In this document: in pieces, positions 1-64,000 of the stretch
Numbering within the stretch: the first letter of the stretch is position 1
Layout of the letters: every line of letters begins with the position of its first letter
Source: Patescibacteria group bacterium
GTDB lineage: Bacteria > Patescibacteriota > Patescibacteriia > Patescibacteriales > UBA12465
Length of the DNA: 64,000 nt
Assembly (NCBI GenBank): GCA_038323715.1
Contig: JBBQHF010000002.1
Span: forward strand, 15,102-79,101
Direction: 5' to 3'
Notes under the pieces: model-generated
Database searches by the model: none
What the model was told of the DNA's origin: nothing
The model's input: the letters and a program-made list of their open reading frames with translations, nothing else
Made by a program: the position numbers and the translations under genes

Positions 1-1
1 A

Positions 2-154
2 GCAATGAGACAACTAGAGAACATGACTGGTCTCAGGGCAAAAATTGACAAAGAAAACAAAAAAAAGGAACCGAGAGACTGGAAAGTCAAAGTCTGGGAA
101 AAAGAGCTAAGATGTGTGAAAAGATCTTTTGAAAGAACTCAAATCACCATTTAA
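2..154 (+). CDS. 3' end of an ORF entering from upstream of the window (or a 49-aa ORF from ATG at 5); Lys/Glu-rich, no recognisable family
   Basis: Hand translation of frame 2 gives AMRQLENMTGLRAKIDKENKKKEPRDWKVKVWEKELRCVKRSFERTQITI with TAA at 152-154 and no internal stop. A hairpin terminator follows. Confidence 0.3.
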   Translation, partial: AMRQLENMTGLRAKIDKENKKKEPRDWKVKVWEKELRCVKRSFERTQITI

Positions 155-175
155 AATAAATCTTATTTCCAGAAG

Positions 176-206
176 AATGCGCATCAAAAAAAGGTGCGCA
201 TTTTTA
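176..206. terminator. Intrinsic terminator hairpin between convergent gene ends
   Basis: Stem AATGCGCA (176-183) pairs with TGCGCATT (195-202), followed by a T-run. It lies between the ORF ends at 154 (+) and 208 (-). Confidence 0.6.
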
Positions 207-207
207 T

Positions 208-2931
208 TTAAAGTTCTTCCGCCTTCTCAACCGAAATCTCCGCCTTACTATTAATTATAACTTGGTCTCTCCGTTTTAATTCGCCGCCCAATATTTTATT
301 AGCAATCGTATCTTCAACCCTATCTTGCAATAAACGGCGCAAAGGACGAGCACCAAATTTAGGGTCATAACCAGCCTTTGCTAAAATCATTACCCCGTCT
401 TTATCAGCTTTTAAGCCAATCCCTTTATCCGCTAAATTCTTTTTTATTTTTTTAAGCATCAACGTGGCAATCGTAAATATATTTGCTTCGTCTAAAGGCC
501 TAAAAACAATAATACCATCAAAACGATTAATGAGCTCAGGGCGCATATGTTCTCTTAGCTGATTGTCAATTAATTCTTGTTTAATAATATTTAAACTGGC
601 CTTGGCTTTTATTTGATCTTGAATAAAAATAGCCCCAATATTAGAAGTGGCAATAATAATTGATTCGGCAAAGCTTATTGTTCTCCCCTGCCCATCCGTT
701 AAACGGCCATCATCTAAGAGTTGTAAAAACAAATTCAAAATATCTGGATTAGCCTTCTCTATTTCATCAAGCAGAATTAAAGAGAAGGGTTTTTTTCTAA
801 CTGCCTCAGTTAAATATCCCAAAGTGCCATCAACATCGCCAATCATTTTCCTCACACTATCCTGATTCTGATATTCACTCATATCAAGACGTATCAAATA
901 ATCTTCACTACCAAAATAAATTTGAGAAACGGCTTTTGCGAGTTCCGTTTTACCAACACCGGTTGGGCCCAGGAATAATAAACTAGCAATTGGACGACGA
1001 CTATCCTTCATGGCAGCGCGAGCGCGACGTAAACTAGCTGCGACCGCCTTTACGGCTTCATCTTGCCCAACCAATCTCTCATGAATTTCTACTTCTAAAT
1101 TCAAAAGTTTTTTACCTTCATCCGCCCCGATTTTATCAGAAGGGATGCCGGTTAGTTCAGCAATCGCCGACGCCACATCATCCCTTGAACAAAAAGGTTT
1201 ATCGGGATTATTTTTACTAGCAGCAACGGCAATCATTACCGCCTTTTCTAATAAATTAATTGCCTTAAGCGGTAAAAATTTATCATGTAAATATCGTGAA
1301 GCAAGCTTAACCGCTTGTTCCACTGCGCTATAAACTATATAAATATCATATTTTGCTTCTAAAATCCCCACCCGACTTTCAAGAATTTGAATAGCCTCAT
1401 TAACGTCAGGCTCCTTCACACCGATAGTAGTCATGGCTTCACCCAAAGATTTATTTTCAATATAATGAGAATAATTATCAGTAGTTGCGGCCGCAATACA
1501 AAAAATATGTTTACGGCTCAAGGCTTCGGCCAGGACTTCGGACAAATCTAAACTCTCCTTACTGCCCGCACTAATACCAATTAAATTCTCAATGTTATCA
1601 ATGTATAAAATAATATTTCCGGAACGATTAGCCTCGCTTATACAATTCATTAATCTCTCTTCAGCTGTGGCCGGGTCAGCGCCACTCACTAATTTAGAAA
1701 CTTCCAGCTCAACTAAACGTTTATCTTTCAAAAAAAGCGGCACATTTTCCTCAACCATCATTTGCGCCAAGCCTCCAATAATTGTGCTTTTACCCACGCC
1801 TGTTTGACCAACCAACAAAACACCATTATGACCGCCGATGAAAGCTTCGAAAATTGCGTTGATTTCTTTATTCCTCCCAACACATAAATCAAGCTGTCCG
1901 TATTTAGCTTTTAGGGTTAAGTCACGAGCAAAATGATCTAAAACGGGAGTAGCAATCGCTGTATATGACCTATTCATGCCCGAACCAGGTTTAAATAAGG
2001 CTGACTTTCTATATTCATGATATTTGTCCACCATTAGCTTATTAACCCGAAACCACTCGACGGCATTGATAATTTTGTCTTCATCAACTTCTAGTTCATA
2101 CATTATTTCCGCCAATTCTTCATCACGGCTATAACAAAATAAAATTATATTTAAAATATCAATGCTCTTTTGTCTACGATTAAAAGCGTCAACAAAGGAA
2201 GAAATAAAAGCTTCTTGTAGTTTAGCGGCAATGGCCCCACCGACCTCCACGGTCTCATCTTTTCCCGACTTACTTTTAGCATTAGCCAATTTGATAATTT
2301 GGCGGTCAATCATGTCCACCATCTTTTTAGCATCAACGTTTAATCTAATAAATAGACTTTGAACTTCTGGTGATTTTAAAGAAGCGCGAAAAAAATGAAT
2401 TATATCCGTTTGTTTTTGGCGTAATTTGCTAGACAGCAAGAAAGCATCTTCAATTATTCTCAAAGTTTCCTCGGATAAAGCGCGAGCAGTATTATATCTG
2501 CGGCTAGAATCATTTTTATATTTTTTATCGTCTTTAAAAAGATTATAATTTATTTTTTTAGTCGCTGCCACAGTAGCTCTATTTTTATAAACTAAAAACA
2601 AATCAAACCAGAGAGAAAGTAAAAACCCTGAAATTAAAATATCAGGCTTAGCCCAAAAGACAAACAAGTCAAGGGGATTTACCTGCAAGTTATCCCGGTG
2701 TAAAAATATCCAAATTGCAAAAGCGGCCCACCCAGAAAATATTGCCAGCCACAGAAAAAATCCTAACAGCTTGTTAATTTGGCGTTTAGTCTTATCAATA
2801 GCAATCAAAGATTTTTTAATCGTTTTGTCCCAATATAAAAATCTGCCCAGGAACCAAATACCTTGACCTTGACCACCGCTATCTTTTACAAATTCAGTTA
2901 TTTCATTTCGGTTTTTATCCATACTAACCAT
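208..2931 (-). CDS. Membrane-anchored two-ring Clp/Hsp100-family AAA+ ATPase (ClpA/ClpC-like layout, no M-domain, degenerate D1)
   Basis: Two N-terminal hydrophobic helices (LGFFLWLAIFSGWAAFAIWIFL and ILISGFLLSLWFDLFLVY). D1 has Walker A GQTGVGKS. D2 has Walker [13 protein letters not shown], Walker [23 protein letters not shown] and a GARPLRR sensor. The start is probably ATG at 2931, which overlaps the upstream stop (ATGGTTAG). Confidence 0.8.
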   Translation of the reverse strand: MVSMDKNRNEITEFVKDSGGQGQGIWFLGRFLYWDKTIKKSLIAIDKTKRQINKLLGFFLWLAIFSGWAAFAIWIFLHRDNLQVNPLDLFVFWAKPDILISGFLLSLWFDLFLVYKNRATVAATKKINYNLFKDDKKYKNDSSRRYNTARALSEETLRIIEDAFLLSSKLRQKQTDIIHFFRASLKSPEVQSLFIRLNVDAKKMVDMIDRQIIKLANAKSKSGKDETVEVGGAIAAKLQEAFISSFVDAFNRRQKSIDILNIILFCYSRDEELAEIMYELEVDEDKIINAVEWFRVNKLMVDKYHEYRKSALFKPGSGMNRSYTAIATPVLDHFARDLTLKAKYGQLDLCVGRNKEINAIFEAFIGGHNGVLLVGQTGVGKSTIIGGLAQMMVEENVPLFLKDKRLVELEVSKLVSGADPATAEERLMNCISEANRSGNIILYIDNIENLIGISAGSKESLDLSEVLAEALSRKHIFCIAAATTDNYSHYIENKSLGEAMTTIGVKEPDVNEAIQILESRVGILEAKYDIYIVYSAVEQAVKLASRYLHDKFLPLKAINLLEKAVMIAVAASKNNPDKPFCSRDDVASAIAELTGIPSDKIGADEGKKLLNLEVEIHERLVGQDEAVKAVAASLRRARAAMKDSRRPIASLLFLGPTGVGKTELAKAVSQIYFGSEDYLIRLDMSEYQNQDSVRKMIGDVDGTLGYLTEAVRKKPFSLILLDEIEKANPDILNLFLQLLDDGRLTDGQGRTISFAESIIIATSNIGAIFIQDQIKAKASLNIIKQELIDNQLREHMRPELINRFDGIIVFRPLDEANIFTIATLMLKKIKKNLADKGIGLKADKDGVMILAKAGYDPKFGARPLRRLLQDRVEDTIANKILGGELKRRDQVIINSKAEISVEKAEEL

Positions 2932-3292
2932 TAATTTGAAAAAATAAAGCAATTAATAAAAACAGGGGGAAGGTCAACCACAACAAAGCAAGGGTGATTA
3001 AAATTAATAACCAAATAACTAACATCGCTCCTCGCGCTATAATTTGAATAAAACGAATGAAAAAGCTAATCACCCTACCAGCAATATCATACTGGCCATA
3101 CATCGGAACAAAAATATTCTTAAGCCAAATACTAAAACCTAAGGATTTCGCTTGGTTACGCAAAAAGTTGAGCTCTTTTTTCAAGGTCTCAATAAATCCG
3201 ACGCTATACCACCAAAGTGGAAAATAAAGAATCTCGCCTATGGTTTGAAAGAATATCTTTCCCCCATAAGTTAAGAAGTTATGCCTCAACAT
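2924..3292 (-). CDS. Small polytopic membrane protein, no recognisable family, translationally coupled to the downstream membrane Clp ATPase
   Basis: The 122-aa ORF has hydrophobic stretches (AMLVIWLLILITLALLWLTFPLFLLIALFF). Its TAG stop overlaps the ATG of the next gene. Confidence 0.55.
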   Translation of the reverse strand: MLRHNFLTYGGKIFFQTIGEILYFPLWWYSVGFIETLKKELNFLRNQAKSLGFSIWLKNIFVPMYGQYDIAGRVISFFIRFIQIIARGAMLVIWLLILITLALLWLTFPLFLLIALFFQING

Positions 3293-3404
3293 ACATGATT
3301 TTATTAATTTTATTTTAACATAAAAACAAAATAATCACAATTAATTTTTAATTTAATTTAAGTCATAAACTGACCAAAAGCGAACCTTTATGATTAATCT
3401 AGAA

Positions 3405-3433
3405 TTGACAACCGACCAGCCTTATACTATCAT
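3405..3433 (+). promoter_or_regulatory. Sigma-70-type promoter for clpB
   Basis: TTGACA (3405-3410), a 17-nt spacer, then TATCAT (3428-3433), immediately upstream of the CIRCE operator. Confidence 0.55.
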
Positions 3434-3437
3434 AGAA

Positions 3438-3464
3438 TTAGCACTCTAATAATATGACTGCTAA
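3438..3464. promoter_or_regulatory. CIRCE (HrcA operator) inverted repeat upstream of clpB
   Basis: TTAGCACTC-N9-GACTGCTAA, one mismatch from the consensus TTAGCACTC-N9-GAGTGCTAA. It lies between the -10 box and the clpB ATG. Confidence 0.8.
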
Positions 3465-3491
3465 ATATTAAAATTCTTTTAATTCAATTAT

Positions 3492-6131
3492 ATGTTTAAT
3501 AAATTTACCGATAAATCCCAAGAAGTAATCATTAATTCTCAAGTAATCGCCTCAAATTATGGCCAACATAATATTGAGGCTCTTCATATATTTTTAGCTC
3601 TGCTTGAACAAAATGAAGGCTTAGTAAAACCAATTTTAGAAAAATTAAAAATTGATCCAGAAGTGATGGAAGAGGTTGTAATCAAAGAACTTAAACATTT
3701 ACCTGGAACTAAAATAACCCCTCACGCCGGGCCAGTTCAAGCTGTTTCGGGAACTGCTGAAACGGCCGCTATTTTAGAAAGAGCCCAAAAAGAGGCCGAC
3801 GGCATGAATGATGAATTTATTTCAACTGAACATATTTTGCTCGCTCTAATAGGAATCAATTCTCCTGCACAAAAAATACTATTAGATTTCAAAGTTGAAT
3901 ATCAAACAGTCAAAGGTATTCTAAAAAATTTACGTGGTAATCAAACAATAAGTGACCCCTTCCCTGAAAATAAATTTCAAGTCCTAGAAAAATATACAAC
4001 CAACCTAACTGAACTGGCGAGACAAGAAAAATTAGATCCTGTTATTGGTCGCGATATGGAAATAAGAAGAATCATGCAGGTACTTCTTCGTCGTACAAAA
4101 AATAATCCAGTTTTAATTGGTGAGGCTGGAACCGGAAAAACGGCTGTTGTTGAAGGACTAGCGCAAAGGATAGTGTCAGGGGATGTTCCGGAGAACCTTA
4201 AGAATAAAGAAATTATTTCTTTAGATTTAGGCTCAATTGTGGCTGGCGCTAAGTTTAGGGGTGAATTTGAAGATCGTTTAAAAGCTATTTTAAAAGAAGT
4301 TAAATCGCAGAATGGTCGTTTAATTCTTTTCATTGACGAACTACACACCCTTATCGGCGCCGGCGCATCGGAAGGGTCAATGGATGCTTCTAATATGTTA
4401 AAACCGGCTCTTGCTCGTGGCGAACTCCGGACTATTGGCGCGACCACAACCAAAGAATATCAAAAATATATTGAAAAAGACGCCGCACTAGAAAGAAGAT
4501 TCCAACCAATTTATGTTTCCGAGCCAAGCGTAGAAGATACTATTAGCATGTTGCGCGGATTAAAAGAAAAATATGAAGTCCATCACGGCGTTAGAATTAC
4601 TGACAACGCTTTAATCGCGGCCGCTAAACTTTCTAATCGTTATATTAGTGATCGTTTTTTGCCAGACAAAGCAGTAGATCTTATAGACGAAGCCACCTCC
4701 TCATTACGGATGGAAATTGATTCTATGCCCGACGAGCTAGACCAGTTAAAAAGAAAAATAATTCAGCTAGAACTGAACAAAGCGGGCCTAATGACTACTG
4801 ATAAAAAATCTTCCAAAATCAGAGCCATTAATCAAGAATTGGCTAAAATAAAAGAGAGCTCAACCCAGCTTGAGCTTCACTGGAATAACGAAAAAAATAT
4901 TATTTCTCAAATAAGAATTTCTAAAAAAGAAATAGAAGATTTAAAAATAAAAGCAGAAATTTCCCAAAGACAAGGAGCTGATTTAACAGAGGTGGCTAAA
5001 ATAAAGTACGGTCTTATCCCAGAACTAGAAAATAAAATTAACAAATCACAAGAGGAATTATTAAAAATACAAAAAAGAGGCCAAAGAATATTAAAGGAAG
5101 AGGTTGACGAAGAAGATATCGCTAAAGTAGTGGCTCGCTGGACAGGGATACCAGTAAACAGAATGTTGCAGGATGAAATCAAAAAATTAAGTGATGCCGA
5201 AAAAGACCTTAACCAAGAAGTTGTCGGGCAAGAAGATGCTATTAAAGCTGTAGCTAATGCTTTAAGAAGGTCGCGCGCTGGGATTAATGAAGAAAAAAGA
5301 CCAATCGGTTCATTCTTATTTGTTGGTCCAACCGGAGTCGGAAAAACCGAGCTCGCTAAAACTCTGGCCAAATTCATGTTTGATGATGAACGCTCTTTGA
5401 TTAGGTTAGATATGAGCGAATTTATGGAAAAGCATTCCGTTGCCAAACTTATTGGCTCTCCTCCAGGATATATCGGGCACGATGATGGGGGGCAGTTAAC
5501 CGATAAAGTTCGCCGACATCCTTATAGCGTGGTCTTATTTGATGAAATAGAAAAAGCCCATCCCGACATGTTTAATGTTTTACTGCAAATACTTGATGAT
5601 GGACGTTTAACCGACTCAAAAGGAAGAGGTATAAATTTCAAGAATACTATTGTTATTATGACTTCCAACCTTGGTAACGAAGTTATAAAACATTATTCTA
5701 TTGGCTTTAGTGATGAAAGCGACAAAAAACAAGCGACCAAGATGCGCACCGAAGAAATGAAAGAAAAAATTGATAAAATTTTAAAAGAACATTTCAAGCT
5801 TGAGTTCTTAAATAGAATAGATGAGGTGGTTCTCTTTCATAGCTTATCCCCTGAAGCTTTAGAAAAAATAGTAGATTTAGAATTACAAAAAGTAGAAAAA
5901 AGATTAGCCGGAAAAAATATCGACTTGAAGGTTGGTGTTAAAGTCAAAAAAATGTTAGCCGAAAAAGGCTATGACATCACTTATGGGGCACGCCCACTAA
6001 AGAGAATTATTCAAAATCTAATTCTAGATGAGTTAGCTCTAGAAATAATTGAAGGAAAAATAAAAGAGGGTGGTAAGGTAAAGATCGACCTAGAGGAAAA
6101 AAATAAAATAGCGATTAAAATAATAAAATAA
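3492..6131 (+). CDS. clpB: Chaperone/disaggregase ClpB (long M-domain) with an extra IGF-containing loop in D2
   Basis: Clp_N repeats; D1 GEAGTGKT / [10 protein letters not shown]; a ~135-aa coiled-coil M-domain; D2 [12 protein letters not shown] / [10 protein letters not shown]; [16 protein letters not shown]; GARPLKR. Confidence 0.9.
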
Positions 6132-6138
6132 TAAAAAT

Positions 6139-6166
6139 AAAAACCCGTCAATTGATGGGTTTTTTG
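6139..6166 (+). terminator. Intrinsic terminator after clpB
   Basis: AAACCCGTCAATTGATGGGTTT hairpin followed by a T-run. Confidence 0.65.
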
Positions 6167-6231
6167 ATTGCCGAACCCTAAAAAGTATACTATAATAAGA
6201 ATTAAATACTTCAAAAAGATTATTTAAATAA

Positions 6232-7731
6232 ATGAAAAAAATGAAAAATCAACAAACAGTAGCTATATCTCTAATATTAGCCATCCTAATTACATTTTTT
6301 AGTTTTAGTGTCAACTCCGTCCATGCTCAAATAGCAATAGACCCAAATTTTAATCCGCACAACATAATATCTGATGCGGATCTGATGGATGCTAGCGCGA
6401 TGAGTTTAGCTGAAATCCAAAACTTTTTACAAAGTAAGAACAGCTATTTAGCAAATTATATCGCCCCCAATAATACCGGTATTGCAAAAACGGCCGCCGA
6501 AATCATATATGATGCCACAAATAATAATTTTAATTGTGACGGCGCAATCTTAAGCGATACTCCAACAGATGCGGAAAAAAGATTAAAATGCCAAACAATT
6601 AAAACTGTAAATCCTAAATTTATTTTAGTCCTTTTACAAAAAGAGGCTAGTTTAATAGAAGACACGTCGCCAGCACAGGCTCGTCTTGATTGGGCGGCAG
6701 GATACGGTTGCCCAGATAATTGGGCCTGTAATCCTTATTACAAAGGTTTTGGAAAACAAGTAAATAGTGCCGCCTTACAATTTTTAGCATACATGAATGA
6801 ACAAGAAAAATATAAGTACCAAGCCGGTAAAACATATGTTTTCACAAACCCCTATGGCACAATTTCTAATGAACCGATGTCAGTAACCCCACAAAACAAA
6901 GCAACGGCCGCTTTATATAACTACACCCCTCATGTTTTTAATGGTAATTATAATGTTTATAAACTATTTAACCGTTATTTTCCAAATACTCCATTCTCCG
7001 CTATTTATCCAGACGGTTCACTAGTTAAATCGGACGGCGGCTCAGGAATCTGGCTGATAGAAAATGGTAAAAAAAGGCCTTTCTTAAATTATTCATCCTT
7101 CATTTCACGTTTCAATCCTAATCAAATATTAATAGCCTCAAAAACTATAATTGACGGATATCCAAATGGAGAGAATATTAAATTTCCGGATTATTCTCTA
7201 GTACAAACTCCAGATAAAAAAATATATTTGTTAGTCGGAAACGAGAAAAGACAATTTGACAGTTTAAGTGCCTTTAAATCTATTGGGTTTAATGTTGAAG
7301 AAATTGAACTAGCCACAGAAACAGAGCTAGCAAGTTATGCAATTGGAAAAACAATTACTGCTACCTCCAGTTATGTAACTGGCGCCTTGCTACAAGACCA
7401 AACTACTGGCGGAGTATTCTATGTTGAAAATAATACCAAAGCTCCTTTGCTAGATAGAATTTTACTAACAACTAAATTTAAAGGTAAAAAAATAATTAAG
7501 GTTTCACCAACTATACTCAATTCCTATCAAAAAATTGCCCCCGTATTATTTGGCGATGGCATATTATTGAAAACAGACTCTTTCCCAACTGTATATCTAG
7601 TATCAAATGGCAAAAAAAGACCATTTGCCAATGAAAATATTTTCAAATCTTTAGGTTATAATTCTACTAACGTAATAAGTGTATCTTCACAGTTTTTAGC
7701 TAATTACCCTCAAGGTGAAATAATTCAATAA
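6232..7731 (+). CDS. Secreted protein: N-terminal Cys-containing domain plus four C-terminal ~58-aa repeats, family unknown
   Basis: Signal peptide (MKKMKNQQTVAISLILAILITFFSFSVNSVHA). The C-terminal repeats each carry a (V/I)(Y/W)L(I/V)xNGKKRPF-type core. Confidence 0.6.
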   Translation: MKKMKNQQTVAISLILAILITFFSFSVNSVHAQIAIDPNFNPHNIISDADLMDASAMSLAEIQNFLQSKNSYLANYIAPNNTGIAKTAAEIIYDATNNNFNCDGAILSDTPTDAEKRLKCQTIKTVNPKFILVLLQKEASLIEDTSPAQARLDWAAGYGCPDNWACNPYYKGFGKQVNSAALQFLAYMNEQEKYKYQAGKTYVFTNPYGTISNEPMSVTPQNKATAALYNYTPHVFNGNYNVYKLFNRYFPNTPFSAIYPDGSLVKSDGGSGIWLIENGKKRPFLNYSSFISRFNPNQILIASKTIIDGYPNGENIKFPDYSLVQTPDKKIYLLVGNEKRQFDSLSAFKSIGFNVEEIELATETELASYAIGKTITATSSYVTGALLQDQTTGGVFYVENNTKAPLLDRILLTTKFKGKKIIKVSPTILNSYQKIAPVLFGDGILLKTDSFPTVYLVSNGKKRPFANENIFKSLGYNSTNVISVSSQFLANYPQGEIIQ

Positions 7732-7735
7732 GTAT

Positions 7736-8596
7736 ATGCCCTTAATAAAAGCTGCTTTACTCCCCCATTCCCCACTTCTAATACCTGAGATAGGAAGAGC
7801 TAATCATAACTTTTTAGCAAAAACTACGAATGCTTACCAAAAAATAAAAAATGACTTGATGGAATCTGGGGTTGAAACTGTCATTATAATTTCTCCTCAC
7901 ACTCCCATCCAAGAAGACTTTTTTATAACTAGTGCCGCTCCAGAAATGGAAATTAGTTTTTCTGATTTTGGTTTTATCCCGACAAAAACTATTGTCAAAG
8001 GGGACATTGTCCTGTCAGATAAAATTAAAAATCAACTTAAGCCAGAGTTGCCCATTAAAGGTTTATCGGACAATAAACTTGATTATGGTAGCGCGATTCC
8101 TCTATATTTATTAAGAAGTCCTGAATCTAATTTTAAAATAGTGGTTATTTCTCCAGCGGAAAAATTGGGGCTCCAAGCACATTTAGAGTTTGGCGCAAAA
8201 TTATCAAATATAATTGCCGAAAGCGATAAAAAAATTGCAGTCATTGCTTCTGGAGACTTATCCCACAGACTAAAAAGAAAATCGCCCGGAGGGTACTCCC
8301 CAAAAGGAACTAAGTTTGATAATAAATTAATTGAATATTTGAGCGAACCACAAACTGCTAAAGAGAACATCTTAAAAATGGACAAAAATTTAATATTAGA
8401 GGCTAGTGAGTGCGGCTTGAAACCAATCCTTATATTATTAGGGTTAATTGATAATATTAAATGGGAACCAGACATCTTAGCTTATCAAACAGACTTTGGA
8501 GTTGGATACCTTAGTTTAGAATTCATCATAGAAAAAGAAGAGACGGCCAATATAACGGCAGCGAGCAAAATATTAGTTGACGTCATAACAGAATAG
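7736..8596 (+). CDS. LigB/Memo-like class III extradiol dioxygenase superfamily protein
   Basis: N-terminus AALLPHSPLLIPE, VIIISPH, and IAVIASGDLSHRL resemble the LigB/YgiD/Memo fold signatures. Family assignment comes from motif memory only. Confidence 0.5.
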   Translation: MPLIKAALLPHSPLLIPEIGRANHNFLAKTTNAYQKIKNDLMESGVETVIIISPHTPIQEDFFITSAAPEMEISFSDFGFIPTKTIVKGDIVLSDKIKNQLKPELPIKGLSDNKLDYGSAIPLYLLRSPESNFKIVVISPAEKLGLQAHLEFGAKLSNIIAESDKKIAVIASGDLSHRLKRKSPGGYSPKGTKFDNKLIEYLSEPQTAKENILKMDKNLILEASECGLKPILILLGLIDNIKWEPDILAYQTDFGVGYLSLEFIIEKEETANITAASKILVDVITE

Positions 8597-8598
8597 AT

Positions 8599-8859
8599 AT
8601 GAAAGATAACTTTCAATCATTTTCCGATATTTTCAAAAACCGAAAAATAGTTAAAGCGCCAGCATACCCCTGGCAAGATTTAGCTTTAAGAGTTATAGCA
8701 GACTTGGGAGTGCCAGGCTTTAAACGTTCTTCAGTATTTAAAGCTTGTAAGGATTTGCCCATCAATGTGGTGGAGCGAGCTCTAAACGATACCAAGGAAT
8801 TATGCAAAAGCGGTGCGAAATGGAAATATTTTTTCAAAATACTAGATAATACAAAATAA
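8599..8859 (+). CDS. Small hypothetical protein (86 aa)
   Basis: The ORF is tightly packed between neighbours (3-nt and 1-nt gaps) on the same strand. No recognisable motif. Confidence 0.4.
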   Translation: MKDNFQSFSDIFKNRKIVKAPAYPWQDLALRVIADLGVPGFKRSSVFKACKDLPINVVERALNDTKELCKSGAKWKYFFKILDNTK

Positions 8860-8860
8860 T

Positions 8861-9364
8861 ATGCCCAAGCAATTAAATATATTAACTCACCCAAATCCGA
8901 TATTAAGAAACAAATCGCTAGAAATTAAAAAAGAGATTCTTTTAGATAAAGAGATGAAAGAATTACTTTTGGATATGGAAAAAACGATGAAAGAAAAAGA
9001 TGGTGCCGGGTTAGCCGCTCCTCAAATTGGAAAAAACATACGCCTAATCGTTATCAGCCATGGTAAAAAAACATTATTTTTAATTAACCCAAAAATTACC
9101 AAGAAATCATGGGCCAAAAAAGTAGAAGAAGAGGGATGTTTGTCAGTTTTAAATAAAAAAGGAGAAATAATATATGCGCCAGTTTCTCGTCATAAAAAAA
9201 TAAGTTGCATCTATCTTAATGAAAAAGGTAATAAAAAAACTCTAGCCGCCGAAGATATGCTAGCCAGAGTAATCCAACATGAAATAGATCATTTAGACGG
9301 AATCCTTTTTATTGATAGACTTAATCAACTTCCCACCGAACCACAGAATACCAAAAAACAATAA
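8861..9364 (+). CDS. def: Peptide deformylase
   Basis: Three PDF motifs are present: GAGLAAPQIG, EGCLSV and QHEIDHLDG. Confidence 0.92.
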   Translation: MPKQLNILTHPNPILRNKSLEIKKEILLDKEMKELLLDMEKTMKEKDGAGLAAPQIGKNIRLIVISHGKKTLFLINPKITKKSWAKKVEEEGCLSVLNKKGEIIYAPVSRHKKISCIYLNEKGNKKTLAAEDMLARVIQHEIDHLDGILFIDRLNQLPTEPQNTKKQ

Positions 9365-9916
9365 GACCCAAGATATTTCTCGATAATACCTCAAAAGTAA
9401 ATCCTGATTAGCACCGATAAAATATCCCAGCCCCGCCAATACAGACACCCAGAGCAAAGAGCCTGCGGTTGTGTAGGCGACAAAAGGTAAGAAAGGCATT
9501 TTACAAAATCCAGCTGGAATAGAAACTAGTTGTCTAATAACTGGAACCAAGCGACCAATGAAAGTTGCGGAAACAGAATTTTCTAAAAAATATTTTTCCG
9601 CTCTAGCAATATTTTCTGGATGTATAAAAAATAATTTTGCTAGGCGATGTTGTGATAGTTTGTAGATTAGCGGACGGCCTAGATAAAAAGCTAAAACGTA
9701 ATTAAAAATTGCCCCCACAACACTACCTAAAACACCAAAAATAATAATCAGCCAAATATCCATTCTTCCCTGACTGGCTAAATAAGCGGCCGGAGGGACG
9801 ATAATTTCCGAAGGCATCGGAATAAATGAACTTTCAATCGCCATTAATAAGCCCACGCCTAAATAACCCATATTCTGGGTAATACCGAGAAAAAAATTAA
9901 ATAAATTCATCAACAT
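9293..9916 (-). CDS. DedA/SNARE-associated family membrane protein
   Basis: IESSFIPMPSEIIVPPAAY and GRLVPVIRQLVSIPAG are typical DedA motifs, with multiple TM helices. Confidence 0.75.
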   Translation of the reverse strand: MLMNLFNFFLGITQNMGYLGVGLLMAIESSFIPMPSEIIVPPAAYLASQGRMDIWLIIIFGVLGSVVGAIFNYVLAFYLGRPLIYKLSQHRLAKLFFIHPENIARAEKYFLENSVSATFIGRLVPVIRQLVSIPAGFCKMPFLPFVAYTTAGSLLWVSVLAGLGYFIGANQDLLLRYYREISWVLLFFGILWFGGKLIKSINKKDSV

Positions 9917-9943
9917 ATTTTAAATATATCATATTGCTATACT

Positions 9944-10912
9944 ATGTCCAGTAACAACGAGGTTAATAAAATAAGATTGATTTTCATGGGCACTCCAGAT
10001 TTTGCCCTCCCTGGTTTTAAGTCATTAATTGCAGATAATAGTTTTGAGATCATTGGAGTATATACTAAAGCAGACAAACCAATAGGGCGAAAACAACTTT
10101 TAACTCCACCGCCTGTTAAAGTATTAGCTGAGGAAAATAACATTCCTGTTTTTCAGCCAGAAAAAATAAAATTAGAAATAGAAAATATCAAAAATTTAAA
10201 ACCAGATTTAATAGTTGTTATAGCGTACGGAAAAATAATCCCTCAGGAAATATTAGATATTCCAAAATATGGCTGTATCAATGTTCATGCTTCCCTATTA
10301 CCTAAATATCGGGGAGCCGCCTGTTTAAACGCGCCGATATTAAATGGAGACAGCGAAACTGGTATTACAATTATGAAAATGGAAGCCGGACTGGATACCG
10401 GGCCGATTTTAAGACAAGTAAAAATGGAATTAATGGGTAAAGAAAGTTTGGCTGACGTCCATGATTATCTTTCTAATTTAGGAGCCAAAATACTTCCAGA
10501 TACAATACACGACTGGATATCTGGCAAAATAACGCCCCAAATTCAAGATGAGACAGCGGCCAGCTATATTAAAACTTTAGATAAAGAAGATGCTAGAATA
10601 AACTGGGATAAGCCTGCTCAAGAAATAGAAAGAATGATACGCGCTTTTAACCCTTGGCCGGGTACTTTTTGTTATACTAAAGAAAATAAAATTTTAAAAA
10701 TATTAGAAGCAACCGTTAGCCAAAGTGGCCCCGAAGACTCGTTACCAGAGCAAAAAATAGGCCAAGTTTCAATCAAAAATGGCGAATTGACAGTTAAGTG
10801 CGAACAAGATAATATAATTATATTAAAATTACAGGTTGAAGGAGGAAGGGCCATGAACATCAAAGATTTCTTAAGTGGGCACCAAGATTTTATTAATCAA
10901 ATTTTAAAATAA
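9944..10912 (+). CDS. fmt: Methionyl-tRNA formyltransferase
   Basis: IFMGTPDFALP, NVHASLLPKYRGAA, and a C-terminal Fmt domain. Adjacent to def. Confidence 0.9.
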   Translation: MSSNNEVNKIRLIFMGTPDFALPGFKSLIADNSFEIIGVYTKADKPIGRKQLLTPPPVKVLAEENNIPVFQPEKIKLEIENIKNLKPDLIVVIAYGKIIPQEILDIPKYGCINVHASLLPKYRGAACLNAPILNGDSETGITIMKMEAGLDTGPILRQVKMELMGKESLADVHDYLSNLGAKILPDTIHDWISGKITPQIQDETAASYIKTLDKEDARINWDKPAQEIERMIRAFNPWPGTFCYTKENKILKILEATVSQSGPEDSLPEQKIGQVSIKNGELTVKCEQDNIIILKLQVEGGRAMNIKDFLSGHQDFINQILK

Positions 10913-10922
10913 ATATAACAAT

Positions 10923-10994
10923 GGTCCCTTCGTCTAACGGTTAGGACGCCAGGTTCTCATCCTGGTAACAGGGGTTCGATTCCCCTAGGGACTG
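10923..10994 (+). tRNA. tRNA-Glu (anticodon CUC), CCA not encoded
   Basis: Hand-folded cloverleaf: acceptor GGTCCCT/AGGGACT (G1-U72 wobble), D-arm GTCTAACGGTTAGGAC, anticodon arm CCAGG-TTCTCAT-CCTGG, T-arm AGGGG-TTCGATT-CCCCT, discriminator G. Confidence 0.85.
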
Positions 10995-11000
10995 CATATA

Positions 11001-11027
11001 AAAACTCTAATTCATTAGAGTTTTTTG
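11001..11027 (+). terminator. Intrinsic terminator after tRNA-Glu
   Basis: AAAACTCTAA-TTCA-TTAGAGTTTT hairpin plus a T-run. Confidence 0.6.
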
Positions 11028-11072
11028 GTACAGGCAGTCTGATATGTTATACTAAACTTATAATAATAAAAT

Positions 11073-11780
11073 ATGAATATTTTTAAAAAGAACCCACTCA
11101 ATAAAAATAATATAAAAGATTATTCTTTTTCAACAAGCAAACAAGACCGAAAAGATTTATGTACGGCAATTATTAATTCATCATCGCCTCAGCCCGGATT
11201 TTATTTTCTCTTAGCAATCGCTACTTTTATAGTATCTATCGGTCTAATAACTAATAATGTAGTTTTAGTAATTGGCGGTATGCTGGTCGCCCCATTAATA
11301 TCCCCGATTCTATCAATTTCTTTAGCAATCACAATTTTAAACTTTAAGGTTTTACTGCGTTCAATATTGGTATTTACGGTTTCAATGCTAGCCTCATTAC
11401 TAGCCGCTATTTGTATTGGGCTAGCAGTAGAATTTGACATCAACCAGATACAATTCTTAACAACAATGAACAATTTGAGCATATTCACTTTACTTATTCC
11501 AGTTTCCGCTGGAGCAGCCGCTAGTTTTACCTGGGCTAAGAAAAATCTCAGTGGCGCCTTACCCGGAGTAGCAGTTACGGTAACCTTACTCCCGCCACTT
11601 ACAGCCATGGGGCTAAGCTTAGCAGTTAATGAACATATAATATTCTATGAATCATTAACAACCTACCTGTTTAACGTGCTGGGTATTATTCTTGGAAGCT
11701 TAATTATTTTTTTATTAATGGGATTTTATAAATCAGAAAAAATAGTTATTGAACAAGTTGCAATAGAAGAAGAAAGTTAA
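11073..11780 (+). CDS. DUF389-like integral membrane protein
   Basis: Multi-TM protein. VIGGMLVAPLISPILSISLA resembles the DUF389 signature (xIGAMLIAPLMxP). Confidence 0.5.
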   Translation: MNIFKKNPLNKNNIKDYSFSTSKQDRKDLCTAIINSSSPQPGFYFLLAIATFIVSIGLITNNVVLVIGGMLVAPLISPILSISLAITILNFKVLLRSILVFTVSMLASLLAAICIGLAVEFDINQIQFLTTMNNLSIFTLLIPVSAGAAASFTWAKKNLSGALPGVAVTVTLLPPLTAMGLSLAVNEHIIFYESLTTYLFNVLGIILGSLIIFLLMGFYKSEKIVIEQVAIEEES

Positions 11781-11788
11781 TCTTTATA

Positions 11789-13042
11789 TCAAGAGGCGAG
11801 CTCTTTATAAATATTAATCTTACGATTTGCGAACACAGTCAAGATAACCGCCGTAATAATTCCAATTACGCCGATAAAAGTAAATGCCCCCGCATTACCA
11901 AAAGCGCTGGCAATAAAACCGGCCATCATCGGGCCAATTACATATCCTAAATTCGTATAAAAATCTTCTAATCCTTCAATTTCTTTTTCGTAACTTACGG
12001 TCTCGCTAATATAATCGGCATAAGCACCATTAATAGCTGGCCAAGACATAGAGATAAAGATAGAAGATATAAAAATATCAATTATAATCCAAATCGGGTT
12101 AGTGATAAAATAAATTAAAGTTAAAAATAGAGATCCCGCCATTAAGCTTAAATAGGCGGTTCTTTTTTTACCATACTTATGGACAAAGGAACCGACTGTC
12201 CAGCCGACAAACAGCGCTGGCAAAGAATAAGCGACCATAAAAAAACCAGAAAATTTTTGCAATCCCACTAAGCTTTCGGCAAAAATAGGGCCAATAGTCC
12301 AAAAAAAGGAATCAATAAAATTAAGCATTAAAGTTAACATAAGAACGGGAAATAATATTTTTCCCAAACGGCTCCAAATATTAACCTCCGCCCTAATACT
12401 TAATTGGTTTTTAACTTCAATCTTTTTACGATTAACTTTTTTCTCTTTAGTTTTAGCAAAAAATAGAAATAAGAAAAAAATAGCGGAAATCGCTAAGAAT
12501 ATCCAAGCCATAATTAAGGGCCGATAATTAAATTCTTCAGCGATTAAAAACCCCGCCAAAATAGGAGCAATTAAATAACCGATAGATAAAAATACTTGCA
12601 CTAAACCAAAATTTTCCGTATGTTTACTTTTTTGAGTATAACGACTTATAAAAGAAAAATTGCCGATATTCTTTAAATCAAAATATATTCCCCAAAGCGC
12701 CATCGCTAAAATATAAACTAAAAAAGTATTGGCTTTATATAAAATAAACGGGTAAATTAAACAAATTGCGAACATTACTAAAAAAATTTTCTTATAATAA
12801 GTATTGGTAAATAAACGACAAATAACAAAATCAAACAATGCCCCTGCAATTGAGGATGTTCCGATTATTATACCCATCAAAGATTCAGAAATTCCATTAT
12901 TAACAATAATAATCGGGGCCATAAATGAAACTATGCCATCAAAAATAGCAAAAAATAAAAGCATGTAACCAAAAATATAAAGTTTTCCAGGGGCATTCTT
13001 GTTATTTCTGGTATGAGCCATTAACAACTTCAAGGTGGACAT
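11789..13042 (-). CDS. MFS-type transporter
   Basis: About 12 predicted TM helices in two halves separated by a basic loop (KTKEKKVNRKKIEVK), which is the general MFS topology. Confidence 0.6.
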   Translation of the reverse strand: MSTLKLLMAHTRNNKNAPGKLYIFGYMLLFFAIFDGIVSFMAPIIIVNNGISESLMGIIIGTSSIAGALFDFVICRLFTNTYYKKIFLVMFAICLIYPFILYKANTFLVYILAMALWGIYFDLKNIGNFSFISRYTQKSKHTENFGLVQVFLSIGYLIAPILAGFLIAEEFNYRPLIMAWIFLAISAIFFLFLFFAKTKEKKVNRKKIEVKNQLSIRAEVNIWSRLGKILFPVLMLTLMLNFIDSFFWTIGPIFAESLVGLQKFSGFFMVAYSLPALFVGWTVGSFVHKYGKKRTAYLSLMAGSLFLTLIYFITNPIWIIIDIFISSIFISMSWPAINGAYADYISETVSYEKEIEGLEDFYTNLGYVIGPMMAGFIASAFGNAGAFTFIGVIGIITAVILTVFANRKINIYKELAS

Positions 13043-13110
13043 AATATTTTAATGATGATAAATATATTAATATATAAATAAGTATAACATGACAATAAAA
13101 AATAAAAAAT

Positions 13111-13515
13111 ATGGAAAATAATATCACTAAAACCGCATTTACCTACTTAACAAAAAATAACAAAGTGCTCTTGCTTCAAGAAAGTGGTAAATTTATCAAA
13201 GGACTCTGGTCATTCCCCGGTGGTCATCTAGAGCCCGGCGAGTCATTTGCTGAGGGGGCTATTCGCGAAACACTTGAAGAAAGCGGCTATCACATCAAAA
13301 TTATAAAAGAAATATATCACAATATTATTCCCGGAATTGAGTATAGCGGCAACCCAACTGGCAGTCAGAAAGAAATAGTAATTTTTCAGGGAGAAATAAT
13401 TGGTGGCAACATGCAAATAGATAATGAGGCCCTGGATTTAAATTGGTTTAGCAGAGAAACAGCCTTAAGTCTTCCTCATCGCTTCAAGTTTCTTAAAGAC
13501 TTAATCAAAGATTAA
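13111..13515 (+). CDS. NUDIX hydrolase
   Basis: Canonical Nudix box [24 protein letters not shown]. Confidence 0.85.
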
Positions 13516-13522
13516 AAAACAA

Positions 13523-13552
13523 AAAAGGAGGCTACTAGTAGTCTCCTTTTTA
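13523..13552. terminator. Bidirectional intrinsic terminator
   Basis: AAAAGGAGGCTACTAGTAGTCTCCTTTT is a near-perfect palindrome flanked by A- and T-runs, between convergent genes. Confidence 0.7.
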
Positions 13553-13570
13553 AAACACCCCCCTATTAAG

Positions 13571-14557
13571 TTATCTCAAAAAAATATTAAACAAATAGCC
13601 AATTACAATAATACTCAAAGAAACCACCACGAAAAAAGAAATTAATAATCTCGGTTTCATTACTTTTTTTAAAATTAATGCTTCTGGTAAAGACAACCCA
13701 ACAACCGCCATCATAAAAGCAAGCGCGGTCCCGATTGGGATTCCTTTATCAACCAAGGCTTGCATAATCGGAATCACGCCAACCGCATTGGCATAAAACG
13801 GAACGGCAATAATGACGGCGAGCGGAACGGCAAACAAATTACTAGCGCTAATATATTTCTCAAAAAATCCGATGGGAACATAACCATGGATTAAGGCGCC
13901 AATTGCCACCCCCACTAGAATATACGGCATTAACTGTCTAGTTAACTGCCAAGCATCACGCCAAAATATTTTTAGAAGCACTCTAAAAGACTGTTTTTCT
14001 TTTTTTATTGCTGGCAAATCAACTTTCCTAGCGTCAAGTTCTTCTTTTTTGATAACACCATCAGCAATATATTTTTCCAGCCTCATCTTCCCTAAAATAT
14101 AACCTCCAAAAACTCCCAAAAATATTCCTGACAAAACATAAATCAAAGTAATTTTCCAGCCGAAAAGACCAATAAATAAAACAATCGCCGCTTCGTTAAT
14201 AAGCGGTGAGGTTATTAAGAATGATAAGGTTACGCCTAATGGAATTCCCGCGCCCACGAAACCAACAAATAATGGAATTGAGGAACAGGAGCAAAATGGC
14301 GTAATTACACCAAAGCAAGAGGCTAGTAAGTAATCAAAACCGTAAAACTTTCTAGAAGCCAAAAAGGCACGCATCTTCTTAACTGGAAGATAGTGCCTAA
14401 TTATAGCCATCAAATAATTGATAATTAGCAAAAGTATTAGAATCTTAAGCGAGTCAACCACAAAAAATTCAAAAGAGACGCCTAAATGAGAATTTTTACT
14501 AAGACCCAATAAATCAAAAGATAACCAATCTGCTAATAATTCTAAAGGATAAAACAT
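13571..14557 (-). CDS. Predicted permease of the YraQ/ArsP (UPF0718, COG0701-like) family
   Basis: Polytopic membrane protein with the characteristic TPFCSCSSIPLF cysteine motif. Confidence 0.65.
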   Translation of the reverse strand: MFYPLELLADWLSFDLLGLSKNSHLGVSFEFFVVDSLKILILLLIINYLMAIIRHYLPVKKMRAFLASRKFYGFDYLLASCFGVITPFCSCSSIPLFVGFVGAGIPLGVTLSFLITSPLINEAAIVLFIGLFGWKITLIYVLSGIFLGVFGGYILGKMRLEKYIADGVIKKEELDARKVDLPAIKKEKQSFRVLLKIFWRDAWQLTRQLMPYILVGVAIGALIHGYVPIGFFEKYISASNLFAVPLAVIIAVPFYANAVGVIPIMQALVDKGIPIGTALAFMMAVVGLSLPEALILKKVMKPRLLISFFVVVSLSIIVIGYLFNIFLR

Positions 14558-14580
14558 GAATTCAGCTTATCATTAACTGC

Positions 14581-16269
14581 TTATCGCATCAAATCGGGAG
14601 CGGGGGCAATTGCCGGAACGGATTCCATCATTCCTTGAGAGCCGCCAACTGAACCAGAAACGGCACCACCCGCCTGGATAGTTTTATACATAATTCCTGG
14701 CTGGTTACCAAGTTCATTCATCATTTCTTTAACCAAGGGGACAACAACGTATTTCTGGCCGTAATAATTAACGCCTTCAGGAATCTTAACAATTGGGAAT
14801 ATTAAAGCTGGAACTAATAATTCTTCATTACGATTGTCAACATATCTATATATCTGAGTATAAGATATTTCCGGGGTTCCTAATTCTATAGTTTGAGTAT
14901 TTTCTGGCGACTGATAATAATAATTTCCATTCCAGCCACCATTTTCCGCTAATTTAATAAGTTTATCACTAGAAGTTTCTAAATCATATTTAGACGACTC
15001 ATAACGATAAGGGACTAAACCGCTTAAACCAGAGGCAACTTTTTTATTTAGATTAATGGAAACTCGTAAACCAGCATAATTGCCGCTTTGATCTCTGACC
15101 GCCTTGCCATCAACCAACAAAGGATAAATAACAGTGGCATATTCAGGAATATAAAAATTAGCCTGATCGGTTGTCCTAGTATAATCATCACGCCAATAAT
15201 TGTCTACTAAGGCGGCGCCATAATGTTCAAGATTAACCGTATGAACTGCTAAAAATTTATCAGCTAAGGAAATTAAATCAGAATCTGCCGGGACATCACC
15301 GATTTTTATTCTATATCTATCCCAACAAGCCGAATCCCCTCCGCAAGCATCTCTTTCTGGGGTGGTCCATTTTTCCCAATTTTCATTAATATTAATAGTT
15401 CCTTCATTGAAATCAAAATAAATCATTAAACCAAGATTCTTATCCTCTGTTAAAGTTATATTTGAAGCTTTTAAGTCACTAAAAGCGGATAAACTAAAAC
15501 CATCGAAATCAAAACCTCCTATTAACCCAGCCATATTTTTAGCAATGGTCGGACTACCTTTAATACGACGATATACTTGCCCGCTTTCATCAGTGAGGTT
15601 AAGCGTATCGCCTTTATAAACATATTGAAACCCATAAAAAGGTGGCATTATTTTCATATCAGGAGCGATGGCGGAGACCGCAATGCCTGAATTCGCCTGA
15701 GCAGTGTCCATTGTTGCAAGAGAAACGCGAGACATCTCTGCTCCAGCAAAAGTCCCTCCTCCTCCGCTCAAAGCCATGGCCGACGTTTTTTCGGAAGGGC
15801 TATTAACAGCAGTTCCTAAACTGGCTAAATCGCCGAAGGCTCCAGCCGATAAGACCCTGACCGCCTCCTGATTTTCATCACCAGCACCCGCCACTTTATT
15901 ATTTATTTCTTGAGCGTCTTTTTGTGGGTTAATCAGATGTGATATTTGGGGTTTCACAAAGAAAACCACAGCGACACTAATTACCGCCAAAGATCCCAGC
16001 GCTAAATAAAACTTTTTATTCATATTGTTAGAGTTAAATATACTATTTAAATTTTTAGATTCTTTTGATTCTATTTCCGTTTCCGTCTCAGGAGAAATTT
16101 GCATAAATTCCGCTTTTAATCTCGTAGCAAAAGCAGCGTCAAATTTTGTATCCGGTTTTGCATTCTGCATACGACTTACCAGAACTAAAAGTTCTCTTTC
16201 ATATAGTTTCAAATCCGGTTCAAGGGCATATAATTCTTGAAGAATTTTTTTTAGTTCAGCTTCTTGCAT
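14581..16269 (-). CDS. Putative anti-sigma factor: single-pass membrane protein with a large extracytoplasmic domain
   Basis: Overlaps the stop of the upstream ECF sigma gene by 19 nt. Cytoplasmic N-terminus, one TM helix (FYLALGSLAVISVAVVFFV), and ~450 aa outside. No zinc-finger anti-sigma motif seen. Confidence 0.45.
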   Translation of the reverse strand: MQEAELKKILQELYALEPDLKLYERELLVLVSRMQNAKPDTKFDAAFATRLKAEFMQISPETETEIESKESKNLNSIFNSNNMNKKFYLALGSLAVISVAVVFFVKPQISHLINPQKDAQEINNKVAGAGDENQEAVRVLSAGAFGDLASLGTAVNSPSEKTSAMALSGGGGTFAGAEMSRVSLATMDTAQANSGIAVSAIAPDMKIMPPFYGFQYVYKGDTLNLTDESGQVYRRIKGSPTIAKNMAGLIGGFDFDGFSLSAFSDLKASNITLTEDKNLGLMIYFDFNEGTININENWEKWTTPERDACGGDSACWDRYRIKIGDVPADSDLISLADKFLAVHTVNLEHYGAALVDNYWRDDYTRTTDQANFYIPEYATVIYPLLVDGKAVRDQSGNYAGLRVSINLNKKVASGLSGLVPYRYESSKYDLETSSDKLIKLAENGGWNGNYYYQSPENTQTIELGTPEISYTQIYRYVDNRNEELLVPALIFPIVKIPEGVNYYGQKYVVVPLVKEMMNELGNQPGIMYKTIQAGGAVSGSVGGSQGMMESVPAIAPAPDLMR

Positions 16270-16841
16270 ATATTTATAATCCCCGGCGCTAAAATGATTA
16301 AAGCCAAGGGAATCTTATTCTTTAAATTTTTAAGCGAGCGACTAAGAGCCATTTTAACCGCCCCCTCGTTCTTTCCTAAACGTTCAGCAATATCTTTAAA
16401 TGGAATGTCTAGCCAAAAACGCATAATAATTATATCTCTCTCAACTAAACTTAAACTTTTCATTGCCTCTTTAATTTTTTCTATTTTTAAATCAACATCA
16501 ATTTTCTCTAAAAAATTACTTTTATCCGCCAGGTCCCAACAATCTTCTATATTAATGTTTCCCTTGTTACTTCTATAGTAATCAATAATAGCATTGCGAC
16601 TAATAGAATAAAGCCAAGCCATAAAACTCTCGGTATTAAATTGTCTGATGTTTTTCCAGGCTTTGATAAAGATTATACTGGTAATATCTTCGGCCACTTC
16701 TTTGTTTAAAGTTTTATAATAAACAAAATCATAAATATGCTTTACATAAGCATCATAAAGAATACCGAAAGCAGACTGGTCGCCAGACTGAGCTTGAAGC
16801 GCAAGATTCAAATCTTTCATTTTATCTTGGATTATAGCCAT
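16251..16841 (-). CDS. ECF-type RNA polymerase sigma-70 family factor
   Basis: Region 2 (LYDAYVKHIYDFVYYKT...FIKAWKNIRQF) and region 4 HTH (ERDIIIMRFWLDIPFKDIAERLGKNEGAVKMALSRSLKNLK). The start is taken at the internal ATG (MAIIQDK), and the longer 16889 start is less likely. Confidence 0.85.
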   Translation of the reverse strand: MAIIQDKMKDLNLALQAQSGDQSAFGILYDAYVKHIYDFVYYKTLNKEVAEDITSIIFIKAWKNIRQFNTESFMAWLYSISRNAIIDYYRSNKGNINIEDCWDLADKSNFLEKIDVDLKIEKIKEAMKSLSLVERDIIIMRFWLDIPFKDIAERLGKNEGAVKMALSRSLKNLKNKIPLALIILAPGIINICKKLN

Positions 16842-16920
16842 ATTGATATATCTATTATAACAGACGTGGACAAGACCCGAAAGTAACATTTTATGCTGCT
16901 AACAACATCTTTTTCCATTT

Positions 16921-16949
16921 TTGACAAGTATAATAAAATGTGTTATAAT
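16921..16949 (+). promoter_or_regulatory. Consensus housekeeping promoter with extended -10
   Basis: TTGACA (16921-26), a 17-nt spacer ending in TGT, then TATAAT (16944-49), 20 nt before the ATG at 16970. Confidence 0.65.
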
Positions 16950-16969
16950 TAATATGTTAATAAAAACCT

Positions 16970-18496
16970 ATGAAAAAACAACTTTCAATCATTTTCTTAT
17001 CTATTTTTAGCTTAAATTTACTAATAACTGCCCCCGTCAGGGCCGAGGTAGTAATTTCTGATATTAAACCAGGTGCTTTACAAGAAGGTAGTGTGCAAAT
17101 TTCCTGGATGACAAATGAGGATACAACTGGATATATACTATTTGGGAAAGCTGAAAATGATATGTCTTTTCGTGTTGGCGATGCGAACTTTAGCCGATCG
17201 CATTCATCTGACTTAACCGGCCTGAAAAAGGACCAAGAATATTATTATAAAATTTTTGCCACCAATAAAAACGGAGAAAAATCAGAATCTTTTGTGAATT
17301 ATATTGATACCAAGAACATGCCCGACACCAGGGCTCCCTTAATTGCTAACTTAAAAAAATTACAATCAACTGATACCGCCTTTGCTATTTCTTTCTCAAC
17401 CGACGAACCAGTTAAAATAACTTTAAAATATGGAGACAAAAAAGATAGCTTAACAAAAACCTGGAACAACGGGACTTATAAAGAAGAACACGCCATTATT
17501 ATAACCGGCCTAAAAGCTTCAACTCATTATTACTTTGAAATTTCTGCTAAAGATAAAGACAATAATTTAGCAGTTTCCACTGGAGATTTAACAACGGCCA
17601 GTCAAGGAAGTGATGCCATAAAAATGAGCAAACTAACTCCGGAAAGTGACAACCAGGCCCCCGTGATGGCCGAAAATGCGATTATAACTTGGGAAAGCAA
17701 CCTGCTGGCCACAGCCGATATATATTATGGATTAGCCCCAAAAACATTGAATAAAAACATGAAGGTCTCTACTACCTCCAGTCTCGTTCATAGAGCCATT
17801 TTAGGAAAGTTAGAACAAAACACCACCTATTACTACCAAATAAAAATGAAAAGTGAGTTGAATAAAAAAGATTTTACTAGTTCAATTTATTCATTTAAGA
17901 CCGCGGCGATGGATGAGGGGTATCTTAGTTTCTATTTTAAAAGCGGAGATTTAGTAAAGTATAAAAGCACTACTTATTTTATTTATAACGACACAAAAAT
18001 TGCGCTAAACAGCGATGAAAAAATAAAAACTATTTCCAGCGCCACGCCAAAAACGCTTGAAGAAAAATATTTTACAGCTTTTAAGGACGGCTCCGCTTAT
18101 TACGGAGTGTTCCACGATGGGCAATTAGTAAAAGAAGAAAAAGTGAGCGCGGTGTATTTAATTGACGGCAACTATAAACGCCCCATAGCTAAATGGGAAA
18201 TTTTAAAATATCTTAATTACAGTGCTCGCGATATTGTAGTTGCTAAATCTGGTCAATTAAAAAATTACAAATTGGGGACAATAATTAATCACTCTCAAGA
18301 AATCACCAGTTCATCATTAAATAACAAACTCGTTAAATCGCCTAGCGGCCCCGCTGTTTATCTTATTGCGAGCGGAAAAAAGTTGCCATTCTTTAATCAG
18401 CAAGCCTTTTTTAAATATAACTATAAATTTTCTGACGTCAAAAAGATTAGTGACCAGGAACTACAAAACATACCAGAAGGGCAATTAATTTTTTAA
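16970..18496 (+). CDS. Secreted protein with three FN3-like repeats and C-terminal repeats shared with the 6232-7731 protein
   Basis: Signal peptide (LSIIFLSIFSLNLLITAPVRA). Three beta-sandwich-like repeats end in EYYYKIFATNKNGE, THYYFEISAKDKDNN and TTYYYQIKMKSE. The C-terminal modules carry AVYLIDGNYKRPI and AVYLIASGKKLPF. Confidence 0.6.
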   Translation: MKKQLSIIFLSIFSLNLLITAPVRAEVVISDIKPGALQEGSVQISWMTNEDTTGYILFGKAENDMSFRVGDANFSRSHSSDLTGLKKDQEYYYKIFATNKNGEKSESFVNYIDTKNMPDTRAPLIANLKKLQSTDTAFAISFSTDEPVKITLKYGDKKDSLTKTWNNGTYKEEHAIIITGLKASTHYYFEISAKDKDNNLAVSTGDLTTASQGSDAIKMSKLTPESDNQAPVMAENAIITWESNLLATADIYYGLAPKTLNKNMKVSTTSSLVHRAILGKLEQNTTYYYQIKMKSELNKKDFTSSIYSFKTAAMDEGYLSFYFKSGDLVKYKSTTYFIYNDTKIALNSDEKIKTISSATPKTLEEKYFTAFKDGSAYYGVFHDGQLVKEEKVSAVYLIDGNYKRPIAKWEILKYLNYSARDIVVAKSGQLKNYKLGTIINHSQEITSSSLNNKLVKSPSGPAVYLIASGKKLPFFNQQAFFKYNYKFSDVKKISDQELQNIPEGQLIF

Positions 18497-18544
18497 CTAT
18501 TAGGCGCATATATTCAAGCCTAACGTAGAAATAACTCAAGGTAC

Positions 18545-18573
18545 TTGTCAAATTAAAAATCTTTTGTTATTAT
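18545..18573 (+). promoter_or_regulatory. Sigma-70-type promoter for the tRNA-Lys/tRNA-Thr pair
   Basis: TTGTCA, a 17-nt spacer ending in TGT, then TATTAT, 44 nt upstream of tRNA-Lys. Confidence 0.5.
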
Positions 18574-18616
18574 CAAGAACATAAAAATAAATGGCTTAAT
18601 AAGTCTATATTTGTTG

Positions 18617-18692
18617 GCGCCTATAGCTCAGTTGGTAGAGCAGATCCCTTTTAAGGATAAGGTCGCAGGTTCGAGCCCTGCTGGGCGCACCA
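18617..18692 (+). tRNA. tRNA-Lys (anticodon UUU), CCA encoded
   Basis: Hand fold: acceptor GCGCCTA/TGGGCGC, D-arm GCTC-AGTTGGTA-GAGC, anticodon loop CTTTTAA, T-arm GCAGG-TTCGAGC-CCTGC, then ACCA. Confidence 0.9.
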
Positions 18693-18723
18693 TTTATCGT
18701 TTCAGAATCTGAAGTCGATATGA

Positions 18724-18799
18724 GCCGACTTAGCTCAGCTGGTAGAGCAGCTGTCTTGTAAACAGCAGGTCGTCGGTCCGAGCCCGACAGTCGGCTCCA
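18724..18799 (+). tRNA. tRNA-Thr (anticodon UGU), CCA encoded
   Basis: Hand fold: acceptor GCCGACT/AGTCGGC, D-arm GCTC-AGCTGGTA-GAGC, anticodon arm GCTGT-CTTGTAA-ACAGC, T-arm GTCGG-TCCGAGC-CCGAC, then TCCA. Confidence 0.9.
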
Positions 18800-18804
18800 A
18801 AATA

Positions 18805-18835
18805 AAAAACCGTCATTAACTTGACGGTTTTTTAT
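18805..18835 (+). terminator. Intrinsic terminator after the tRNA pair
   Basis: ACCGTCA-TTAACT-TGACGGT hairpin followed by TTTTTT. Confidence 0.7.
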
Positions 18836-18947
18836 TATTATTCGTGTGGAAAACAAGCGCACAAACTGTGTTAAAAGTGAGCTTGAAAAAAACATCCTCT
18901 TAAGTTAAGATGGTAGAGCAAATAATAGAAAACATTATTATAAAAAT

Positions 18948-20345
18948 ATGGCAAGCGAACAAGGATTATTAGAAAAAGTCCCACCACACAGCGCCGAAGC
19001 TGAAGAATCTCTTCTTGGTTCCCTTTTAATAGACAAGGATTCTATTATTAAGGTGGCCGATAATTTAACCGAGGCAGATTTCTATCGCGATGGCCATAAA
19101 ATTATTTTTGCGGCCATGCGTGAGTTATACGCCAACCAAGAACCAATTGATATCATCACTCTATCCAATAAACTGGAAGATAAAAAACAATTAACAACGG
19201 TTGGGGGACGCAGTTATCTTGCTAAACTATCAAACACCGTTGCTACTTCCGGGAATATTGTCCACTACTCAAATATAATTCAAAAAAAAGCAACTCTCAG
19301 AAGATTACAACAAGCGGCGGCAGAAATTTCAAATATTAGTTTTAACGAAGAAAGAGACATAGACGAAATTCTTGATGAAACGGAAAAAAAAGTTTTCGGT
19401 GTTTCTAGAAAATATTTAAAAAATGCTTTTGTTCCCATTGATAATCTTTTAACCGACGCCTTTGAGCGTATTGACGAGCTCCATAAACAAAGCGGAAAAT
19501 TAAGAGGACTATCAACTGGGTTCCCTGACTTAGACCATCTTTTAGCTGGTTTACAAAAATCTGATCTAATAATCCTAGCCGCCCGTCCCAGTGTCGGCAA
19601 GACCTCTTTTGCCCTTGATATCGCGCGCCAAGCCGCCATCAAAAGCAAAGAGGGTGTCGGAATTTTTTCTCTAGAAATGAGTAAGGAACAATTAGTTGAT
19701 CGTATGATATGTTCTCAAGCTAACGTTAGTTTATGGAAAATGAGAACCGGAAACTTGTCCGATAAAGAAGGTGATAATGATTTTGCTAAAATAGGAGAGG
19801 CAATGGGAAAGCTCGCCGAAGCGCCGATTTACATTGACGATTCAGGCACATTATCTATAATGGAAATAAGAGCTAAAGCCCGTCGTTTACAAATGGAAAA
19901 AGGACTTGGACTGATAATTATTGATTATTTGCAGTTAATGGAAGGACGAGGAAAATATGGCGATAACCGTGTTCAAGAAATTGCCGAAATCAGTCGTGGC
20001 TTAAAATCGATTGCGCGTGAACTCAATATTCCTATTTTAGCCTTAGCGCAGTTATCACGTGCCGTTGAGCAAACAAGCCCCGCGATTCCAAAGTTATCCC
20101 ATTTGCGTGATTCTGGTTCCATTGAGCAAGATGCTGATATTGTAATGTTCATTTATCGTAAGGCGGCCGACAGAAGTTTCAATCCTAACGATTTACCGAT
20201 GGACGAAAGACACAAAGCGGAAATCCACATTGCCAAGCATAGAAACGGGCCAACCGGAAAAGTAGATTTATTTTTTGATGAAAATACCGTAAACTTTAAG
20301 AGTCTGACTCGCAACGCGGGCGAACCAGCAATAACCGAATTTTAA
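18948..20345 (+). CDS. dnaB: Replicative DNA helicase DnaB
   Basis: N-terminus PHSAEAEESLLGSLL, Walker A ARPSVGKTSFAL, IIIDYLQLM, and the ALAQLSR motif. Confidence 0.92.
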   Translation: MASEQGLLEKVPPHSAEAEESLLGSLLIDKDSIIKVADNLTEADFYRDGHKIIFAAMRELYANQEPIDIITLSNKLEDKKQLTTVGGRSYLAKLSNTVATSGNIVHYSNIIQKKATLRRLQQAAAEISNISFNEERDIDEILDETEKKVFGVSRKYLKNAFVPIDNLLTDAFERIDELHKQSGKLRGLSTGFPDLDHLLAGLQKSDLIILAARPSVGKTSFALDIARQAAIKSKEGVGIFSLEMSKEQLVDRMICSQANVSLWKMRTGNLSDKEGDNDFAKIGEAMGKLAEAPIYIDDSGTLSIMEIRAKARRLQMEKGLGLIIIDYLQLMEGRGKYGDNRVQEIAEISRGLKSIARELNIPILALAQLSRAVEQTSPAIPKLSHLRDSGSIEQDADIVMFIYRKAADRSFNPNDLPMDERHKAEIHIAKHRNGPTGKVDLFFDENTVNFKSLTRNAGEPAITEF

Positions 20346-20366
20346 ATAATAACTAAAAATAAAAGT

Positions 20367-20642
20367 ATGTTCAGTAAATTAAAACAATTTCGTGATTTAA
20401 AAAGCCAAGCAAAAACCATGCAAGATGCACTTGCCACTGAAAAAGTAACCACAGAAAAGAATGGGGTAACTATTGTTATCAATGGTAATATGGAAATTAT
20501 CAGTCTTAGTTTAAATGAAAATTTAAATAAAGCCGCCCAAGAAGAAGCGGTTAAGCATTGTTTTAACGACGCTATAAAAAGTGCTCAGAGATTAATGGCA
20601 AAAAAGCTTCAAGACATGGGAGGCATTCCTGGTTTAAGCTAA
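20367..20642 (+). CDS. ybaB: YbaB/EbfC family nucleoid-associated protein
   Basis: Its size (91 aa), pattern (LKQFRDLKSQAKTMQDAL...VTIVINGNMEIISLSL) and position upstream of recR fit the family. Confidence 0.8.
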   Translation: MFSKLKQFRDLKSQAKTMQDALATEKVTTEKNGVTIVINGNMEIISLSLNENLNKAAQEEAVKHCFNDAIKSAQRLMAKKLQDMGGIPGLS

Positions 20643-20657
20643 AAACTAGTCAAACAA

Positions 20658-21254
20658 ATGAAATACCCGCAAGCGATTCAAAATCTGATTGATAGATTGT
20701 CATTTCTACCAAGTGTCGGTCCGAAGACGGCCGAACGCTATGTTTTTTATCTTTTAAATCAAAGTGAAGAAAGGTTGAATGATTTAGCGCTCGCAATTAA
20801 AGAATTAAAACAGAAAACCACCCTCTGTAAAATTTGTTATACCGTATCTAGCTCTAGCCCCTGCCCCCTCTGCTTAGATCCAGAAAGAAATAAACAATCA
20901 TTATGCATAGTAGAAAATACTCAAGACTTAGTGGCTATAGAATCAACTAAGCAATACAATGGTCGATACTTCGTACTAGGAGGTCTAATCAACACTATTT
21001 CCGGCGTTGGCCCAGAAGATTTAAATATTGAAAAATTAATTAAACTTATCCAAAGCGAACAAATACAAGAAATAATTTTGGCGCTTAATTTTACCCTAGA
21101 AGGAGAAACCACCTCTATGTATTTAAATAAGCTTTTAAAAAATAAAATTAAAATTACTCGCTTAGCTAAAGGACTTCCGGCTGGTTCGGATTTGGAATAT
21201 GCTGATGAGACCACTTTAGCCAGCGCTTTAAAATATCGTAGTGAAATAAAATAA
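20658..21254 (+). CDS. recR: Recombination protein RecR
   Basis: LIDRLSFLPSVGPKTAERYVFYLL helix-hairpin-helix, a C4 zinc finger (CKICYTVSSSSPCPLC), and a Toprim region. Confidence 0.9.
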   Translation: MKYPQAIQNLIDRLSFLPSVGPKTAERYVFYLLNQSEERLNDLALAIKELKQKTTLCKICYTVSSSSPCPLCLDPERNKQSLCIVENTQDLVAIESTKQYNGRYFVLGGLINTISGVGPEDLNIEKLIKLIQSEQIQEIILALNFTLEGETTSMYLNKLLKNKIKITRLAKGLPAGSDLEYADETTLASALKYRSEIK

Positions 21255-21290
21255 TAATAAATTGTAATTTAAAAGAAAGGAGCGAAAAAA

Positions 21291-21566
21291 ATGATGACAA
21301 TTGGAATCGTGGGGATTGTTCTTTTGATTATAGTTATCGGTGCTTATTATGTAATGAGTTTTGTGAGCACTAGAGCGGCTATTCAATTAGAATTAATGCT
21401 ATTCTTAATTGTCAGCTTTAGTAATAACGCCAAGAATCACAAATCCATACCAAAGAAACTATCAAAACTGATAGGCGCAATAATTGATAAAATCAATCTC
21501 TTAGGAAACAAAATAAAAGCTAAGAGACAAATCAGAAAAGCAAACCAAAAAAACCGACTTAAGTAG
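21291..21566 (+). CDS. Small hypothetical membrane protein with a basic C-terminus
   Basis: One of the few ORFs with a clear SD (AAGGAG about 10 nt upstream). N-terminal TM segment IGIVGIVLLIIVIGAYYV. Confidence 0.45.
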   Translation: MMTIGIVGIVLLIIVIGAYYVMSFVSTRAAIQLELMLFLIVSFSNNAKNHKSIPKKLSKLIGAIIDKINLLGNKIKAKRQIRKANQKNRLK

Positions 21567-21577
21567 CCGGTTTTTTT
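21546..21577. terminator. Probable bidirectional terminator between the 21291 ORF and rplU
   Basis: AAAAAACCG...CGGTTTTTT is a short stem with an 11-nt loop, flanked by A- and T-runs. The stem is weak. Confidence 0.4.
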
Positions 21578-21594
21578 CTTTATAAAAAATTTTA

Positions 21595-21903
21595 TTAAGC
21601 AATTTTTACAACTTTAATCGCGGTAAATCTTTGACGATGACCAACAGTTTTTTTATAACGAGTCTTATTCTTATATTTTACAACGGTAACTTTATCGCCT
21701 TTGCCACTTTCTAGAATTTCTACTTCAACTTTTTCTCCTAAAGATGGTTGTCCAACTTCAATATTTGCACCATCAGCAATCAAAAGAGTATCTAAAGAAA
21801 TTTTAGAGCCTTGTTCTGCTAATAGTTTTTCTACTTTAATAGTATCACCTTCAGCGACCTTATATTGTTTGCCGCCTGTTTTAATGACTGCGATTTTTGA
21901 CAT
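21595..21903 (-). CDS. rplU: 50S ribosomal protein L21
   Basis: MSKIAVIKTGGKQYKVAEGDTIKVEKL...GHRQRFT is typical of L21. Confidence 0.92.
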   Translation of the reverse strand: MSKIAVIKTGGKQYKVAEGDTIKVEKLLAEQGSKISLDTLLIADGANIEVGQPSLGEKVEVEILESGKGDKVTVVKYKNKTRYKKTVGHRQRFTAIKVVKIA

Positions 21904-22004
21904 ATGTCTTTTAAACGCGCTAATTTAAGTCTAAGTTTTAAATCAGCGTCCTTTATAATAAAAAATCAGAGATAGTTCTGAATAAGTTAATATTATACAA
22001 ATAT

Positions 22005-22033
22005 TTGAAAAATGTCAATAAATGATTTATAGT
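22005..22033 (+). promoter_or_regulatory. Candidate sigma-70-type promoter for murA
   Basis: TTGAAA, a 17-nt spacer, then TATAGT. Chance matches are likely in AT-rich DNA. Confidence 0.3.
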
Positions 22034-22112
22034 TATGTTGGAACTAATCTTAAATTTATAAAAGGCTAAAATTAGCTTAAATAATTATTTATTAACATTT
22101 TGTCAATCATAT

Positions 22113-23378
22113 ATGCCAAAATTCATTATTAAAGGAGGAAAACCATTATCCGGCAAAATAGCAGTTAGCGGCGCCAAAAACTCCGCCCTAAAGATTATCC
22201 CGGCCGCTATATTATCAACCGAAACCATAACTATTAAAAACCTGCCTAACATTGAGGACGTTGATAGATCGCTTGAAGTATTAAGCGATTTAGGGGCAAT
22301 CGTGACCAAAGAAAAAAATAGCATCACTATTAATACTAAAAACATTAAAAAGACCGAGCTTAGTCATTCTATGGCTAATAAATTTCGCGGTTCTATTATG
22401 TTTGTTGGACCCCTCTTGGCTAGATTTGGAGAGGTCAAATTTCCTCATCCGGGCGGATGCGTGATTGGCGCGGGCGAGCGTCCGATAGATTTATTTTTAG
22501 ATGGGTATAAAGCCTTTGGCGCCACCATTAAAGCGGAGGGTGGTCGTTTTTATAAAATAAAAGCAATAAAATTGAAACCAGCCGATTACTTCTTCCCGCT
22601 CATTAGCGTAACCGCCACCGAAAGTATGATGATGACCGCTGCCACTATTCCCGGAAAAACTATTTTGAGAAATTGTGCCTTAGAACCAGAAATAGAAGCG
22701 CTAGCAGATTATTTAAATAAACAAGGAGCAAACATCAAAGGAGCGGGAACGCCGACGATTACCATTGAAGGCAGAAAAAATATCGGGGCTGGATCTTTTA
22801 CGGTTATTCCCGATAGAATTGAAACTGGCTCATTCGCGATATTAGCGGCCGCCGCTAACGCTAATCTTGAAATTACAAATTGTAACCCTGACCATATAAT
22901 GACTCTTCTAAAGATATTAGAAAAAATAGGAGTTAATTTCAGCCTCGGAAAAGATTGGATAAAAATAAAACCAAGCAAATCACCACTAAGAGCACACAAC
23001 ATAAAAACACACGAATACCCTGGGTTCGCTACTGACCTACAGTCTCCTTTTGTTGTTTTAATGACTCAAGCACATGGGGCTTCATTAATACACGAAACCA
23101 TATATGACCGTCGGCTCCTTTGGACTGACATGCTTTCTCAAATGGGCGCTAATGTTATCATGTGTGATCCTCATCGGGTGGTTGTTCAAGGTCCAACAAA
23201 ATTATATGGCAAACACTTATTTAGTCCTGATTTAAGAGCCGGCATCGCCTTAGTAATTGCCGCTTTAATTGCCCAAGGCAAAACTGAGATAGATAATATA
23301 TATCAAATAGATCGTGGTTACGAAAAACTAGATGAAAGGTTAAGATTAATCGGGGCTGATATTAGCCGCGTAGAATAA
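22113..23378 (+). CDS. murA: UDP-N-acetylglucosamine 1-carboxyvinyltransferase
   Basis: VSGAKNSALKIIPAAIL, the active-site Cys context PGGCVIGAGERPIDL, and the C-terminal IDRGYEKLDERL. Confidence 0.92.
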   Translation: MPKFIIKGGKPLSGKIAVSGAKNSALKIIPAAILSTETITIKNLPNIEDVDRSLEVLSDLGAIVTKEKNSITINTKNIKKTELSHSMANKFRGSIMFVGPLLARFGEVKFPHPGGCVIGAGERPIDLFLDGYKAFGATIKAEGGRFYKIKAIKLKPADYFFPLISVTATESMMMTAATIPGKTILRNCALEPEIEALADYLNKQGANIKGAGTPTITIEGRKNIGAGSFTVIPDRIETGSFAILAAAANANLEITNCNPDHIMTLLKILEKIGVNFSLGKDWIKIKPSKSPLRAHNIKTHEYPGFATDLQSPFVVLMTQAHGASLIHETIYDRRLLWTDMLSQMGANVIMCDPHRVVVQGPTKLYGKHLFSPDLRAGIALVIAALIAQGKTEIDNIYQIDRGYEKLDERLRLIGADISRVE

Positions 23379-23382
23379 ATTT

Positions 23383-24711
23383 ATGTCCAAGAAAGCTAGA
23401 GATTTCCTGTTTTTTATATTTGTTTTTGTTTTTATAATAATGACGATTTTGACTTCCCTATACGCCTCTGGCTATAAGTTTAATTTGAGTTGGCCATTAA
23501 AATTTAATCGCTTACTACAAAAAACCGGGATGTTAAACGTTTCCACTCTTCCTAAAAATGCTGATATCTTTTTAAATAACAAACAACAACAAACTCCCAT
23601 CCTCAGTCTGTTTAAAAAAGACTTCATCACTACTCCGGCTAAAATAAAAAATATCTTGCCAGGCGAATATACCTTAAGTCTACAAAAAGAAGGGTATTGG
23701 CCAATAGAAAAAAAGATTAGAATAGATTCTGGGCAAACAACATTTAACGAAGATATTAATTTATTTAAATCTGACACTCCCCTGCTCATATATCAAACTG
23801 AAAATGAGAATCCGGTGTTAAGCGCGAACGGGAAATATCTGTATTTAAATAATGCGGGAAAAATAATTACTACCAAGGCGGGTCTCGAATTGCCATTTAG
23901 CCTCAATCAAAATGACAAGGGGCTCTGGGTTAAAAATGGTGATAAGCTTTTTGCAAACGGAAAAATAATCGACCCTGAAAAGAATATAGAAATTAACTTT
24001 GCGGATTTAGTGGGTAGCGGAACTACTAACTGGTATTATGATGACTTCAATAATCAAATATACTATTCCAATAAAGACTCGATTAATCGCTTAGAACCCG
24101 ATAATAAAACTATTTCTACCATTATCAAGGGCGAAGAATATTTGAGTTATGAACCAAGAGGCGATTACCTGTTCGCCGTTGTTAAGTCCGGAAACAAATT
24201 AATACTTAAAGAATATCAAATAAAAACTGGCGAAAACCTGGGGCAAGTAGAACTCCCAGCTATAGGCGATTATCGCTTTAAGCAAGAAGATGCTAATAGA
24301 TTATGTCTTTACGATAACAAAAATCTAACCATGTACTTGATAAACCCGACCAACATTCAGGACATTTCTAAAATATCAAATATTAAAAGTTGGTCATGGA
24401 TAAACAAAGGAGAGCTTATTTATAACACTGACTGGGAAATAAATATTTTTAATATTACTACCAGAAAAACGTCTCTAGTCACTAGGGTGAGTGAAATAAT
24501 AAACAGCGTTATTTGGAATAAGCGCGGTAGCTATATTATATTTGCAACTGACAAGAGTTTAAACACCTCCACCCTATACGATGGCAATGCCTTAACTATT
24601 TTGAGAACCGAAAATATTTCTCAACCAGTTCTTGATGAAAATAATAATTTATTATATTTTTACGGTCAGATAGGACAACAAACTGGAATTTATAAGATTG
24701 TTTTACAATAG
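23383..24711 (+). CDS. Membrane-anchored PEGA-domain protein with a large C-terminal beta-rich domain
   Basis: N-terminal TM helix (FLFFIFVFVFIIMTILTSLY). PEGA-like segment LNVSTLPKNADIFLNN...PGEYTLSLQKEGYWPIEKKIRI. Confidence 0.55.
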   Translation: MSKKARDFLFFIFVFVFIIMTILTSLYASGYKFNLSWPLKFNRLLQKTGMLNVSTLPKNADIFLNNKQQQTPILSLFKKDFITTPAKIKNILPGEYTLSLQKEGYWPIEKKIRIDSGQTTFNEDINLFKSDTPLLIYQTENENPVLSANGKYLYLNNAGKIITTKAGLELPFSLNQNDKGLWVKNGDKLFANGKIIDPEKNIEINFADLVGSGTTNWYYDDFNNQIYYSNKDSINRLEPDNKTISTIIKGEEYLSYEPRGDYLFAVVKSGNKLILKEYQIKTGENLGQVELPAIGDYRFKQEDANRLCLYDNKNLTMYLINPTNIQDISKISNIKSWSWINKGELIYNTDWEINIFNITTRKTSLVTRVSEIINSVIWNKRGSYIIFATDKSLNTSTLYDGNALTILRTENISQPVLDENNNLLYFYGQIGQQTGIYKIVLQ

Positions 24712-24713
24712 AA

Positions 24714-25589
24714 CTATTTTGAACTTAATTCGTTAATCAATTCTTGTAGTTTATCTTTAACTTCATCATTCTTTAAGCCCAGTTTTAAAGTAGCTTTGAT
24801 AAAATTGAATTTATTGCCAGTATCAAGCCATTCGCCTTCAATTTTTTTGCCGTAGAGTGGCTTATTTTGTTGGAGCATCTCATCATAAGCATCCGCTAAA
24901 CGGATTTCACCTGATTTACCACTCTTCATTTTACTCAAAATTTTAATTACCTCCGGCGTGATAACATTGATTCCCACCTGAACAAGATTGGACGGAGCTT
25001 CGCTCATTTTTGGCTTTTCAATAAATTGTTTAACTTCATAAATACCATCCCCTAAATCAATGCCCCCCATAACACCGAATTGGCTTACTTCTTCCGGTTT
25101 AACTTCTGATAGCCCAATAACGGTATCACCATATTTTTCATAAACATCTATTACTTGTTTTACAGGAGAAATCTCAGCATCATAAAGAGTATCGCCAAAC
25201 ATAACTAAAACGGCCTCATCCTTGCCTATTAAATGTGAGGCGCACAAAACCGCATGGCCATCACCAAGCGGAATGGGTTGTCTAACATATGAAAACTTGG
25301 CTAAATTTTCTATCTCTTGAACTTTTTTAACCAAATCAAGTTTATTTTTTTCAACTAAAGTTTTTTCAAGTTCAAAAGAATAATCAAAATGATCTTCAAT
25401 CGCTCGTTTGCCACGGCCAGTCACAAATATTATTTCCTCAATCCCGGCGGCGACAGCTTGCTCCACCAAATATTGAATAACCGGCTTATCCACCACGGTT
25501 AACATTTCTTTAGGCTGAGCTTTAGTGGCCGGCAAGAAACGAGTACCAAAACCAGCAACGGGGAAAATAGCTTTTTTTATTTTTTGCAT
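24714..25589 (-). CDS. galU: UTP--glucose-1-phosphate uridylyltransferase
   Basis: AIFPVAGFGTRFLPATKAQPKEML and VDKPVIQYLVEQAVAAGIEEI. Confidence 0.9.
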   Translation of the reverse strand: MQKIKKAIFPVAGFGTRFLPATKAQPKEMLTVVDKPVIQYLVEQAVAAGIEEIIFVTGRGKRAIEDHFDYSFELEKTLVEKNKLDLVKKVQEIENLAKFSYVRQPIPLGDGHAVLCASHLIGKDEAVLVMFGDTLYDAEISPVKQVIDVYEKYGDTVIGLSEVKPEEVSQFGVMGGIDLGDGIYEVKQFIEKPKMSEAPSNLVQVGINVITPEVIKILSKMKSGKSGEIRLADAYDEMLQQNKPLYGKKIEGEWLDTGNKFNFIKATLKLGLKNDEVKDKLQELINELSSK

Positions 25590-25600
25590 ATTATTTTTAT

Positions 25601-26404
25601 TTAGAGCTTAAGGCCCCATTTTATAAAATATTTAAACCAAGAACTGATATGAACCCAAGTAATTTTATCTTTAAAAATTGCAATATACCAAGGGTGTTGC
25701 GCGCTTTCACGAGCATGATTATGAATAACAATCGCTTCAGGATTATAGACCACTTTTAAACCGCGATTTTTAAAAGTCATTCCCAGGTCAGTATCTTCAA
25801 AATACATAAAATAGCGTTCATCAAAATGGGGATTAAACTTTTTACCATCAATGTCTAATTGCTCCTTTCTAAACATCACGCATGAGCCCATCAACCAGTC
25901 TACTTCACTAATAGTATTATGATCAAAATCACTCATTGTAAAACCGTCTCTAATTTTTTTAAAATAACTGCCTAAAAATGTACGTCTTAAAATTGGAATA
26001 AAAAAATTCGGGAAACGAGAACAAGACATTTGTAGCGTGCCGTCGGGATACAATAATTTTGGACCGACCAGCCCAACTAGAGGATTGCCTCGTAAATATA
26101 GTAATAACTTTTTACAAACATCAGGCCTCAAAACGGTATCGGGATTTAATATTAAAATATGTTCTCCTAAGGCTGACTTTATTCCTAAATTATTACCTCC
26201 CCCCATCCCCAAATTACGCGGACTAGTAATCAACCTAATATTATTGTCCTTAGTTTGCAGGTCCGATAAATCATCTCCAGAATTATTTTCTACCACAATA
26301 ATCTCAAATTTTATATCATTAAAATCTGATTTAAAAATAGACTCTAAGCAATGAGCTAGTTTTATTTTACTTTTATAATTGACAATTATAACTGATAAAT
26401 CCAT
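25601..26404 (-). CDS. Family 2 glycosyltransferase
   Basis: LSVIIVNYKS start, VVENNSGD, and a GGNNLG...NPD pattern (GT-A, DxD-like). Confidence 0.8.
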   Translation of the reverse strand: MDLSVIIVNYKSKIKLAHCLESIFKSDFNDIKFEIIVVENNSGDDLSDLQTKDNNIRLITSPRNLGMGGGNNLGIKSALGEHILILNPDTVLRPDVCKKLLLYLRGNPLVGLVGPKLLYPDGTLQMSCSRFPNFFIPILRRTFLGSYFKKIRDGFTMSDFDHNTISEVDWLMGSCVMFRKEQLDIDGKKFNPHFDERYFMYFEDTDLGMTFKNRGLKVVYNPEAIVIHNHARESAQHPWYIAIFKDKITWVHISSWFKYFIKWGLKL

Positions 26405-26405
26405 A

Positions 26406-27485
26406 TTAGATTATTTTTTTTACCAAGCTCCAATAACTATTTAACACGGGATTAACTAAATATTTTAAAATTGGGTTGTTGATTTCGGGAAAATCTATTT
26501 TGCCTTCTATATCAACAGCTAAAGCACTGAATTTAACTTTTTTAATTTTAGCGATAGACTTACGGGCATTATAAATTTTACTCCAAGTTGCTGGTTTTAC
26601 AAAATAGACTAGTGCTTTAAACCAAGTTCTCCCCCAACCCTTCATCAGAGCAAAGACGAGCATCCCTAAGCCCATGATTATAAAGGCGGGGAACAAAAAA
26701 AACAAGACTATGGCGGGATAAAAATTCAAAGCTAATAAGTATCGGTTGCGCTCCATGTAATACAGCATTCGCACGCTACGAGCAAATTCGTATTTATGAA
26801 AAATCACTGATTTGGGCGCTAAAATTATTTTATAGCCAGTTAACCTTGCCTTTAAGCTAAACTCGATATCATCATGATACATATAATATTCCTCATCCCA
26901 CCCACCAATCTTCAAAAAAACTTCCGGTGAAGTTATAAAACAACAGCCACTAGCGTAACCCTTAATTTCCGGATAACCTTCTACCAAAAAATCGGCTTGA
27001 TTGTAGTGAGAGGTGAAACCAAAACCTAAAAATTGTAACCGATTACCTAGAGTGTTTATTTTTAAAGGCGCAGCGCTACTCAACTTTTCTGGGTATAAAA
27101 GTATTTTAGATTGAGAGATGCCAGCGTCTGCATTATTTTCTAGAGCTAATACTAATTCATAAAGCCAATCAGGCTCCATTTCGGTATCCATATTAACTGT
27201 CACTAGATAATCACAGCCATCTTTAATCGCTTCCTTAAAGCCTAAATTATTAGCTGCACAATAATTACCGTCTGCACGAGCAATAATTTTAGACTCAGGA
27301 TAAAGAGACCCCAAGTAGGCTAGGCTCTCCGAAGAAGAGTCGTTGTCAATGATATAAACTTTTATTTTATTAGCTGAATAATTTTGTTGGCGCAAAGAAT
27401 TGCGACAAGCTGTTAAATAATGCTTAGCGTAGTCTTTATAATTAACTAGAATAATTCCAACAGATTTATCCATATTATCTAACAA
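26406..27485 (-). CDS. Family 2 glycosyltransferase with C-terminal membrane helices
   Basis: GIILVNYKD, IIDNDSSS, and AANNLGFK...VNMD. C-terminal TM segments AIVLFFLFPAFIIMGLGMLVFAL. Confidence 0.8.
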   Translation of the reverse strand: MLDNMDKSVGIILVNYKDYAKHYLTACRNSLRQQNYSANKIKVYIIDNDSSSESLAYLGSLYPESKIIARADGNYCAANNLGFKEAIKDGCDYLVTVNMDTEMEPDWLYELVLALENNADAGISQSKILLYPEKLSSAAPLKINTLGNRLQFLGFGFTSHYNQADFLVEGYPEIKGYASGCCFITSPEVFLKIGGWDEEYYMYHDDIEFSLKARLTGYKIILAPKSVIFHKYEFARSVRMLYYMERNRYLLALNFYPAIVLFFLFPAFIIMGLGMLVFALMKGWGRTWFKALVYFVKPATWSKIYNARKSIAKIKKVKFSALAVDIEGKIDFPEINNPILKYLVNPVLNSYWSLVKKII

Positions 27486-28311
27486 ATAAACTTACCGCCT
27501 TCCAGGCAATGGTTAAAATTTTAACCTCAATTGGACTTCCCCATTTTTGAAAATAAGAAAGCATAGAATCTCTAAAATATTTTTGGGTCGTAATTCTTTT
27601 GACCTGACCAAAGCTTTGCCCCACATAATCTATACAGGAAATATCAGCATTATACCAAACCTCTCCCCCTAATTTATAAACCTCCCGACAGAAATCCACC
27701 TCTTCGAACCAAATAAAATAACGTTCATCAAGCAAAGGAATTTTATCATTGCTAATTTTTTTATATGCCCCAACATTAATTAAGAAAAAAGCCCCCCGGA
27801 TAGAGTCCACTCTTTGAGAAACAGTATAATCAAAATTAAGTTGTAAATATTTTTTAACAATTGCCGGAAATAGATGAGGGATTTTAAAAACAATCATGAG
27901 CTGATCAAATAAAGAAGGAAATCGTCTCACTTGTTTAACAATAGTCCCCTTCTCATTGCTTAGCTTGCAGCCACTAACAACTGCTTGAGTATTTTCCCCG
28001 GCCCAGGATATCATTTTAAACAAAGTTTCTGCGTTCACCAACATATCGGGGTTCAACAAGAGAACAAATTTGCCTTGAGCCAGATTAATAGCTTGATTAT
28101 TAGCGGCAGCAAACCCCCGATTTTCTGTATTAACAATTAATTTAACTTGCGGGAAGTTATCTCGTACCATTTCCGCACTACCATCATGAGAATTATTATC
28201 AACCACAAAGGTTTCAAATTTAAAATCGCCCCCTGATTCATAGAGAGCTTTTAAATTTAATTTAAGTTTTTCCTTGACGTTCCAAGAAACTATAATAACT
28301 GTTAAATCCAT
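27475..28311 (-). CDS. Family 2 glycosyltransferase
   Basis: LTVIIVSWN, VVDNNSHDGS, and GFAAANNQAI...LLNPD. The start is taken at the internal ATG (MDLTVII), just downstream of the preceding gene's stop. Confidence 0.8.
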   Translation of the reverse strand: MDLTVIIVSWNVKEKLKLNLKALYESGGDFKFETFVVDNNSHDGSAEMVRDNFPQVKLIVNTENRGFAAANNQAINLAQGKFVLLLNPDMLVNAETLFKMISWAGENTQAVVSGCKLSNEKGTIVKQVRRFPSLFDQLMIVFKIPHLFPAIVKKYLQLNFDYTVSQRVDSIRGAFFLINVGAYKKISNDKIPLLDERYFIWFEEVDFCREVYKLGGEVWYNADISCIDYVGQSFGQVKRITTQKYFRDSMLSYFQKWGSPIEVKILTIAWKAVSLFVR

Positions 28312-28315
28312 AGTA

Positions 28316-28582
28316 TTAACGACCAACCTTAATAACTTTAAGGCGATCAGTAGCGCCACTTATTATTTGGAGTTGATACCGCCTAACATCTAATTCATCA
28401 GCTAAAAATTTTATTAAGGCAATATTAGCCTTATTATCTTCGGGTGAGGCGGTAATCCCCACTTTTATCGTTCCATCCGCCATGGTGCCCTTTATTTCAT
28501 TACTACTAGAATTAGGGAAAACCTTTACTTTTAATAAAAGTTCTTTATTATTAGCCAAATCTTCTTTAAACTTACTTAACAT
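28316..28582 (-). CDS. DUF167 (YggU-like) family protein
   Basis: VKVFPNSSSNEI...IKVGITASPEDNKANIALIKFLADEL...ISGATDRLKVIKV matches the DUF167 pattern. The start is probably the internal ATG (MLSKFKED). Confidence 0.7.
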   Translation of the reverse strand: MLSKFKEDLANNKELLLKVKVFPNSSSNEIKGTMADGTIKVGITASPEDNKANIALIKFLADELDVRRYQLQIISGATDRLKVIKVGR

Positions 28583-28768
28583 ATAGATAAAATAATAATT
28601 TAGAAGCTTTAACCTTGCTTCTACTATCATTCTAGTCCTTTTTTTGGCTTTTTAAAAGGGTGCGAGGACATAAATAGCCTTCTGTCAAGATTTATTTTAT
28701 TGTAATAATATATTAAAATGTAAGCGTGGGAATAACAATATTTTTTGTTTATAATTAAGACTTTTTAT

Positions 28769-29284
28769 ATGAGCGATAAAAAAATAGAGGATGAGAAAAA
28801 AGAAGCTGAAGATATTTATAAACGTCCGTCTTGGGATGAATATTTTATGAATATAGTAAGCATGGTCGCTAGCCGCGGTTCATGTAATCGCGGTCGCACT
28901 GGATGTGCCATCACTCGCGATAGACGAATCGTATCAACTGGTTATGTGGGGTCTCCGATGGGGTTAGCCCACTGTGATGAGGTTGGGCATGAAATGCATA
29001 CCGTGACCCATGAAGACGGTAGTCAAACTAGCCACTGTATTAGAACTGTTCATGCCGAACAAAATGCCATCTGCGAGGCGGCGCGTATGGGTATTGCCCT
29101 TGAGGGCGGAACGTTGTATTGTAAAATGTCACCGTGTTACACCTGCGCTAAAATGATAATTAATGCCGGCATTAAAAGAGTGGTCTGTGCTCAAGATTAT
29201 CAAGCTGGCGCCAGAAGCAAAGAAATTTTTAAAGAAGCAGGGGTTGAATATGTACTGCTATCAGATGAGATGGCTAAATATTAA
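28769..29284 (+). CDS. comEB: dCMP deaminase (ComEB-type cytidine/deoxycytidylate deaminase)
   Basis: Zinc motifs HAEQNAI and PCYTCAKMIINAGIKRV, plus N-terminal SWDEYFMNIV. The ATG at 28769 is preferred over the TTG at 28745 used by the ORF track. Confidence 0.88.
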   Translation: MSDKKIEDEKKEAEDIYKRPSWDEYFMNIVSMVASRGSCNRGRTGCAITRDRRIVSTGYVGSPMGLAHCDEVGHEMHTVTHEDGSQTSHCIRTVHAEQNAICEAARMGIALEGGTLYCKMSPCYTCAKMIINAGIKRVVCAQDYQAGARSKEIFKEAGVEYVLLSDEMAKY

Positions 29285-29305
29285 AATGAAATAATATATT
29301 AAATT

Positions 29306-30595
29306 ATGTCTAACATTTTTATCTACGATGAATTTAACCCCGAAGATGTTGCAATGATGCAAGCTCTTTACTCCAGAAGCCCAAAAAGCGTTACCGAACA
29401 CGTTGAAAAAGTAAGGCAAAGTGGCTCGGGCAAATTCATGGCAACATTTTACGTTGGCTATGGACATGCTAGCATTGCTGATTGTGGTAGCACCACAATT
29501 TTTATAGAAAATGTGAGTATTATCGCCGACAAGGCAATTCAAGATTGGCAATTGTACAGCGGCCAAGAAACTAGCACCAGGTATATTGATATGGGCAAAC
29601 AAAATATTATTGACCCACTCAATACTCAGGCATCAAAGGATATAATTAATAGTTGGATGAATTTTTATATTAGTAATCAAGAAAGAATTCAAGCCCACTT
29701 GATGACCAAATACCCCAAACAAGAAAGCGAAGATGAAAATGTTTATTTAAAAGCAATTAAAGCCAGGGGATTTGATATTATGCGTGGATTCTTACCCGCT
29801 GGAATCACGACTCAATTAAGTTGGCACACCAATTTACGACAAGCTTGGGATCATCTTGCTCTACTTCGCCACCATCCTCTAACTGAAGTACGAGAAACGG
29901 CTAATAGTATACTGGAAAAATTAAAAGAAAAATACGAACACAGTTTTTCACATGTTCTTAGTGATGAGCAAGAAACATATAGAGACCGTTGCGTAAAAGA
30001 ATATTCCTATTTTGCTCCAACAAATATTGTTGATTTTGAAATGTCTACCACTATCGCGGCTAATGGATTAGAACAATATCAAACCATAATTGATAATCGT
30101 CCACCAAAAATTGGCCTACCAGTATTTATGGGCGATTTGGGCAGCTTCACTTTTGATTTTATTTTAGATTTTGGATCCTTTAGAGATATCCAACGTCACC
30201 GTAACGGAGTCTGTCGCATGCCGCTTCTTACAACCACTCTCGGTTTTCATAATTGGTATTTAGAACAACTGCCGGCCGACTTAAAAAAAGAAGCGTTAGA
30301 GTTAATTGCAACTCAAACCGTTAAATTGGATAAGCTAGAAACTAGTCCAGAAATCAAACAATATTATATTGCCATTGGCTTTAATGTTTCTTGCCAGGTA
30401 ACCTACCCCTTGCCAGCGGCTGTATACGTTACTGAATTACGCTCTAATAAAACCGTGCACCCTTCTTTGAGAAATATAGCTCATAAAATGTACCACGCCA
30501 TATCAGAGGCCTTCCCCAATCTAAAACTACATGCCGATTTAGATATGGACGACTGGGATATTCGTCGCGGCTTAGCAGATATAATAAAAAAATAA
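29306..30595 (+). CDS. Tandem-domain ThyX-like (flavin-dependent thymidylate synthase family) protein with complementary degenerate motifs
   Basis: The N-half has GHASIADCGSTTIFIENVSIIADKAIQDWQLYSGQETSTRY (SxRY kept, RHR lost) and MRGFLPAGITTQLSWHTNLRQAWDHLALLRHH. The C-half has FTFDFILDFGSFRDIQRHRNG (RHR kept, SxRY lost) and VYVTELRSNKTVHPSLRNIA. Confidence 0.65.
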   Translation: MSNIFIYDEFNPEDVAMMQALYSRSPKSVTEHVEKVRQSGSGKFMATFYVGYGHASIADCGSTTIFIENVSIIADKAIQDWQLYSGQETSTRYIDMGKQNIIDPLNTQASKDIINSWMNFYISNQERIQAHLMTKYPKQESEDENVYLKAIKARGFDIMRGFLPAGITTQLSWHTNLRQAWDHLALLRHHPLTEVRETANSILEKLKEKYEHSFSHVLSDEQETYRDRCVKEYSYFAPTNIVDFEMSTTIAANGLEQYQTIIDNRPPKIGLPVFMGDLGSFTFDFILDFGSFRDIQRHRNGVCRMPLLTTTLGFHNWYLEQLPADLKKEALELIATQTVKLDKLETSPEIKQYYIAIGFNVSCQVTYPLPAAVYVTELRSNKTVHPSLRNIAHKMYHAISEAFPNLKLHADLDMDDWDIRRGLADIIKK

Positions 30596-30597
30596 TT

Positions 30598-31152
30598 ATG
30601 CCTAAAATAATTATCGGCCTCGTCGGTCCTATTGCGAGCGGAAAAGATGTTAGTAAAAAATACTTGGAAGAAAAATATAATGCTTCTAGTTATAAATTTT
30701 CAACAGTTTTAAGGGATATGCTTAAAAGATTATATCTCCCAGTAAACCGAGAGAATATGCAAGATCTTTCTTTTGATCTTAGGGGGCGTTTCGGAGGAGA
30801 TATTCTAGCAAAAGTTATTGCTGAGGATGCTAAAAATGACCAAAAGGATATTGTCATAATTGACGGAGTAAGACGCCTTGATGATATAGTTCATTTAAGC
30901 GGGCTGCCTGAATTTAAATTGATAAGCGTCGACGCCAAAATAGATAGTCGCTACGAAAGAACTAAAAGCCGAAATGAGAATTTAGGAGATGATAAAAAAA
31001 CTTTTGCGGAATTTTTAGTTGATTGTAACAAAGAAGCAGAATTAGAAATACCAAAAGTAATGTCAGCAGCGCACTATCAACTTCAAAATGATAGCTCACT
31101 AGAGGATCTTTATGTTAAAATAGACGAAATAATTTCCCAAATAAAAAAATAA
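30598..31152 (+). CDS. P-loop nucleotide/nucleoside-monophosphate kinase-like protein (CoaE / dNMP-kinase-like fold)
   Basis: Walker A IIGLVGPIASGKDV and the IIDGVRRLDDI segment. Its size (184 aa) and its context between the ThyX-like gene and Tmk-Dut also fit. Confidence 0.5.
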   Translation: MPKIIIGLVGPIASGKDVSKKYLEEKYNASSYKFSTVLRDMLKRLYLPVNRENMQDLSFDLRGRFGGDILAKVIAEDAKNDQKDIVIIDGVRRLDDIVHLSGLPEFKLISVDAKIDSRYERTKSRNENLGDDKKTFAEFLVDCNKEAELEIPKVMSAAHYQLQNDSSLEDLYVKIDEIISQIKK

Positions 31153-31156
31153 ACAT

Positions 31157-32503
31157 ATGGAAAATGTATCCGGAAAATTTATCGTAATTGACGGCACCGA
31201 TGGTAGCGGAAAGACTACCCAGCTTAGCTTATTGAAAGATAAGTTAGAGTTTGAAGGATATGCGGTTGAAGTCGCTGATTTCCCCCAGTACAATACGAAG
31301 TCAGCGGGGTTGGTTGAAGAATATCTTTCCGGAAAATATGGCCAAGCAAATGACGTTGACCCATACAAAGCTTCAATCTTTTATGCTGTTGACCGCTTTG
31401 ATGCTAGTTCTAAAATCAAAAGATGGTTACAAGAAGGAAAAGTCGTGTTAGCAAATCGTTATACTAGTGCTAGTCTCGGTCATCAAGGATGTAAAATTGA
31501 TAACCCCCTAGAAAGAAAGGTTTTTTTCAATTGGCTTTACGATTTAGAATATAAAATATTTGAAATACCAAAACCAGATTTAACAATAATTTTACAAGTT
31601 GAGCCAGAAATATCTTTTACTTTAGCTAGAGACAGAGCGCGCGAGGATTGGAAAGGAAAAACTACCGATATTCATGAAAATAATTTTGAGCATTTAAAGA
31701 AGGCGGAACAAACATATTTAGAAATAGCCAATAATCTTCCGGGATTTAGACTAATAAAATGCACCCACAATAACCAAATACTAAGTCGAGAGTCTATCCA
31801 CTTTCTTGTTTGGCTAGCGGCTAGTCAAATAGTAGTGCACCAAGCTAAAATCCGTTCCGGTTTTGAACAGATAGGAAATTTAATGGGTTCCAATCCTCAA
31901 ATAATGAAAAATCGTGATTTGATTTTTAATAATACAGAAAATTCTCAAATAACTAAACCGGAAGAAATAAAACCAGACACAGTCTCAACCGAAGTTAAGA
32001 CCCCCGTGCCAGAAAAAATAATAGCAGAGGTCCCGGCGTCAATATTAAAAACTCCCGAACCAGTTACCCAAAAAATAATTCATAAACTAATAATTGAAAA
32101 GACTTCCCCTGAATCAAAAATTCCGCAGAAAGCTCATGCTGAAGATGCTGGTTATGATTTATATGCCAATGATTATTATTCCATTACTGCTTACGGGCAG
32201 GCCTTAGTTTCTACCGGCATTAAAATGGTCATTCCTAACGGTTTTGCTGGGCTTATTTGGGACAAAAGTGGACTAGCAAACGAAGGGATAACCACGATGG
32301 GGGGAGTAATTGATTCTAATTACCGGGGTGAGATAAAAGTAATTGTTAAAAATTTAAGTGAAGATATATTTAATATTGTTCCTGGTCAAAAAATAGCCCA
32401 AATTATAATCCAAAAAATTTACGAATTAGAGTTGGAGACCGGAAAAGTAGATAACGATACTGAGCGTCAAGCATCCGGATTTGGCAGTTCTGGTAAATTC
32501 TAA
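31157..32503 (+). CDS. Thymidylate kinase - dUTPase fusion protein
   Basis: The N-terminal Tmk has FIVIDGTDGSGKTTQ and LANRYTSAS. A Pro/Lys/Glu-rich linker spans aa ~225-307. The C-terminal Dut has AEDAGYDLYA, GVIDSNYRGEI and RQASGFGSSG. Confidence 0.85.
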   Translation: MENVSGKFIVIDGTDGSGKTTQLSLLKDKLEFEGYAVEVADFPQYNTKSAGLVEEYLSGKYGQANDVDPYKASIFYAVDRFDASSKIKRWLQEGKVVLANRYTSASLGHQGCKIDNPLERKVFFNWLYDLEYKIFEIPKPDLTIILQVEPEISFTLARDRAREDWKGKTTDIHENNFEHLKKAEQTYLEIANNLPGFRLIKCTHNNQILSRESIHFLVWLAASQIVVHQAKIRSGFEQIGNLMGSNPQIMKNRDLIFNNTENSQITKPEEIKPDTVSTEVKTPVPEKIIAEVPASILKTPEPVTQKIIHKLIIEKTSPESKIPQKAHAEDAGYDLYANDYYSITAYGQALVSTGIKMVIPNGFAGLIWDKSGLANEGITTMGGVIDSNYRGEIKVIVKNLSEDIFNIVPGQKIAQIIIQKIYELELETGKVDNDTERQASGFGSSGKF

Positions 32504-32518
32504 ATTAACTTTTAATAT

Positions 32519-34024
32519 ATGAACTATCAAACTATTATTGGTTTAGAAATTCACGCCGAACTAAAAACAAAGAGTAAAATGTTTTGTTCTTGTGATAACG
32601 ACTCTGAAGGCAGGGCCGCTAATACAACCGTCTGCCCTATTTGCCTCGGTCATCCAGGAACGCTTCCCGTCCCCAATAAAAAAGCGATTGAATCAGTTAT
32701 TGCCGTCGGATTAGCATTGAATTGCAAAATAAATCGTTTTTCAAAATTTGATAGAAAAAATTATTTTTACCCCGACCTTCCTAAAGGTTATCAAATTTCC
32801 CAATATGACCAGCCGCTGGCTTTTAATGGATTTTTAGAAATAAAAGACGACAACATATCAATCACCAGGATTCACCTAGAAGAAGACACTGGCAAGTCTT
32901 TTCATCCTAAGGGCGAAGAGTATACCCTGATTGACTTTAATCGCGCTGGGACCCCCTTGATGGAGCTAGTAACCGACCCTGTGATTAAAGATGCTGAGCA
33001 AGCCAAGCTTTTCTGCCAAAAATATCAGCAAATATTACGTTATCTAGATATTAGTGATGCTGACATGGAAAAGGGGCAAATGCGTTGCGAAGCTAATGTT
33101 AGCGTTCAAGTGCCTGGTTCCTTTAAACACAATCAGGGATTAATAAAACCGATTGGGAAACACAAATTAAACAATAAGGTTGAGGTTAAAAATATTAATT
33201 CTTTCCGCGCTTTAGAAAAAGCAATTAATTTTGAAATTAAACGTCAAACCGAACTTCTAGAAAAAGGCGAAGAAATCAAAGGCGAAACTCGAGGATGGGA
33301 TGATAAAAAAAATGAAACGATTAGCCAGCGAGTAAAGGAAAGCTCGTCTGACTATCGCTATTTCCCTGAGCCAGACATTCCGCCCCTAGAAATAGATGGG
33401 GCCTGGCTGGCCGACATAAACGCCAGCTTACCAGAATTACCAGACGCTAAATTAAAACGCTTCGCACGTGAATACGGCCTTAGTAAAGAAATAATAGAAA
33501 TTATAATCAGCGACAAAAAATTAGCTAACTGGAGTGAACAGGTTATTTCTGAGCTAAGTGCCTGGATAGAGGCTAACGGGGACGAAGCAGACAGGCAAGA
33601 CAAGAAACTGGCACAAATTGCCGGCAATTGGATAACGGGGGAGCTTATGAAACACCTGAAGGCTAATAACGAAACTGCAGCTGATTTAAAAATGACGGCA
33701 GAAAATTTTGCGGAATTAGTAGCTCTAATATATCAGGGTAAAATAAATTCATCAGCCGGCCAGACCATTTTAGACTTTATGTATAACCAAGGAGGAGACC
33801 CGAGCGATATAATGCTTAAAATGGGACTAGAACAAATGGATGATGAGGCAGCGCTCGCTAAAACAATTACTAAAGTAATCGCCGAGAACAAAGAACAATC
33901 CGAGCAATATAAACAAGGGAAAACTAATGTTATTCAATTTCTACTAGGAAAAGTCATGGCCAGCACCGGAGGTAAAGCTAACCCCAAAACTACTAAAACG
34001 CTATTAGAAAAATTACTAAAATAA
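32519..34024 (+). CDS. gatB: Asp/Glu-tRNA amidotransferase subunit B
   Basis: MNYQTIIGLEIHAELKTKSKMFCSC, PGTLPVPN, RCEANVSV, and a C-terminal YqeY-like tail. Confidence 0.92.
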   Translation: MNYQTIIGLEIHAELKTKSKMFCSCDNDSEGRAANTTVCPICLGHPGTLPVPNKKAIESVIAVGLALNCKINRFSKFDRKNYFYPDLPKGYQISQYDQPLAFNGFLEIKDDNISITRIHLEEDTGKSFHPKGEEYTLIDFNRAGTPLMELVTDPVIKDAEQAKLFCQKYQQILRYLDISDADMEKGQMRCEANVSVQVPGSFKHNQGLIKPIGKHKLNNKVEVKNINSFRALEKAINFEIKRQTELLEKGEEIKGETRGWDDKKNETISQRVKESSSDYRYFPEPDIPPLEIDGAWLADINASLPELPDAKLKRFAREYGLSKEIIEIIISDKKLANWSEQVISELSAWIEANGDEADRQDKKLAQIAGNWITGELMKHLKANNETAADLKMTAENFAELVALIYQGKINSSAGQTILDFMYNQGGDPSDIMLKMGLEQMDDEAALAKTITKVIAENKEQSEQYKQGKTNVIQFLLGKVMASTGGKANPKTTKTLLEKLLK

Positions 34025-34030
34025 AAAATA

Positions 34031-34060
34031 AAAAACACCTTTCTAATTAGGTGTTTTTTG
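34031..34060. terminator. Bidirectional intrinsic terminator (gatB / miaA)
   Basis: AACACCT-TTCTAATT-AGGTGTT hairpin flanked by A- and T-runs, between convergent genes. Confidence 0.7.
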
Positions 34061-34075
34061 TTTACAAACTATTTA

Positions 34076-35008
34076 TTATTTAAGAAATTGATTTATTTTT
34101 TCTTGGGCACCTTTTAAATCTTTCACCCAGTATATCTTTTGACCCTGATTTTCCCAACGTTTAAACCAAGTTTTTTGTCTTTTGGCAAAACGATAAATAG
34201 CATTGCGGAGTTGCTCAATCATTTCTTCATAAGTTATTTTCTTTTGCAAAAAATAACTTATAAATTTATATTCCAAGCCGAAAGAAATTAAACGCGGGTA
34301 AGAAACCCCTTGAGCCTTTAAGGACTTAACCTCAGTTATCATATCCTCTTTATCAATTCTATGTGCCAGGCGACCAAAAATTTTCTCCCGCATTTTTTCG
34401 TCACTAATATCTACCCCCAATACTAAGAAATCAAATGGGGAAGATTTTTTATTTTGCACTAGCGATCCAGAGTTAATGATTATTTCCAAATATCTCACCA
34501 AACGACGCGGATTATTTTTATCACTATTATTTAACTTAGCCGCAAAATCTGGTTTTATTTTTTCTAAATCAGCAAATAATTCAGAGATAGTTTTTTGTTC
34601 TAATTCGGCCCTTAACTTAGCATCAGCCTTAACGGTTGATAATTCATAATTATCAACTATGGCTTGAATATAAAGACCGGTTCCTCCAACGATTATTGGG
34701 AGCTTCTCTCGCTCCAGCACTTCACAAATAGCGGAAACAGCTAATTTTTGATAACGGGCTAAATTAAATTTTGTCTTAGGAGAAACAATATCTATTAAAT
34801 GATAAGGGATTTGTATTCGGCCCACCTGATATTCTTTTAAGTCTTTTCCGGTGCCGATGTCCATCCCTTTATAAACCTGACGACTATCAGCACTAATGAT
34901 TTCACCATTTAATTCGTTGGCTAAAGACACTCCAAGAGACGTCTTGCCACTAGCGGTTGGACCAAGGATAATAATGACTTTTGGTTTTTTTATTTTTAAC
35001 TCTCCCAT
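34076..35008 (-). CDS. miaA: tRNA dimethylallyltransferase
   Basis: IIILGPTASGKTSLGVSLA and ISADSRQVYKGMDIGTGK. The start is taken at MGELKIK, downstream of the miaB stop. Confidence 0.9.
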   Translation of the reverse strand: MGELKIKKPKVIIILGPTASGKTSLGVSLANELNGEIISADSRQVYKGMDIGTGKDLKEYQVGRIQIPYHLIDIVSPKTKFNLARYQKLAVSAICEVLEREKLPIIVGGTGLYIQAIVDNYELSTVKADAKLRAELEQKTISELFADLEKIKPDFAAKLNNSDKNNPRRLVRYLEIIINSGSLVQNKKSSPFDFLVLGVDISDEKMREKIFGRLAHRIDKEDMITEVKSLKAQGVSYPRLISFGLEYKFISYFLQKKITYEEMIEQLRNAIYRFAKRQKTWFKRWENQGQKIYWVKDLKGAQEKINQFLK

Positions 35009-35024
35009 TATAATATTTCTAATA

Positions 35025-36329
35025 CTAAATAACGATCTTCCCCTCAAAACCATAATTATCAATTTTTTCAATTTTCATATTCACAAACTTTCCCACCAAG
35101 CTCCTTTTGGCTTTTTTATCAGCCAAAATCCTCACAACCTTGAAGCTCCCGGTTTTACCGTAATACTTACCGCGACTATTTAGACCCTCAATTAAAACCT
35201 TTTCAGTTTTTCCTACATATTTGGCATTGCTATCAAGCGCATTTTTCTTTAAAATTACTTCCAGCTCACTTTCTCTGTTCTTTTTCTCCTCCGCACTCAC
35301 ATTATCCTTCATTGAATACGAAACAGTTCCGGGACGAGGACTATATTTAGAAATATAGGCAAAATCAAACTTTAATTTTTTAAAAATTTTGACCGTGTTT
35401 TCAAATTGCTTCTTTGTTTCTCCGGGGAACCCAACAATGACATCCGTCGTAATAGAAATTTCAGGCCTAACCATTCTTAATTTATCCACCAAGCCAATAA
35501 AATGAGCCGATGTATATTTCCTATTCATAGCCTCTAAAATTTTGTCATCACCAGACTGTAGCGCCAGATGAAAATGGGGGCATAATTTTGAAGACGAGGC
35601 GATAACATCAATCAGTTCCTGGCTAACATCCTTAGGATGACTTGAGGAAAAGCGTAACCAAAAATCCCCAGAGATATTATCAATTTTTTTTAAAAGATTG
35701 GGAAAATTTTTATTTTTATCATGATAACTATTAACATTTTGAGCAATTAAAACAATTTCCTGATATCCTTTTTTGATTAAATTTTGAACTTCTGAAATTA
35801 TTTCCGACATTGGACGATAAACTTCTCTACCCCTAGCATAAGGAACGGCGCAATAAGAACAAAAATTATTACAGCCATTACCGATTGGCACGTAAGCACT
35901 AAATTTATTTTGATATTTAGGAATAATTGAGAGATATTTTTCGCCTTGTAGTAAGCGCACCTCATCCAAACTTAATTTAGTCTTGATTCTTCTATTATCC
36001 AATAAATCTAAAATATTAGGCATCTCATTTATAGGCATAAAGATATCAACTTTATCAACCAAACGACCCTTAACATCCTCCCGCTTACTCAAACAGCCAG
36101 TAACCACGATTTTACAAGCTTTATTTTGTTTTTTTATTTGGTGAACCAGCCCATACAATCTATCTTCTGCCGATTGCCTAATACTACAAGTATTAATAAC
36201 TATAAGCGCAGCGGTTTTTAAATTTAAATTTTCTTTAAATTTCCGGCTCTCTAAAAAAGAAGCTAGACGCTCACTGTCTGCTTTATTCATCTGGCAACCA
36301 ATAGTGATAATATTATAATTTTTTTTCAT
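35025..36329 (-). CDS. miaB: Radical-SAM methylthiotransferase, probably tRNA-i6A37 methylthiotransferase MiaB
   Basis: N-terminal UPF0004 cysteines (GCQMN...NTCSIR...TGC), a radical SAM motif (GCNNFCSYCAVPYARG), and a TRAM-like C-terminus. Adjacent to miaA. Confidence 0.8.
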   Translation of the reverse strand: MKKNYNIITIGCQMNKADSERLASFLESRKFKENLNLKTAALIVINTCSIRQSAEDRLYGLVHQIKKQNKACKIVVTGCLSKREDVKGRLVDKVDIFMPINEMPNILDLLDNRRIKTKLSLDEVRLLQGEKYLSIIPKYQNKFSAYVPIGNGCNNFCSYCAVPYARGREVYRPMSEIISEVQNLIKKGYQEIVLIAQNVNSYHDKNKNFPNLLKKIDNISGDFWLRFSSSHPKDVSQELIDVIASSSKLCPHFHLALQSGDDKILEAMNRKYTSAHFIGLVDKLRMVRPEISITTDVIVGFPGETKKQFENTVKIFKKLKFDFAYISKYSPRPGTVSYSMKDNVSAEEKKNRESELEVILKKNALDSNAKYVGKTEKVLIEGLNSRGKYYGKTGSFKVVRILADKKAKRSLVGKFVNMKIEKIDNYGFEGKIVI

Positions 36330-36332
36330 AAT

Positions 36333-38189
36333 TTATTTTTTAATATTTTTCAGACTATCAGCCACAGGCTCCGCTTCAATGGCTTGTTTCAATTTATATA
36401 AACCAAAATTATGATTCATTTTTTTAACCAAGCTCATGGTTAACTTGTAAGGTGGTAATTTTCTTTCATTTAAATAAGTGACATCATCTGAGTTCAAATA
36501 AAAATTATAATAATAGACGGGATAATATTTTACCAATTTTGCGGCCGCAGTTAAAACTTCATCATCAGGGATGGTCCCCATTATTACTCTACGATCGGGA
36601 AAGAAAAATTTATCATAATATCTAGTTATGATGATTGAATCTTGTTCCGTAATATTAAAAACCTGACGCGCATTAGCTTGTTCAGCTAGGTTATTATAAT
36701 ACAAATAGGCCACGCCTTCTTCGGAACCATACAAAACAAATAAAATACCTGAAATGGATATAAACACTACTAAAGCAGCTTGCACTCCAGCGATAGCTAT
36801 TTTTCGCCAACGTTGTTTTACTTCTTGACCGGCTAGAAAAAGAGCGCTGCTAACTCTAGCAATTGCTAAAGAAGCAATTGGAATCATCATTAAGTATATT
36901 GGTAACCAATAACGAGTATACGAATTGCCAATTGTGAATCGATTCGGGTCTGGGTTATCATTAAACTTCCAGCTACCATAATAAAATATCAAAATAACAC
37001 TAATTATTCCAAATACTAAAAAATAGGCTAAATATTTTTTTTGAAACTTTCTAATATTAATAATAGCAATAATAAGTAGCCCCAATAAAAACCCGACGGT
37101 TATGATAGGAAACATCTCTGGGATATAATGTCTGGCCATACTAATTGATTGTCCTGGTTTAAAACCAAAATAAAACACATTACGATATATGGCCTCAAAA
37201 TATTGATTATATTGACCACCGCCACTGACCGCGGTTTTAATTAATTCCGATCCAGTTTTAGATAAATCGTCTATGGAGCGATTCATTTCATTATAACCAC
37301 CATAAATAGGCGCTGAATACAGAACTTGATTAAAATAAGCATTTGGCAACACGGCTAAAAAGAACCCACAAAAAATTAAAACAAGCTTTATAAAACCTAA
37401 ACGCTTAACATAAAATAACCAAGCGATAAACGCCGCTGGCGCAAGCCAAATTATCTCCGAGGATCTAGTTATAAGAGCTAATCCCATAAACCCGCCACCA
37501 ACAAAAGCAGCTAACATTTTTAGCCAAGCCAATAAGCCGATTCTTAAAGTAAAAAATTTTTTATAAAAAGATATCTTGACGGCATCCTCCAATTTATTTA
37601 TTTTATTTCCCGCCGCCAACACTATAAAGTATATTCCAAAAATTGTTAACACTATAAAAAGCACATTATGAAACATACTCCTCATCGAGTAATAGATGTA
37701 AACTGGAAAAAAAGCTAACAAAAAAGCAGAAATTAAGGCCACTCTATCAGAAATAACTTTTTTCACTAAAAGATAAAAAAATATGATACCAAGCGCGGCA
37801 AAAAAGGGCGTTAAAAATGGAATGACGGCAGACCCAAAAATAGAACCAATACTGCCATACATTAAAATAATACCCAAAAAACTAACGGGCTTCAGCCAAC
37901 CAAAATCGCTTCTAACGCTCCTGGGCATAACCATGTTGTCTCCGACAACTGCCGCTGAATCAAAAAATGCCAAATTTTCTCCTTCACTATAACGATTAGC
38001 AAAAAAATAATTTGCAGTTTCATCAGGGGAAGACCATTTAACATAGTCTGGCTGTTGAGTAAAATAATTAAAAGCCGAGGTAAAGACAAAAAAAGTCATC
38101 GCCAATAATACGACTATTACTAAATTTATATGAGTTTTAATCTTTATTTTCATCAATTTAATGTTATCCGAAATTGCCATTTTTAGCAA
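36333..38189 (-). CDS. Large polytopic membrane protein, GT-C (ArnT/PMT-like) glycosyltransferase candidate
   Basis: More than 10 TM helices. The first external loop carries SSPDETANYFFANRY, similar to the acidic xDExxY motif of GT-C enzymes. The start is uncertain (ATGs at 38189, 38180 and 38153). Confidence 0.45.
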   Translation of the reverse strand: MLKMAISDNIKLMKIKIKTHINLVIVVLLAMTFFVFTSAFNYFTQQPDYVKWSSPDETANYFFANRYSEGENLAFFDSAAVVGDNMVMPRSVRSDFGWLKPVSFLGIILMYGSIGSIFGSAVIPFLTPFFAALGIIFFYLLVKKVISDRVALISAFLLAFFPVYIYYSMRSMFHNVLFIVLTIFGIYFIVLAAGNKINKLEDAVKISFYKKFFTLRIGLLAWLKMLAAFVGGGFMGLALITRSSEIIWLAPAAFIAWLFYVKRLGFIKLVLIFCGFFLAVLPNAYFNQVLYSAPIYGGYNEMNRSIDDLSKTGSELIKTAVSGGGQYNQYFEAIYRNVFYFGFKPGQSISMARHYIPEMFPIITVGFLLGLLIIAIINIRKFQKKYLAYFLVFGIISVILIFYYGSWKFNDNPDPNRFTIGNSYTRYWLPIYLMMIPIASLAIARVSSALFLAGQEVKQRWRKIAIAGVQAALVVFISISGILFVLYGSEEGVAYLYYNNLAEQANARQVFNITEQDSIIITRYYDKFFFPDRRVIMGTIPDDEVLTAAAKLVKYYPVYYYNFYLNSDDVTYLNERKLPPYKLTMSLVKKMNHNFGLYKLKQAIEAEPVADSLKNIKK

Positions 38190-38226
38190 GAATTTGCTAT
38201 TATTAAGTTATAACGAAAGTTTAATT

Positions 38227-40218
38227 ATGAAATCTGAAGTGATTAACCAAATACGCTCCAAAATAAGCCAAAATATTAGCATTCTATTAGCGCTTTTAAT
38301 AATTTTTAGCGCCATTGTTTATTATTTATATGCCCTAAATACTCAAGGCGTATTTTTATCAATTATTTTATCTATTATTAGCTTAATTATTATTAATAAA
38401 TTCGGGATTTTACCAAAAATTAATATAATTCAAAATAATAACCATCAAACGCCAGATTTCAACCCTCAAAAAATAAAACTTTTTATTATTTACGGGGCCT
38501 TTTTATTAGCCTCAGTCTTTGAACTCATCTCGGCGTCTAGTGGCCGATCGCTTATCTCTCCCTGGGAAGTAGTAAACAAAAGCTTTTTCTTATTTTATTT
38601 TTTTAGCGCTTTAATGCTCATTATTCTAGTTGTCCGCACAGACATCAAAAATAATTTGAAGCTATTTTTAATAGGCGCCCAATATTTTTTAAGCTTAGCA
38701 ATTGCCGCCATAGTTTATAAAGTAGGATACGGATTTGATCCTTTTATCCATAAAGCGGCCATGGAAATAATAGACCAGAACGGAATCATTTTGCCTAAGA
38801 CTCCATATTACATCGGGCAATATGGCTTAATCCTCGCCCTTCATAAAATATTTAACATTTCCATCTACCTACTAAATAAATTTCTAGTTCCAATCGCTGC
38901 CGCCTGTCTCTTGCCCTCAATAATTTATAATTTTTTTAAAACTTTAAAAATAAAAGATACGAGTTTTAGTTTTGCGCCGTTTATCGGAACAATATTTCTT
39001 TTAATTTTTACCTTTCCTTTATTTATCGTCAGCACTCCACAAAATTTTAGCTATCTATTTATCATAATTTCTATTGCGACCGGTCTAACCGATAAAAATC
39101 CTTGGCGAGCAACAATTTTTTCATTCGCAACCGCAGCTATCCACCCGATATCGGGCATCCCCGCCATTATTTGGAGCAGTTGGTTAGTATTTAAAAAATA
39201 CCAAACTAAATTAAGTATTAAAAATAGCAAGCTAATATCGGCCGGCATCCTCTCTGGTAGCGCGATTCTTCTTCCAGTTGCCCTGTTTATTACCAGCGGC
39301 GGGAAATTAAACAACCTTCATTTCAACATCAGCTCTTTTATAAGCCCCGCTTACGATGTCCTAAAATTTTTTAGTGCTGGCAGCGAAAATTGGCTTCTCA
39401 ATCTAACTTATTTTTTATTTTACAACTATAAATTAATAATTTTAATTTTAATAATAAGTGGCTTAATTTTATTTTATAAAAAATTAAACCAACATCCCGC
39501 CTTAGTTGAAAAATTAAGTACCTGGAGAGGACTACTTTCTATTGGAGCATCTCTTATTGTTGCCTTTTTCTTAAGTAGCCAGATAAACTTTAACCAATTA
39601 ATTGCCTACGAACAATCAGATTATAACAATCGAATTTTAACAATTATCACAATATTTTTTATTCCCTTTTTAGCAATCGCTGTAAATTGGCTCATTTATA
39701 AAATTATTTTTTTAAAAAATAACCTGATTACTGTAATTTGGATTACAATTGGGCTTATTTTTATGACGAGTTCTCTATACTTGGCCTACCCCCGTTTTGA
39801 TAAATATTTTAATTCACGAGGATATAGTACTAGCACGCTAGATTTGGAAGCGGTTACTAAAATAGACAAAGGCACAAACAATAACTATATTGTTTTAGCC
39901 AATCAACAAGTTTCTGCTGGCGCTTTAAGATTATTAGGCTTTAACCACTATTATCAAAGCGCCATTGGCGATATCTACTTCTACCCGATTCCAACGGGCG
40001 GCGCCCTATACCAATACTATCTTGATATGGTATACCAAAAACCCGACCGAGAAACAATGCTAACCGCAATGAACCTGGCCGGGGTAGATGAGTCTTATTT
40101 GGTAATTAATAAATACTGGTATGAAAGTGGCAAAATAATAAATGCCGCTAAATTAACCGCCGACAGCTGGGAGTTTATCGGAGAAAAAGAAATTTTTATT
40201 TTTAAATATAATAGATAA
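38227..40218 (+). CDS. Large polytopic membrane protein with a C-terminal soluble domain, family unknown
   Basis: More than 12 hydrophobic helices, then a ~140-aa C-terminal non-membrane region. The start is taken at ATG 38227 (MKSEVINQ) because the longer ORF overlaps the divergent gene. Confidence 0.45.
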   Translation: MKSEVINQIRSKISQNISILLALLIIFSAIVYYLYALNTQGVFLSIILSIISLIIINKFGILPKINIIQNNNHQTPDFNPQKIKLFIIYGAFLLASVFELISASSGRSLISPWEVVNKSFFLFYFFSALMLIILVVRTDIKNNLKLFLIGAQYFLSLAIAAIVYKVGYGFDPFIHKAAMEIIDQNGIILPKTPYYIGQYGLILALHKIFNISIYLLNKFLVPIAAACLLPSIIYNFFKTLKIKDTSFSFAPFIGTIFLLIFTFPLFIVSTPQNFSYLFIIISIATGLTDKNPWRATIFSFATAAIHPISGIPAIIWSSWLVFKKYQTKLSIKNSKLISAGILSGSAILLPVALFITSGGKLNNLHFNISSFISPAYDVLKFFSAGSENWLLNLTYFLFYNYKLIILILIISGLILFYKKLNQHPALVEKLSTWRGLLSIGASLIVAFFLSSQINFNQLIAYEQSDYNNRILTIITIFFIPFLAIAVNWLIYKIIFLKNNLITVIWITIGLIFMTSSLYLAYPRFDKYFNSRGYSTSTLDLEAVTKIDKGTNNNYIVLANQQVSAGALRLLGFNHYYQSAIGDIYFYPIPTGGALYQYYLDMVYQKPDRETMLTAMNLAGVDESYLVINKYWYESGKIINAAKLTADSWEFIGEKEIFIFKYNR

Positions 40219-42576
40219 CTATCTATATTCTTGATAGTCCCAGACTGGACCAACCGAAAGGACTTGATTACCTTCTAGTTCGTGGACTAGAATTTTTAAT
40301 TTTAAGCCATTCAAATTCTCTTTCAGAGTTGTATTATACTTTGAGGAAGGTAATGTTAGAACCTTATCTTTAGCGTCAGACTTTTCCATAGCAAACTTAC
40401 GGGCAAAATCGGTAATTGATTCCCTGTCCTTTTCATTTAAGGGATCCCCAGTTAATTCTTTAACGATTATATTTTTCAAAATATTAAGGTCGGAATCTAT
40501 AACCGAAACGCTTTGAGAAGCCAAATTAAGCTCCTCATTCAAGCGCAAAGCGGTAAACATTTGTGCCAACATGCTATTGGTGGATATCAGTTCATTAATA
40601 AGTGCGAGGTTCGGCTCAATATAAACATTTTCGCTATAACGAGAAAAATTACTTAAACTTTGACCTTTAAAGACTGGGGTTAGTGAAAACTGTTCTAGAG
40701 GTAATTGTAAATTAATCCAAGCGGAAACCGCTGTCCTTAAATTTTGTTGGCGCCATTCTTCTGAACTGGCAAAAATTGGCATCTCCTCTACTTTATAATC
40801 TAAAATAGAATTCATTAAACTAAAGGTAGACCAATAACTAGAGGTGTGCCAAGAGCCGTCTAGATTAATATTTTTCAGTAAAGTCTCGGACTCTTTTTTA
40901 TAATTAAGATACTTAGTATTTTTTTCAAAAATATCATTGCCGGCCATAGGATAAACTAAATTAGCAATATCAAGGGAAAAACCGTTACAACGAGAAATGA
41001 CCTTTTTCTGTATACAGGAAGTTATATCTCCCGACTCAGCAACCTTTTCCTGAAAATTACCTACTGCTGGAGAAACTAAACGACTAAAAATATAATCATT
41101 TGGCCAATAGGATTCAGTCAACATTTTAAACCCAATTAATTTTTTAGAAGCCGGGTCGGTCTTATCAATCGCCCCTCTAATAGAAGAGTATTCATAAGTT
41201 GATAATTTTGCTTTAAGTTTTTCCATATTCCCCCACGCATCCTTATTCTTATCATCAAATAATTCTTCAACATTATAGTTTTCACCAAATACGGAAACAA
41301 GGGAATCTCGGACATCAACATAATCTATTTCATCTCGTAACCCGTTGAAAAAAGCCATTAATTTATACACCCTAGCCCAACGATTCTTCAAATCTTGACG
41401 ACCAGAAAAATCAGTGGCAATTAAACCAGAAGCAATCATGCTAAGACGCCAATCCTCTTTATCGAGCAAACAATCCCGACAATCAGTGCTCTGATATTCT
41501 AAAGGAAAAGTAGAATTTAACCATTTAGCCGCTAAGTAAAAATTATTTAATTTAGCGTTATTTTTATATTCCTTAGGAACACTAAAACTAGAATAGTCTC
41601 TATTATATAGCATAATAGGAGATTTGATCTTCTCTTTAGCATCTCTAATTAATTTAGTTTCCTTCAAAACTTCATCTCTTAAATATGGAGGAACTGTTAG
41701 TTGAAATCTTTCTACATCACCTTCGCTAAATTTATTTTTATCATCAATTTTACCTTTCACAGATATTTGCTCAGGGATCGGTTTTAAGAGTTCTAAAGAA
41801 ACAGCAAAAAAAGCCATTTCTAAACGCTGCCCCTCTAAAACAGAATCATTAATATCGCCAATTGAGGCCAACCTGGTTTCATATCTATTTTTTGCTAAAT
41901 TGTATAATTCCTTATTTATAAACCAGAGATTATCATAGAAAATATTTTCCTCTATATCTTTAAAGACTTTTTTCATTGAATTTTGGTAGTAATAGGATAT
42001 AAAATCGGATGTTAAAAGAATTGGAATCTGTTTTTCCTCTAACCGCTCATAAATAGAGTAAAAATTATCAATTTCATTTTTCCAGGGGTTGTCTATAATG
42101 GCAAACCCTAATTTATTTATATTAGGGATAGAGGACTCAAAGCTAATTTTTCGAGATACATCGTTATAATTCATGCCATCCAATTTAATATTAATTGGCA
42201 ACTCGTAATCCTTAATATTATATTCCAAATCGTCATTGATTTTTTTATAAAAATCCGTGAATGATAAATATTCAATGGCCGCATTGGATAAAGTAGTAGT
42301 CGCTGGCTGAGTAATTACTTCTTCAGGGTTGGTTAGTGTGGGGAATTCAATATTTACAACTTCTCCAGCCTTGTTTCCTGAATTATCTGGCTTAAGCTGA
42401 TTCTTATCGGTGTATTTTTTTACTATGAGATAAATTGCTACAATAAAAACAACCACCGCCACGATTAGAGAGATAATTAAAATTATTTTTTTAATAGGCT
42501 TCTTCGGAGATGAACTATAATCATCATAAACCGGCTGCTGATCCGATGAAAGTACTATTGGCGGTTCTGCAAACAT
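40219..42576 (-). CDS. Membrane-anchored large extracytoplasmic protein (possibly DUF3160-like), function unknown
   Basis: Single N-terminal TM helix (IILIISLIVAVVVFIVAIYLIV) followed by ~720 aa. The family guess rests on size and architecture only. Confidence 0.4.
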   Translation of the reverse strand: MFAEPPIVLSSDQQPVYDDYSSSPKKPIKKIILIISLIVAVVVFIVAIYLIVKKYTDKNQLKPDNSGNKAGEVVNIEFPTLTNPEEVITQPATTTLSNAAIEYLSFTDFYKKINDDLEYNIKDYELPINIKLDGMNYNDVSRKISFESSIPNINKLGFAIIDNPWKNEIDNFYSIYERLEEKQIPILLTSDFISYYYQNSMKKVFKDIEENIFYDNLWFINKELYNLAKNRYETRLASIGDINDSVLEGQRLEMAFFAVSLELLKPIPEQISVKGKIDDKNKFSEGDVERFQLTVPPYLRDEVLKETKLIRDAKEKIKSPIMLYNRDYSSFSVPKEYKNNAKLNNFYLAAKWLNSTFPLEYQSTDCRDCLLDKEDWRLSMIASGLIATDFSGRQDLKNRWARVYKLMAFFNGLRDEIDYVDVRDSLVSVFGENYNVEELFDDKNKDAWGNMEKLKAKLSTYEYSSIRGAIDKTDPASKKLIGFKMLTESYWPNDYIFSRLVSPAVGNFQEKVAESGDITSCIQKKVISRCNGFSLDIANLVYPMAGNDIFEKNTKYLNYKKESETLLKNINLDGSWHTSSYWSTFSLMNSILDYKVEEMPIFASSEEWRQQNLRTAVSAWINLQLPLEQFSLTPVFKGQSLSNFSRYSENVYIEPNLALINELISTNSMLAQMFTALRLNEELNLASQSVSVIDSDLNILKNIIVKELTGDPLNEKDRESITDFARKFAMEKSDAKDKVLTLPSSKYNTTLKENLNGLKLKILVHELEGNQVLSVGPVWDYQEYR

Positions 42577-42580
42577 AAGC

Positions 42581-43513
42581 TTATTTCAAATATTTATATT
42601 TGTTATTTAAATGCTCCTGATAGGTTACGGCATAATAAATATTGTTGCCGTCTAAGCTCGTTAAAAAATAATTATAATTAGTTTTAATAGGATAAATTGC
42701 GGCCTCAATCGCTTTTAAGCCAGGGTTACAAATAGGTGTCGGAGGTAAACCGCGATATTTATAGCTATTATAGGGAGATTCTATTTCCAAGTCTTTCCCG
42801 GAATGAGCGGGATTATTATCGTTTAAAATATACGACAAGGTTGCATCTGATTGCAAGGCCTGATTGGAACTTAATCTTCCCCAAAAAATATCTGAAACGA
42901 TTCTCGCATCTGTATTTTCTTTATCTTGATAATTAATTGGAGCCTCTTTCTCAATCAAGGAGGCCATAATCATAACCTCATAAACTGTTTTTCCTTGATT
43001 TTTTATATCCTCACGCATTTTAACGGTCAATTTTTTATCAAAATTTTCTAACATTTTAATAATCACATCATCCAAACTCGCATCGGAATAAATTCTATAA
43101 GTATCCGGGAATAAAAAGCCTTCCAGATTAGCATCTTCGGGTTTATCATTTAAAAAACTAAAACGTTTTTTTAAATTCAGCAAAGAGCTAGAAGTTGCTT
43201 GATTATTGTCAGAGAATTGTACTAATGTTTTTTCTAAATCAGACTTGCTCCATTTGCCCAACGATTCAAAGTAAGCGACAATATCACTTTCAGTCCAGCC
43301 TTCTAATATTTTTATTGTTTCTTCTGGTTTATACACGACAACGTCTGGTTTTTTATTATTTGTTTCATAATTATTTATCCAGTTTTCAATAAAAGTGGGA
43401 AAGTGGTCTCGGTTCGCCTTAATAACATTACGGTAAAACACCTTACCATAAAGAGTAAGAATAATTAAAATAGCCAACAAAGATACGGACCATATTTTAA
43501 AATTTTTTGGCAT
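42581..43513 (-). CDS. mltG: Endolytic murein transglycosylase MltG (YceG-like)
   Basis: N-terminal TM anchor, IMASLIEKEA, and SPYNSYKYRGLPPTPICNPGLKAIEAAIYP. Confidence 0.88.
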   Translation of the reverse strand: MPKNFKIWSVSLLAILIILTLYGKVFYRNVIKANRDHFPTFIENWINNYETNNKKPDVVVYKPEETIKILEGWTESDIVAYFESLGKWSKSDLEKTLVQFSDNNQATSSSLLNLKKRFSFLNDKPEDANLEGFLFPDTYRIYSDASLDDVIIKMLENFDKKLTVKMREDIKNQGKTVYEVMIMASLIEKEAPINYQDKENTDARIVSDIFWGRLSSNQALQSDATLSYILNDNNPAHSGKDLEIESPYNSYKYRGLPPTPICNPGLKAIEAAIYPIKTNYNYFLTSLDGNNIYYAVTYQEHLNNKYKYLK

Positions 43514-43516
43514 AAC

Positions 43517-43987
43517 TTATTTCTTTTTTTTCGCGTTAAGCTTAGCCGCGCGAGCGATTAACTTCGAACTAGCTCTTATTTTTCTCCCCAAACCATCAAC
43601 CATATTAATCCCCAGTTTTTTACAAATAGGATATTCCGGAACATCTCCAATGTTATGGCGGTCACCGCCGTTAGCAAAAATATTCGGCTTAATCTTAGAT
43701 AAAGAGCGGCACACAGTCTTATCCTTATCAATTGACAAAAAAACTTCATCAACATCACGCAAAGCTTTTATTACTCTCAGTCTATCTTTTTCCGACATAA
43801 AAGGAACACTTCCTTTTAGCCCCACCTGCACATCATTATTAATAATGGCTATCAATTTATCGCCAAGTTTTTTAGCTTTTTCTATCATATCAAGATGACC
43901 AACATGAAGCGGGTTAAAATAACCAGAAACAGCAACGATAACTGGCTTTTTTTTATTTATATTCAATTCCTGAGTGGTCTTTAACAT
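43517..43987 (-). CDS. HxGH-superfamily nucleotidyltransferase (cytidylyl/adenylyl-transferase-like)
   Basis: VAVSGYFNPLHVGHLDMIEKAK (HxGH motif) and FANGGDR. The substrate cannot be assigned from sequence. Confidence 0.65.
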   Translation of the reverse strand: MLKTTQELNINKKKPVIVAVSGYFNPLHVGHLDMIEKAKKLGDKLIAIINNDVQVGLKGSVPFMSEKDRLRVIKALRDVDEVFLSIDKDKTVCRSLSKIKPNIFANGGDRHNIGDVPEYPICKKLGINMVDGLGRKIRASSKLIARAAKLNAKKKK

Positions 43988-44154
43988 AAAAAACGGAGTT
44001 AATACTCATTAAAATAAGATAACTTATAGATTTATATATTATAGCAAATTAAAAATGAAAATAGAAATTAAAGGAACGATTAAATAGCCTACTTGTGTCA
44101 ATATATCGCTCCTGTATTTTTTATAGTAGAATAAGGATATAAATATAAAAATAT

Positions 44155-44952
44155 ATGACAATTATTCACTCCATTATTCTTGGTCTTATAGAAGGAATAA
44201 CTGAATTTTTACCAATCTCATCGACCGCTCATTTGATCATCGCGGCGAAGTGGCTTAAAATTCCAGATTCTTCTTTTTTGACTAGCTTCTTAATTTCCAT
44301 TCAACTGGGAGCGATTCTTTCGGTTGCTGTTTTATATGCTAAAACAATCATTAAAAACCCTAGATTAATCTTAAAAATCGCAGCCGCTTTTATCCCGACC
44401 GCCATTATTGGGCTGGCTGTTTATAAACTTGTAAAAAATTATCTCATGGAAAGTTTGCCTTTAATTGCCGGGGCTTTAATTTTGGGCGGAATAATTTTAA
44501 TTATCTTAGAAAAATATTTTTTCAAAAAATCAAACTCCGGAAATATCATTCAACAACCGAATTACTTAGAGATTGATGCGATTTCTTACCGTCAGGCAAC
44601 TTTAATCGGAGTGTTTCAAGCCCTGGCTGTTGTCCCCGGGGTATCGCGCTCAGCCGCGACTATCATGGGCGGACTTTCACTGGGAGTTTCTAGAAAAAAC
44701 ATCGTTGAATTTTCATTCCTATTAGCGATGCCCACGATGCTAGCGGCCACTGCTTTAGATTTATATAAAACACCACCGATTTTAAACGGGCAAGAAATAA
44801 TAGTTTGGACTATAGGCCTAGCTGTTTCTTTCATAACCGCTATTATTGGTATTAAATTTTTTATCAAATTTATCCAAAAAAATAATTTTGTTTCTTTCGG
44901 CTGGTATAGAATTATTATTGGTTTTATTGTCCTTGCCTGGTTGTATATATAA
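44155..44952 (+). CDS. uppP: Undecaprenyl-diphosphate phosphatase
   Basis: GLIEGITEFLPISSTAHL and PGVSRSAATI motifs, 8-TM topology. Confidence 0.9.
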   Translation: MTIIHSIILGLIEGITEFLPISSTAHLIIAAKWLKIPDSSFLTSFLISIQLGAILSVAVLYAKTIIKNPRLILKIAAAFIPTAIIGLAVYKLVKNYLMESLPLIAGALILGGIILIILEKYFFKKSNSGNIIQQPNYLEIDAISYRQATLIGVFQALAVVPGVSRSAATIMGGLSLGVSRKNIVEFSFLLAMPTMLAATALDLYKTPPILNGQEIIVWTIGLAVSFITAIIGIKFFIKFIQKNNFVSFGWYRIIIGFIVLAWLYI

Positions 44953-44972
44953 ATAACTAAAGAATTAGACGC

Positions 44973-45001
44973 AAAAAAACCGCTTTTAGGGGCGGTTTTT
45001 A
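44973..45001. terminator. Bidirectional intrinsic terminator (uppP / end of atp operon)
   Basis: AAAAAAACCGC-TTTTAGGG-GCGGTTTTT hairpin between convergent genes. Confidence 0.65.
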
Positions 45002-45021
45002 AATCCAGTAAACTTTACAAA

Positions 45022-45849
45022 TTAAATTGTCTGTTTTACTTCTTCGGGAGCAATAAATCCGCTTACTTTAACACGGCCAGCAAATTCAGCGGCCACTTCC
45101 TCAGCCAAAGCGGTAACATTCTTAAGTTGTTCTTCGTCACGAGCAGAAACGATAAGATAAAAAGGATTTTCCTTATCAAATCTTTCTCCGAATGAGTGAC
45201 TTCCCAAAGCAATGTTAATTAATGCTTTAGCTTCTACTTTTTGGTATTCAGTACTTAACCCAAAATAAGAAGCAGAGCTAATAAATTGACCAGGAAATCC
45301 TTCAAGATTAGCAACATCAAAACGTCCAGTTCCTTCCAACACTAAAGCGCGTTCATTATGAACGGCACAAGTAAATTCATCGTGATGAACTTCTCGGTAA
45401 ATACTGCCAGTTTTAGAAGCTAATTCTTTAGCTTTCTCATAACCGTAGTCATCGCTCCCTGCGCCTGGACGAGCAATACCAGCGGCACCGCAATTTTCAT
45501 GTCCAGTTACAGTCAAACCTTGATCCTTAATCGCCTTTTCCAAAATAGCGGAGTCCTCCGGTCCTAACAATAGCCCTTCTCCGGCTAAAGCAATTTTTGG
45601 TCCAGAACACACTCTGCCGTCAGAACACTCTAAGCAGGTGAGCTTATGGTCAAATGCTTGTTTAAAATTAGGAAGCGCAAAAAGCTTTTCTTCCATTTTT
45701 TCCCCAGCATTAAGGGCTTTGATAATTTCATTTTCTTGACCCTTTTGCCACTCTTGTTCAAATAACTCGTCATGATTTTCATGACTTTCATGGTTTGTAT
45801 TCATTTCTTCGATTTTTTTGTGATTAAACATATTTTGTTCTCCAAACAT
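45022..45849 (-). CDS. Hypothetical protein with beta-carbonic-anhydrase-like CxDxR / HxxC motifs, last gene of the atp transcription unit
   Basis: LECSDGRV (aa 73-80) and TGHENCGAAG (aa 115-124). The start is 4 nt downstream of the atpC stop, on the same strand, and a terminator follows. Confidence 0.4.
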   Translation of the reverse strand: MFGEQNMFNHKKIEEMNTNHESHENHDELFEQEWQKGQENEIIKALNAGEKMEEKLFALPNFKQAFDHKLTCLECSDGRVCSGPKIALAGEGLLLGPEDSAILEKAIKDQGLTVTGHENCGAAGIARPGAGSDDYGYEKAKELASKTGSIYREVHHDEFTCAVHNERALVLEGTGRFDVANLEGFPGQFISSASYFGLSTEYQKVEAKALINIALGSHSFGERFDKENPFYLIVSARDEEQLKNVTALAEEVAAEFAGRVKVSGFIAPEEVKQTI

Positions 45850-45853
45850 ATTT

Positions 45854-46300
45854 TTATTTACCTGGATTTATATTATTAAGACGACGCCATTTATTAACCG
45901 CTCGTTCTCTAGCAAATTCCTTTTCAAGTTTAGCAGCAATAGCTGTAAATTGAACATCATCAATATTTTTCGCCTCTTCCTTGAGTTTTTCAGCCTTCTC
46001 GCGCGCGGCTTTAATTCTAGCCTCATCAAGCTCTTCAGCCCTCTCAGCCGTATCAGCCAAAATAACAACCTTATCTTTCATAACTTCCAAAAAACCTCCA
46101 GACACCGCCATAATTTCCAACACATTATCTGCCCTTTTAATCTCAATAACACCTGATTTCAAAACTGAAACCAAGGGAATATGATCTGGAAGCACAGTTA
46201 TTTCGCCACTAGTAGTTGGGACAGTAATTTGTAAAATTTCCTGTTTTAAAACTACTTTCTCCGGCGTTACAATTTCAAATTTTATTGTCTTGTTGGACAT
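45854..46300 (-). CDS. atpC: F1 ATP synthase epsilon subunit
   Basis: Size and position after atpD. N-terminal beta-sandwich pattern (FEIVTPEKVV...PGHIPL-like PDHIPLVS) and a C-terminal helical hairpin. Confidence 0.85.
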   Translation of the reverse strand: MSNKTIKFEIVTPEKVVLKQEILQITVPTTSGEITVLPDHIPLVSVLKSGVIEIKRADNVLEIMAVSGGFLEVMKDKVVILADTAERAEELDEARIKAAREKAEKLKEEAKNIDDVQFTAIAAKLEKEFARERAVNKWRRLNNINPGK

Positions 46301-46309
46301 AGCTAAAAA

Positions 46310-47707
<1,398 letters not shown>

Positions 47708-48658
47708 TTATTCTGCTAAGGCATTAGCGCCCGCTGAAATTTCTGCAATTTCCGCAGTAATGCCCGCTTGACGAACTTTATTATAAAATAAGGTTAATTC
47801 ACTAACCATATCGCTAGCTGCTTCAGTGGCTTGGTGCATAGCGCTCATACTAGCACTATGCTCAGAAGCATTAGCTTCCAAAAATGCTTGAAATAACTGA
47901 ATTTCTAATAAGCGTGGAATCATCTTATCTAAAACTTCACTGGCAGATGGCTCAAAAGTATATTCATAGCTATATTCTCCAGAACTTAAATGTTTTTCCT
48001 GCTTAGCGGCAATAAATTCAGGAGTTGAACCAACCTTAGATTCCTCACTAATTACTCCTAAATATTCATCAACTTTTTCAACCTCGACTGGTAATAATTG
48101 CTTGACACGTGGAACCTGCCTAGCAGCACTAACAAAATCGGTATAAGCAACCAAAATCTTATCATACTTACCAGACTGATAATCATCCAACACCATTTTT
48201 ACTATCGGGTGGATATCACGAGCATCAGTTAAGATATCACTTTTTTCAAATTCAGCTACAACCTCATAACTTTGGTTTCTAATGATAGTGCCCTTTTTAC
48301 CGGACAAAATAAAATCTGTTGGGACTGAATGTTTAGAAATAGATTCTTTAGCCTTAGTAATGATAGCTGAATTATAGCCGCCACACATCCCTCGATTAGA
48401 AGTTATTAAAATAATAGCAACTCGAGAAATTTTTTCACGCGGAGAGAGTAAAGGATGTAAATTTTCATTCTTACTTTTAGAAATTTCAGACAATCTTAAA
48501 ACCGTCTCCCAACTTAAATTAGCATAAGTGCGAGTTTTTAGAACAGCTTCAATCGCTCTCCTCATTTTAGACGCCGCTACCATCTCCATCGCCTTAGTAA
48601 TTTTTTTGGTACTAGAGACGGATTTGATGCGCCGAGATATTTCTTTAGTCTTGGCCAT
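47708..48658 (-). CDS. atpG: F1 ATP synthase gamma subunit
   Basis: N-terminus RRIKSVSSTKKITKAMEMVAASKMRRA and C-terminus NKVRQAGITAEIAEI. Confidence 0.92.
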   Translation of the reverse strand: MAKTKEISRRIKSVSSTKKITKAMEMVAASKMRRAIEAVLKTRTYANLSWETVLRLSEISKSKNENLHPLLSPREKISRVAIILITSNRGMCGGYNSAIITKAKESISKHSVPTDFILSGKKGTIIRNQSYEVVAEFEKSDILTDARDIHPIVKMVLDDYQSGKYDKILVAYTDFVSAARQVPRVKQLLPVEVEKVDEYLGVISEESKVGSTPEFIAAKQEKHLSSGEYSYEYTFEPSASEVLDKMIPRLLEIQLFQAFLEANASEHSASMSAMHQATEAASDMVSELTLFYNKVRQAGITAEIAEISAGANALAE

Positions 48659-48662
48659 TGTC

Positions 48663-50186
48663 TTACTTAATTAAATAATCAACTGTTACCTTATATTCAG
48701 TGATTAATTTCTTTAACTCGGTTTCTACTTCTTCATCAATTTCTTTTTTAACATCAATTAACTTCAAAACAGCGTCATTTAAATCAGCATACTTATACAA
48801 ACCGGCTTCAAACTCTCTCACTTTTTCAACTGGAACATCATCCATCAAGCCATTAATTAAAGCATAATAAGAGACCACCTGTTTAGCAACCGATAAAGGT
48901 TGATACTGGTCCTGTTTAAAGATTTCGTATAATCTTTGTCCTCTTTCTAATTTTTTCTTAGTCTCCGAATCTAAATCAGAACCAAATTGAGCGAAGGAAG
49001 CAAGTTCGCGATATTGAGCAGCTTCTAAACGCATCTTACCAGCCACTTTTTTCATCGCCTTAATTTGAGCACTAGAACCGACACGAGATACTGACAAACC
49101 AGCATTAACCGCTGGACGATTACCTTTATAAAATAAGTCTGGCTCCAAGAAAATCTGACCATCAGTAATAGAAATAACGTTAGTTGGAATATAAGCAGAT
49201 AAATCTCCAGCCTGAGTTTCAATAATTGGTAAAGCGGTAATAGAGCCGCCGCCATATTCTTTATTTAATTTACAAGCACGTTCTAACAAACGAGAGTGAA
49301 GATAAAAAACATCACCAGGATAAGCTTCACGTCCCGGTGGACGACGAAGTAATAAAGAAATTTCTCTATAAGAAACCGCATGCTTGGACAAATCATCATA
49401 AATAATCAAAACATCTTCACCTTTATCTAAAAAGTATTCCGCCATCGCGCATCCAGCATAAGGAGCAATATACAACAAAGAAGCAGGATTAGAAGCACCA
49501 GCTAAAACGATGATTGTATAATCCATCGCTCCGGCCTCAGTTAGTTTAGTAACGATGTTAGCCACCTTGGATTCTTTTTGGCCAATAGCTACGTAAACAC
49601 ATTTCATGTTCTGCCCTTTTTGATTGATAATAGTATCAACGGCAATCGCAGTTTTTCCTAATTGACGATCACCAATAATCAGCTCTCTTTGGCCACGGCC
49701 AATTGGAATCATCGCGTCAATCGCTTTAATACCAGTTTGGACCGGCTCTTTAACAGAGGCACGAGTAATAACACCAGGAGCAATTTTTTCCACTGGATAA
49801 AATTTAGTAGTTTCAATTTTTCCTTTGCCATCCATCGGTTCTCCTAAAGGATTAACAACCCGGCCAATCAGATTTTCACCCACCGGGACTTCCAAAATTC
49901 TTTTAGTCGCAACCACTTCATCCCCCTCTTTAATGGCAGTATAGTCTCCTAAAATAATAACTCCGACTTGGCTCTCTTCTAAATTTAGAGCTACCCCGGT
50001 TATTTCACCTTTTTCGGTTTTAAAAATTAAAATTTCGCTCATCATCGCTTCTGCTAAACCAGAAACTAAAGCGATACCATCAGAAACACGCAAAACTTTC
50101 CCAACTGATTTTTCGCTCACCTCAGACTTAAAGCCCGATATTTCTTCTTTTAGCTGTTCAACAATGAAATCCTTTGTAGTTGCCAT
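48663..50186 (-). CDS. atpA: F1 ATP synthase alpha subunit
   Basis: GDRQLGKTA Walker [42 protein letters not shown]. Confidence 0.95.
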
Positions 50187-50206
50187 ACGTTTATGCTAAA
50201 TTTATT

Positions 50207-50608
50207 TTAATTACTAATTGTATTTTTTAAATTATTTAAACTATTTTTCACGCTACCATCTAAAATTTTACTGCCGTATCTTAAAATAAAGCCACCGATA
50301 ATTTCTGGGTTTATTTCTGTTTCTAGAATAACTTTCTTGGCGCCAGTTTTATTTTTTAAATAATCAGTTACAGTTTCACAAGTAGTCGCCGAAAGCTTGC
50401 GCGCGCTTAAAAGAGTAGCGTTAACTTCACCATGCGCCTTGTTCCAAATTTCATTGAAGGCCGTCACAATCGCCTCTACTTTATTAAAATCATGATTTTT
50501 ATTCAAAAGCAAAACAAAGCTTTTTATAACTTCCTTAGCTTCTGCTTCAGATTTATCGGCTACGAGGTCAAATAACGCCGACGCATATTTAGAAACTGAT
50601 ATTTTCAT
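50207..50608 (-). CDS. atpH: F1 ATP synthase delta (OSCP) subunit, unusually short (133 aa)
   Basis: Position between atpF and atpA, an N-terminal YASALFDL motif, and C-terminal IGGFILRYGSKILDGSV. Confidence 0.8.
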   Translation of the reverse strand: MKISVSKYASALFDLVADKSEAEAKEVIKSFVLLLNKNHDFNKVEAIVTAFNEIWNKAHGEVNATLLSARKLSATTCETVTDYLKNKTGAKKVILETEINPEIIGGFILRYGSKILDGSVKNSLNNLKNTISN

Positions 50609-50612
50609 AATC

Positions 50613-51101
50613 TTACTTAACCAATTTGTTTATAAGGTCCTTATCCTTTTCGTCTGTAATTTTTTCAGATAATAATTTTTCAACTGTTAAAATTACCAAG
50701 CCCGCCACTTCTTTTTTTATTTCTTTTAACATCTCAGATTTTTCACTCACCAGTTTAGCCTTTTCTTGAAGAATGACTTGAGCAACTTCCGCCTTGGCTT
50801 TAGCAACTAATTCGACTTTTCTTTCTTCGCCACGTTTATCAGCCTCTTCTATTATAGCATTTGCCTGTTTCTTGGCGGTAGCAATAATATCGGCCTGCTC
50901 TTTTTCTGTTAAAATTAAACGTTTCTCAATTTCATCAGCGTCTTTTAAGCTTTTATCAATCTTTTCAGAACGCTCAGTCATTATTTTAACTAATGGCTTA
51001 AAAGCAAAAAAGTACAAAACCGCAAACACAATGGCGAAATTAACCAATTGAGCAATAAACAGTTTGTAGTCAATATGAAAGGTAGAAATTAATGATTCCA
51101 T
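50613..51101 (-). CDS. atpF: Fo ATP synthase b subunit
   Basis: Single N-terminal TM helix followed by a long charged helix. Operon position supports the call. Confidence 0.85.
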   Translation of the reverse strand: MESLISTFHIDYKLFIAQLVNFAIVFAVLYFFAFKPLVKIMTERSEKIDKSLKDADEIEKRLILTEKEQADIIATAKKQANAIIEEADKRGEERKVELVAKAKAEVAQVILQEKAKLVSEKSEMLKEIKKEVAGLVILTVEKLLSEKITDEKDKDLINKLVK

Positions 51102-51168
51102 AAAATAAAAATTAAAAATTGAAAACTAAAGATTAACCTAAATTAATCTTCAGTCTTTCAAGTCTCAA

Positions 51169-51390
<222 letters not shown>

Positions 51391-51418
51391 TTATTATAAA
51401 TTGAATAATTAATTATTT

Positions 51419-52279
51419 TTAGTGCTCCTCTGCTGTCGTGTTAATGGTTAAATATGTCAAAATTAACATCGCAAAAATAAGCGCCTGAATAAGGCCAACC
51501 AAAACTTCTAAAAACATAAACGGAATCGGAACACCATACGCTAAAATAGCAGACATGGAAGCAAGCAAAACCTCACCGGCAAAAACATTTCCGAATAAAC
51601 GGAAGGAGAGACTAGCAACTTTAGCCATCTCTCCAATAATTTCAATCACCCCAACAAAAGCTTTAATCGGGTTGACTAAAATAACCATAGGGTCTTTCTT
51701 AATTTTCTTGGGAATTTCTAAAAAAGCTTTAATATTGATAAATTTATTCAAATATTTCCACCAACCAATAGCGAGCACTCCCATGATATGACTTAAAACC
51801 ACTCCTAAAGAAGCGAGCGCTAAAGTAGTATTTAAATCAGCTGTTCCGCCACGCAAATAAGGAATAAATACTTTTTCTCCACCTTCGGATGCAATTTGAC
51901 CAATAGAGCCAACGCCAGGCAAAAGCCCCATCCAATTATTAATAAGAACAAAAAAGAAAAAAGCTAAAACCAGGGGCGCGAATTGTAAAGATTTTTTACG
52001 ATCACCAGTAACACCATCGAAAATTCCCAAAAAGCCTTCAATAATTATTTCCATGGCATTTTGTAAACCAGTTGGTACTTTTTTTAAATTACGTTTAATT
52101 AAGACCGTTAAAACTACAATAATTATTAAAGCGACCGTTGAAGTTGCCAAAGCATTGGTAATTGGAAAATTACCGACATGGGCAATCGGCTCAGCAAATA
52201 AAGTATTTTCGTGAATTATTTCTTCGTGGGCTTCAACTTGTTGTTCTGAGGAAATCATAAATAAATTATTTTTTATCAT
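51419..52279 (-). CDS. atpB: Fo ATP synthase a subunit
   Basis: Conserved Arg helix LSFRLFGNVFAGEVLL. The start may be ATG 52258 (MISSEQQ). Confidence 0.9.
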   Translation of the reverse strand: MIKNNLFMISSEQQVEAHEEIIHENTLFAEPIAHVGNFPITNALATSTVALIIIVVLTVLIKRNLKKVPTGLQNAMEIIIEGFLGIFDGVTGDRKKSLQFAPLVLAFFFFVLINNWMGLLPGVGSIGQIASEGGEKVFIPYLRGGTADLNTTLALASLGVVLSHIMGVLAIGWWKYLNKFINIKAFLEIPKKIKKDPMVILVNPIKAFVGVIEIIGEMAKVASLSFRLFGNVFAGEVLLASMSAILAYGVPIPFMFLEVLVGLIQALIFAMLILTYLTINTTAEEH

Positions 52280-52598
52280 CCAGGTGACTGACAGCAGCTG
52301 ACTGTTTTTTAGCCTGCGCTTCCTGTTCTATTTTTTTAAATTCTTTTAGCGCACTTACAACCAAACCATACATGGAAACTAAAAAACAAACAGCAACCAT
52401 TATTAAAAAAAGCCAAGGTTCGGTGTTAAATTTCTTATCAAGCCACTTGCCTAAAAAAACTCCAATTAACACCGGGAAAGCAATCCAGCCAGAAATTCTA
52501 GCCATTAGCCTTAACGCTAAACTCCAAGACTCATTGTTCATATTTTTATGGCTATCTTGAAACATCTCTCTTATAACGCAGAAAACAATAAATGTCAA
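52266..52598 (-). CDS. AtpZ/AtpI-like small membrane protein preceding the atp genes
   Basis: Two TM helices (ISGWIAFPVLIGVFLGKWLD and WLFLIMVAVCFLVSMYGLV). It is first in the operon, and the true start is probably an internal ATG. Confidence 0.5.
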   Translation of the reverse strand: MTFIVFCVIREMFQDSHKNMNNESWSLALRLMARISGWIAFPVLIGVFLGKWLDKKFNTEPWLFLIMVAVCFLVSMYGLVVSALKEFKKIEQEAQAKKQSAAVSHLDDKK

Positions 52599-52634
52599 CC
52601 CTCCAATTTTTCATTATTTGACAAATATTACTTT

Positions 52635-53489
52635 TTATATCCTAAATAGGTTACGAGCAGTCGCGGTTGTCATTTCGGCCACTTTTTCCACTTTGATTCC
52701 TTTAATATCAGCGATTCTAGCAGCAACATATTGTACTAATACTGGCTCATTTCTTTGTCCCCTATAAGGCTCTGGGGTCATATATGGAGTATCTGTTTCA
52801 ACCATTATCTTATCAAGCGGAGTTTTTCTTATTAGATTATCCCATTGCTGGCTGAAAGTAATCAGCCCGGTAAAGGAAATAATTAAACCTAAACGAAAAT
52901 ATTTCCAAGCTAAATCTTCATCTCCAGAAAAACAATGAATAACTCCCCAGGGCTGGTTGTTAGCTGGTAACATATGCCCATATTCTTTTTTAAAATCTTG
53001 CAATATGACCAAAAGGTCATCATGAGCTTGCCGACAATGAATAATAACCGGCAAATCTAAACTTCTAGCCAGCATTAATTGAGAGGCAAAAACTTCCTGC
53101 TGCTTTCTCTTGACCGCCGGAATATCTTGGCTAGGATTTAAATGATAATAATCAAGCCCTATCTCTCCGATAGCAACCACTTTTTCAAACTTAGCTAGCT
53201 TTTCGTAACTACCGTAATCAAATTCTTCAGCTCGAGGAACAAAACTATAATCGCCGTTCTCATCATTATTTTCCACTAGCCCTTCCTGCAAATGAATTGG
53301 GTGTAAGCCAATAGCGGCGTAAACACCTTTTTCATATTTGTTAGCATAATTTAAAGCTCTATTTGAGGTTTTTGATTCAGACCCCACTAAAATCATCCAA
53401 GTGTCATTATCTAAAGCCCGACGGATTACTTCATCAGCATCGTCTTTAAAAGCGGCAAAATTAACATGAGCATGAGTGTCTATAATCAT
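52635..53489 (-). CDS. tatD: TatD-family metal-dependent hydrolase/DNase
   Basis: IIDTHAHVNF, GEIGLDYY, IHCR, and ETDTPYM motifs. Confidence 0.88.
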   Translation of the reverse strand: MIIDTHAHVNFAAFKDDADEVIRRALDNDTWMILVGSESKTSNRALNYANKYEKGVYAAIGLHPIHLQEGLVENNDENGDYSFVPRAEEFDYGSYEKLAKFEKVVAIGEIGLDYYHLNPSQDIPAVKRKQQEVFASQLMLARSLDLPVIIHCRQAHDDLLVILQDFKKEYGHMLPANNQPWGVIHCFSGDEDLAWKYFRLGLIISFTGLITFSQQWDNLIRKTPLDKIMVETDTPYMTPEPYRGQRNEPVLVQYVAARIADIKGIKVEKVAEMTTATARNLFRI

Positions 53490-53508
53490 AAATATGGTTT
53501 ATAGCATT

Positions 53509-53536
53509 TAAAAAACGCGAATAACGCGTTTTTTAA
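53509..53536. terminator. Intrinsic terminator downstream of the Cys-rich small ORF / dnaK operon
   Basis: AAAAACGCG-AATAA-CGCGTTTTT is a perfect hairpin with flanking A- and T-runs. Confidence 0.75.
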
Positions 53537-53553
53537 TTTTTTGTATTACAAAT

Positions 53554-53742
53554 TTATTCAGTTTTAGCTTCACTATTGCTAGAATCAGTGGTTGTGTCAG
53601 ACATTTTAGGCGCATTATCTTGCGCAGGCATAGACCCTTCCATTTTTTCAGGCTCTGAATTATTTTCTTCTGAGTGGCAGCAGCCCTCTCCTTTATGGCA
53701 GCAGCACTTGCTTCCAAAAAGATTTTTAAACCAGTTGCTCAT
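53554..53742 (-). CDS. Small Cys/His-rich acidic protein (62 aa), possible metal-binding peptide
   Basis: MSNWFKNLFGSKCCCHKGEGCCHSEENN..., then an acidic Ser/Thr-rich tail. It lies between dnaJ and the terminator, and competing ORFs in other frames run into the terminator hairpin. Confidence 0.45.
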   Translation of the reverse strand: MSNWFKNLFGSKCCCHKGEGCCHSEENNSEPEKMEGSMPAQDNAPKMSDTTTDSSNSEAKTE

Positions 53743-53822
53743 AGTTTTTATAGTTAAATAATAAAGCGCTTATAGCTTAAGTTTAGCATTCGTAAGCCCA
53801 AAAGTCAACCAAAATTTTATGT

Positions 53823-54899
53823 TTATAGGTCTAGAGTTTCAAGCAAAGTTTTCTGCTTTTTATTAAGATTAGAGGGTATTTTAACAATTATTTTAATAAA
53901 CTGTTCGCCAAAGCCACGCGCGTGTAGCTTCGGAACACCTTTTTCCTTTAATCTAAATACGGTTCCCGATTGAGTGCCTTCTGGTATTTTTAACTTAATC
54001 GGACCATTGACAGTATCAACTTCAATTTTATCTCCCAAGATAGCCTGTTTAATATTTATGGTTTCCTCGGTTCTAATATCATACCCATCACGAATAAATT
54101 TATTATGGCGACCAATTTTAATGCGTAGATACAAATCTCCCGCCGGAGAACCCTTGGGCCCAGCTTCGCCTTGTCCACTTAACCTAATTGACTCACCGTT
54201 ATTAATCCCCGCAGGAATTTTAACTTTAATTTTAACCTGGTCATTATAGACGCCATTGCCGCCACACTTAGAACATTTTTTACTATACGTTTTTCCTTCT
54301 CCGCCGCAATGAGGGCAAGGTGATTGTGTCTGAATATTTCCCAATATTGTCCTTTGGATACGACTTATTTTCCCCGTCCCGCGACAATCGCTACAAGTTT
54401 CAACTTTAGATCCTGGTTCAGCGCCATCTCCGTGACAATTATTACAAACGATATTTTTACTAAATTTAATTTCTTTTTCTAGGCCAAATACCGCTTCTAA
54501 AAATTCCAAATTTAAATTTAATTCTAAATCACGTCCCCGAGACTGTCTTTTAGTTGCACCGCCGCCGCCAAAGCCAAATATATCGCCAAAGCCACCAAAC
54601 ATTTCGCTTAAATCTTCAAAGTCCATATTAAAACCACCCCCATTTTGAAAACCGGAAGAACCGCCATAATTACCGCCGCCCGCTTGGCCATTTTGAAAAG
54701 ACGAACCAAACTGATCGTATTGCTTTCTCTTTTCAGGATTACCAAGGACCTGATAAGCTTCATTATATTCTTTAAACTTTTCAGCATCTCCTCCTTTATC
54801 AGGATGGTGCTCGTGCGCCTTTTTTCTAAAAGCGGTTTTAATTTCATCAGGACTAGAGCCCTTAGATACTCCTAATATATTGTAATAATCTTTAGACAT
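53823..54899 (-). CDS. dnaJ: Molecular chaperone DnaJ
   Basis: J-domain (DYYNILGV...HHPDK), a G/F-rich region, and four CxxCxGxG zinc motifs (CNNCHGDG, CSDCRGTG, CPHCGGEG, CSKCGGNG). Confidence 0.93.
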   Translation of the reverse strand: MSKDYYNILGVSKGSSPDEIKTAFRKKAHEHHPDKGGDAEKFKEYNEAYQVLGNPEKRKQYDQFGSSFQNGQAGGGNYGGSSGFQNGGGFNMDFEDLSEMFGGFGDIFGFGGGGATKRQSRGRDLELNLNLEFLEAVFGLEKEIKFSKNIVCNNCHGDGAEPGSKVETCSDCRGTGKISRIQRTILGNIQTQSPCPHCGGEGKTYSKKCSKCGGNGVYNDQVKIKVKIPAGINNGESIRLSGQGEAGPKGSPAGDLYLRIKIGRHNKFIRDGYDIRTEETINIKQAILGDKIEVDTVNGPIKLKIPEGTQSGTVFRLKEKGVPKLHARGFGEQFIKIIVKIPSNLNKKQKTLLETLDL

Positions 54900-54962
54900 A
54901 AATTATTTATTCAACAAATTGCCCCTCCTTTTTTGAAGAGGGGCAACCTATCAACAAACGAG

Positions 54963-56885
54963 TTATTTATTTTCTTCTACTTCGCCTTCTACAACATCAT
55001 CTTTTTTCTCTTCAGTTTCACCATTAGTAGACGGCTCGGAATCTGTTTTAGCACCACTTGCGTCGGCATTAGCAGCGTCAGCTCCAGGTTGTTGATACAT
55101 AGCGGCTCCTATTTTTTGAGCAACGGTATTTAATTCTTCCAGCTTGGTTTTCATTTCCTCAATATTACCACCGTCCTTAGCCTTCTTCAAAGCCTCAACT
55201 TTTTCTTCTAATTCTTTTTTATCTTCTGGCTTCATTTTCTCGCCAGATTCCTTGAGCATTTTTTCAGTCGTAAAAATCACTACGTCAGCTTGATTTTTTA
55301 TTTCAGCTTCTTCCTTTTTCTTTTTATCATCGTCAGCATGTAGCTCCGCTTCTTTTTTCATTTTTTCAATTTCTTCTTTTGATAATCCAGAAGAGGCCGT
55401 AATCGTAATATTTTGTTGTTTATTTGTCGCCTTATCCGTTGCAGACACATTCAAAATTCCATTAGCGTCCAAATCAAATTTTACTTCAACCTGAGGAATG
55501 CCCCGAGGAGCAGAAGGAATACCATCAAGAATAAAACGTCCTAAAGTTTTATTATCAGCGGCCATCGGTCTTTCTCCTTGAACAATATGAATCTCGACAC
55601 TAGTTTGACCATCGGCAGCCGTTGAAAAAACTTGGGCTTTAGAAGTTGGGATAGTTGTATTTCTTTCAATCAAAGGAGTAGCGACGCTTCCCATGGTTTC
55701 AATTCCTAGAGTTAAAGGGGTCACATCTAATAATAAGACATCTTTGACATCTCCTTGTAAAACACCCGCTTGAACGGCGGCCCCCATGGCTACCACTTCG
55801 TCTGGGTTAACACTTAAATTCGGTTCTTTGCCAAAAAATTCTTTTACTTTTTGTAATACGAGCGGCATACGAGTCATACCCCCAACCATCAGTATTTCAT
55901 TAATATCGCCAATCTGAAAACCAGAGTCGTGGATTGCCTTGCGGCAAGGTTCAATTGTTTTATCAATTAAATCTGCGACTAATGATTCTAATTTAGAACG
56001 AGAAATTTTCATAACTAAATGTTTTGGACCATTAGCGTCAGTAGTTATAAAGGGTTGGTTAATTTCTGTTTCTTGAGCAGTTGATAATTCTATTTTTGCT
56101 TTTTCAGCCGCCTCCTTAATTCTTTGTAAAGCGAGCGCATCTTTTGATAAATCAATCCCTTGGTCGCGTTTAAATTCATCAATAATCCAAGCAATTATTC
56201 TTTGATCAAAGTCTTCTCCGCCAAGATGAGTATCACCATTAGTTGATTTTACCTCAACGGTATCAGCTGAAATATCTAAAACGGAAACATCAAATGTCCC
56301 TCCACCTAAATCATATACGACAATTTTTTGTCCATTCTTTTTATCAAATCCATAAGCTAAAGCGGCGGCTGTCGGCTCATTAATAATTCTTTTAACATCA
56401 AGCCCAGCAATTTGTCCGGCATCCTTAGTGGCTTGGCGTTGCGAATCATTAAAATAAGCTGGGACAGTAATAATTGCCTCCGTTATTTTTTCTCCCAATT
56501 TTGATTCAGCGTCAGCTTTTAATTTAGATAATATCATCGCCGAAATTTCTTGAGGAGTATAATCTTTATCTCCCATTTTTACTTTCACGCCTTCGCCAGC
56601 TTGAACAATTTTATATGGCGCATTTTTTAAATCTTTTTGAACCTCGTCTTCATTAAAATGACGACCAATTAAACGCTTAACTGCGTAAACCGTGTTCTCA
56701 GGATTAATAACTGCCTGTCTTTTAGCGGCGGCGCCGACGATTCTTTCGTTATTTTTGGAAATAGCAACAACCGATGGGGTTGTTCTATTGCCTTCGATGT
56801 TTTCAATAATTTTTGGAACACCGCCCTCCATGATAGACATGGCCGAGTTAGTTGTTCCTAAATCAATTCCTAAAATTTTTCCCAT
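54963..56885 (-). CDS. dnaK: Molecular chaperone DnaK (Hsp70)
   Basis: [19 protein letters not shown], and [10 protein letters not shown], with a full-length SBD and an acidic tail. Confidence 0.96.
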
Positions 56886-56905
56886 ATGTTTTTAATATTT
56901 ATATT

Positions 56906-57334
56906 TTATTTTTTATTTTGGATTTTAATAGATTTTGGTTTTACCTCCGATGCCTTGGGAATATTTATTTTCAATACTCCATCCTCATTAATCGCGCTAG
57001 CCTTATCGCCGTCAACTTTAGTTGGCAGAGGAATAGAGCGATAGAAAGAACCGCGGCGAATTTCCTTGCGATAATAATTCTTATCTTCTACTTCGCTCTT
57101 TTTTTCACTTTCGCCCTTAATACAAAGGGTGTTGTTCTCAATGGAAATATTTACTCTCTCCGGATCAATCCCGGCTAATTGAGTTTCCACAACGATGTTA
57201 TCCTTATCTTCATAGATATCAACCGCTGGCGTAAAGCCAAATTGATTACCACGAATTGCTGGCAACATGGATTCTATTGTTTTGTCCATGTCGTCAAATT
57301 CTGAAAAAAATGGGGTCCATTTTATAAGTGACAT
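56906..57334 (-). CDS. Hsp20/alpha-crystallin family small heat-shock protein
   Basis: Alpha-crystallin core (PAVDIYEDKDNIVVETQLAGIDPERVNISIENNTLCIKGE...FYRSIPLP...GVLKINIPK). Confidence 0.88.
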   Translation of the reverse strand: MSLIKWTPFFSEFDDMDKTIESMLPAIRGNQFGFTPAVDIYEDKDNIVVETQLAGIDPERVNISIENNTLCIKGESEKKSEVEDKNYYRKEIRRGSFYRSIPLPTKVDGDKASAINEDGVLKINIPKASEVKPKSIKIQNKK

Positions 57335-57359
57335 AGTTTTTGTATTAATTAATTATATA

Positions 57360-58388
57360 TTATCCGACAACTACTTTTGCCGGCCTAATTACGCGTCCAT
57401 TTAATTTATACCCTGGCATAATTTCTTTTTGAACCATATCTCCGTCCCCATCCATAGCATCCATAGTTGCGTGATCAAATTTTTCGCCCGTAGTCTTTAT
57501 TTCTTCCACTCCCCTTGCCTCAAGCAAGTCTTTAAACTGTTTTAAAACATGGCGGACTCCAACAACCCAAGCATTATTTTCATCTTTCTCTTTTAAGCCC
57601 AGCAAAGATAGTTTAAGATGATCATAAACTGGGATAATATCTTGTAAAAAATCTTGCAAGGCATATTTAGCAAAATCCTGTTTGTCTTTAGACGTTTGTT
57701 TAACTAAATTTTGATAATCAGCTAAAGCTCTTTTATACTGGTTTTCGAAGGACTCATTATTATTCTTTTTTTCCAAATAATATCCTATAAGTGGAGTCAC
57801 CGAAGAAGATATCTTTAATTCACTCGTTTCTTTTGGGTTAACCCAAAGATATTCGGTCATTTCATTACTCTTAGTAATCTCGCCACCGGCCAGTTCTGCC
57901 AAATAACTTAAATAAATAAAATGCTTTTTTTTGAAAAAGAATTCGGGATTTATCCCCTCACTGAATCCAATCGCTTCAATATTTTTAAGTTGTAAATTGG
58001 TTTCTTCTAAGAACTCTCTCCTAAGAGCTTGTTCAGCTGATTCATCTAATTCTATATGCCCACCAGGAATGGTCCAAAAATCACCAAACTTTGGATTTTT
58101 TATTAAAAGAATTTCTCCTTTTTCATTATAGACTAAAGCCCCGACTACAGCTTCGGGATGTCTGTCAGAATTATCCTCGCCCAAAAATTCAAATCGTGAT
58201 TTCTTTTTACCATCTACTTCAGCATCACTTAAAAACATTTTTTTTGGTCTAACCCAAATTTTATTTTCATTTTTAATATCTTGATAAACAACTACTTCTT
58301 GTTGATTTTCAGTGTCGGTTCCAAGCCCTACAATCTTATATTCCCCGCCTTTATAATGGCGATAAACACCCTTTTTTATTTCTTCCAT
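57360..58388 (-). CDS. grpE: DUF1653 - NUDIX hydrolase - GrpE fusion protein (the only GrpE-like module in the operon)
   Basis: Aa 1-70: YRHYKGGEYKIVG...VVVYQ...WVRPKKMF (DUF1653-like). Aa ~77-205: Nudix fold with box GHIELDESAEQALRREFLEETNL. Aa ~212-342: GrpE core (ADYQNLVKQ, IIPVYDHLKLSL, GVRHVLKQF, GEKFDHATMDAM, PGYKLNGRVIRPAKVVV). Confidence 0.8.
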   Translation of the reverse strand: MEEIKKGVYRHYKGGEYKIVGLGTDTENQQEVVVYQDIKNENKIWVRPKKMFLSDAEVDGKKKSRFEFLGEDNSDRHPEAVVGALVYNEKGEILLIKNPKFGDFWTIPGGHIELDESAEQALRREFLEETNLQLKNIEAIGFSEGINPEFFFKKKHFIYLSYLAELAGGEITKSNEMTEYLWVNPKETSELKISSSVTPLIGYYLEKKNNNESFENQYKRALADYQNLVKQTSKDKQDFAKYALQDFLQDIIPVYDHLKLSLLGLKEKDENNAWVVGVRHVLKQFKDLLEARGVEEIKTTGEKFDHATMDAMDGDGDMVQKEIMPGYKLNGRVIRPAKVVVG

Positions 58389-58396
58389 AGTTTTAT

Positions 58397-59089
58397 TTAC
58401 TCAAATTTATTTTTAATAAACTCTATCAAAGCTAAGTTATGGTTATAATCCATGCGCATTGGACCCAGAATACCAAAAATGCTATGAGAATTATTATTTT
58501 TATATTTTACTAGCACAACACTCAAAAAATCACCGAATGGATTCTTAGACCCAATAAGAGCTTGCGGCCCTTCTTGCAATTCTTCAAAAATTTCATCAAT
58601 AATTTCTTCCATCCTGTCTATTATCCCGGAAACATCACAAACATTATTTACCTGTTTAAACTCTGGTTGAGAAAATAAATTGGAAAGTCCAGTATAATAT
58701 AAATCATTTTTATGAAAAGCCCAAAATACTGCGCCACCAGATAATTCAGAAATGGCTCGTGCCGTTTGTCTTAAAGCGCTATCTTCTTTACCAAATAAAT
58801 TATTTAACAACCTTTCGTCAGAATCTTTCAAAAATTTTTTTTTCTTTAAATCTTTAAAGTCTTCTAAAAAAAGTTCATAAGCGATTTCAGTCGGGACTCT
58901 CCCAGCCGAAGTGTGGGGTTGATGTATGAATCCCTCATTCTCCAGCTCCATCATTTCATTACGCACCGTAGCCGGGGAAATATCTAACTTATACTTCTCC
59001 ACCAACAAGCCAGAAGAAACCGGCTGAGCAGTTTTAACGTATTCTTTTATTATTGTTTCCAGTAAAAACTTTTTACGCTCTGACATCAT
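58397..59089 (-). CDS. hrcA: Heat-inducible transcription repressor HrcA (short form)
   Basis: N-terminal winged helix (IIKEYVKTAQPVSSGLLVEKYKLDISPATVRNEMMELENEGFIHQPHTSAGRVPT). The start is taken at MMSERKK because the longer ORF would run through the CIRCE operator. Confidence 0.85.
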   Translation of the reverse strand: MMSERKKFLLETIIKEYVKTAQPVSSGLLVEKYKLDISPATVRNEMMELENEGFIHQPHTSAGRVPTEIAYELFLEDFKDLKKKKFLKDSDERLLNNLFGKEDSALRQTARAISELSGGAVFWAFHKNDLYYTGLSNLFSQPEFKQVNNVCDVSGIIDRMEEIIDEIFEELQEGPQALIGSKNPFGDFLSVVLVKYKNNNSHSIFGILGPMRMDYNHNLALIEFIKNKFE

Positions 59090-59121
59090 ATATTTTAAAC
59101 CTGATATCATTATAAACAAAA

Positions 59122-59148
59122 TTAGCACTCAAGTCAATAGAGTGCTAA
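59122..59148. promoter_or_regulatory. Perfect CIRCE (HrcA operator) upstream of the hrcA-grpE-hsp20-dnaK-dnaJ operon
   Basis: TTAGCACTC-AAGTCAATA-GAGTGCTAA matches the consensus exactly. On the minus strand it is preceded by a TATAGT -10-like box 4 nt upstream. Confidence 0.9.
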
Positions 59149-59175
59149 TACAACTATAATTTTATTTAATTTTGG

Positions 59176-59667
59176 CTAAATTCCTAATTTATCTCTATAG
59201 TCCTGATTTAACTGATAATCGGCTGAGTTGAGTAAATCGGGCGCGGAAAAATGATTTAAATAACGATAAGTAATAGAGTAGTATTTAAATTTATAGTGAT
59301 TTATAAAAACATCGGTCACTAAATGAACCGTCCCGGCGAAAGCCAAGGTAATCAAAATTATTTTAACAATCTCTTTTTTACGAACCAGCCAAGCAATTAA
59401 TAATAAAATAGGAAAGTATTCCCAAGCATGAAAATATATTCTTATCTTATCGCTAGAAAGAAACTGTCTGCTTTCTATAAAATATTGAAGATTAAAACTT
59501 AAGCCATAAACTAAAAAATATTCCAAAACATGATCAAGGTCTATTAAAAAACCGCCAATAATTCCAAAAATTATTCCAAGCCAAATATGCTTGAATCTTT
59601 TTCCAACTAGATAGCCAACGCCCGCTGCTAACAAAAAATGAATTAACAAATGAATATATAAAGGCAT
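59176..59667 (-). CDS. Small polytopic membrane protein, possibly DUF457/YdjM-like membrane-bound metal-dependent hydrolase
   Basis: Conserved His residues at helix ends (IHLLIHF..., IDLDHVLEY, FHAWEY, VHLVTD). Weak, motif-level call only. Confidence 0.4.
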   Translation of the reverse strand: MPLYIHLLIHFLLAAGVGYLVGKRFKHIWLGIIFGIIGGFLIDLDHVLEYFLVYGLSFNLQYFIESRQFLSSDKIRIYFHAWEYFPILLLIAWLVRKKEIVKIILITLAFAGTVHLVTDVFINHYKFKYYSITYRYLNHFSAPDLLNSADYQLNQDYRDKLGI

Positions 59668-59674
59668 AAAATTA

Positions 59675-61756
59675 TTATTTTTGACTAAAATACCAATTTA
59701 AAATATCGCGCGCCATCGGCACGGCAATAGTGCTTCCCTCTACGCCTTCTTCCACTAAGATAGTAATGGCTAATTCCGGTTTTTCGTAAGGAGCAAAGCC
59801 GATAAACCAGGCGTGAGGAGCCTTTTTGCTTGACCATTGAGCAGTCCCCGTCTTGCCCGCCATAGTGACTGGCAAAAAGCTTAATGCGCGACCGCTACCA
59901 ACAACCACTGTTTGTCTCATTCCTTCCCTAACAATATTTATATTATTAGCATCAATAAAATTATTTCTGATTATAACTGGTTCTATGTCTTGGACCACCT
60001 GGTTATTAGAATCTAATATCTTAGAAACTAGGTGTGGGCGATAAAGAGTCCCCCCATTAGCAATCGCGGCCGTATAATCAGCTACTTGAAGCGGCGTTAC
60101 AAGAACATCACCTTGCCCAATAGCAAAATGATAAGTATCTCCTATATACCAAGGTTCATTTTTAGTTTGCTCCTTCCAAGCACTTGTGGGGACAAAACCA
60201 GCAGCTTCTCCATTCAAATCAATCCCCGCTTTTTCACCCAGCCCAAATAATTTAGAATATTTAACCAACCCCGTTAATCCCATCCCCTTAAAATCACCGT
60301 AACCACCGCCTATATAGTAGAAAAAAGTGTTTACCGAAAAAGCGAGCGCATTTTTAACATCAGTGATTCCGTGGCCACCTGCTTTCCAATCAGGAAAAAA
60401 CCATTCGCCGATACGTAAGCCCCCGGTACTAAGGAAACTGGTGTTTTCATTTATAACCCCCTCCTGTAATGCTCCCGCCGCAAAAATTGGTTTAATGGTT
60501 GAGCCAGATGGGAACTCTCCGCTGATTGCCCTATTGAACAAAGGCTGATTATCATCATTTAAAAACTTGTTATATTCCTCTTGGCTGATACCGGAAGCAA
60601 AAGAATTGTTATCATAAGCCGGCAAACTGACCATGGCCATTATTTCACCATTGTTAGGATTGATAATAATAATAGAGGCTTTTGTTAATTTTTGTTTTTC
60701 TAAATATATCTTAGCAACCTCTTCTACCTTTTTCTGCAATTCAAGGTCTAGTGATAATAGAAGATTGGAACCATCTTTAGCCGGGACCTCGTTAATAATT
60801 TTTTTATATCGTCCTAAGGCATCTACTTCAATATTCTTGCGCCCACTCTCTCCTTTGAGAGCGTCCTCCCAAGAATACTCAATGCCAACTTTACCAACAT
60901 AATCAATCATGGAATATTTTTTACCCAAAGTTGTAAGCTCTTTATCATTTATTTTGCCAGTATATCCTAAAATGTGGGACAAGCTACTACTGGTAGCAAT
61001 CGTCGGGCCCTCCACAGCAGATGTCAAATATTCTCTTCTAATTTTATTAGTTAAAAACACCCCTGGCCAATTACCAAGTTTCAAATAAATAAGCATCGCT
61101 TTATCATAAGCGATATTATCTTCAATAAATAAAGGCTGATAAGATTCCAACGAGCCGATTTTTACCGTTGATATTAATTCTTTTATTTTATAAAAAGACG
61201 GGGTGTCAGAAATAACACTAAATGATTCGGTGTCTTTAGAAATTACCGGTGAGGCTTGAGCAATATTATTTTGGCCATCTAAAACTGCCCCAATCTCTCT
61301 GATTAACTCGTCTCGGGCTAATTCATTTTTTGGCAAATCAATCGGGCGCAGGTACAAAACAAAATTAGCTTTATTTCTTACTAACGGTTGCAGATTTTTG
61401 TCGTAAACGATGCCTCTCTTGGGCTCAATTGTCTCGGCGCGCAAACGGTTATCCTCTGAAAGTAAATAATAATAATCATTCTTTACAATCTGCAACCAAA
61501 AGGCCCTGGTAATCAAAAAAAGTAAAGCAACAACCGCAATCAGCGCAAAATATTTTAATTTATGAAAGTTAAAACTTCTAGTAACTATTTCCTTACTACT
61601 GCTATCTGATAAAAACGATTGTTCAGTCCAATCAGAATAATAAACTGAGTCCTTTAATGAGCCAAATTTAAAACGCCCCTCCTTAACAGCAAAGGGGTCA
61701 GATAATTTATCCTGCAAGACCTCGAGCAATTGTTTTTTTTGCTTATTACTAGTCAT
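59675..61756 (-). CDS. Class B penicillin-binding protein (PBP2/FtsI-type peptidoglycan D,D-transpeptidase)
   Basis: N-terminal TM anchor and a dimerisation domain. Transpeptidase motifs SGSTIKP (SxxK), SVN (SxN) and KTGTA (KTG). Confidence 0.88.
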   Translation of the reverse strand: MTSNKQKKQLLEVLQDKLSDPFAVKEGRFKFGSLKDSVYYSDWTEQSFLSDSSSKEIVTRSFNFHKLKYFALIAVVALLFLITRAFWLQIVKNDYYYLLSEDNRLRAETIEPKRGIVYDKNLQPLVRNKANFVLYLRPIDLPKNELARDELIREIGAVLDGQNNIAQASPVISKDTESFSVISDTPSFYKIKELISTVKIGSLESYQPLFIEDNIAYDKAMLIYLKLGNWPGVFLTNKIRREYLTSAVEGPTIATSSSLSHILGYTGKINDKELTTLGKKYSMIDYVGKVGIEYSWEDALKGESGRKNIEVDALGRYKKIINEVPAKDGSNLLLSLDLELQKKVEEVAKIYLEKQKLTKASIIIINPNNGEIMAMVSLPAYDNNSFASGISQEEYNKFLNDDNQPLFNRAISGEFPSGSTIKPIFAAGALQEGVINENTSFLSTGGLRIGEWFFPDWKAGGHGITDVKNALAFSVNTFFYYIGGGYGDFKGMGLTGLVKYSKLFGLGEKAGIDLNGEAAGFVPTSAWKEQTKNEPWYIGDTYHFAIGQGDVLVTPLQVADYTAAIANGGTLYRPHLVSKILDSNNQVVQDIEPVIIRNNFIDANNINIVREGMRQTVVVGSGRALSFLPVTMAGKTGTAQWSSKKAPHAWFIGFAPYEKPELAITILVEEGVEGSTIAVPMARDILNWYFSQK

Positions 61757-61941
61757 TTCTTATTAATAACGCCTATCTTTATTAAATATTAACCCTAAAT
61801 GGCCATAAAGGCAAACCCTAAAAATAACAATCTGTGCCTTTTTGCCCCCTCTTGTCCCCAGTTTATTTTTAGTTTATTTTTTTTATTATATAATATAAAT
61901 ATCTTAAAATTAGCTCTAAAGATTTAATACCTAAAAATATT

Positions 61942-62613
61942 ATGAAAGTCCTATTAATAGAAGATGATAAAAATATTTCTGACTCACTCGCGTCTTTCTT
62001 TAAAGATAACAATATTATTTTAGATGTCGCTTATGACGGAGAAAGAGGTGCTTGGTTAGCCTCAATAAATATTTATGATTTAATAATTTCCGATTATAAC
62101 TTACCCAAGACAAACGGCAAAGAGATTATAGAACAAATAAGAAAAGAAGGTAAAACGACTCCTATTATCATGTTGACCGTCAGAACTGATTTAGATGACA
62201 AAATAGATATTCTAGGAATAGGCGCGGATGATTACTTAACAAAACCATTTTCGCTTTGCGAGTTGTTAGCGCGCATGAAAGCAATTACCAGAAGACCTCT
62301 AAAAATAGAAAGCACAAAACTGAAAATAAAAAACCTAGAACTAGATACTGATAAATTTATAGTAACTAAGAATGGCAAGCGGATAGAATTACGCTCTAAA
62401 GAATTTACGCTGCTAGAATATCTTATGAAAAACAAAGGGCGCTTTTTATCTCGGCAAGAGATAATGGAACATGTTTGGGATGAGAATGCCGATCCTTTTT
62501 CTAATACTATCGAAGTCCATATAATGAACCTGCGCCGAAAAATAGAAAACAAAAAAGAACATTTTATTTTCACGGTTTCTAACCGAGGATATAAAATAGA
62601 CGATAATAGATAA
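61942..62613 (+). CDS. OmpR-family response regulator
   Basis: Receiver domain (MKVLLIEDD, phospho-acceptor context LIISDYNLP, LTVR, KPF) plus a winged-helix output domain (EFTLLEYLM..., VWDE..., IEVHIMNLRRKI, RGYKI). Confidence 0.9.
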   Translation: MKVLLIEDDKNISDSLASFFKDNNIILDVAYDGERGAWLASINIYDLIISDYNLPKTNGKEIIEQIRKEGKTTPIIMLTVRTDLDDKIDILGIGADDYLTKPFSLCELLARMKAITRRPLKIESTKLKIKNLELDTDKFIVTKNGKRIELRSKEFTLLEYLMKNKGRFLSRQEIMEHVWDENADPFSNTIEVHIMNLRRKIENKKEHFIFTVSNRGYKIDDNR

Positions 62614-62648
62614 TCTTAAAAAATTTAATAATTAATTATTAAAAAATT

Positions 62649-62759
62649 ATGAAAAAGAAAAACCAAAAAAATGCCACTCGCTTGAGATTAGCGAACCTAG
62701 CTCCGCTCGCCATATTATTGGCCGGATTCTTAAATCCAGGGACTCCTTGGCGCGACTAA
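62649..62759 (+). CDS. Unannotated 36-aa ORF (basic N-terminus plus hydrophobic stretch) between response regulator and kinase; may instead be a structured RNA
   Basis: Hand translation gives MKKKNQKNATRLRLANLAPLAILLAGFLNPGTPWRD with TAA at 62757-59. The segment is visibly more GC-rich than its surroundings, and a strong terminator follows. Confidence 0.35.
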   Translation: MKKKNQKNATRLRLANLAPLAILLAGFLNPGTPWRD

Positions 62760-62761
62760 AC

Positions 62762-62797
62762 AAAAAACGTCCCCAAAAAATATCGGGGACGTTTTTT
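62762..62797. terminator. Strong intrinsic terminator between response regulator/small ORF and histidine kinase
   Basis: AAAAAACGTCCCC-(10 nt loop)-GGGGACGTTTTTT. The kinase ATG is only 11 nt downstream. Confidence 0.75.
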
Positions 62798-62807
62798 AAT
62801 TAAGAAT

Positions 62808-64000
62808 ATGAAAAGAAATTTTTCTTTAATGCCAAAATTTCATTTATTATTAAAAGTATTTACTAACTACTTTAAAACAAATAGTAAAGACGAGAATTTA
62901 GCCAGACAAGAATTTATTTTAAATATCTTGATTGGATTCTCTATTCTCTGTTTTAGTCTATTAAATATAATAAGAGTAATAGATGTGATGGGTAACTCCA
63001 ATGACCGCGGCTTACCATTAATCATTACTTTAAGCATTCTCGTTTTCTTTATTTTTTTATTTTGGCTGTCAAAAATCGGCTGGATTAAAACCGCGTCTTG
63101 GCTACTTATAGCGATTTATTCAGTTCCAATGATTTATTCTTTCTGGTTTTGGGGAGCAGACTTGCCAGCAGCACTACTGTTGGGAGTTTTAATTATAACT
63201 TTTTTTGGAGTTTTAATGGGGGCAAAAACAGCGATTATGAGTGCCGCTATTTTAAATATTTTTCTGATTATCTTAACTTATCTACAAAACTCTAATATTA
63301 TTAATACAACTAACTACTGGCGTTTAGAAAAAAATGAAATTGCTGATGCGATTACCTATGCTATTTTATTTATCATTATAACTTCTATTGTTTGGCTTTT
63401 TGATAGAGAGATGAATATTGCTTTAACTAGGGCCCGTAATAGCGAAGATATCTTAAAGAAAGAGAGGGATTCGTTAGAAATAATGGTTGAAGACAGGACC
63501 GACAAGATTAAAGAGATGGAAATGGATAAAATCGGACAACTATACCGCTTTGCCGAATTAGGTCGCCTGTCTTCTGGAGTATTTCATGACTTAATAAACC
63601 CCTTAACGGCAGTTTCTTTAAATTTAGAACAGATAAAGAATGAGGATGAAAAAAATTTATTAAACGCTAAAGATTGCTTGACTCAAGCCATTCTAGCTTC
63701 TCATAAAATGGAAGATTTAATTGCCTGCATTAAACGTTCAATCAGACAAGAAAACATGCACATTGATTTTTCACCAAAAATAGAAATAGAATCGGTCATT
63801 AAAATCTTAGGCTACAAAGCCAGAAAAGCAAAAACAGAAATAAACTTTCAAGCTAGTGAAGAAATTAATTTGCATGGTGACCCGGTAAAGTTTAGCCAAA
63901 TAATAATAAACCTAATTTCTAATGGCATAGACGCTTGTGGAAATAAAGATAGCCAATTACAAAAAAATATAAATATCAAATTAAAGCGTTGTAACAATAA
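62808..64000 (+). CDS. Sensor histidine kinase, 3'-truncated by the window end (absent from the ORF track because no stop is reached)
   Basis: Hand translation is open from ATG 62808 to 64000. It shows ~6 N-terminal TM helices, a coiled linker, the H-box SSGVFHDLINPLTAV and the N-box IIINLISNGIDA. Confidence 0.85.
   Translation, partial: MKRNFSLMPKFHLLLKVFTNYFKTNSKDENLARQEFILNILIGFSILCFSLLNIIRVIDVMGNSNDRGLPLIITLSILVFFIFLFWLSKIGWIKTASWLLIAIYSVPMIYSFWFWGADLPAALLLGVLIITFFGVLMGAKTAIMSAAILNIFLIILTYLQNSNIINTTNYWRLEKNEIADAITYAILFIIITSIVWLFDREMNIALTRARNSEDILKKERDSLEIMVEDRTDKIKEMEMDKIGQLYRFAELGRLSSGVFHDLINPLTAVSLNLEQIKNEDEKNLLNAKDCLTQAILASHKMEDLIACIKRSIRQENMHIDFSPKIEIESVIKILGYKARKAKTEINFQASEEINLHGDPVKFSQIIINLISNGIDACGNKDSQLQKNINIKLKRCNN

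Follow-up and report, generated by a model that had tools for sequence, protein, structure and literature searches.

A predicted membrane-anchored Clp/Hsp100 ATPase with degenerate pore loops and its conserved small partner in Patescibacteria

Two adjacent genes on the reverse strand of the window (the whole 64-kb stretch of DNA analysed here) encode a ClpC-like ATPase and a small membrane protein. We lean, if only slightly, towards reading their products as the two components of a membrane-anchored Hsp100 machine specific to Patescibacteria, which would be driven by its second ATPase ring (D2) and would remodel without threading. A conserved, apparently membrane-tied ATPase with a dead first ring (D1), no gripping tyrosines and a constant partner points to a remodelling machine at the membrane, probably of an uncharacterised kind. 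In textbooks, Clp/Hsp100 proteins are soluble machines that thread their substrates, with the tyrosines of the pore loops as their defining feature. A large natural clade here departs from that pattern, having kept a perfect D2 motor while losing the paddles in both rings, turning D1 into a pseudo-ATPase, and acquiring a predicted membrane location and an obligate new partner. The clade offers a natural test of what an Hsp100 ring can achieve when it does not thread, and it would give the very small proteome of Patescibacteria, a group with poorly understood envelope biology and host dependence, a further membrane machine that is conserved and lineage-specific.

Architecture and distribution of the ATPase

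Both open reading frames were found as originally predicted, that of the ATPase at 208..2952 (-), where the longest form starts at TTG 2952, and that of the partner at 2924..3292 (-). Residues are numbered here on the 907-aa form from ATG 2931 (208..2931, (-)). The likelier start is probably ATG 2922 (MDKNRNE..., 904 aa), 1 nt past the partner stop TAG at 2924-2926, since comparison of the partner/ATPase loci shows a TAA-T-ATG-G.. junction in most relatives. The ATGGTTAG overlap proposed for the two genes is present in the DNA, but the exact overlap with the start codon did not stand, as relatives favour an ATG one base past the partner stop.

The ClpA/ClpC-like two-ring layout proposed for the protein is recovered by independent comparisons. 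Pfam places AAA_lid_9 at aa 510-578, AAA_2 at aa 646-805 and ClpB_D2-small at aa 813-892, with a weak match (AAA) to D1, and the two tandem AAA+ modules together with ClpB_D2-small place the protein in class I of the Clp/Hsp100 ATPases. The closest solved structure is ClpC, by sequence (1e-130) as well as by fold (4e-58, Foldseek), with a target-normalised TM-score of ~0.8 in comparisons with ClpC protomers whose resolved part is the D1-D2 body (~580 residues). A ClpA model aligns to aa 153-894 in one continuous stretch. Judged by sequence and predicted structure, the ATPase is a ClpC-like double-ring Hsp100, its Clp_N domain divergent and preceded by a putative membrane hairpin of two helices at the N-terminus.

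Family statistics refer to 148-150 representatives clustered at 50% identity, with the D2 pore loop read in 113. The family holds at least 150 such clusters and at least 270 GTDB species, and among 148 representatives all those with an organism name belong to Patescibacteria. It becomes visible through exhaustive HMMER search; a word-indexed search returned only 9 fragmentary matches to the first 352 aa. The module, made up of an N-terminal TM segment, Clp_N, D1 and D2 with degenerate pores and no M-domain, and a partner encoded upstream or fused, is real and widely conserved in Patescibacteria. Literature searches brought up no account of a membrane-anchored Clp/Hsp100 or of such a Patescibacteria family, and a CPR protein-family paper does not mention Clp. 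Current automated labels for family members are 'ClpC', 'ClpA' and 'AAA family ATPase', and these names are misleading.

Membrane anchor and N-terminal domain

That this Hsp100 is tethered to the membrane, as the original prediction had it, is supported by hydrophobic segments found throughout the family and by the AF2 model, which places helices at aa 40-77 and 98-123 with pLDDT of 80-95. TM helix 1 (KLLGFFLWLAIFSGWAAFAIWIFL, aa 54-77; 2701..2772, (-); KD 2.07, Hessa dG -1.8) is part of the first of these. TM helix 2 (DILISGFLLSLWFDLFLVYK, aa 97-116; 2584..2643, (-)) is marginal by hydrophobicity (KD 1.61, dG +3.8) and carries a conserved Asp, the family consensus being FWxSxxxDxxLxYR. The presumed cytoplasmic flanks of both helices are positively charged. 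One or more hydrophobic N-terminal segments occur in 139 of the 150 representatives, the other 11 being mostly N-terminally truncated fragments, and the neighbouring ClpB contains no hydrophobic segments of this kind. The two-helix hairpin would anchor the ATPase at the cytoplasmic membrane, so that its Clp_N/D1 face would be turned toward the membrane. The marginal hydrophobicity of TM helix 2 is a counterpoint to the favoured reading.

The hairpin is followed by a divergent Clp_N double-repeat domain (aa 151-297; 2041..2481, (-)), recognised by profile comparison and in the AF2 model, which shows helices across aa 154-311. The family profile matches the ClpB N-domain profile with an hhalign probability of 99.2% (E 3.4e-19), and precomputed PF02861 (Clp_N) matches exist on homologs of the ATPase; a Pfam scan of the window ATPase itself gives no direct Clp_N match. 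Next comes a conserved, family-specific linker (KPGSGMNRSYTAIATPV, aa 314-330; 1942..1992, (-)) with invariant P315, R321, T324 and T328, which AF2 shows as a low-confidence coil.

State of the two ATPase rings

Motif states were read from an alignment of the ATPase to ClpC and the neighbouring ClpB. The D1 AAA+ module (1192..1899, (-)) is catalytically degenerate. Its Walker A, GQTGVGKS (1786-1809, (-)), is kept, while Walker B (D-N codons at 1594-1599, (-)) reads IILYIDNIENL, so that the Asn noticed earlier in place of the catalytic Glu is still there, as DN instead of DE, when the protein is aligned with ClpC and ClpB. The D1 pore loop (1651-1689, (-)) reads VSGADP-ATAEERL, with a one-residue deletion exactly at the Tyr site; its reported lack of an aromatic residue holds in the alignments (GADP-ATAE) and across the family, where none of 148 representatives has one. 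The alignment adds a loss not contained in the original prediction, that of the Arg-finger site (1423-1449, (-)), which reads SLGEAMTTI against ALERRFQPI in ClpB, with both Arg gone. A competent D1, defined by the Walker B Glu and the Arg finger, is therefore not what this ATPase carries. Across the family the catalytic Glu is found in 9/148 representatives and GK[ST] in 66/148. Inactivity of D1 is not universal, because the fusion-type subfamily retains DE in its Walker B; its members may be basal in the clade. In the window protein, the change of Walker B Glu to Asn and the missing Arg finger suggest that D1 would serve as a structural, non-hydrolysing ring, and the retained GxxGxGKS Walker A is compatible with nucleotide binding.

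The D2 AAA+ module (502..1116, (-); alignment and Pfam) has all of its catalytic motifs. The Walker A and B that had been described as intact (GPTGVGKT, 946-969, and LILLDEIEKA, 751-780) are accompanied by sensor-1 TSN (634-651), the Arg finger NRFD (517-531) and, in the ClpB_D2-small domain (256..495, Pfam), sensor-2 GARPLRR (334-354), all on the (-) strand. D2 is 43% identical to that of the neighbouring ClpB, and these five motifs are kept in 146-149 of 150 representatives. D2 would then be the sole motor of the ATPase.

This conservation bears on the idea that the gene is a ClpC/ClpB duplicate in decay and without function, or belongs to a mobile anti-phage system whose ATPase is ClpB-like (e.g. 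Dodola DolB). Such an origin would fit the degenerate D1 and the partial PADLOC matches of the D2 domain (AAA_2 core, aa ~600-775) to DolB and PDC-M37B. However, the D2 catalytic residues are ~100% kept throughout the 50%-identity clusters, which number at least 150, the open reading frame is intact in all loci, and the pair occupies a fixed chromosomal position among housekeeping genes. The conservation data effectively refute this explanation, and we regard it as scarcely credible. Identity with the Dodola or PDC-M37 defence systems was rejected as well, the match being to the generic AAA_2 core only, with the partner unmatched and the housekeeping context conserved.

The D2 pore loop, IGDVDGTLGYLTE (GDVDGTLG; 805-843, (-)), is 5 aa shorter than the reference, Gly/Asp-rich and devoid of the GYVG Tyr, and a Tyr stands directly ahead of the LTE that follows. 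Replacement of the GYVG-type loop, as had been claimed, is evident in the alignments and in the family, in which these loops are variable, 13-19 aa long and Gly/Ser/Asp/Glu-rich, and G[YFW]xG occurs in only 4/113 members. Most members have Y, L, I, V or F ahead of LTE, just past the loop. The aromatic pore loops of the canonical machines (KYR in D1, GYVG in D2) are both missing from this ATPase, and their family-wide loss is consistent with a putative role as remodeller or extractor in place of threading unfoldase.

Alternatively, apart from its membrane anchor the protein could be a conventional unfoldase or extractase (Msp1/FtsH-like) that pulls membrane proteins from the bilayer, threading them through the pore from its D1 side via non-aromatic pore residues, with the partner as substrate adaptor. 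An N-terminal anchor turning the entry face to the membrane, a fully intact D2 motor and a hydrophobic residue before LTE in most members would all suit this, as would the pairing with a potential adaptor. Yet the aromatics are missing family-wide from both pore loops, the one-residue deletion in D1 falls on the very position of the Tyr, and the length-variable, Gly/Asp/Ser-rich D2 loop indicates relaxed constraint, so that threading by such a route seems unlikely. A counterpoint to the non-threading remodeller is that aliphatic or other residues could replace the aromatic paddles, Tyr, Leu, Ile or Val often standing before LTE.

The ATPase also lacks the features that couple Hsp100 rings to other factors. 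The M-domain and the IGF loop, both reported missing, are indeed absent: 15 aa join D1 to D2 as opposed to ~70 in ClpC, the AF2 model has no long helical insertion, and the IGF-loop region is deleted, leaving a gap opposite the ClpC VGF loop. The IGF loop is missing in most of the aligned family rows shown. Scores fall below the cut-offs of both the ClpB model TIGR03346 (543 vs 1232) and the ClpA model TIGR02639 (467 vs 993). Pfam and NCBIfam scans of the ATPase revealed no Peptidase_M41 or other protease domain, and tblastn found neither clpP nor clpX within the 64-kb window and the related loci collected. Without M-domain, ClpP-docking loop and pore aromatics, the protein would not be a DnaK-coupled disaggregase or a partner of ClpP, nor would it thread hand over hand as a canonical unfoldase does. 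Likeliest, on these sequence features, is a D2-driven, membrane-proximal remodeller acting with its partner, rather than a ClpP protease or a ClpB-type disaggregase.

The partner protein and its pairing with the ATPase

The 122-aa partner (2924..3292, (-)) is, by sequence comparison, a new and strongly conserved family. It comprises 353 clusters of constant length with ~30 invariant residues and the motifs YFPxWWYSxG and KNIFVPMYGQxDxxGRxISFxxRxxQ. Pfam and NCBIfam gave no match, nor did a profile search of PDB sequences, and comparison of its fold (AF2, pLDDT 87) to the PDB yielded nothing significant (best E 4.5). The original description of this protein as polytopic was not upheld: it has one confident TM helix at the C-terminus (aa 88-118, dG -5.2) and a second, marginal hydrophobic helix at aa 10-33.

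The view of partner and ATPase as a pair is strongly supported by gene order and by natural fusions. The ATPase lies directly downstream of the partner in 86/86 loci examined, 80 of them from a genome scan, and an ATG falls within -11..+15 nt of the partner stop in 72/86. In the reverse direction, all 8 distant ATPase members, whose flanks are unrelated, have the partner immediately upstream (HMM E 1e-38 to 6e-9). In at least 4 subfamilies (P0278, P0268, P0242 and P0258 with its cluster members) the partner domain forms the N-terminus of the ATPase itself (E 9e-13 to 1e-5). In these fusions it is followed by a further hydrophobic segment, then by a cluster of basic residues and Clp_N, which suggests that the conserved hairpin of the partner would be cytoplasmic. 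The only match of a metagenome scan for the fusion type P0278 was a canonical ClpS-ClpA locus (L094) that is unrelated.

Genomic neighbourhood

For the pair, TTGTGA-17-TAAAAT with a TG ahead of it (3312..3340, (-)) is a candidate sigma-70-like promoter, recognised by consensus match only. On the opposite strand, a consensus match to a promoter, TTGACA-17-TATCAT, followed by CIRCE (3405..3464, (+)) precedes the neighbouring ClpB gene (3492..6131). The CIRCE predicted at clpB was located at 3438-3464 with 1 mismatch, downstream of the clpB promoter-like site. Control of the pair by CIRCE/HrcA was considered and rejected, because the element comes after the clpB promoter and stands ~100 nt upstream of the promoter-like site of the pair, and because clpB is not adjacent to the pair in many relatives.

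In 72 of ~84 related loci the pair is followed by a same-strand GT4 (Glycos_transf_4) gene, and the enzyme is WecA-like, not MraY. Perhaps the pair is a dedicated regulator or assembly factor of envelope glycopolymer initiation, acting on the activity, oligomeric state or turnover of this downstream WecA/TagO-like GT4. The same gene order in two distant loci (L086, L090) and one ATPase::GT4 fusion (P0147, 1231 aa) would agree with such a role. Against this, 5 of 8 distant loci (L087, L089, L091, L092, L093) have no GT4 beside the pair, the fusion is a single case on one contig, the GT4 gene is outside this window, and synteny in small related genomes may be inherited without a functional link. 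A dedicated GT4 factor is accordingly quite unlikely in our estimate.

Proposed mechanism and comparison with known systems

In the remodelling machine that we favour, the ATPase would presumably form a hexamer, by homology. The partner would be anchored through its C-terminal TM helix, and its helical hairpin on the cytoplasmic side, with the near-invariant KNIFVPMYGQxD loop at the tip, would lie beside the membrane-proximal face of the ATPase. ATP hydrolysis in D2 would most likely remodel the conformation of the partner, or of a client from the membrane or envelope that the partner holds. A bolder arrangement, which we consider very unlikely, would have six ATPase TM hairpins and six partner TMs (at least 18 helices) form a membrane ring coaxial with the Hsp100 channel, with the paddle-free D2 gating a non-canonical client, moving it through or out of the membrane, or controlling initiation of an envelope glycopolymer by the adjacent WecA-like transferase. 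If true, this would be a Patescibacteria-specific envelope or host-interaction device without described equivalent.

ClpC, ClpA and ClpE are class I Clp/Hsp100 unfoldases that dock ClpP. They have the same domain order as the ATPase (Clp_N, D1, D2, D2-small) and likewise lack a long ClpB-type M-domain. Unlike them, the ATPase has a TM hairpin and an obligate small membrane partner, and it is without the IGF/VGF ClpP-docking loop, the half M-domain of ClpC, the D1 Walker B Glu and Arg fingers, and the pore-loop Tyr in either ring. With ClpB/Hsp104 it has the AAA_2 and D2-small domains in common, but it differs in its degenerate D1, degenerate pore loops and membrane anchor; coupling to DnaK would not be expected because the coiled-coil M-domain is absent.

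In FtsH (with HflK/C) and Msp1/ATAD1 an N-terminal TM anchor puts the entry face of the ring at the membrane, and FtsH works with small membrane partners. The anchor resembles that of the ATPase, whereas these proteins are single-ring classical AAA whose pore loops are aromatic; FtsH in addition contains an M41 protease domain. Torsin is a membrane-associated, Clp-D2-related AAA+ protein without pore-loop aromatics that needs a membrane-spanning cofactor (LAP1/LULL1), and PEX1/PEX6 is a double-ring AAA whose D1 ring is inactive and which a tail-anchored partner (PEX15/26) holds at a membrane. Both are offered as analogies and not as homologs: the ATPase has an intact D2 Arg finger, unlike Torsin, and itself bears a TM hairpin, and its partner is related neither in sequence nor in fold to those of either system. 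ClpE and ClpX have an N-terminal zinc-binding domain, and many members of the ATPase family carry an N-terminal CxxC...CxxC zinc ribbon.

Motifs and fold of the ATPase

The membrane-anchored Clp/Hsp100 ATPase is encoded on the minus strand (208..2952; 914 aa from a TTG, 907 aa from the ATG at 2931, the form used here for residue numbers). Pfam recognized AAA_2 (646-805), ClpB_D2-small (813-892) and AAA_lid_9 (510-578) in it with weak matches in D1, the first AAA+ ring module, and the NCBIfam models for ClpB, ClpA, ClpK, ClpG and ClpV all scored well under their cut-offs (543 vs 1232 for ClpB, 467 vs 993 for ClpA). Its nearest solved relatives are ClpC of B. subtilis and S. aureus (phmmer 1e-130). 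ClpC was also the top fold match (Foldseek 4e-58) of an AF2 model built from 66 family sequences (pLDDT 88.7, pTM 0.82), with a target-normalized TM-score of ~0.8 to ClpC protomers in which the D1-D2 body is resolved.

Aligning the sequence residue by residue with ClpC and the neighboring ClpB, and rechecking the coordinates, bore out all motifs named in the original prediction, namely a degenerate D1 Walker B, unusual loops in both pores and an intact D2. D1 keeps the P-loop motif (GQTGVGKS), its Walker B reads IILYIDNIENL (D-N at nt 1594-1599, minus strand), and its pore loop, VSGADP-ATAEERL, has a one-residue gap at the expected Tyr position. To this list we add the loss of both D1 Arg-finger arginines (SLGEAMTTI vs ALERRFQPI in the reference). 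In D2, Walker A (GPTGVGKT), Walker B (LILLDEIEKA), sensor-1 (TSN), the Arg finger (NRFD) and sensor-2 (GARPLRR) are all kept. The D2 pore loop, IGDVDGTLGYLTE, is 5 residues shorter than that of ClpB and lacks the GYVG Tyr; a Tyr directly precedes LTE, where the next helix starts. As the D1-D2 link comprises only ~15 residues compared to ~70 in ClpC, the ATPase has no M-domain, and the VGF/IGF-bearing stretch of ClpC is deleted. The lack of an M-domain, a docking loop and a protease domain speaks against a ClpB-type disaggregase, a ClpP partner and an FtsH-type protease, respectively.

These features extend across the family, defined here as the best 150 matches when 1.84 billion cluster representatives were searched exhaustively with HMMER (35-66% identity to the query, nearly all aligning as one continuous stretch, mostly ~850-960 aa with a few fragments or longer fusions). 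D2 retains the Walker A Lys in 149/150 representatives, the Walker B Glu and sensor-1 Asn in 148/150 each, and the Arg finger and sensor-2 Arg in 147/150 each. In D1, the catalytic Glu is found in 9/148, GK[ST] in 66/148, an Arg at either finger position in 36/148 and a pore aromatic in 0/148. The D2 loops span 13-19 aa, are Gly/Ser/Asp/Glu-rich and show G[YFW]xG in 4/113. N-terminal hydrophobic segments occur in 139/150, the remaining 11 being mostly truncated fragments. All taxon-named members are Patescibacteria, including Falkowbacteria and Kerfeldbacteria, and are currently annotated as 'ClpC', 'ClpA' or 'AAA family ATPase'. One member (P0193, 1191 aa, on a 77.6-kb JGI/ENA contig) carries a third AAA module, an extra AAA_2 and D2-small unit after the normal D2, and thus has three Hsp100-like rings in addition to TM segments at its N-terminus.

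Membrane anchor and N-terminal region

Two clear N-terminal TM helices had been proposed. This holds for TM1 (aa 54-77; KD 2.07, Hessa dG -1.8 by hydropathy), but TM2 (aa 97-116), with a conserved Asp inside, is marginal (dG +3.8). AF2 places helices at 40-77 and 98-123, and the neighboring ClpB has no comparable segments. The distribution of Lys/Arg (10 before TM1, 2 in the inter-helix loop, 11 after TM2) fits an N-in/C-in hairpin that would hold the ATPase in the cytoplasm. The TM2 Asp (window 2584-2643 for the helix) is family-conserved and family-specific, lying in FWxSxxxDxxLxYR.

Residues 151-297 form a divergent Clp_N (hhalign probability 99.2%, E 3.4e-19), followed in the linker to D1 by a near-invariant, family-specific and apparently unstructured motif, KPxxxMNRxxTAxATPxLD (aa 314-330, window 1942-1992, for KPxxxMNRxxTAxATP). 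A zinc-ribbon motif, CxxCxGxG-x6-CxxCxGxG, stands at the start of roughly half of the full-length members; it is lost in the window ATPase (absent at 2830-2931) and its close relatives. The motif is DnaJ-like and precedes the TM hairpin (e.g. L086:5001-5100 in a distant relative locus, and family member P0133); the window ATPase retains a Cys-less remnant, DSGGQGQGIWFLGRFLYW, modeled by AF2 as a beta-hairpin at aa 23-33.

A conserved partner protein

Directly upstream lies the partner gene (2924..3292, minus strand, 122 aa), whose product had no match in a Pfam scan or, by fold and by sequence, in the PDB. Its relatives number 353 at cluster level; among the 120 listed, lengths range from 121 to 131 aa, the annotation is always 'hypothetical', and every named taxon belongs to Patescibacteria. 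An alignment of 23 sequences contains ~30 invariant positions, which fall in YFPxWWYSxG and LGFxxWxKNIFVPMYGQxDxxGRxISFxxRxxQxxxRG. In the AF2 model (pLDDT 87), long helices at 6-51 and 70-121 flank a conserved loop. The earlier description as polytopic was not established, as a TM segment is confidently predicted at aa 88-118 alone (dG -5.2) and the helix at 10-33 is marginal.

Co-occurrence of the two genes across genomes, suggested as a check, was found in both directions. A partner relative is encoded in 270 species in a scan of GTDB species genomes, from which the best 80 loci were fetched; in 86/86 loci examined, a same-strand ATPase paralog (35-80% identical to that of the window) follows it. 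In reverse, 8 distant ATPase members were chosen, none with the upstream neighborhood of the window (contexts include SecE-NusG-L11, TGT/GGDEF, RRF, YidC and ferredoxin genes). Immediately upstream of each (245 nt away in L089) lies a small gene without Pfam matches, and all 8 of these genes match the partner HMM (E 1e-38 to 6e-9). This constitutes strong comparative evidence for the pairing. An ATPase-frame ATG lies at -11 to +15 nt from the partner stop in 72/86 loci, most commonly as TAA-T-ATG. For this reason the ATG at 2922 (MDKNRNE...), 1 nt past the partner TAG at 2924-2926, is the likelier start; the ATG overlapping the partner stop, from which translational coupling had been read, does exist at 2931 but is probably not the one used.

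In at least 4 independent 50%-identity clusters (P0278, P0268, P0242 and P0258, the last with members P0294 and P0295), the partner domain itself forms the ATPase N-terminus (partner HMM E 9e-13 to 1e-5, profile positions ~18-118). After it come another hydrophobic segment, a basic cluster and Clp_N, and it takes the position that the zinc ribbon and TM1 occupy in two-gene members. Given that the ATPase has to sit in the cytoplasm and that two hydrophobic passes lie between it and the partner hairpin in the fusions, the hairpin with its KNIFVPMYGQxD tip would most simply be cytoplasmic as well, beside the Clp_N/D1 face near the membrane. The positive-inside rule points the same way, as partner aa 34-87 holds 8 Lys/Arg. 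The fusion-type proteins retain the D1 Walker B DE and have already lost both pore-loop aromatics, which indicates that paddle loss is universal in the family and that the catalytic decay of D1 is progressive.

Possible mechanism

An intact D2 beside an apparently dead D1, together with pore loops that vary and lack aromatics, speaks against threading in the canonical hand-over-hand manner. The evidence best supports a membrane-tethered remodeler that would be driven by D2 and would act on, or through, the partner. Alternatively, the ATPase could possibly be a threading extractase that works with non-aromatic loops. Neither the ATPase nor the partner is covered by a Pfam, NCBIfam or PADLOC model, and full-text literature searches returned nothing on the ATPase family. 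In architecture, and probably in function, the ATPase departs from known Clp/Hsp100 proteins, and its partner represents a new family.

Genomic neighborhood

A WecA/TagO-like Glycos_transf_4 gene (GT4) lies 3' of the ATPase in 72 of ~84 related loci, as well as in L086 and L090 among the distant loci, and is not beside the pair in 5/8 distant loci. Such a link could be genuine in a sub-clade, or could be no more than inherited synteny. GT4 is on the same strand as the ATPase (e.g. L002:9056-10099, L086:7774-8844, L088:4240-7935; outside the window, beyond position 1) and often QueH-fused, and a single 1231-aa ATPase and GT4 ORF (P0147) was seen once, in genome GCA_964470025.1.

On the other side, clpB (3492..6131, plus strand, 879 aa) is divergent from the pair across a 199-nt spacer; it adjoins the pair in some loci and is absent beside it in others. 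A CIRCE element with 1 mismatch (3438-3464) is located just downstream of a strong clpB promoter-like site. The promoter-like site of the pair (3340-3312, minus strand) is weaker and ~100 nt away, and the CIRCE/promoter layout upstream of the pair gave no tie to the HrcA regulon. A second, perfect CIRCE (59122-59148) precedes an hrcA - grpE - dnaK operon (58397-59128, 57360-58388 and 54963-56885, minus strand), whose GrpE (342 aa) carries DUF1653 and NUDIX domains fused at its N-terminus. The neighboring ClpB has a full-length M-domain and, at the ClpP-docking position, a ClpC/ClpA-type IGF loop (aa ~735-745) kept in 57/58 orthologs from related loci; its TIGR03346 score of 1192.6 is just below the ClpB cut-off of 1232.1. 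This ClpB could be a naturally occurring ClpB/ClpC hybrid that docks ClpP. Beside clpB, a gene at 6232-7731 (plus strand), conserved there in related genomes (L002, L004), encodes a 499-aa protein without a Pfam match but with a signal-peptide-like N-terminus.

Follow-up and report, generated by a model that had tools for sequence, protein, structure and literature searches.

The four genes at 28769-32503 of the 64,000-nucleotide window (the whole stretch of DNA that was analysed) quite probably belong to a chromosomal thymidylate (dTTP-precursor) housekeeping operon of a Falkowbacteria-like Patescibacterium. The thymidylate pathway itself is ordinary; its ThyX is a widespread, never-characterised double-domain form, and its kinase is uncharacterised as well.

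Organisation of the locus

The genes are arranged head to tail on the forward strand in the order dcd, encoding dCMP deaminase (28769-29284, 171 aa), a long ThyX-like gene (29306-30595, 429 aa), a P-loop kinase gene (30598-31152, 184 aa) and a Tmk::Dut fusion gene (31157-32503, 448 aa). The measured intervals are 21, 2 and 4 nt, in agreement with the gaps of 2-21 nt reported in the initial annotation of this DNA. The functions assigned there, namely dCMP deaminase, tandem ThyX, P-loop kinase and Tmk-Dut, are borne out by Pfam and TIGR matches, by Thy1 matches in the C-terminal halves of ThyX homologues and by Foldseek; the ThyX-like protein (Thy1, Foldseek) and the kinase (PHROG) fall into the expected families and not into unrelated ones. 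By sequence comparison, all four ORFs are genuine genes and not products of chance: full-length homologues number from hundreds to thousands for each of them, and the gene order is kept in 80 species-level relatives, conservation of the neighbourhood being the test that the initial annotation had set for its own interpretation.

The enzymatic steps were deduced from the families of the proteins together with catalytic motifs readable in their sequences. Dcd would deaminate dCMP to dUMP, the Dut domain would hydrolyse dUTP to dUMP, the long ThyX would methylate dUMP to dTMP with FAD, NADPH and methylene-tetrahydrofolate, and the Tmk domain would phosphorylate dTMP to dTDP. These are the four conversions proposed originally, and they stand, as do the enzyme assignments. 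As a separate observation, a methionyl-tRNA formyltransferase is encoded at 9944-10912, pointing to folate use in the source organism.

The Tmk::Dut gene is followed after 15 nt, in the same orientation, by gatB (32519-34024, + strand), an ORF for Asp/Glu-tRNA amidotransferase subunit B whose homologue in a related locus (L082) is annotated GatB_N + GatB_Yqey. Upstream of dcd lies a promoter-like block of 47 bp (28678-28724, + strand), which is invariant or nearly so across 10 species while the intergenic sequence on either side diverges. It comprises CTGTCA (28682-28687), a 16-nt spacer and TG-n-AATAAT (28701-28709), and is the only one of the promoter-like sites scanned to have a TG extended -10; Rfam revealed no element in it. 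The generic promoter and terminator scan performed overall at chance level, so the support for this block comes from its conservation. Between the convergent gatB and miaA genes is a palindromic hairpin (34030-34059, AAAAAACACCT...AGGTGTTTTTT) of 11 pairs with A and T runs on its flanks, which is likely a bidirectional terminator, and the terminator scan of the + strand from dcd to gatB found no comparable site. Since gatB follows so closely and the sole convincing hairpin lies beyond it, the transcription unit probably contains five genes, of which gatB, the last, is outside the pathway. Judging by the gene spacing, the conserved block and the single hairpin, transcription would probably run from a promoter at about 28682-28709 through gatB and end at the hairpin. 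The single four-gene operon proposed initially is therefore right as to its co-oriented, tightly packed genes, but probably one gene too short.

dCMP deaminase and Tmk::Dut fusion

The translation of dcd shows the zinc motifs HAE and PCYTC (HAE...PCxxC) and matches Pfam dCMP_cyt_deam_1 (E 7e-23), PHROG 174 'dCMP deaminase' (E 2e-43) and, under the cutoff, TIGR02571 (120 bits). Its ATG start at 28769 was also called in an independent assembly (L001); TTG at 28745, upstream, is a possible alternative start.

In the fusion protein, the Tmk domain occupies aa 5-202 (31169-31762; Thymidylate_kin, E 1e-24) and passes the TIGR00041 cutoff (84.8 bits vs 83.25), and the Dut domain occupies aa 306-447 (32072-32497; dUTPase, E 4e-34), passes the TIGR00576 cutoff (128 bits vs 102.55) and has all five dUTPase motifs readable. 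They are joined by a linker of about 100 aa that is of low complexity in composition. Tmk and Dut form a single ORF in 25 of the 33 relatives in which both were detected, and a second type of Tmk is fused to Dut in six further relatives. The fusion would mainly fix stoichiometric co-expression; as its two reactions are not consecutive, no channelling is implied.

A duplicated ThyX

The N-terminal half of the long ThyX (aa 1-215, 29306-29950) matches Pfam Thy1 over aa 15-209 (E 7e-19). The designation 'tandem ThyX' required proof, since BLASTP detected no similarity between the N- and C-terminal halves. For the C-terminal half (aa 216-429, 29951-30595) this proof came from homologues and from structure prediction. 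Among 34 diverse long-ThyX homologues, 18 have a C half that matches Pfam Thy1 (best E 4.5e-8). The C half modelled alone with AlphaFold (AF2) reached a pLDDT of 91, and the best 50 matches of this model in a Foldseek comparison with the PDB were all ThyX (E down to 3e-6, probability 1.0, TM 0.5-0.67, about 190-220 columns). When the complete protein was modelled with AF2, the prediction for aa 1-100 was poor (pLDDT <50). The 429-aa protein is an internally duplicated ThyX, with the ThyX fold in each half. It misses the TIGR02170 equivalog cutoff (35.8 vs 87.9 bits), and clustering its family at 50% identity gives at least 515 clusters at E<=1e-30. A literature search found no biochemical or genetic data for any long ThyX; a duplicated ThyX was mentioned in 2009 as uncharacterised (Valas and Bourne, PMC3224940).

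Catalytic residues were located by aligning the N half to C. glutamicum ThyX and TM0449, and the C half, in register, to TM0449 with hhalign; the TM0449 reference sequence is identical to 1kq4. The complete ThyX motif is found in neither half. The N half retains the equivalents of His53, Glu86, Ser88, Arg90, Tyr91 and Arg147 and lacks the RHR triad, and the C half retains those of Arg74, Arg78-His79-Arg80 and Arg174 (R293, R297-H298-R299 and R379), lacks the Ser88 loop and His53, and has Gln at the equivalent of Arg147. This division is kept among 139 diverse homologues. All of them have S90 and R92, and H54 is shared by 136 and R160 by 133; N-half positions 80-82, in place of RHR, vary, and the N-half equivalent of Arg174 is not conserved. 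In the C half, R293, D294, R297, R299, R379, H385 and R421 are invariant. We take Ser88, Arg90, Tyr91, Arg78 and Arg174 to be the dUMP-binding residues in TM0449 complexes. The residues that different canonical ThyX subunits give to one site are split between the two halves of the long protein. We infer from the sequence that two polypeptides would assemble into a ThyX-like pseudo-tetramer, in which the two composite active sites combining the RHR of a C half with the Ser loop of an N half would be intact, and the other two abandoned.

The P-loop kinase

Profile matches place the 184-aa kinase, with the Walker A motif GPIASGKD, in the group formed by UPF0200, phage dNMP kinases and the kinase domain of DcdV (AvcD). 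It matches over its full length SSO1041 in the PDB (3lw7, 3h0k; E 1e-20) and PHROG 139 'deoxynucleoside monophosphate kinase' (E 4e-17). Further matches were to the PADLOC dCTPase model (positions 153-333, E 4e-10), to NCBIfam PRK08356 (66 bits, under the cutoff) and to Pfam DNMK (16.9 bits against a cutoff of 27.1). The initial annotation called its specificity uncertain; this remains so, as specificity is not predictable, but the family can be assigned. Homology and gene context suggest that it is most likely a deoxynucleoside-monophosphate kinase at the dCMP/dUMP branch, where it might convert dCMP to dCDP, for salvaged dNMPs.

The kinase might instead be the partner of the deaminase in a split version of the DcdV/AvcD-type two-domain enzyme, such that the pair deaminates dCTP besides dCMP, or the nucleotide-binding kinase gates the deaminase; this reading, in either form, is unlikely. 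The single PADLOC dCTPase model matched by the kinase over its whole length is also matched by the deaminase (437-484, E 2e-22), NCBIfam NF041025 is matched by both proteins alike, DcdV needs both of its domains to deaminate dCTP and dCMP (bioRxiv 10.1101/2021.03.31.437871), and the kinase gene directly follows dcd (dcd-kin-thyX) in several relatives (L045, L051, L059, L060, L066, L067, L072). However, the scores are far under the family cutoffs (71 and 19.7 vs 400 bits), and the kinase scores 77.6 bits with UPF0200 and 63.6 with phage dNMP kinases, against 37 with the DcdV model. In addition, thyX stands between dcd and the kinase here and in the majority of relatives, and among the matches listed there are only Dcd::ThyX fusions and no Dcd::kinase fusion. 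A role in defence is likewise unlikely for a gene that is fixed phylum-wide in a housekeeping operon.

Conservation and variation in relatives

The best 120 ThyX matches are all of about 429 aa, share 69-79% identity and come from Patescibacteria or Falkowbacteria; with Candidatus Falkowbacteria / Patescibacteria as nearest relatives, the CPR origin suggested initially is confirmed. In a synteny sample of 80 GTDB species loci, the order DUF167(-)-dcd-thyX-kin-tmk-dut-gatB is identical in 22, dcd lies beside the long ThyX gene in 71, and gatB follows the module in most. The kinase slot is filled in 72 loci, in six of them by divergent GSGKT-type kinases, and five of the eight loci without a kinase are cut by contig ends. 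Fourteen loci in which Dut was not detected have a 109-aa MazG pyrophosphohydrolase within the module, and a second type of Tmk, thymidine kinase and HD-domain proteins also appear in it among the relatives. One locus (L082) has the order Dcd::ThyX - kinase - Thy1-like - Tmk - TK - GatB, and natural Dcd::long-ThyX fusions are exemplified by P0391 (625 aa) and P0432 (623 aa). The slots of the module are interchangeable, with its function kept. Outside this group, a solitary long ThyX gene adjoins that for formate-tetrahydrofolate ligase in Ca. Electrothrix, another occurs in a spirochaete MAG, and full-length homologues are present in jumbo phages. The duplicated ThyX is not peculiar to CPR.

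The initial annotation also speculated on a modified-pyrimidine pathway, in which ThyX would make, for example, 5-hydroxymethyl-dUMP or methylated dCMP and the kinase would phosphorylate the product. Phage base-replacement clusters do contain the same enzyme families, and full-length homologues of the kinase (25-27% identity) adjoin 'thyA' genes in large Bacillus phages, presumably SPO1-like; SPO1 has hydroxymethyl-U in place of T. The jumbo-phage homologues of the long ThyX, the other substrates known for ThyX-family enzymes and the uncharacterised state of the long ThyX itself are in keeping with such a pathway. Nevertheless, it is very improbable here. Upstream Dcd and downstream Tmk bracket exactly the step from dUMP to dTMP, and relatives keep Tmk and Dut (or MazG), with thymidine kinase joining in some. 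The equivalents of the presumed dUMP-binding residues are retained and mostly invariant in the 139 sequences, and the long ThyX is solitary in free-living Desulfobulbaceae and spirochaetes. The unit contains no ThyA-like hydroxymethylase, no glycosyl-, amino- or pyrophosphoryl-transferase and no other hypermodification gene, the upstream GT2 genes being on the opposite strand. Fusions such as Dcd::ThyX and slot swaps such as MazG for Dut are consistent with straightforward conversion of dUMP to dTMP and point to standard deoxypyrimidine metabolism, not base hypermodification.

Recent acquisition of the module as a phage or mobile-element island of nucleotide metabolism, as opposed to native DNA, is hardly credible: all four proteins have PHROG matches, and large phages carry homologues of the long ThyX and the kinase, but identities to the phage proteins are just 25-32%, GC content (0.36-0.37) is the same as in the flanks, the flanking genes are housekeeping ones (GT2s, DUF167, gatB, miaA, miaB) and stay the same in dozens of species, and a survey of parts of the window turned up no integrase, transposase, other mobile-element gene or repeat boundary.

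Comparison with known systems

Phage thymidine hypermodification clusters (PMC8989533) share with the operon a deaminase, a thymidylate-synthase-like enzyme, a P-loop kinase and a dUTPase; the operon is without a ThyA-type hydroxymethylase or post-replicative transferases, and its kinase resembles nucleotide kinases. The kinase and deaminase are homologous to the P-loop kinase and DCD domains of DcdV / AvcD and would, like these, act on deoxycytidine nucleotides. Unlike in DcdV / AvcD, they are encoded by separate, usually non-adjacent genes in a housekeeping operon, with scores far under the cutoffs, and their expected role is biosynthetic instead of nucleotide depletion.

With phage dNMP kinases (PHROG 139; T4 gp1 type, 1dek) the kinase shares a full-length profile match, its P-loop region matching T4 Dnk and Pfam DNMK weakly; it differs from them in its 25-27% identity and in being encoded by a cellular, phylum-wide gene and not a viral one. 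Its best solved relative is archaeal UPF0200 (Sulfolobus SSO1041, 3lw7/3h0k, 'AdkA-like'), from a family without known function on which no literature was found. The DGVR and Arg-rich motifs are common to both; Walker A has GKS in UPF0200 and GKD in the kinase, and in some loci the slot in the operon is occupied by relatives carrying GSGKT.

The domain-duplicated ThyX of Chloroflexi, compared here by its description, very probably belongs to the same family as the long ThyX; that report (PMC3224940) includes no residue analysis, gene context or CPR members. Both halves of the long ThyX have the fold of the canonical homotetrameric enzymes (TM0449, Rv2754c, PBCV-1 A674R). In one half or the other, the protein has an equivalent of each of the canonical residues His53, Arg74, Arg78-His79-Arg80, Glu86, Ser88, Arg90, Tyr91, Arg147 and Arg174. 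Like canonical ThyX, it stands genomically between the suppliers of dUMP and Tmk. In contrast to canonical ThyX, it carries two domains per chain that lack detectable pairwise sequence similarity, its motif is split, with RHR in the C half only and Ser-x-Arg-Tyr in the N half only, and it ends in a conserved tail, DDWDxRRG, with the invariant Arg421. Instead of four active sites per four domains, two are predicted.

Gene organisation and transcription of the module

The deoxypyrimidine module consists, as originally described, of four co-oriented genes on the plus strand separated by gaps of 21, 2 and 4 nt. These are dcd (28769-29284), with an ATG start at 28769, a gene for a 429-aa ThyX-like protein, hereafter the long ThyX (29306-30595), a gene for a 184-aa P-loop kinase (30598-31152), and a gene for a 448-aa fusion of Tmk and Dut domains (31157-32503). 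An independent gene call on L001, an independent assembly of the locus, gave an identical dcd start; a TTG at 28745 is a possible alternative start further upstream. The Dut-coding region is followed after 15 nt by gatB.

Alignment of the dcd upstream regions from 10 species revealed an invariant block of 47 bp at 28678-28724, flanked by diverging sequence. Within the block, CTGTCA is followed after a 16-nt spacer by AATAAT with a TG in front of it, and this is the sole extended -10 candidate in the scan. The block reads as a promoter of the extended -10 type on the plus strand, includes a perfect TTGACA on the minus strand, and is located between dcd and a divergent DUF167 gene, both of which it may serve. 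A generic promoter and terminator scan produced counts equal to those of shuffled sequences, and only this conserved block and a hairpin at 34030-34059 were retained; the latter, the sole strong hairpin, separates gatB from the convergent miaA gene. The gap sizes, the conserved upstream block and the position of the only strong hairpin past gatB make dcd-thyX-kinase-tmk::dut-gatB the most likely transcription unit. A scan of the window and the dcd upstream region with Rfam found no riboswitch, and no Rfam element upstream of dcd. An NrdR-box-like palindrome considered in the same region by visual inspection was not convincing.

Dcd matched Pfam PF00383 with 80.8 bits (cutoff 25), gave a strong PHROG match, and has a readable zinc motif comprising HAE and PCYTC (PCxxC). 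Because its score against the ComEB model TIGR02571 (120 bits) is below the cutoff of 219, it is classed as a deaminase of this family and not as a ComEB equivalog. The Tmk domain passed the TIGR00041 model of dTMP kinase (84.8 bits, cutoff 83.25; PF02223), and carries the P-loop GTDGSGKTT and a VDRF sequence corresponding to the DR[YF] motif. The Dut domain passed TIGR00576 for trimeric dUTPase (128 bits against 102.55; PF00692), all five dUTPase motifs being readable (AGYDL, KSG, GVIDSNYRGE, KIAQ and RQASGFGSSG). The two domains are connected by a low-complexity linker of about 100 aa.

Domain structure and catalytic residues of the long ThyX

Profile searches and structure prediction show that the 429-aa protein is a true tandem ThyX. 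This agrees with the initial annotation, which had called it tandem, and draws on Thy1 matches in C halves, an AlphaFold (AF2) model of the C half and fold matches of this model in PDB exclusively to ThyX. The N half (aa 1-215) matched the Pfam Thy1 family (PF02511) with an E value of 7e-19 and 68.7 bits, above the gathering cutoff of 24.8, and the Pfam match in the window protein is confined to this half. When C halves (aa 216-429) were searched in isolation, Thy1 was matched in 18 of 34 diverse homologues, with a best E value of 4.5e-8; the C half of the window protein itself gave 0.023. No similarity between the N and C halves was found by BLASTP, and local alignment of the two half-profiles with hhalign returned only P 0.0066, with the right register. 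A fold search was required, since the HMM profile of the C half found nothing relevant among PDB sequences. Foldseek with the full-length model produced weak ThyX matches (E about 3e-3) that did not resolve the domains, and this result was superseded by the AF2 model of the C half alone (pLDDT 91). The best 50 PDB matches of the latter model were all ThyX, with E values down to 3e-6 and TM scores of 0.5-0.67, and spanned almost the entire domain. The long ThyX proteins are named 'FAD-dependent thymidylate synthase' in databases, despite a score against the ThyX equivalog model TIGR02170 (35.8 bits) that is below the cutoff of 87.9.

Catalytic residues were mapped in the numbering of TM0449, the canonical ThyX of T. 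maritima, using a reference sequence identical to PDB 1kq4. The ThyX motif RHRx7-8S is absent within either single half and is complete only across both. The Arg78-His79-Arg80 triplet is present in the C half as R297-H298-R299 and lost from the N half (D80-W81-Q82), while Glu86, Ser88, Arg90 and Tyr91 correspond to E88, S90, R92 and Y93 of the N half, this loop being lost from the C half. His53 is retained as H54 in the N half and lost in the C half, where P272 occupies the position in a by-eye alignment. Arg147 is R160 in the N half and Q352 in the C half, and Arg165 is R178 in the N half and lost in the C half, with Pro aligned. His178 is H190 in the N half and aligns with Thr in the C half, H385 being located two residues further. 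The equivalents of Arg74 are K76 and R293, and those of Arg174 are R188 and R379, in the N and C halves, respectively.

Among 139 long ThyX sequences sharing 37-79% identity, S90, R92, R293, D294, R297, R299, R379, H385 and R421 are invariant (139/139), and H54 (136 sequences), K76 (137), E88 (135) and R160 (133) are near-invariant. The N-half positions replacing RHR are not conserved in this set, nor is the N-half equivalent of Arg174, which is arginine in 39 of the 139.

From this pattern we infer a two-chain pseudo-tetramer with two retained composite pockets. Duplication and fusion of the gene would have been followed by rebuilding of the ThyX tetramer from two chains, with two functional pockets combining the RHR and Arg174 equivalents of the C half with the Ser loop, His53 and Arg147 equivalents of the N half, and the other two pockets would have been abandoned. 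Retention of two pockets and abandonment of two would account for the complementary, non-random pattern of residue losses. The canonical ThyX active site is formed by three subunits and is hard to dissect via mutagenesis; the long ThyX would represent a natural half-of-sites version of the enzyme, in which a fused heterodimer permits single-site mutants.

Function and distribution of the long ThyX

Gene context supports the predicted role of the long ThyX in the synthesis of dTMP from dUMP, CH2-H4folate and NADPH. The gene is located between those of Dcd and Tmk, Dcd::long-ThyX fusion proteins exist, and the Electrothrix homologue adjoins a folate-related gene, that of FTHFS. The strongest argument for this activity is that every gene recruited to the module belongs to deoxypyrimidine metabolism.

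When 1.84 billion representatives were searched exhaustively, 1,987 clusters (at 50% identity) matched with E<=1e-3, of which 515 had E<=1e-30; among the best 150 clusters, almost all are 430-500 aa in length with full-length matches. A profile of distant long ThyX proteins identified, outside CPR, members in Ca. Electrothrix aarhusensis and in spirochaete and gammaproteobacterial MAGs, and Peregrinibacteria were also among its named matches. The Electrothrix gene is solitary and adjoins the gene of formate-tetrahydrofolate ligase (FTHFS), and that of the spirochaete is likewise solitary. Full-length homologues with 30-32% identity and coverage of up to 97% were found in the jumbo Vibrio phages vB_VmeM-Yong and BONAISHI and in Tunturiibacter phage Tunturi_5, mostly annotated as hypothetical; the double-domain homologue of Vibrio phage vB_VmeM-Yong MS32 (MK308677.1, locus L086) is encoded at 4920-6305. 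About 5 kb from the jumbo-phage double-domain thyX there is a gene for thymidylate kinase. The chlamydial ThyX, which we take to be unusually long (about 529 aa), might also belong to this family. Much of CPR appears to rely on the double-domain protein as its thymidylate synthase.

Valas and Bourne (2009) reported that ThyX of Chloroflexi 'contains a domain duplication' that 'has not been characterized' (PMC3224940). No other mention of a duplicated ThyX was found in the literature, and none of a tandem or Patescibacteria ThyX or of CT632 in connection with ThyX; the one publication found for the Candidate Phyla Radiation deals with Dcd2 instead of ThyX. The long ThyX is a very large family whose existence is known, and the essential enzyme it represents is uncharacterised in this form.

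Conservation of the module in relatives

To describe the neighbourhood, 80 species-level loci around the long ThyX gene were annotated by tblastn. The arrangement proved to be retained across many of these relatives, with the identical order DUF167(-)-dcd-thyX-kin-tmk-dut-gatB in 22 loci and subsets or permutations, such as dcd-kin-thyX-tmk and dcd-kin-dut-thyX, in most of the others. The dcd gene is present in 71 of the 80 loci. The kinase gene was detected by tblastn in 66, and 6 more loci have a diverged kinase of this kind, with a GSGKT-type motif; 5 of the 8 kinase-less loci end at contig boundaries.

Tmk and Dut form one open reading frame in 25 of the 33 loci where both were detected, and in 6 further loci Dut is fused to a Tmk of a second type (GINNLGKST; Pfam Thymidylate_kin, E 4.5e-16). 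A 109-aa MazG pyrophosphohydrolase is encoded in the module at 14 loci, all without detected Dut (L023 2827-3156, L032 9932-10261, L067 8550-8879 and 11 others), and, at loci with both the kinase and Tmk, lies between the two. The occurrence of MazG in place of Dut looks like non-orthologous displacement, and together the alternation of Dut with MazG and of the two Tmk types shows such displacement inside a conserved module. The Dut domain of one Tmk-like::Dut protein (L037 3111-4328) has neither AGYDL nor the C-terminal GFGS motif and looks degenerate.

Genes found in the module occasionally encode thymidine kinase, phosphohydrolases of the HD-domain type, another paralogue of the kinase, and an additional Thy1-like protein with a single domain. 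The latter proteins, of 275-355 aa with Thy1 E values of 8e-9 to 7e-5, share the module with the long ThyX in these relatives (L048 10317-11171, L079 3123-4190, L082 8069-8896). Together, these variants of the module indicate that organisms with such reduced genomes have retained a dCMP-based dTTP supply of their own, instead of depending on imported thymidine nucleotides alone.

The P-loop kinase

The kinase matched Sulfolobus SSO1041 of the UPF0200 family (3lw7, 3h0k) over its full length with a profile E value of 1e-20, and PHROG 139, 'deoxynucleoside monophosphate kinase', also over its full length, with 4e-17. Matches to Pfam DNMK (PF21448; 16.9 bits, cutoff 27.1) and to the T4 Dnk structure 1dek (weak, E 0.037) were limited to the P-loop. 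With 66 bits against NCBIfam PRK08356, below the cutoff of 189, the protein is best classed from profile scores as a UPF0200 relative and not an equivalog. Nine arginines are shared by all 31 homologues compared (R39, R44, R51, R62, R92, R93, R118, R121 and R125); many invariant arginines are expected in a nucleotide kinase. Full-length homologues with 25-27% identity occur in large Bacillus phages, in several of them directly beside a thyA-family gene, as in Bacillus phage vB_BsuM-Goe3 (KY368640.1, 16090-16674; one of the homologues H21-H27). Their annotations are inconsistent, ranging over dNMP kinase, adenylate-kinase-like and dephospho-CoA kinase.

The best guess from homology and gene context is a dNMP kinase acting at the dCMP branch point. 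Its main rival, by analogy with the anti-phage deaminase DcdV/AvcD, which carries a P-loop kinase domain and a deaminase domain in one chain, is that the kinase serves as a partner of Dcd. The kinase does match the kinase-domain region of the PADLOC dCTPase (DcdV/AvcD) model with an E value of 4e-10, but here kinase and deaminase are separate genes with thyX between them and not one polypeptide, and the two scores against the DcdV/AvcD model NF041025 are 71 and 19.7 bits, below its cutoff of 400. Moreover, a general Rfam scan gave no upstream match as a candidate for an adjacent inhibitory AvcI/DifV sRNA, and the gene context is that of housekeeping functions and not of a defence island.

A second, distant kinase paralogue (27-34% identity) occurs within the module or next to it in several lineages, Moranbacteria-like ones among them (L051 6060-6602, L059 4120-4662, L066 5945-6469, L071 8013-8552, L076 11279-11791), which hints at several substrate specificities. 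The UPF0200 crystal structure dates from 2009-2010, and no literature on function was found for UPF0200, SSO1041, 3LW7 or PRK08356. The gene context points to deoxypyrimidine nucleotide metabolism, giving UPF0200-type kinases a candidate function that can be tested for the first time, and also ties the family to the DcdV/AvcD kinase domain.

Chromosomal setting

An identical long ThyX protein is recorded in one NCBI contig and one Logan assembly, and the nearest relatives belong to Candidatus Falkowbacteria and other Patescibacteria. The other genes of the window are those of an ordinary chromosome: two ClpB-like genes, def, fmt, dnaB, recR, murA, GT2 glycosyltransferases, miaA, miaB, an F-type ATP synthase operon, tatD, hrcA-grpE-dnaK-dnaJ and a PBP gene. 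The presence of fmt indicates that the organism uses folate cofactors. Three tRNAs were found by Rfam, outside the module. The GC content of the module is the same as that of its flanks, and an origin as a phage island was rejected in view of composition and synteny. Within the 64-kb window of a genome of about 1 Mb thyA, folA, ndk and nrd are all absent, and in a paralogue search of the window tmk, dut, thyX, dcd and the kinase gene each proved to be single-copy.

Some further features of the window lie outside the module. In the hrcA-grpE-dnaK-dnaJ cluster, DUF1653 and a NUDIX hydrolase domain are fused with GrpE in a single 342-aa ORF (57360-58388, minus strand), which is unusual for a nucleotide-exchange factor. 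The ClpB-like AAA+ genes (208-2952, minus strand; 3492-6131, plus strand) are divergently oriented, and the former lacks the Clp_N domain and has weak nSTAND-type matches in its first ATPase region. Four large ORFs of 499-685 aa (6232-7731, 14581-16269, 36333-38189 and 38161-40218) have no Pfam match at E<=1e-6.

Alternative readings and comparison with known systems

Two less conventional readings of the module were considered. The likelier of them, which we still regard as improbable, is that the two abandoned pockets now act as regulatory nucleotide sites, and that the kinase and Dcd represent the free-living ancestor pair of DcdV/AvcD. It is very doubtful that the long ThyX and the UPF0200-type kinase make and activate a non-canonical pyrimidine deoxynucleotide, such as 5-hydroxymethyl-dUMP, which would imply partly modified DNA in many CPR bacteria and in the jumbo phages with a long ThyX; the related suggestion of a hypermodification pathway in the initial annotation is opposed by the retention of the equivalents of dUMP-contacting residues and by the partners of the long ThyX, namely Tmk, Dut or MazG, and thymidine kinase, and no ThyA-like dUMP/dCMP hydroxymethylase or modifying transferase was found among the module proteins or the Pfam-surveyed ORFs of the window.

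The pathway encoded by the module is a textbook one and its function is ordinary, working in the same way as the known dCMP-deaminase route to dTTP. Unlike the systems described so far, it employs a duplicated ThyX with a split motif, a form whose existence is known and which is uncharacterised, a kinase of the UPF0200/DcdV-PLK type fixed in the operon, and a recurrent Tmk::Dut fusion.
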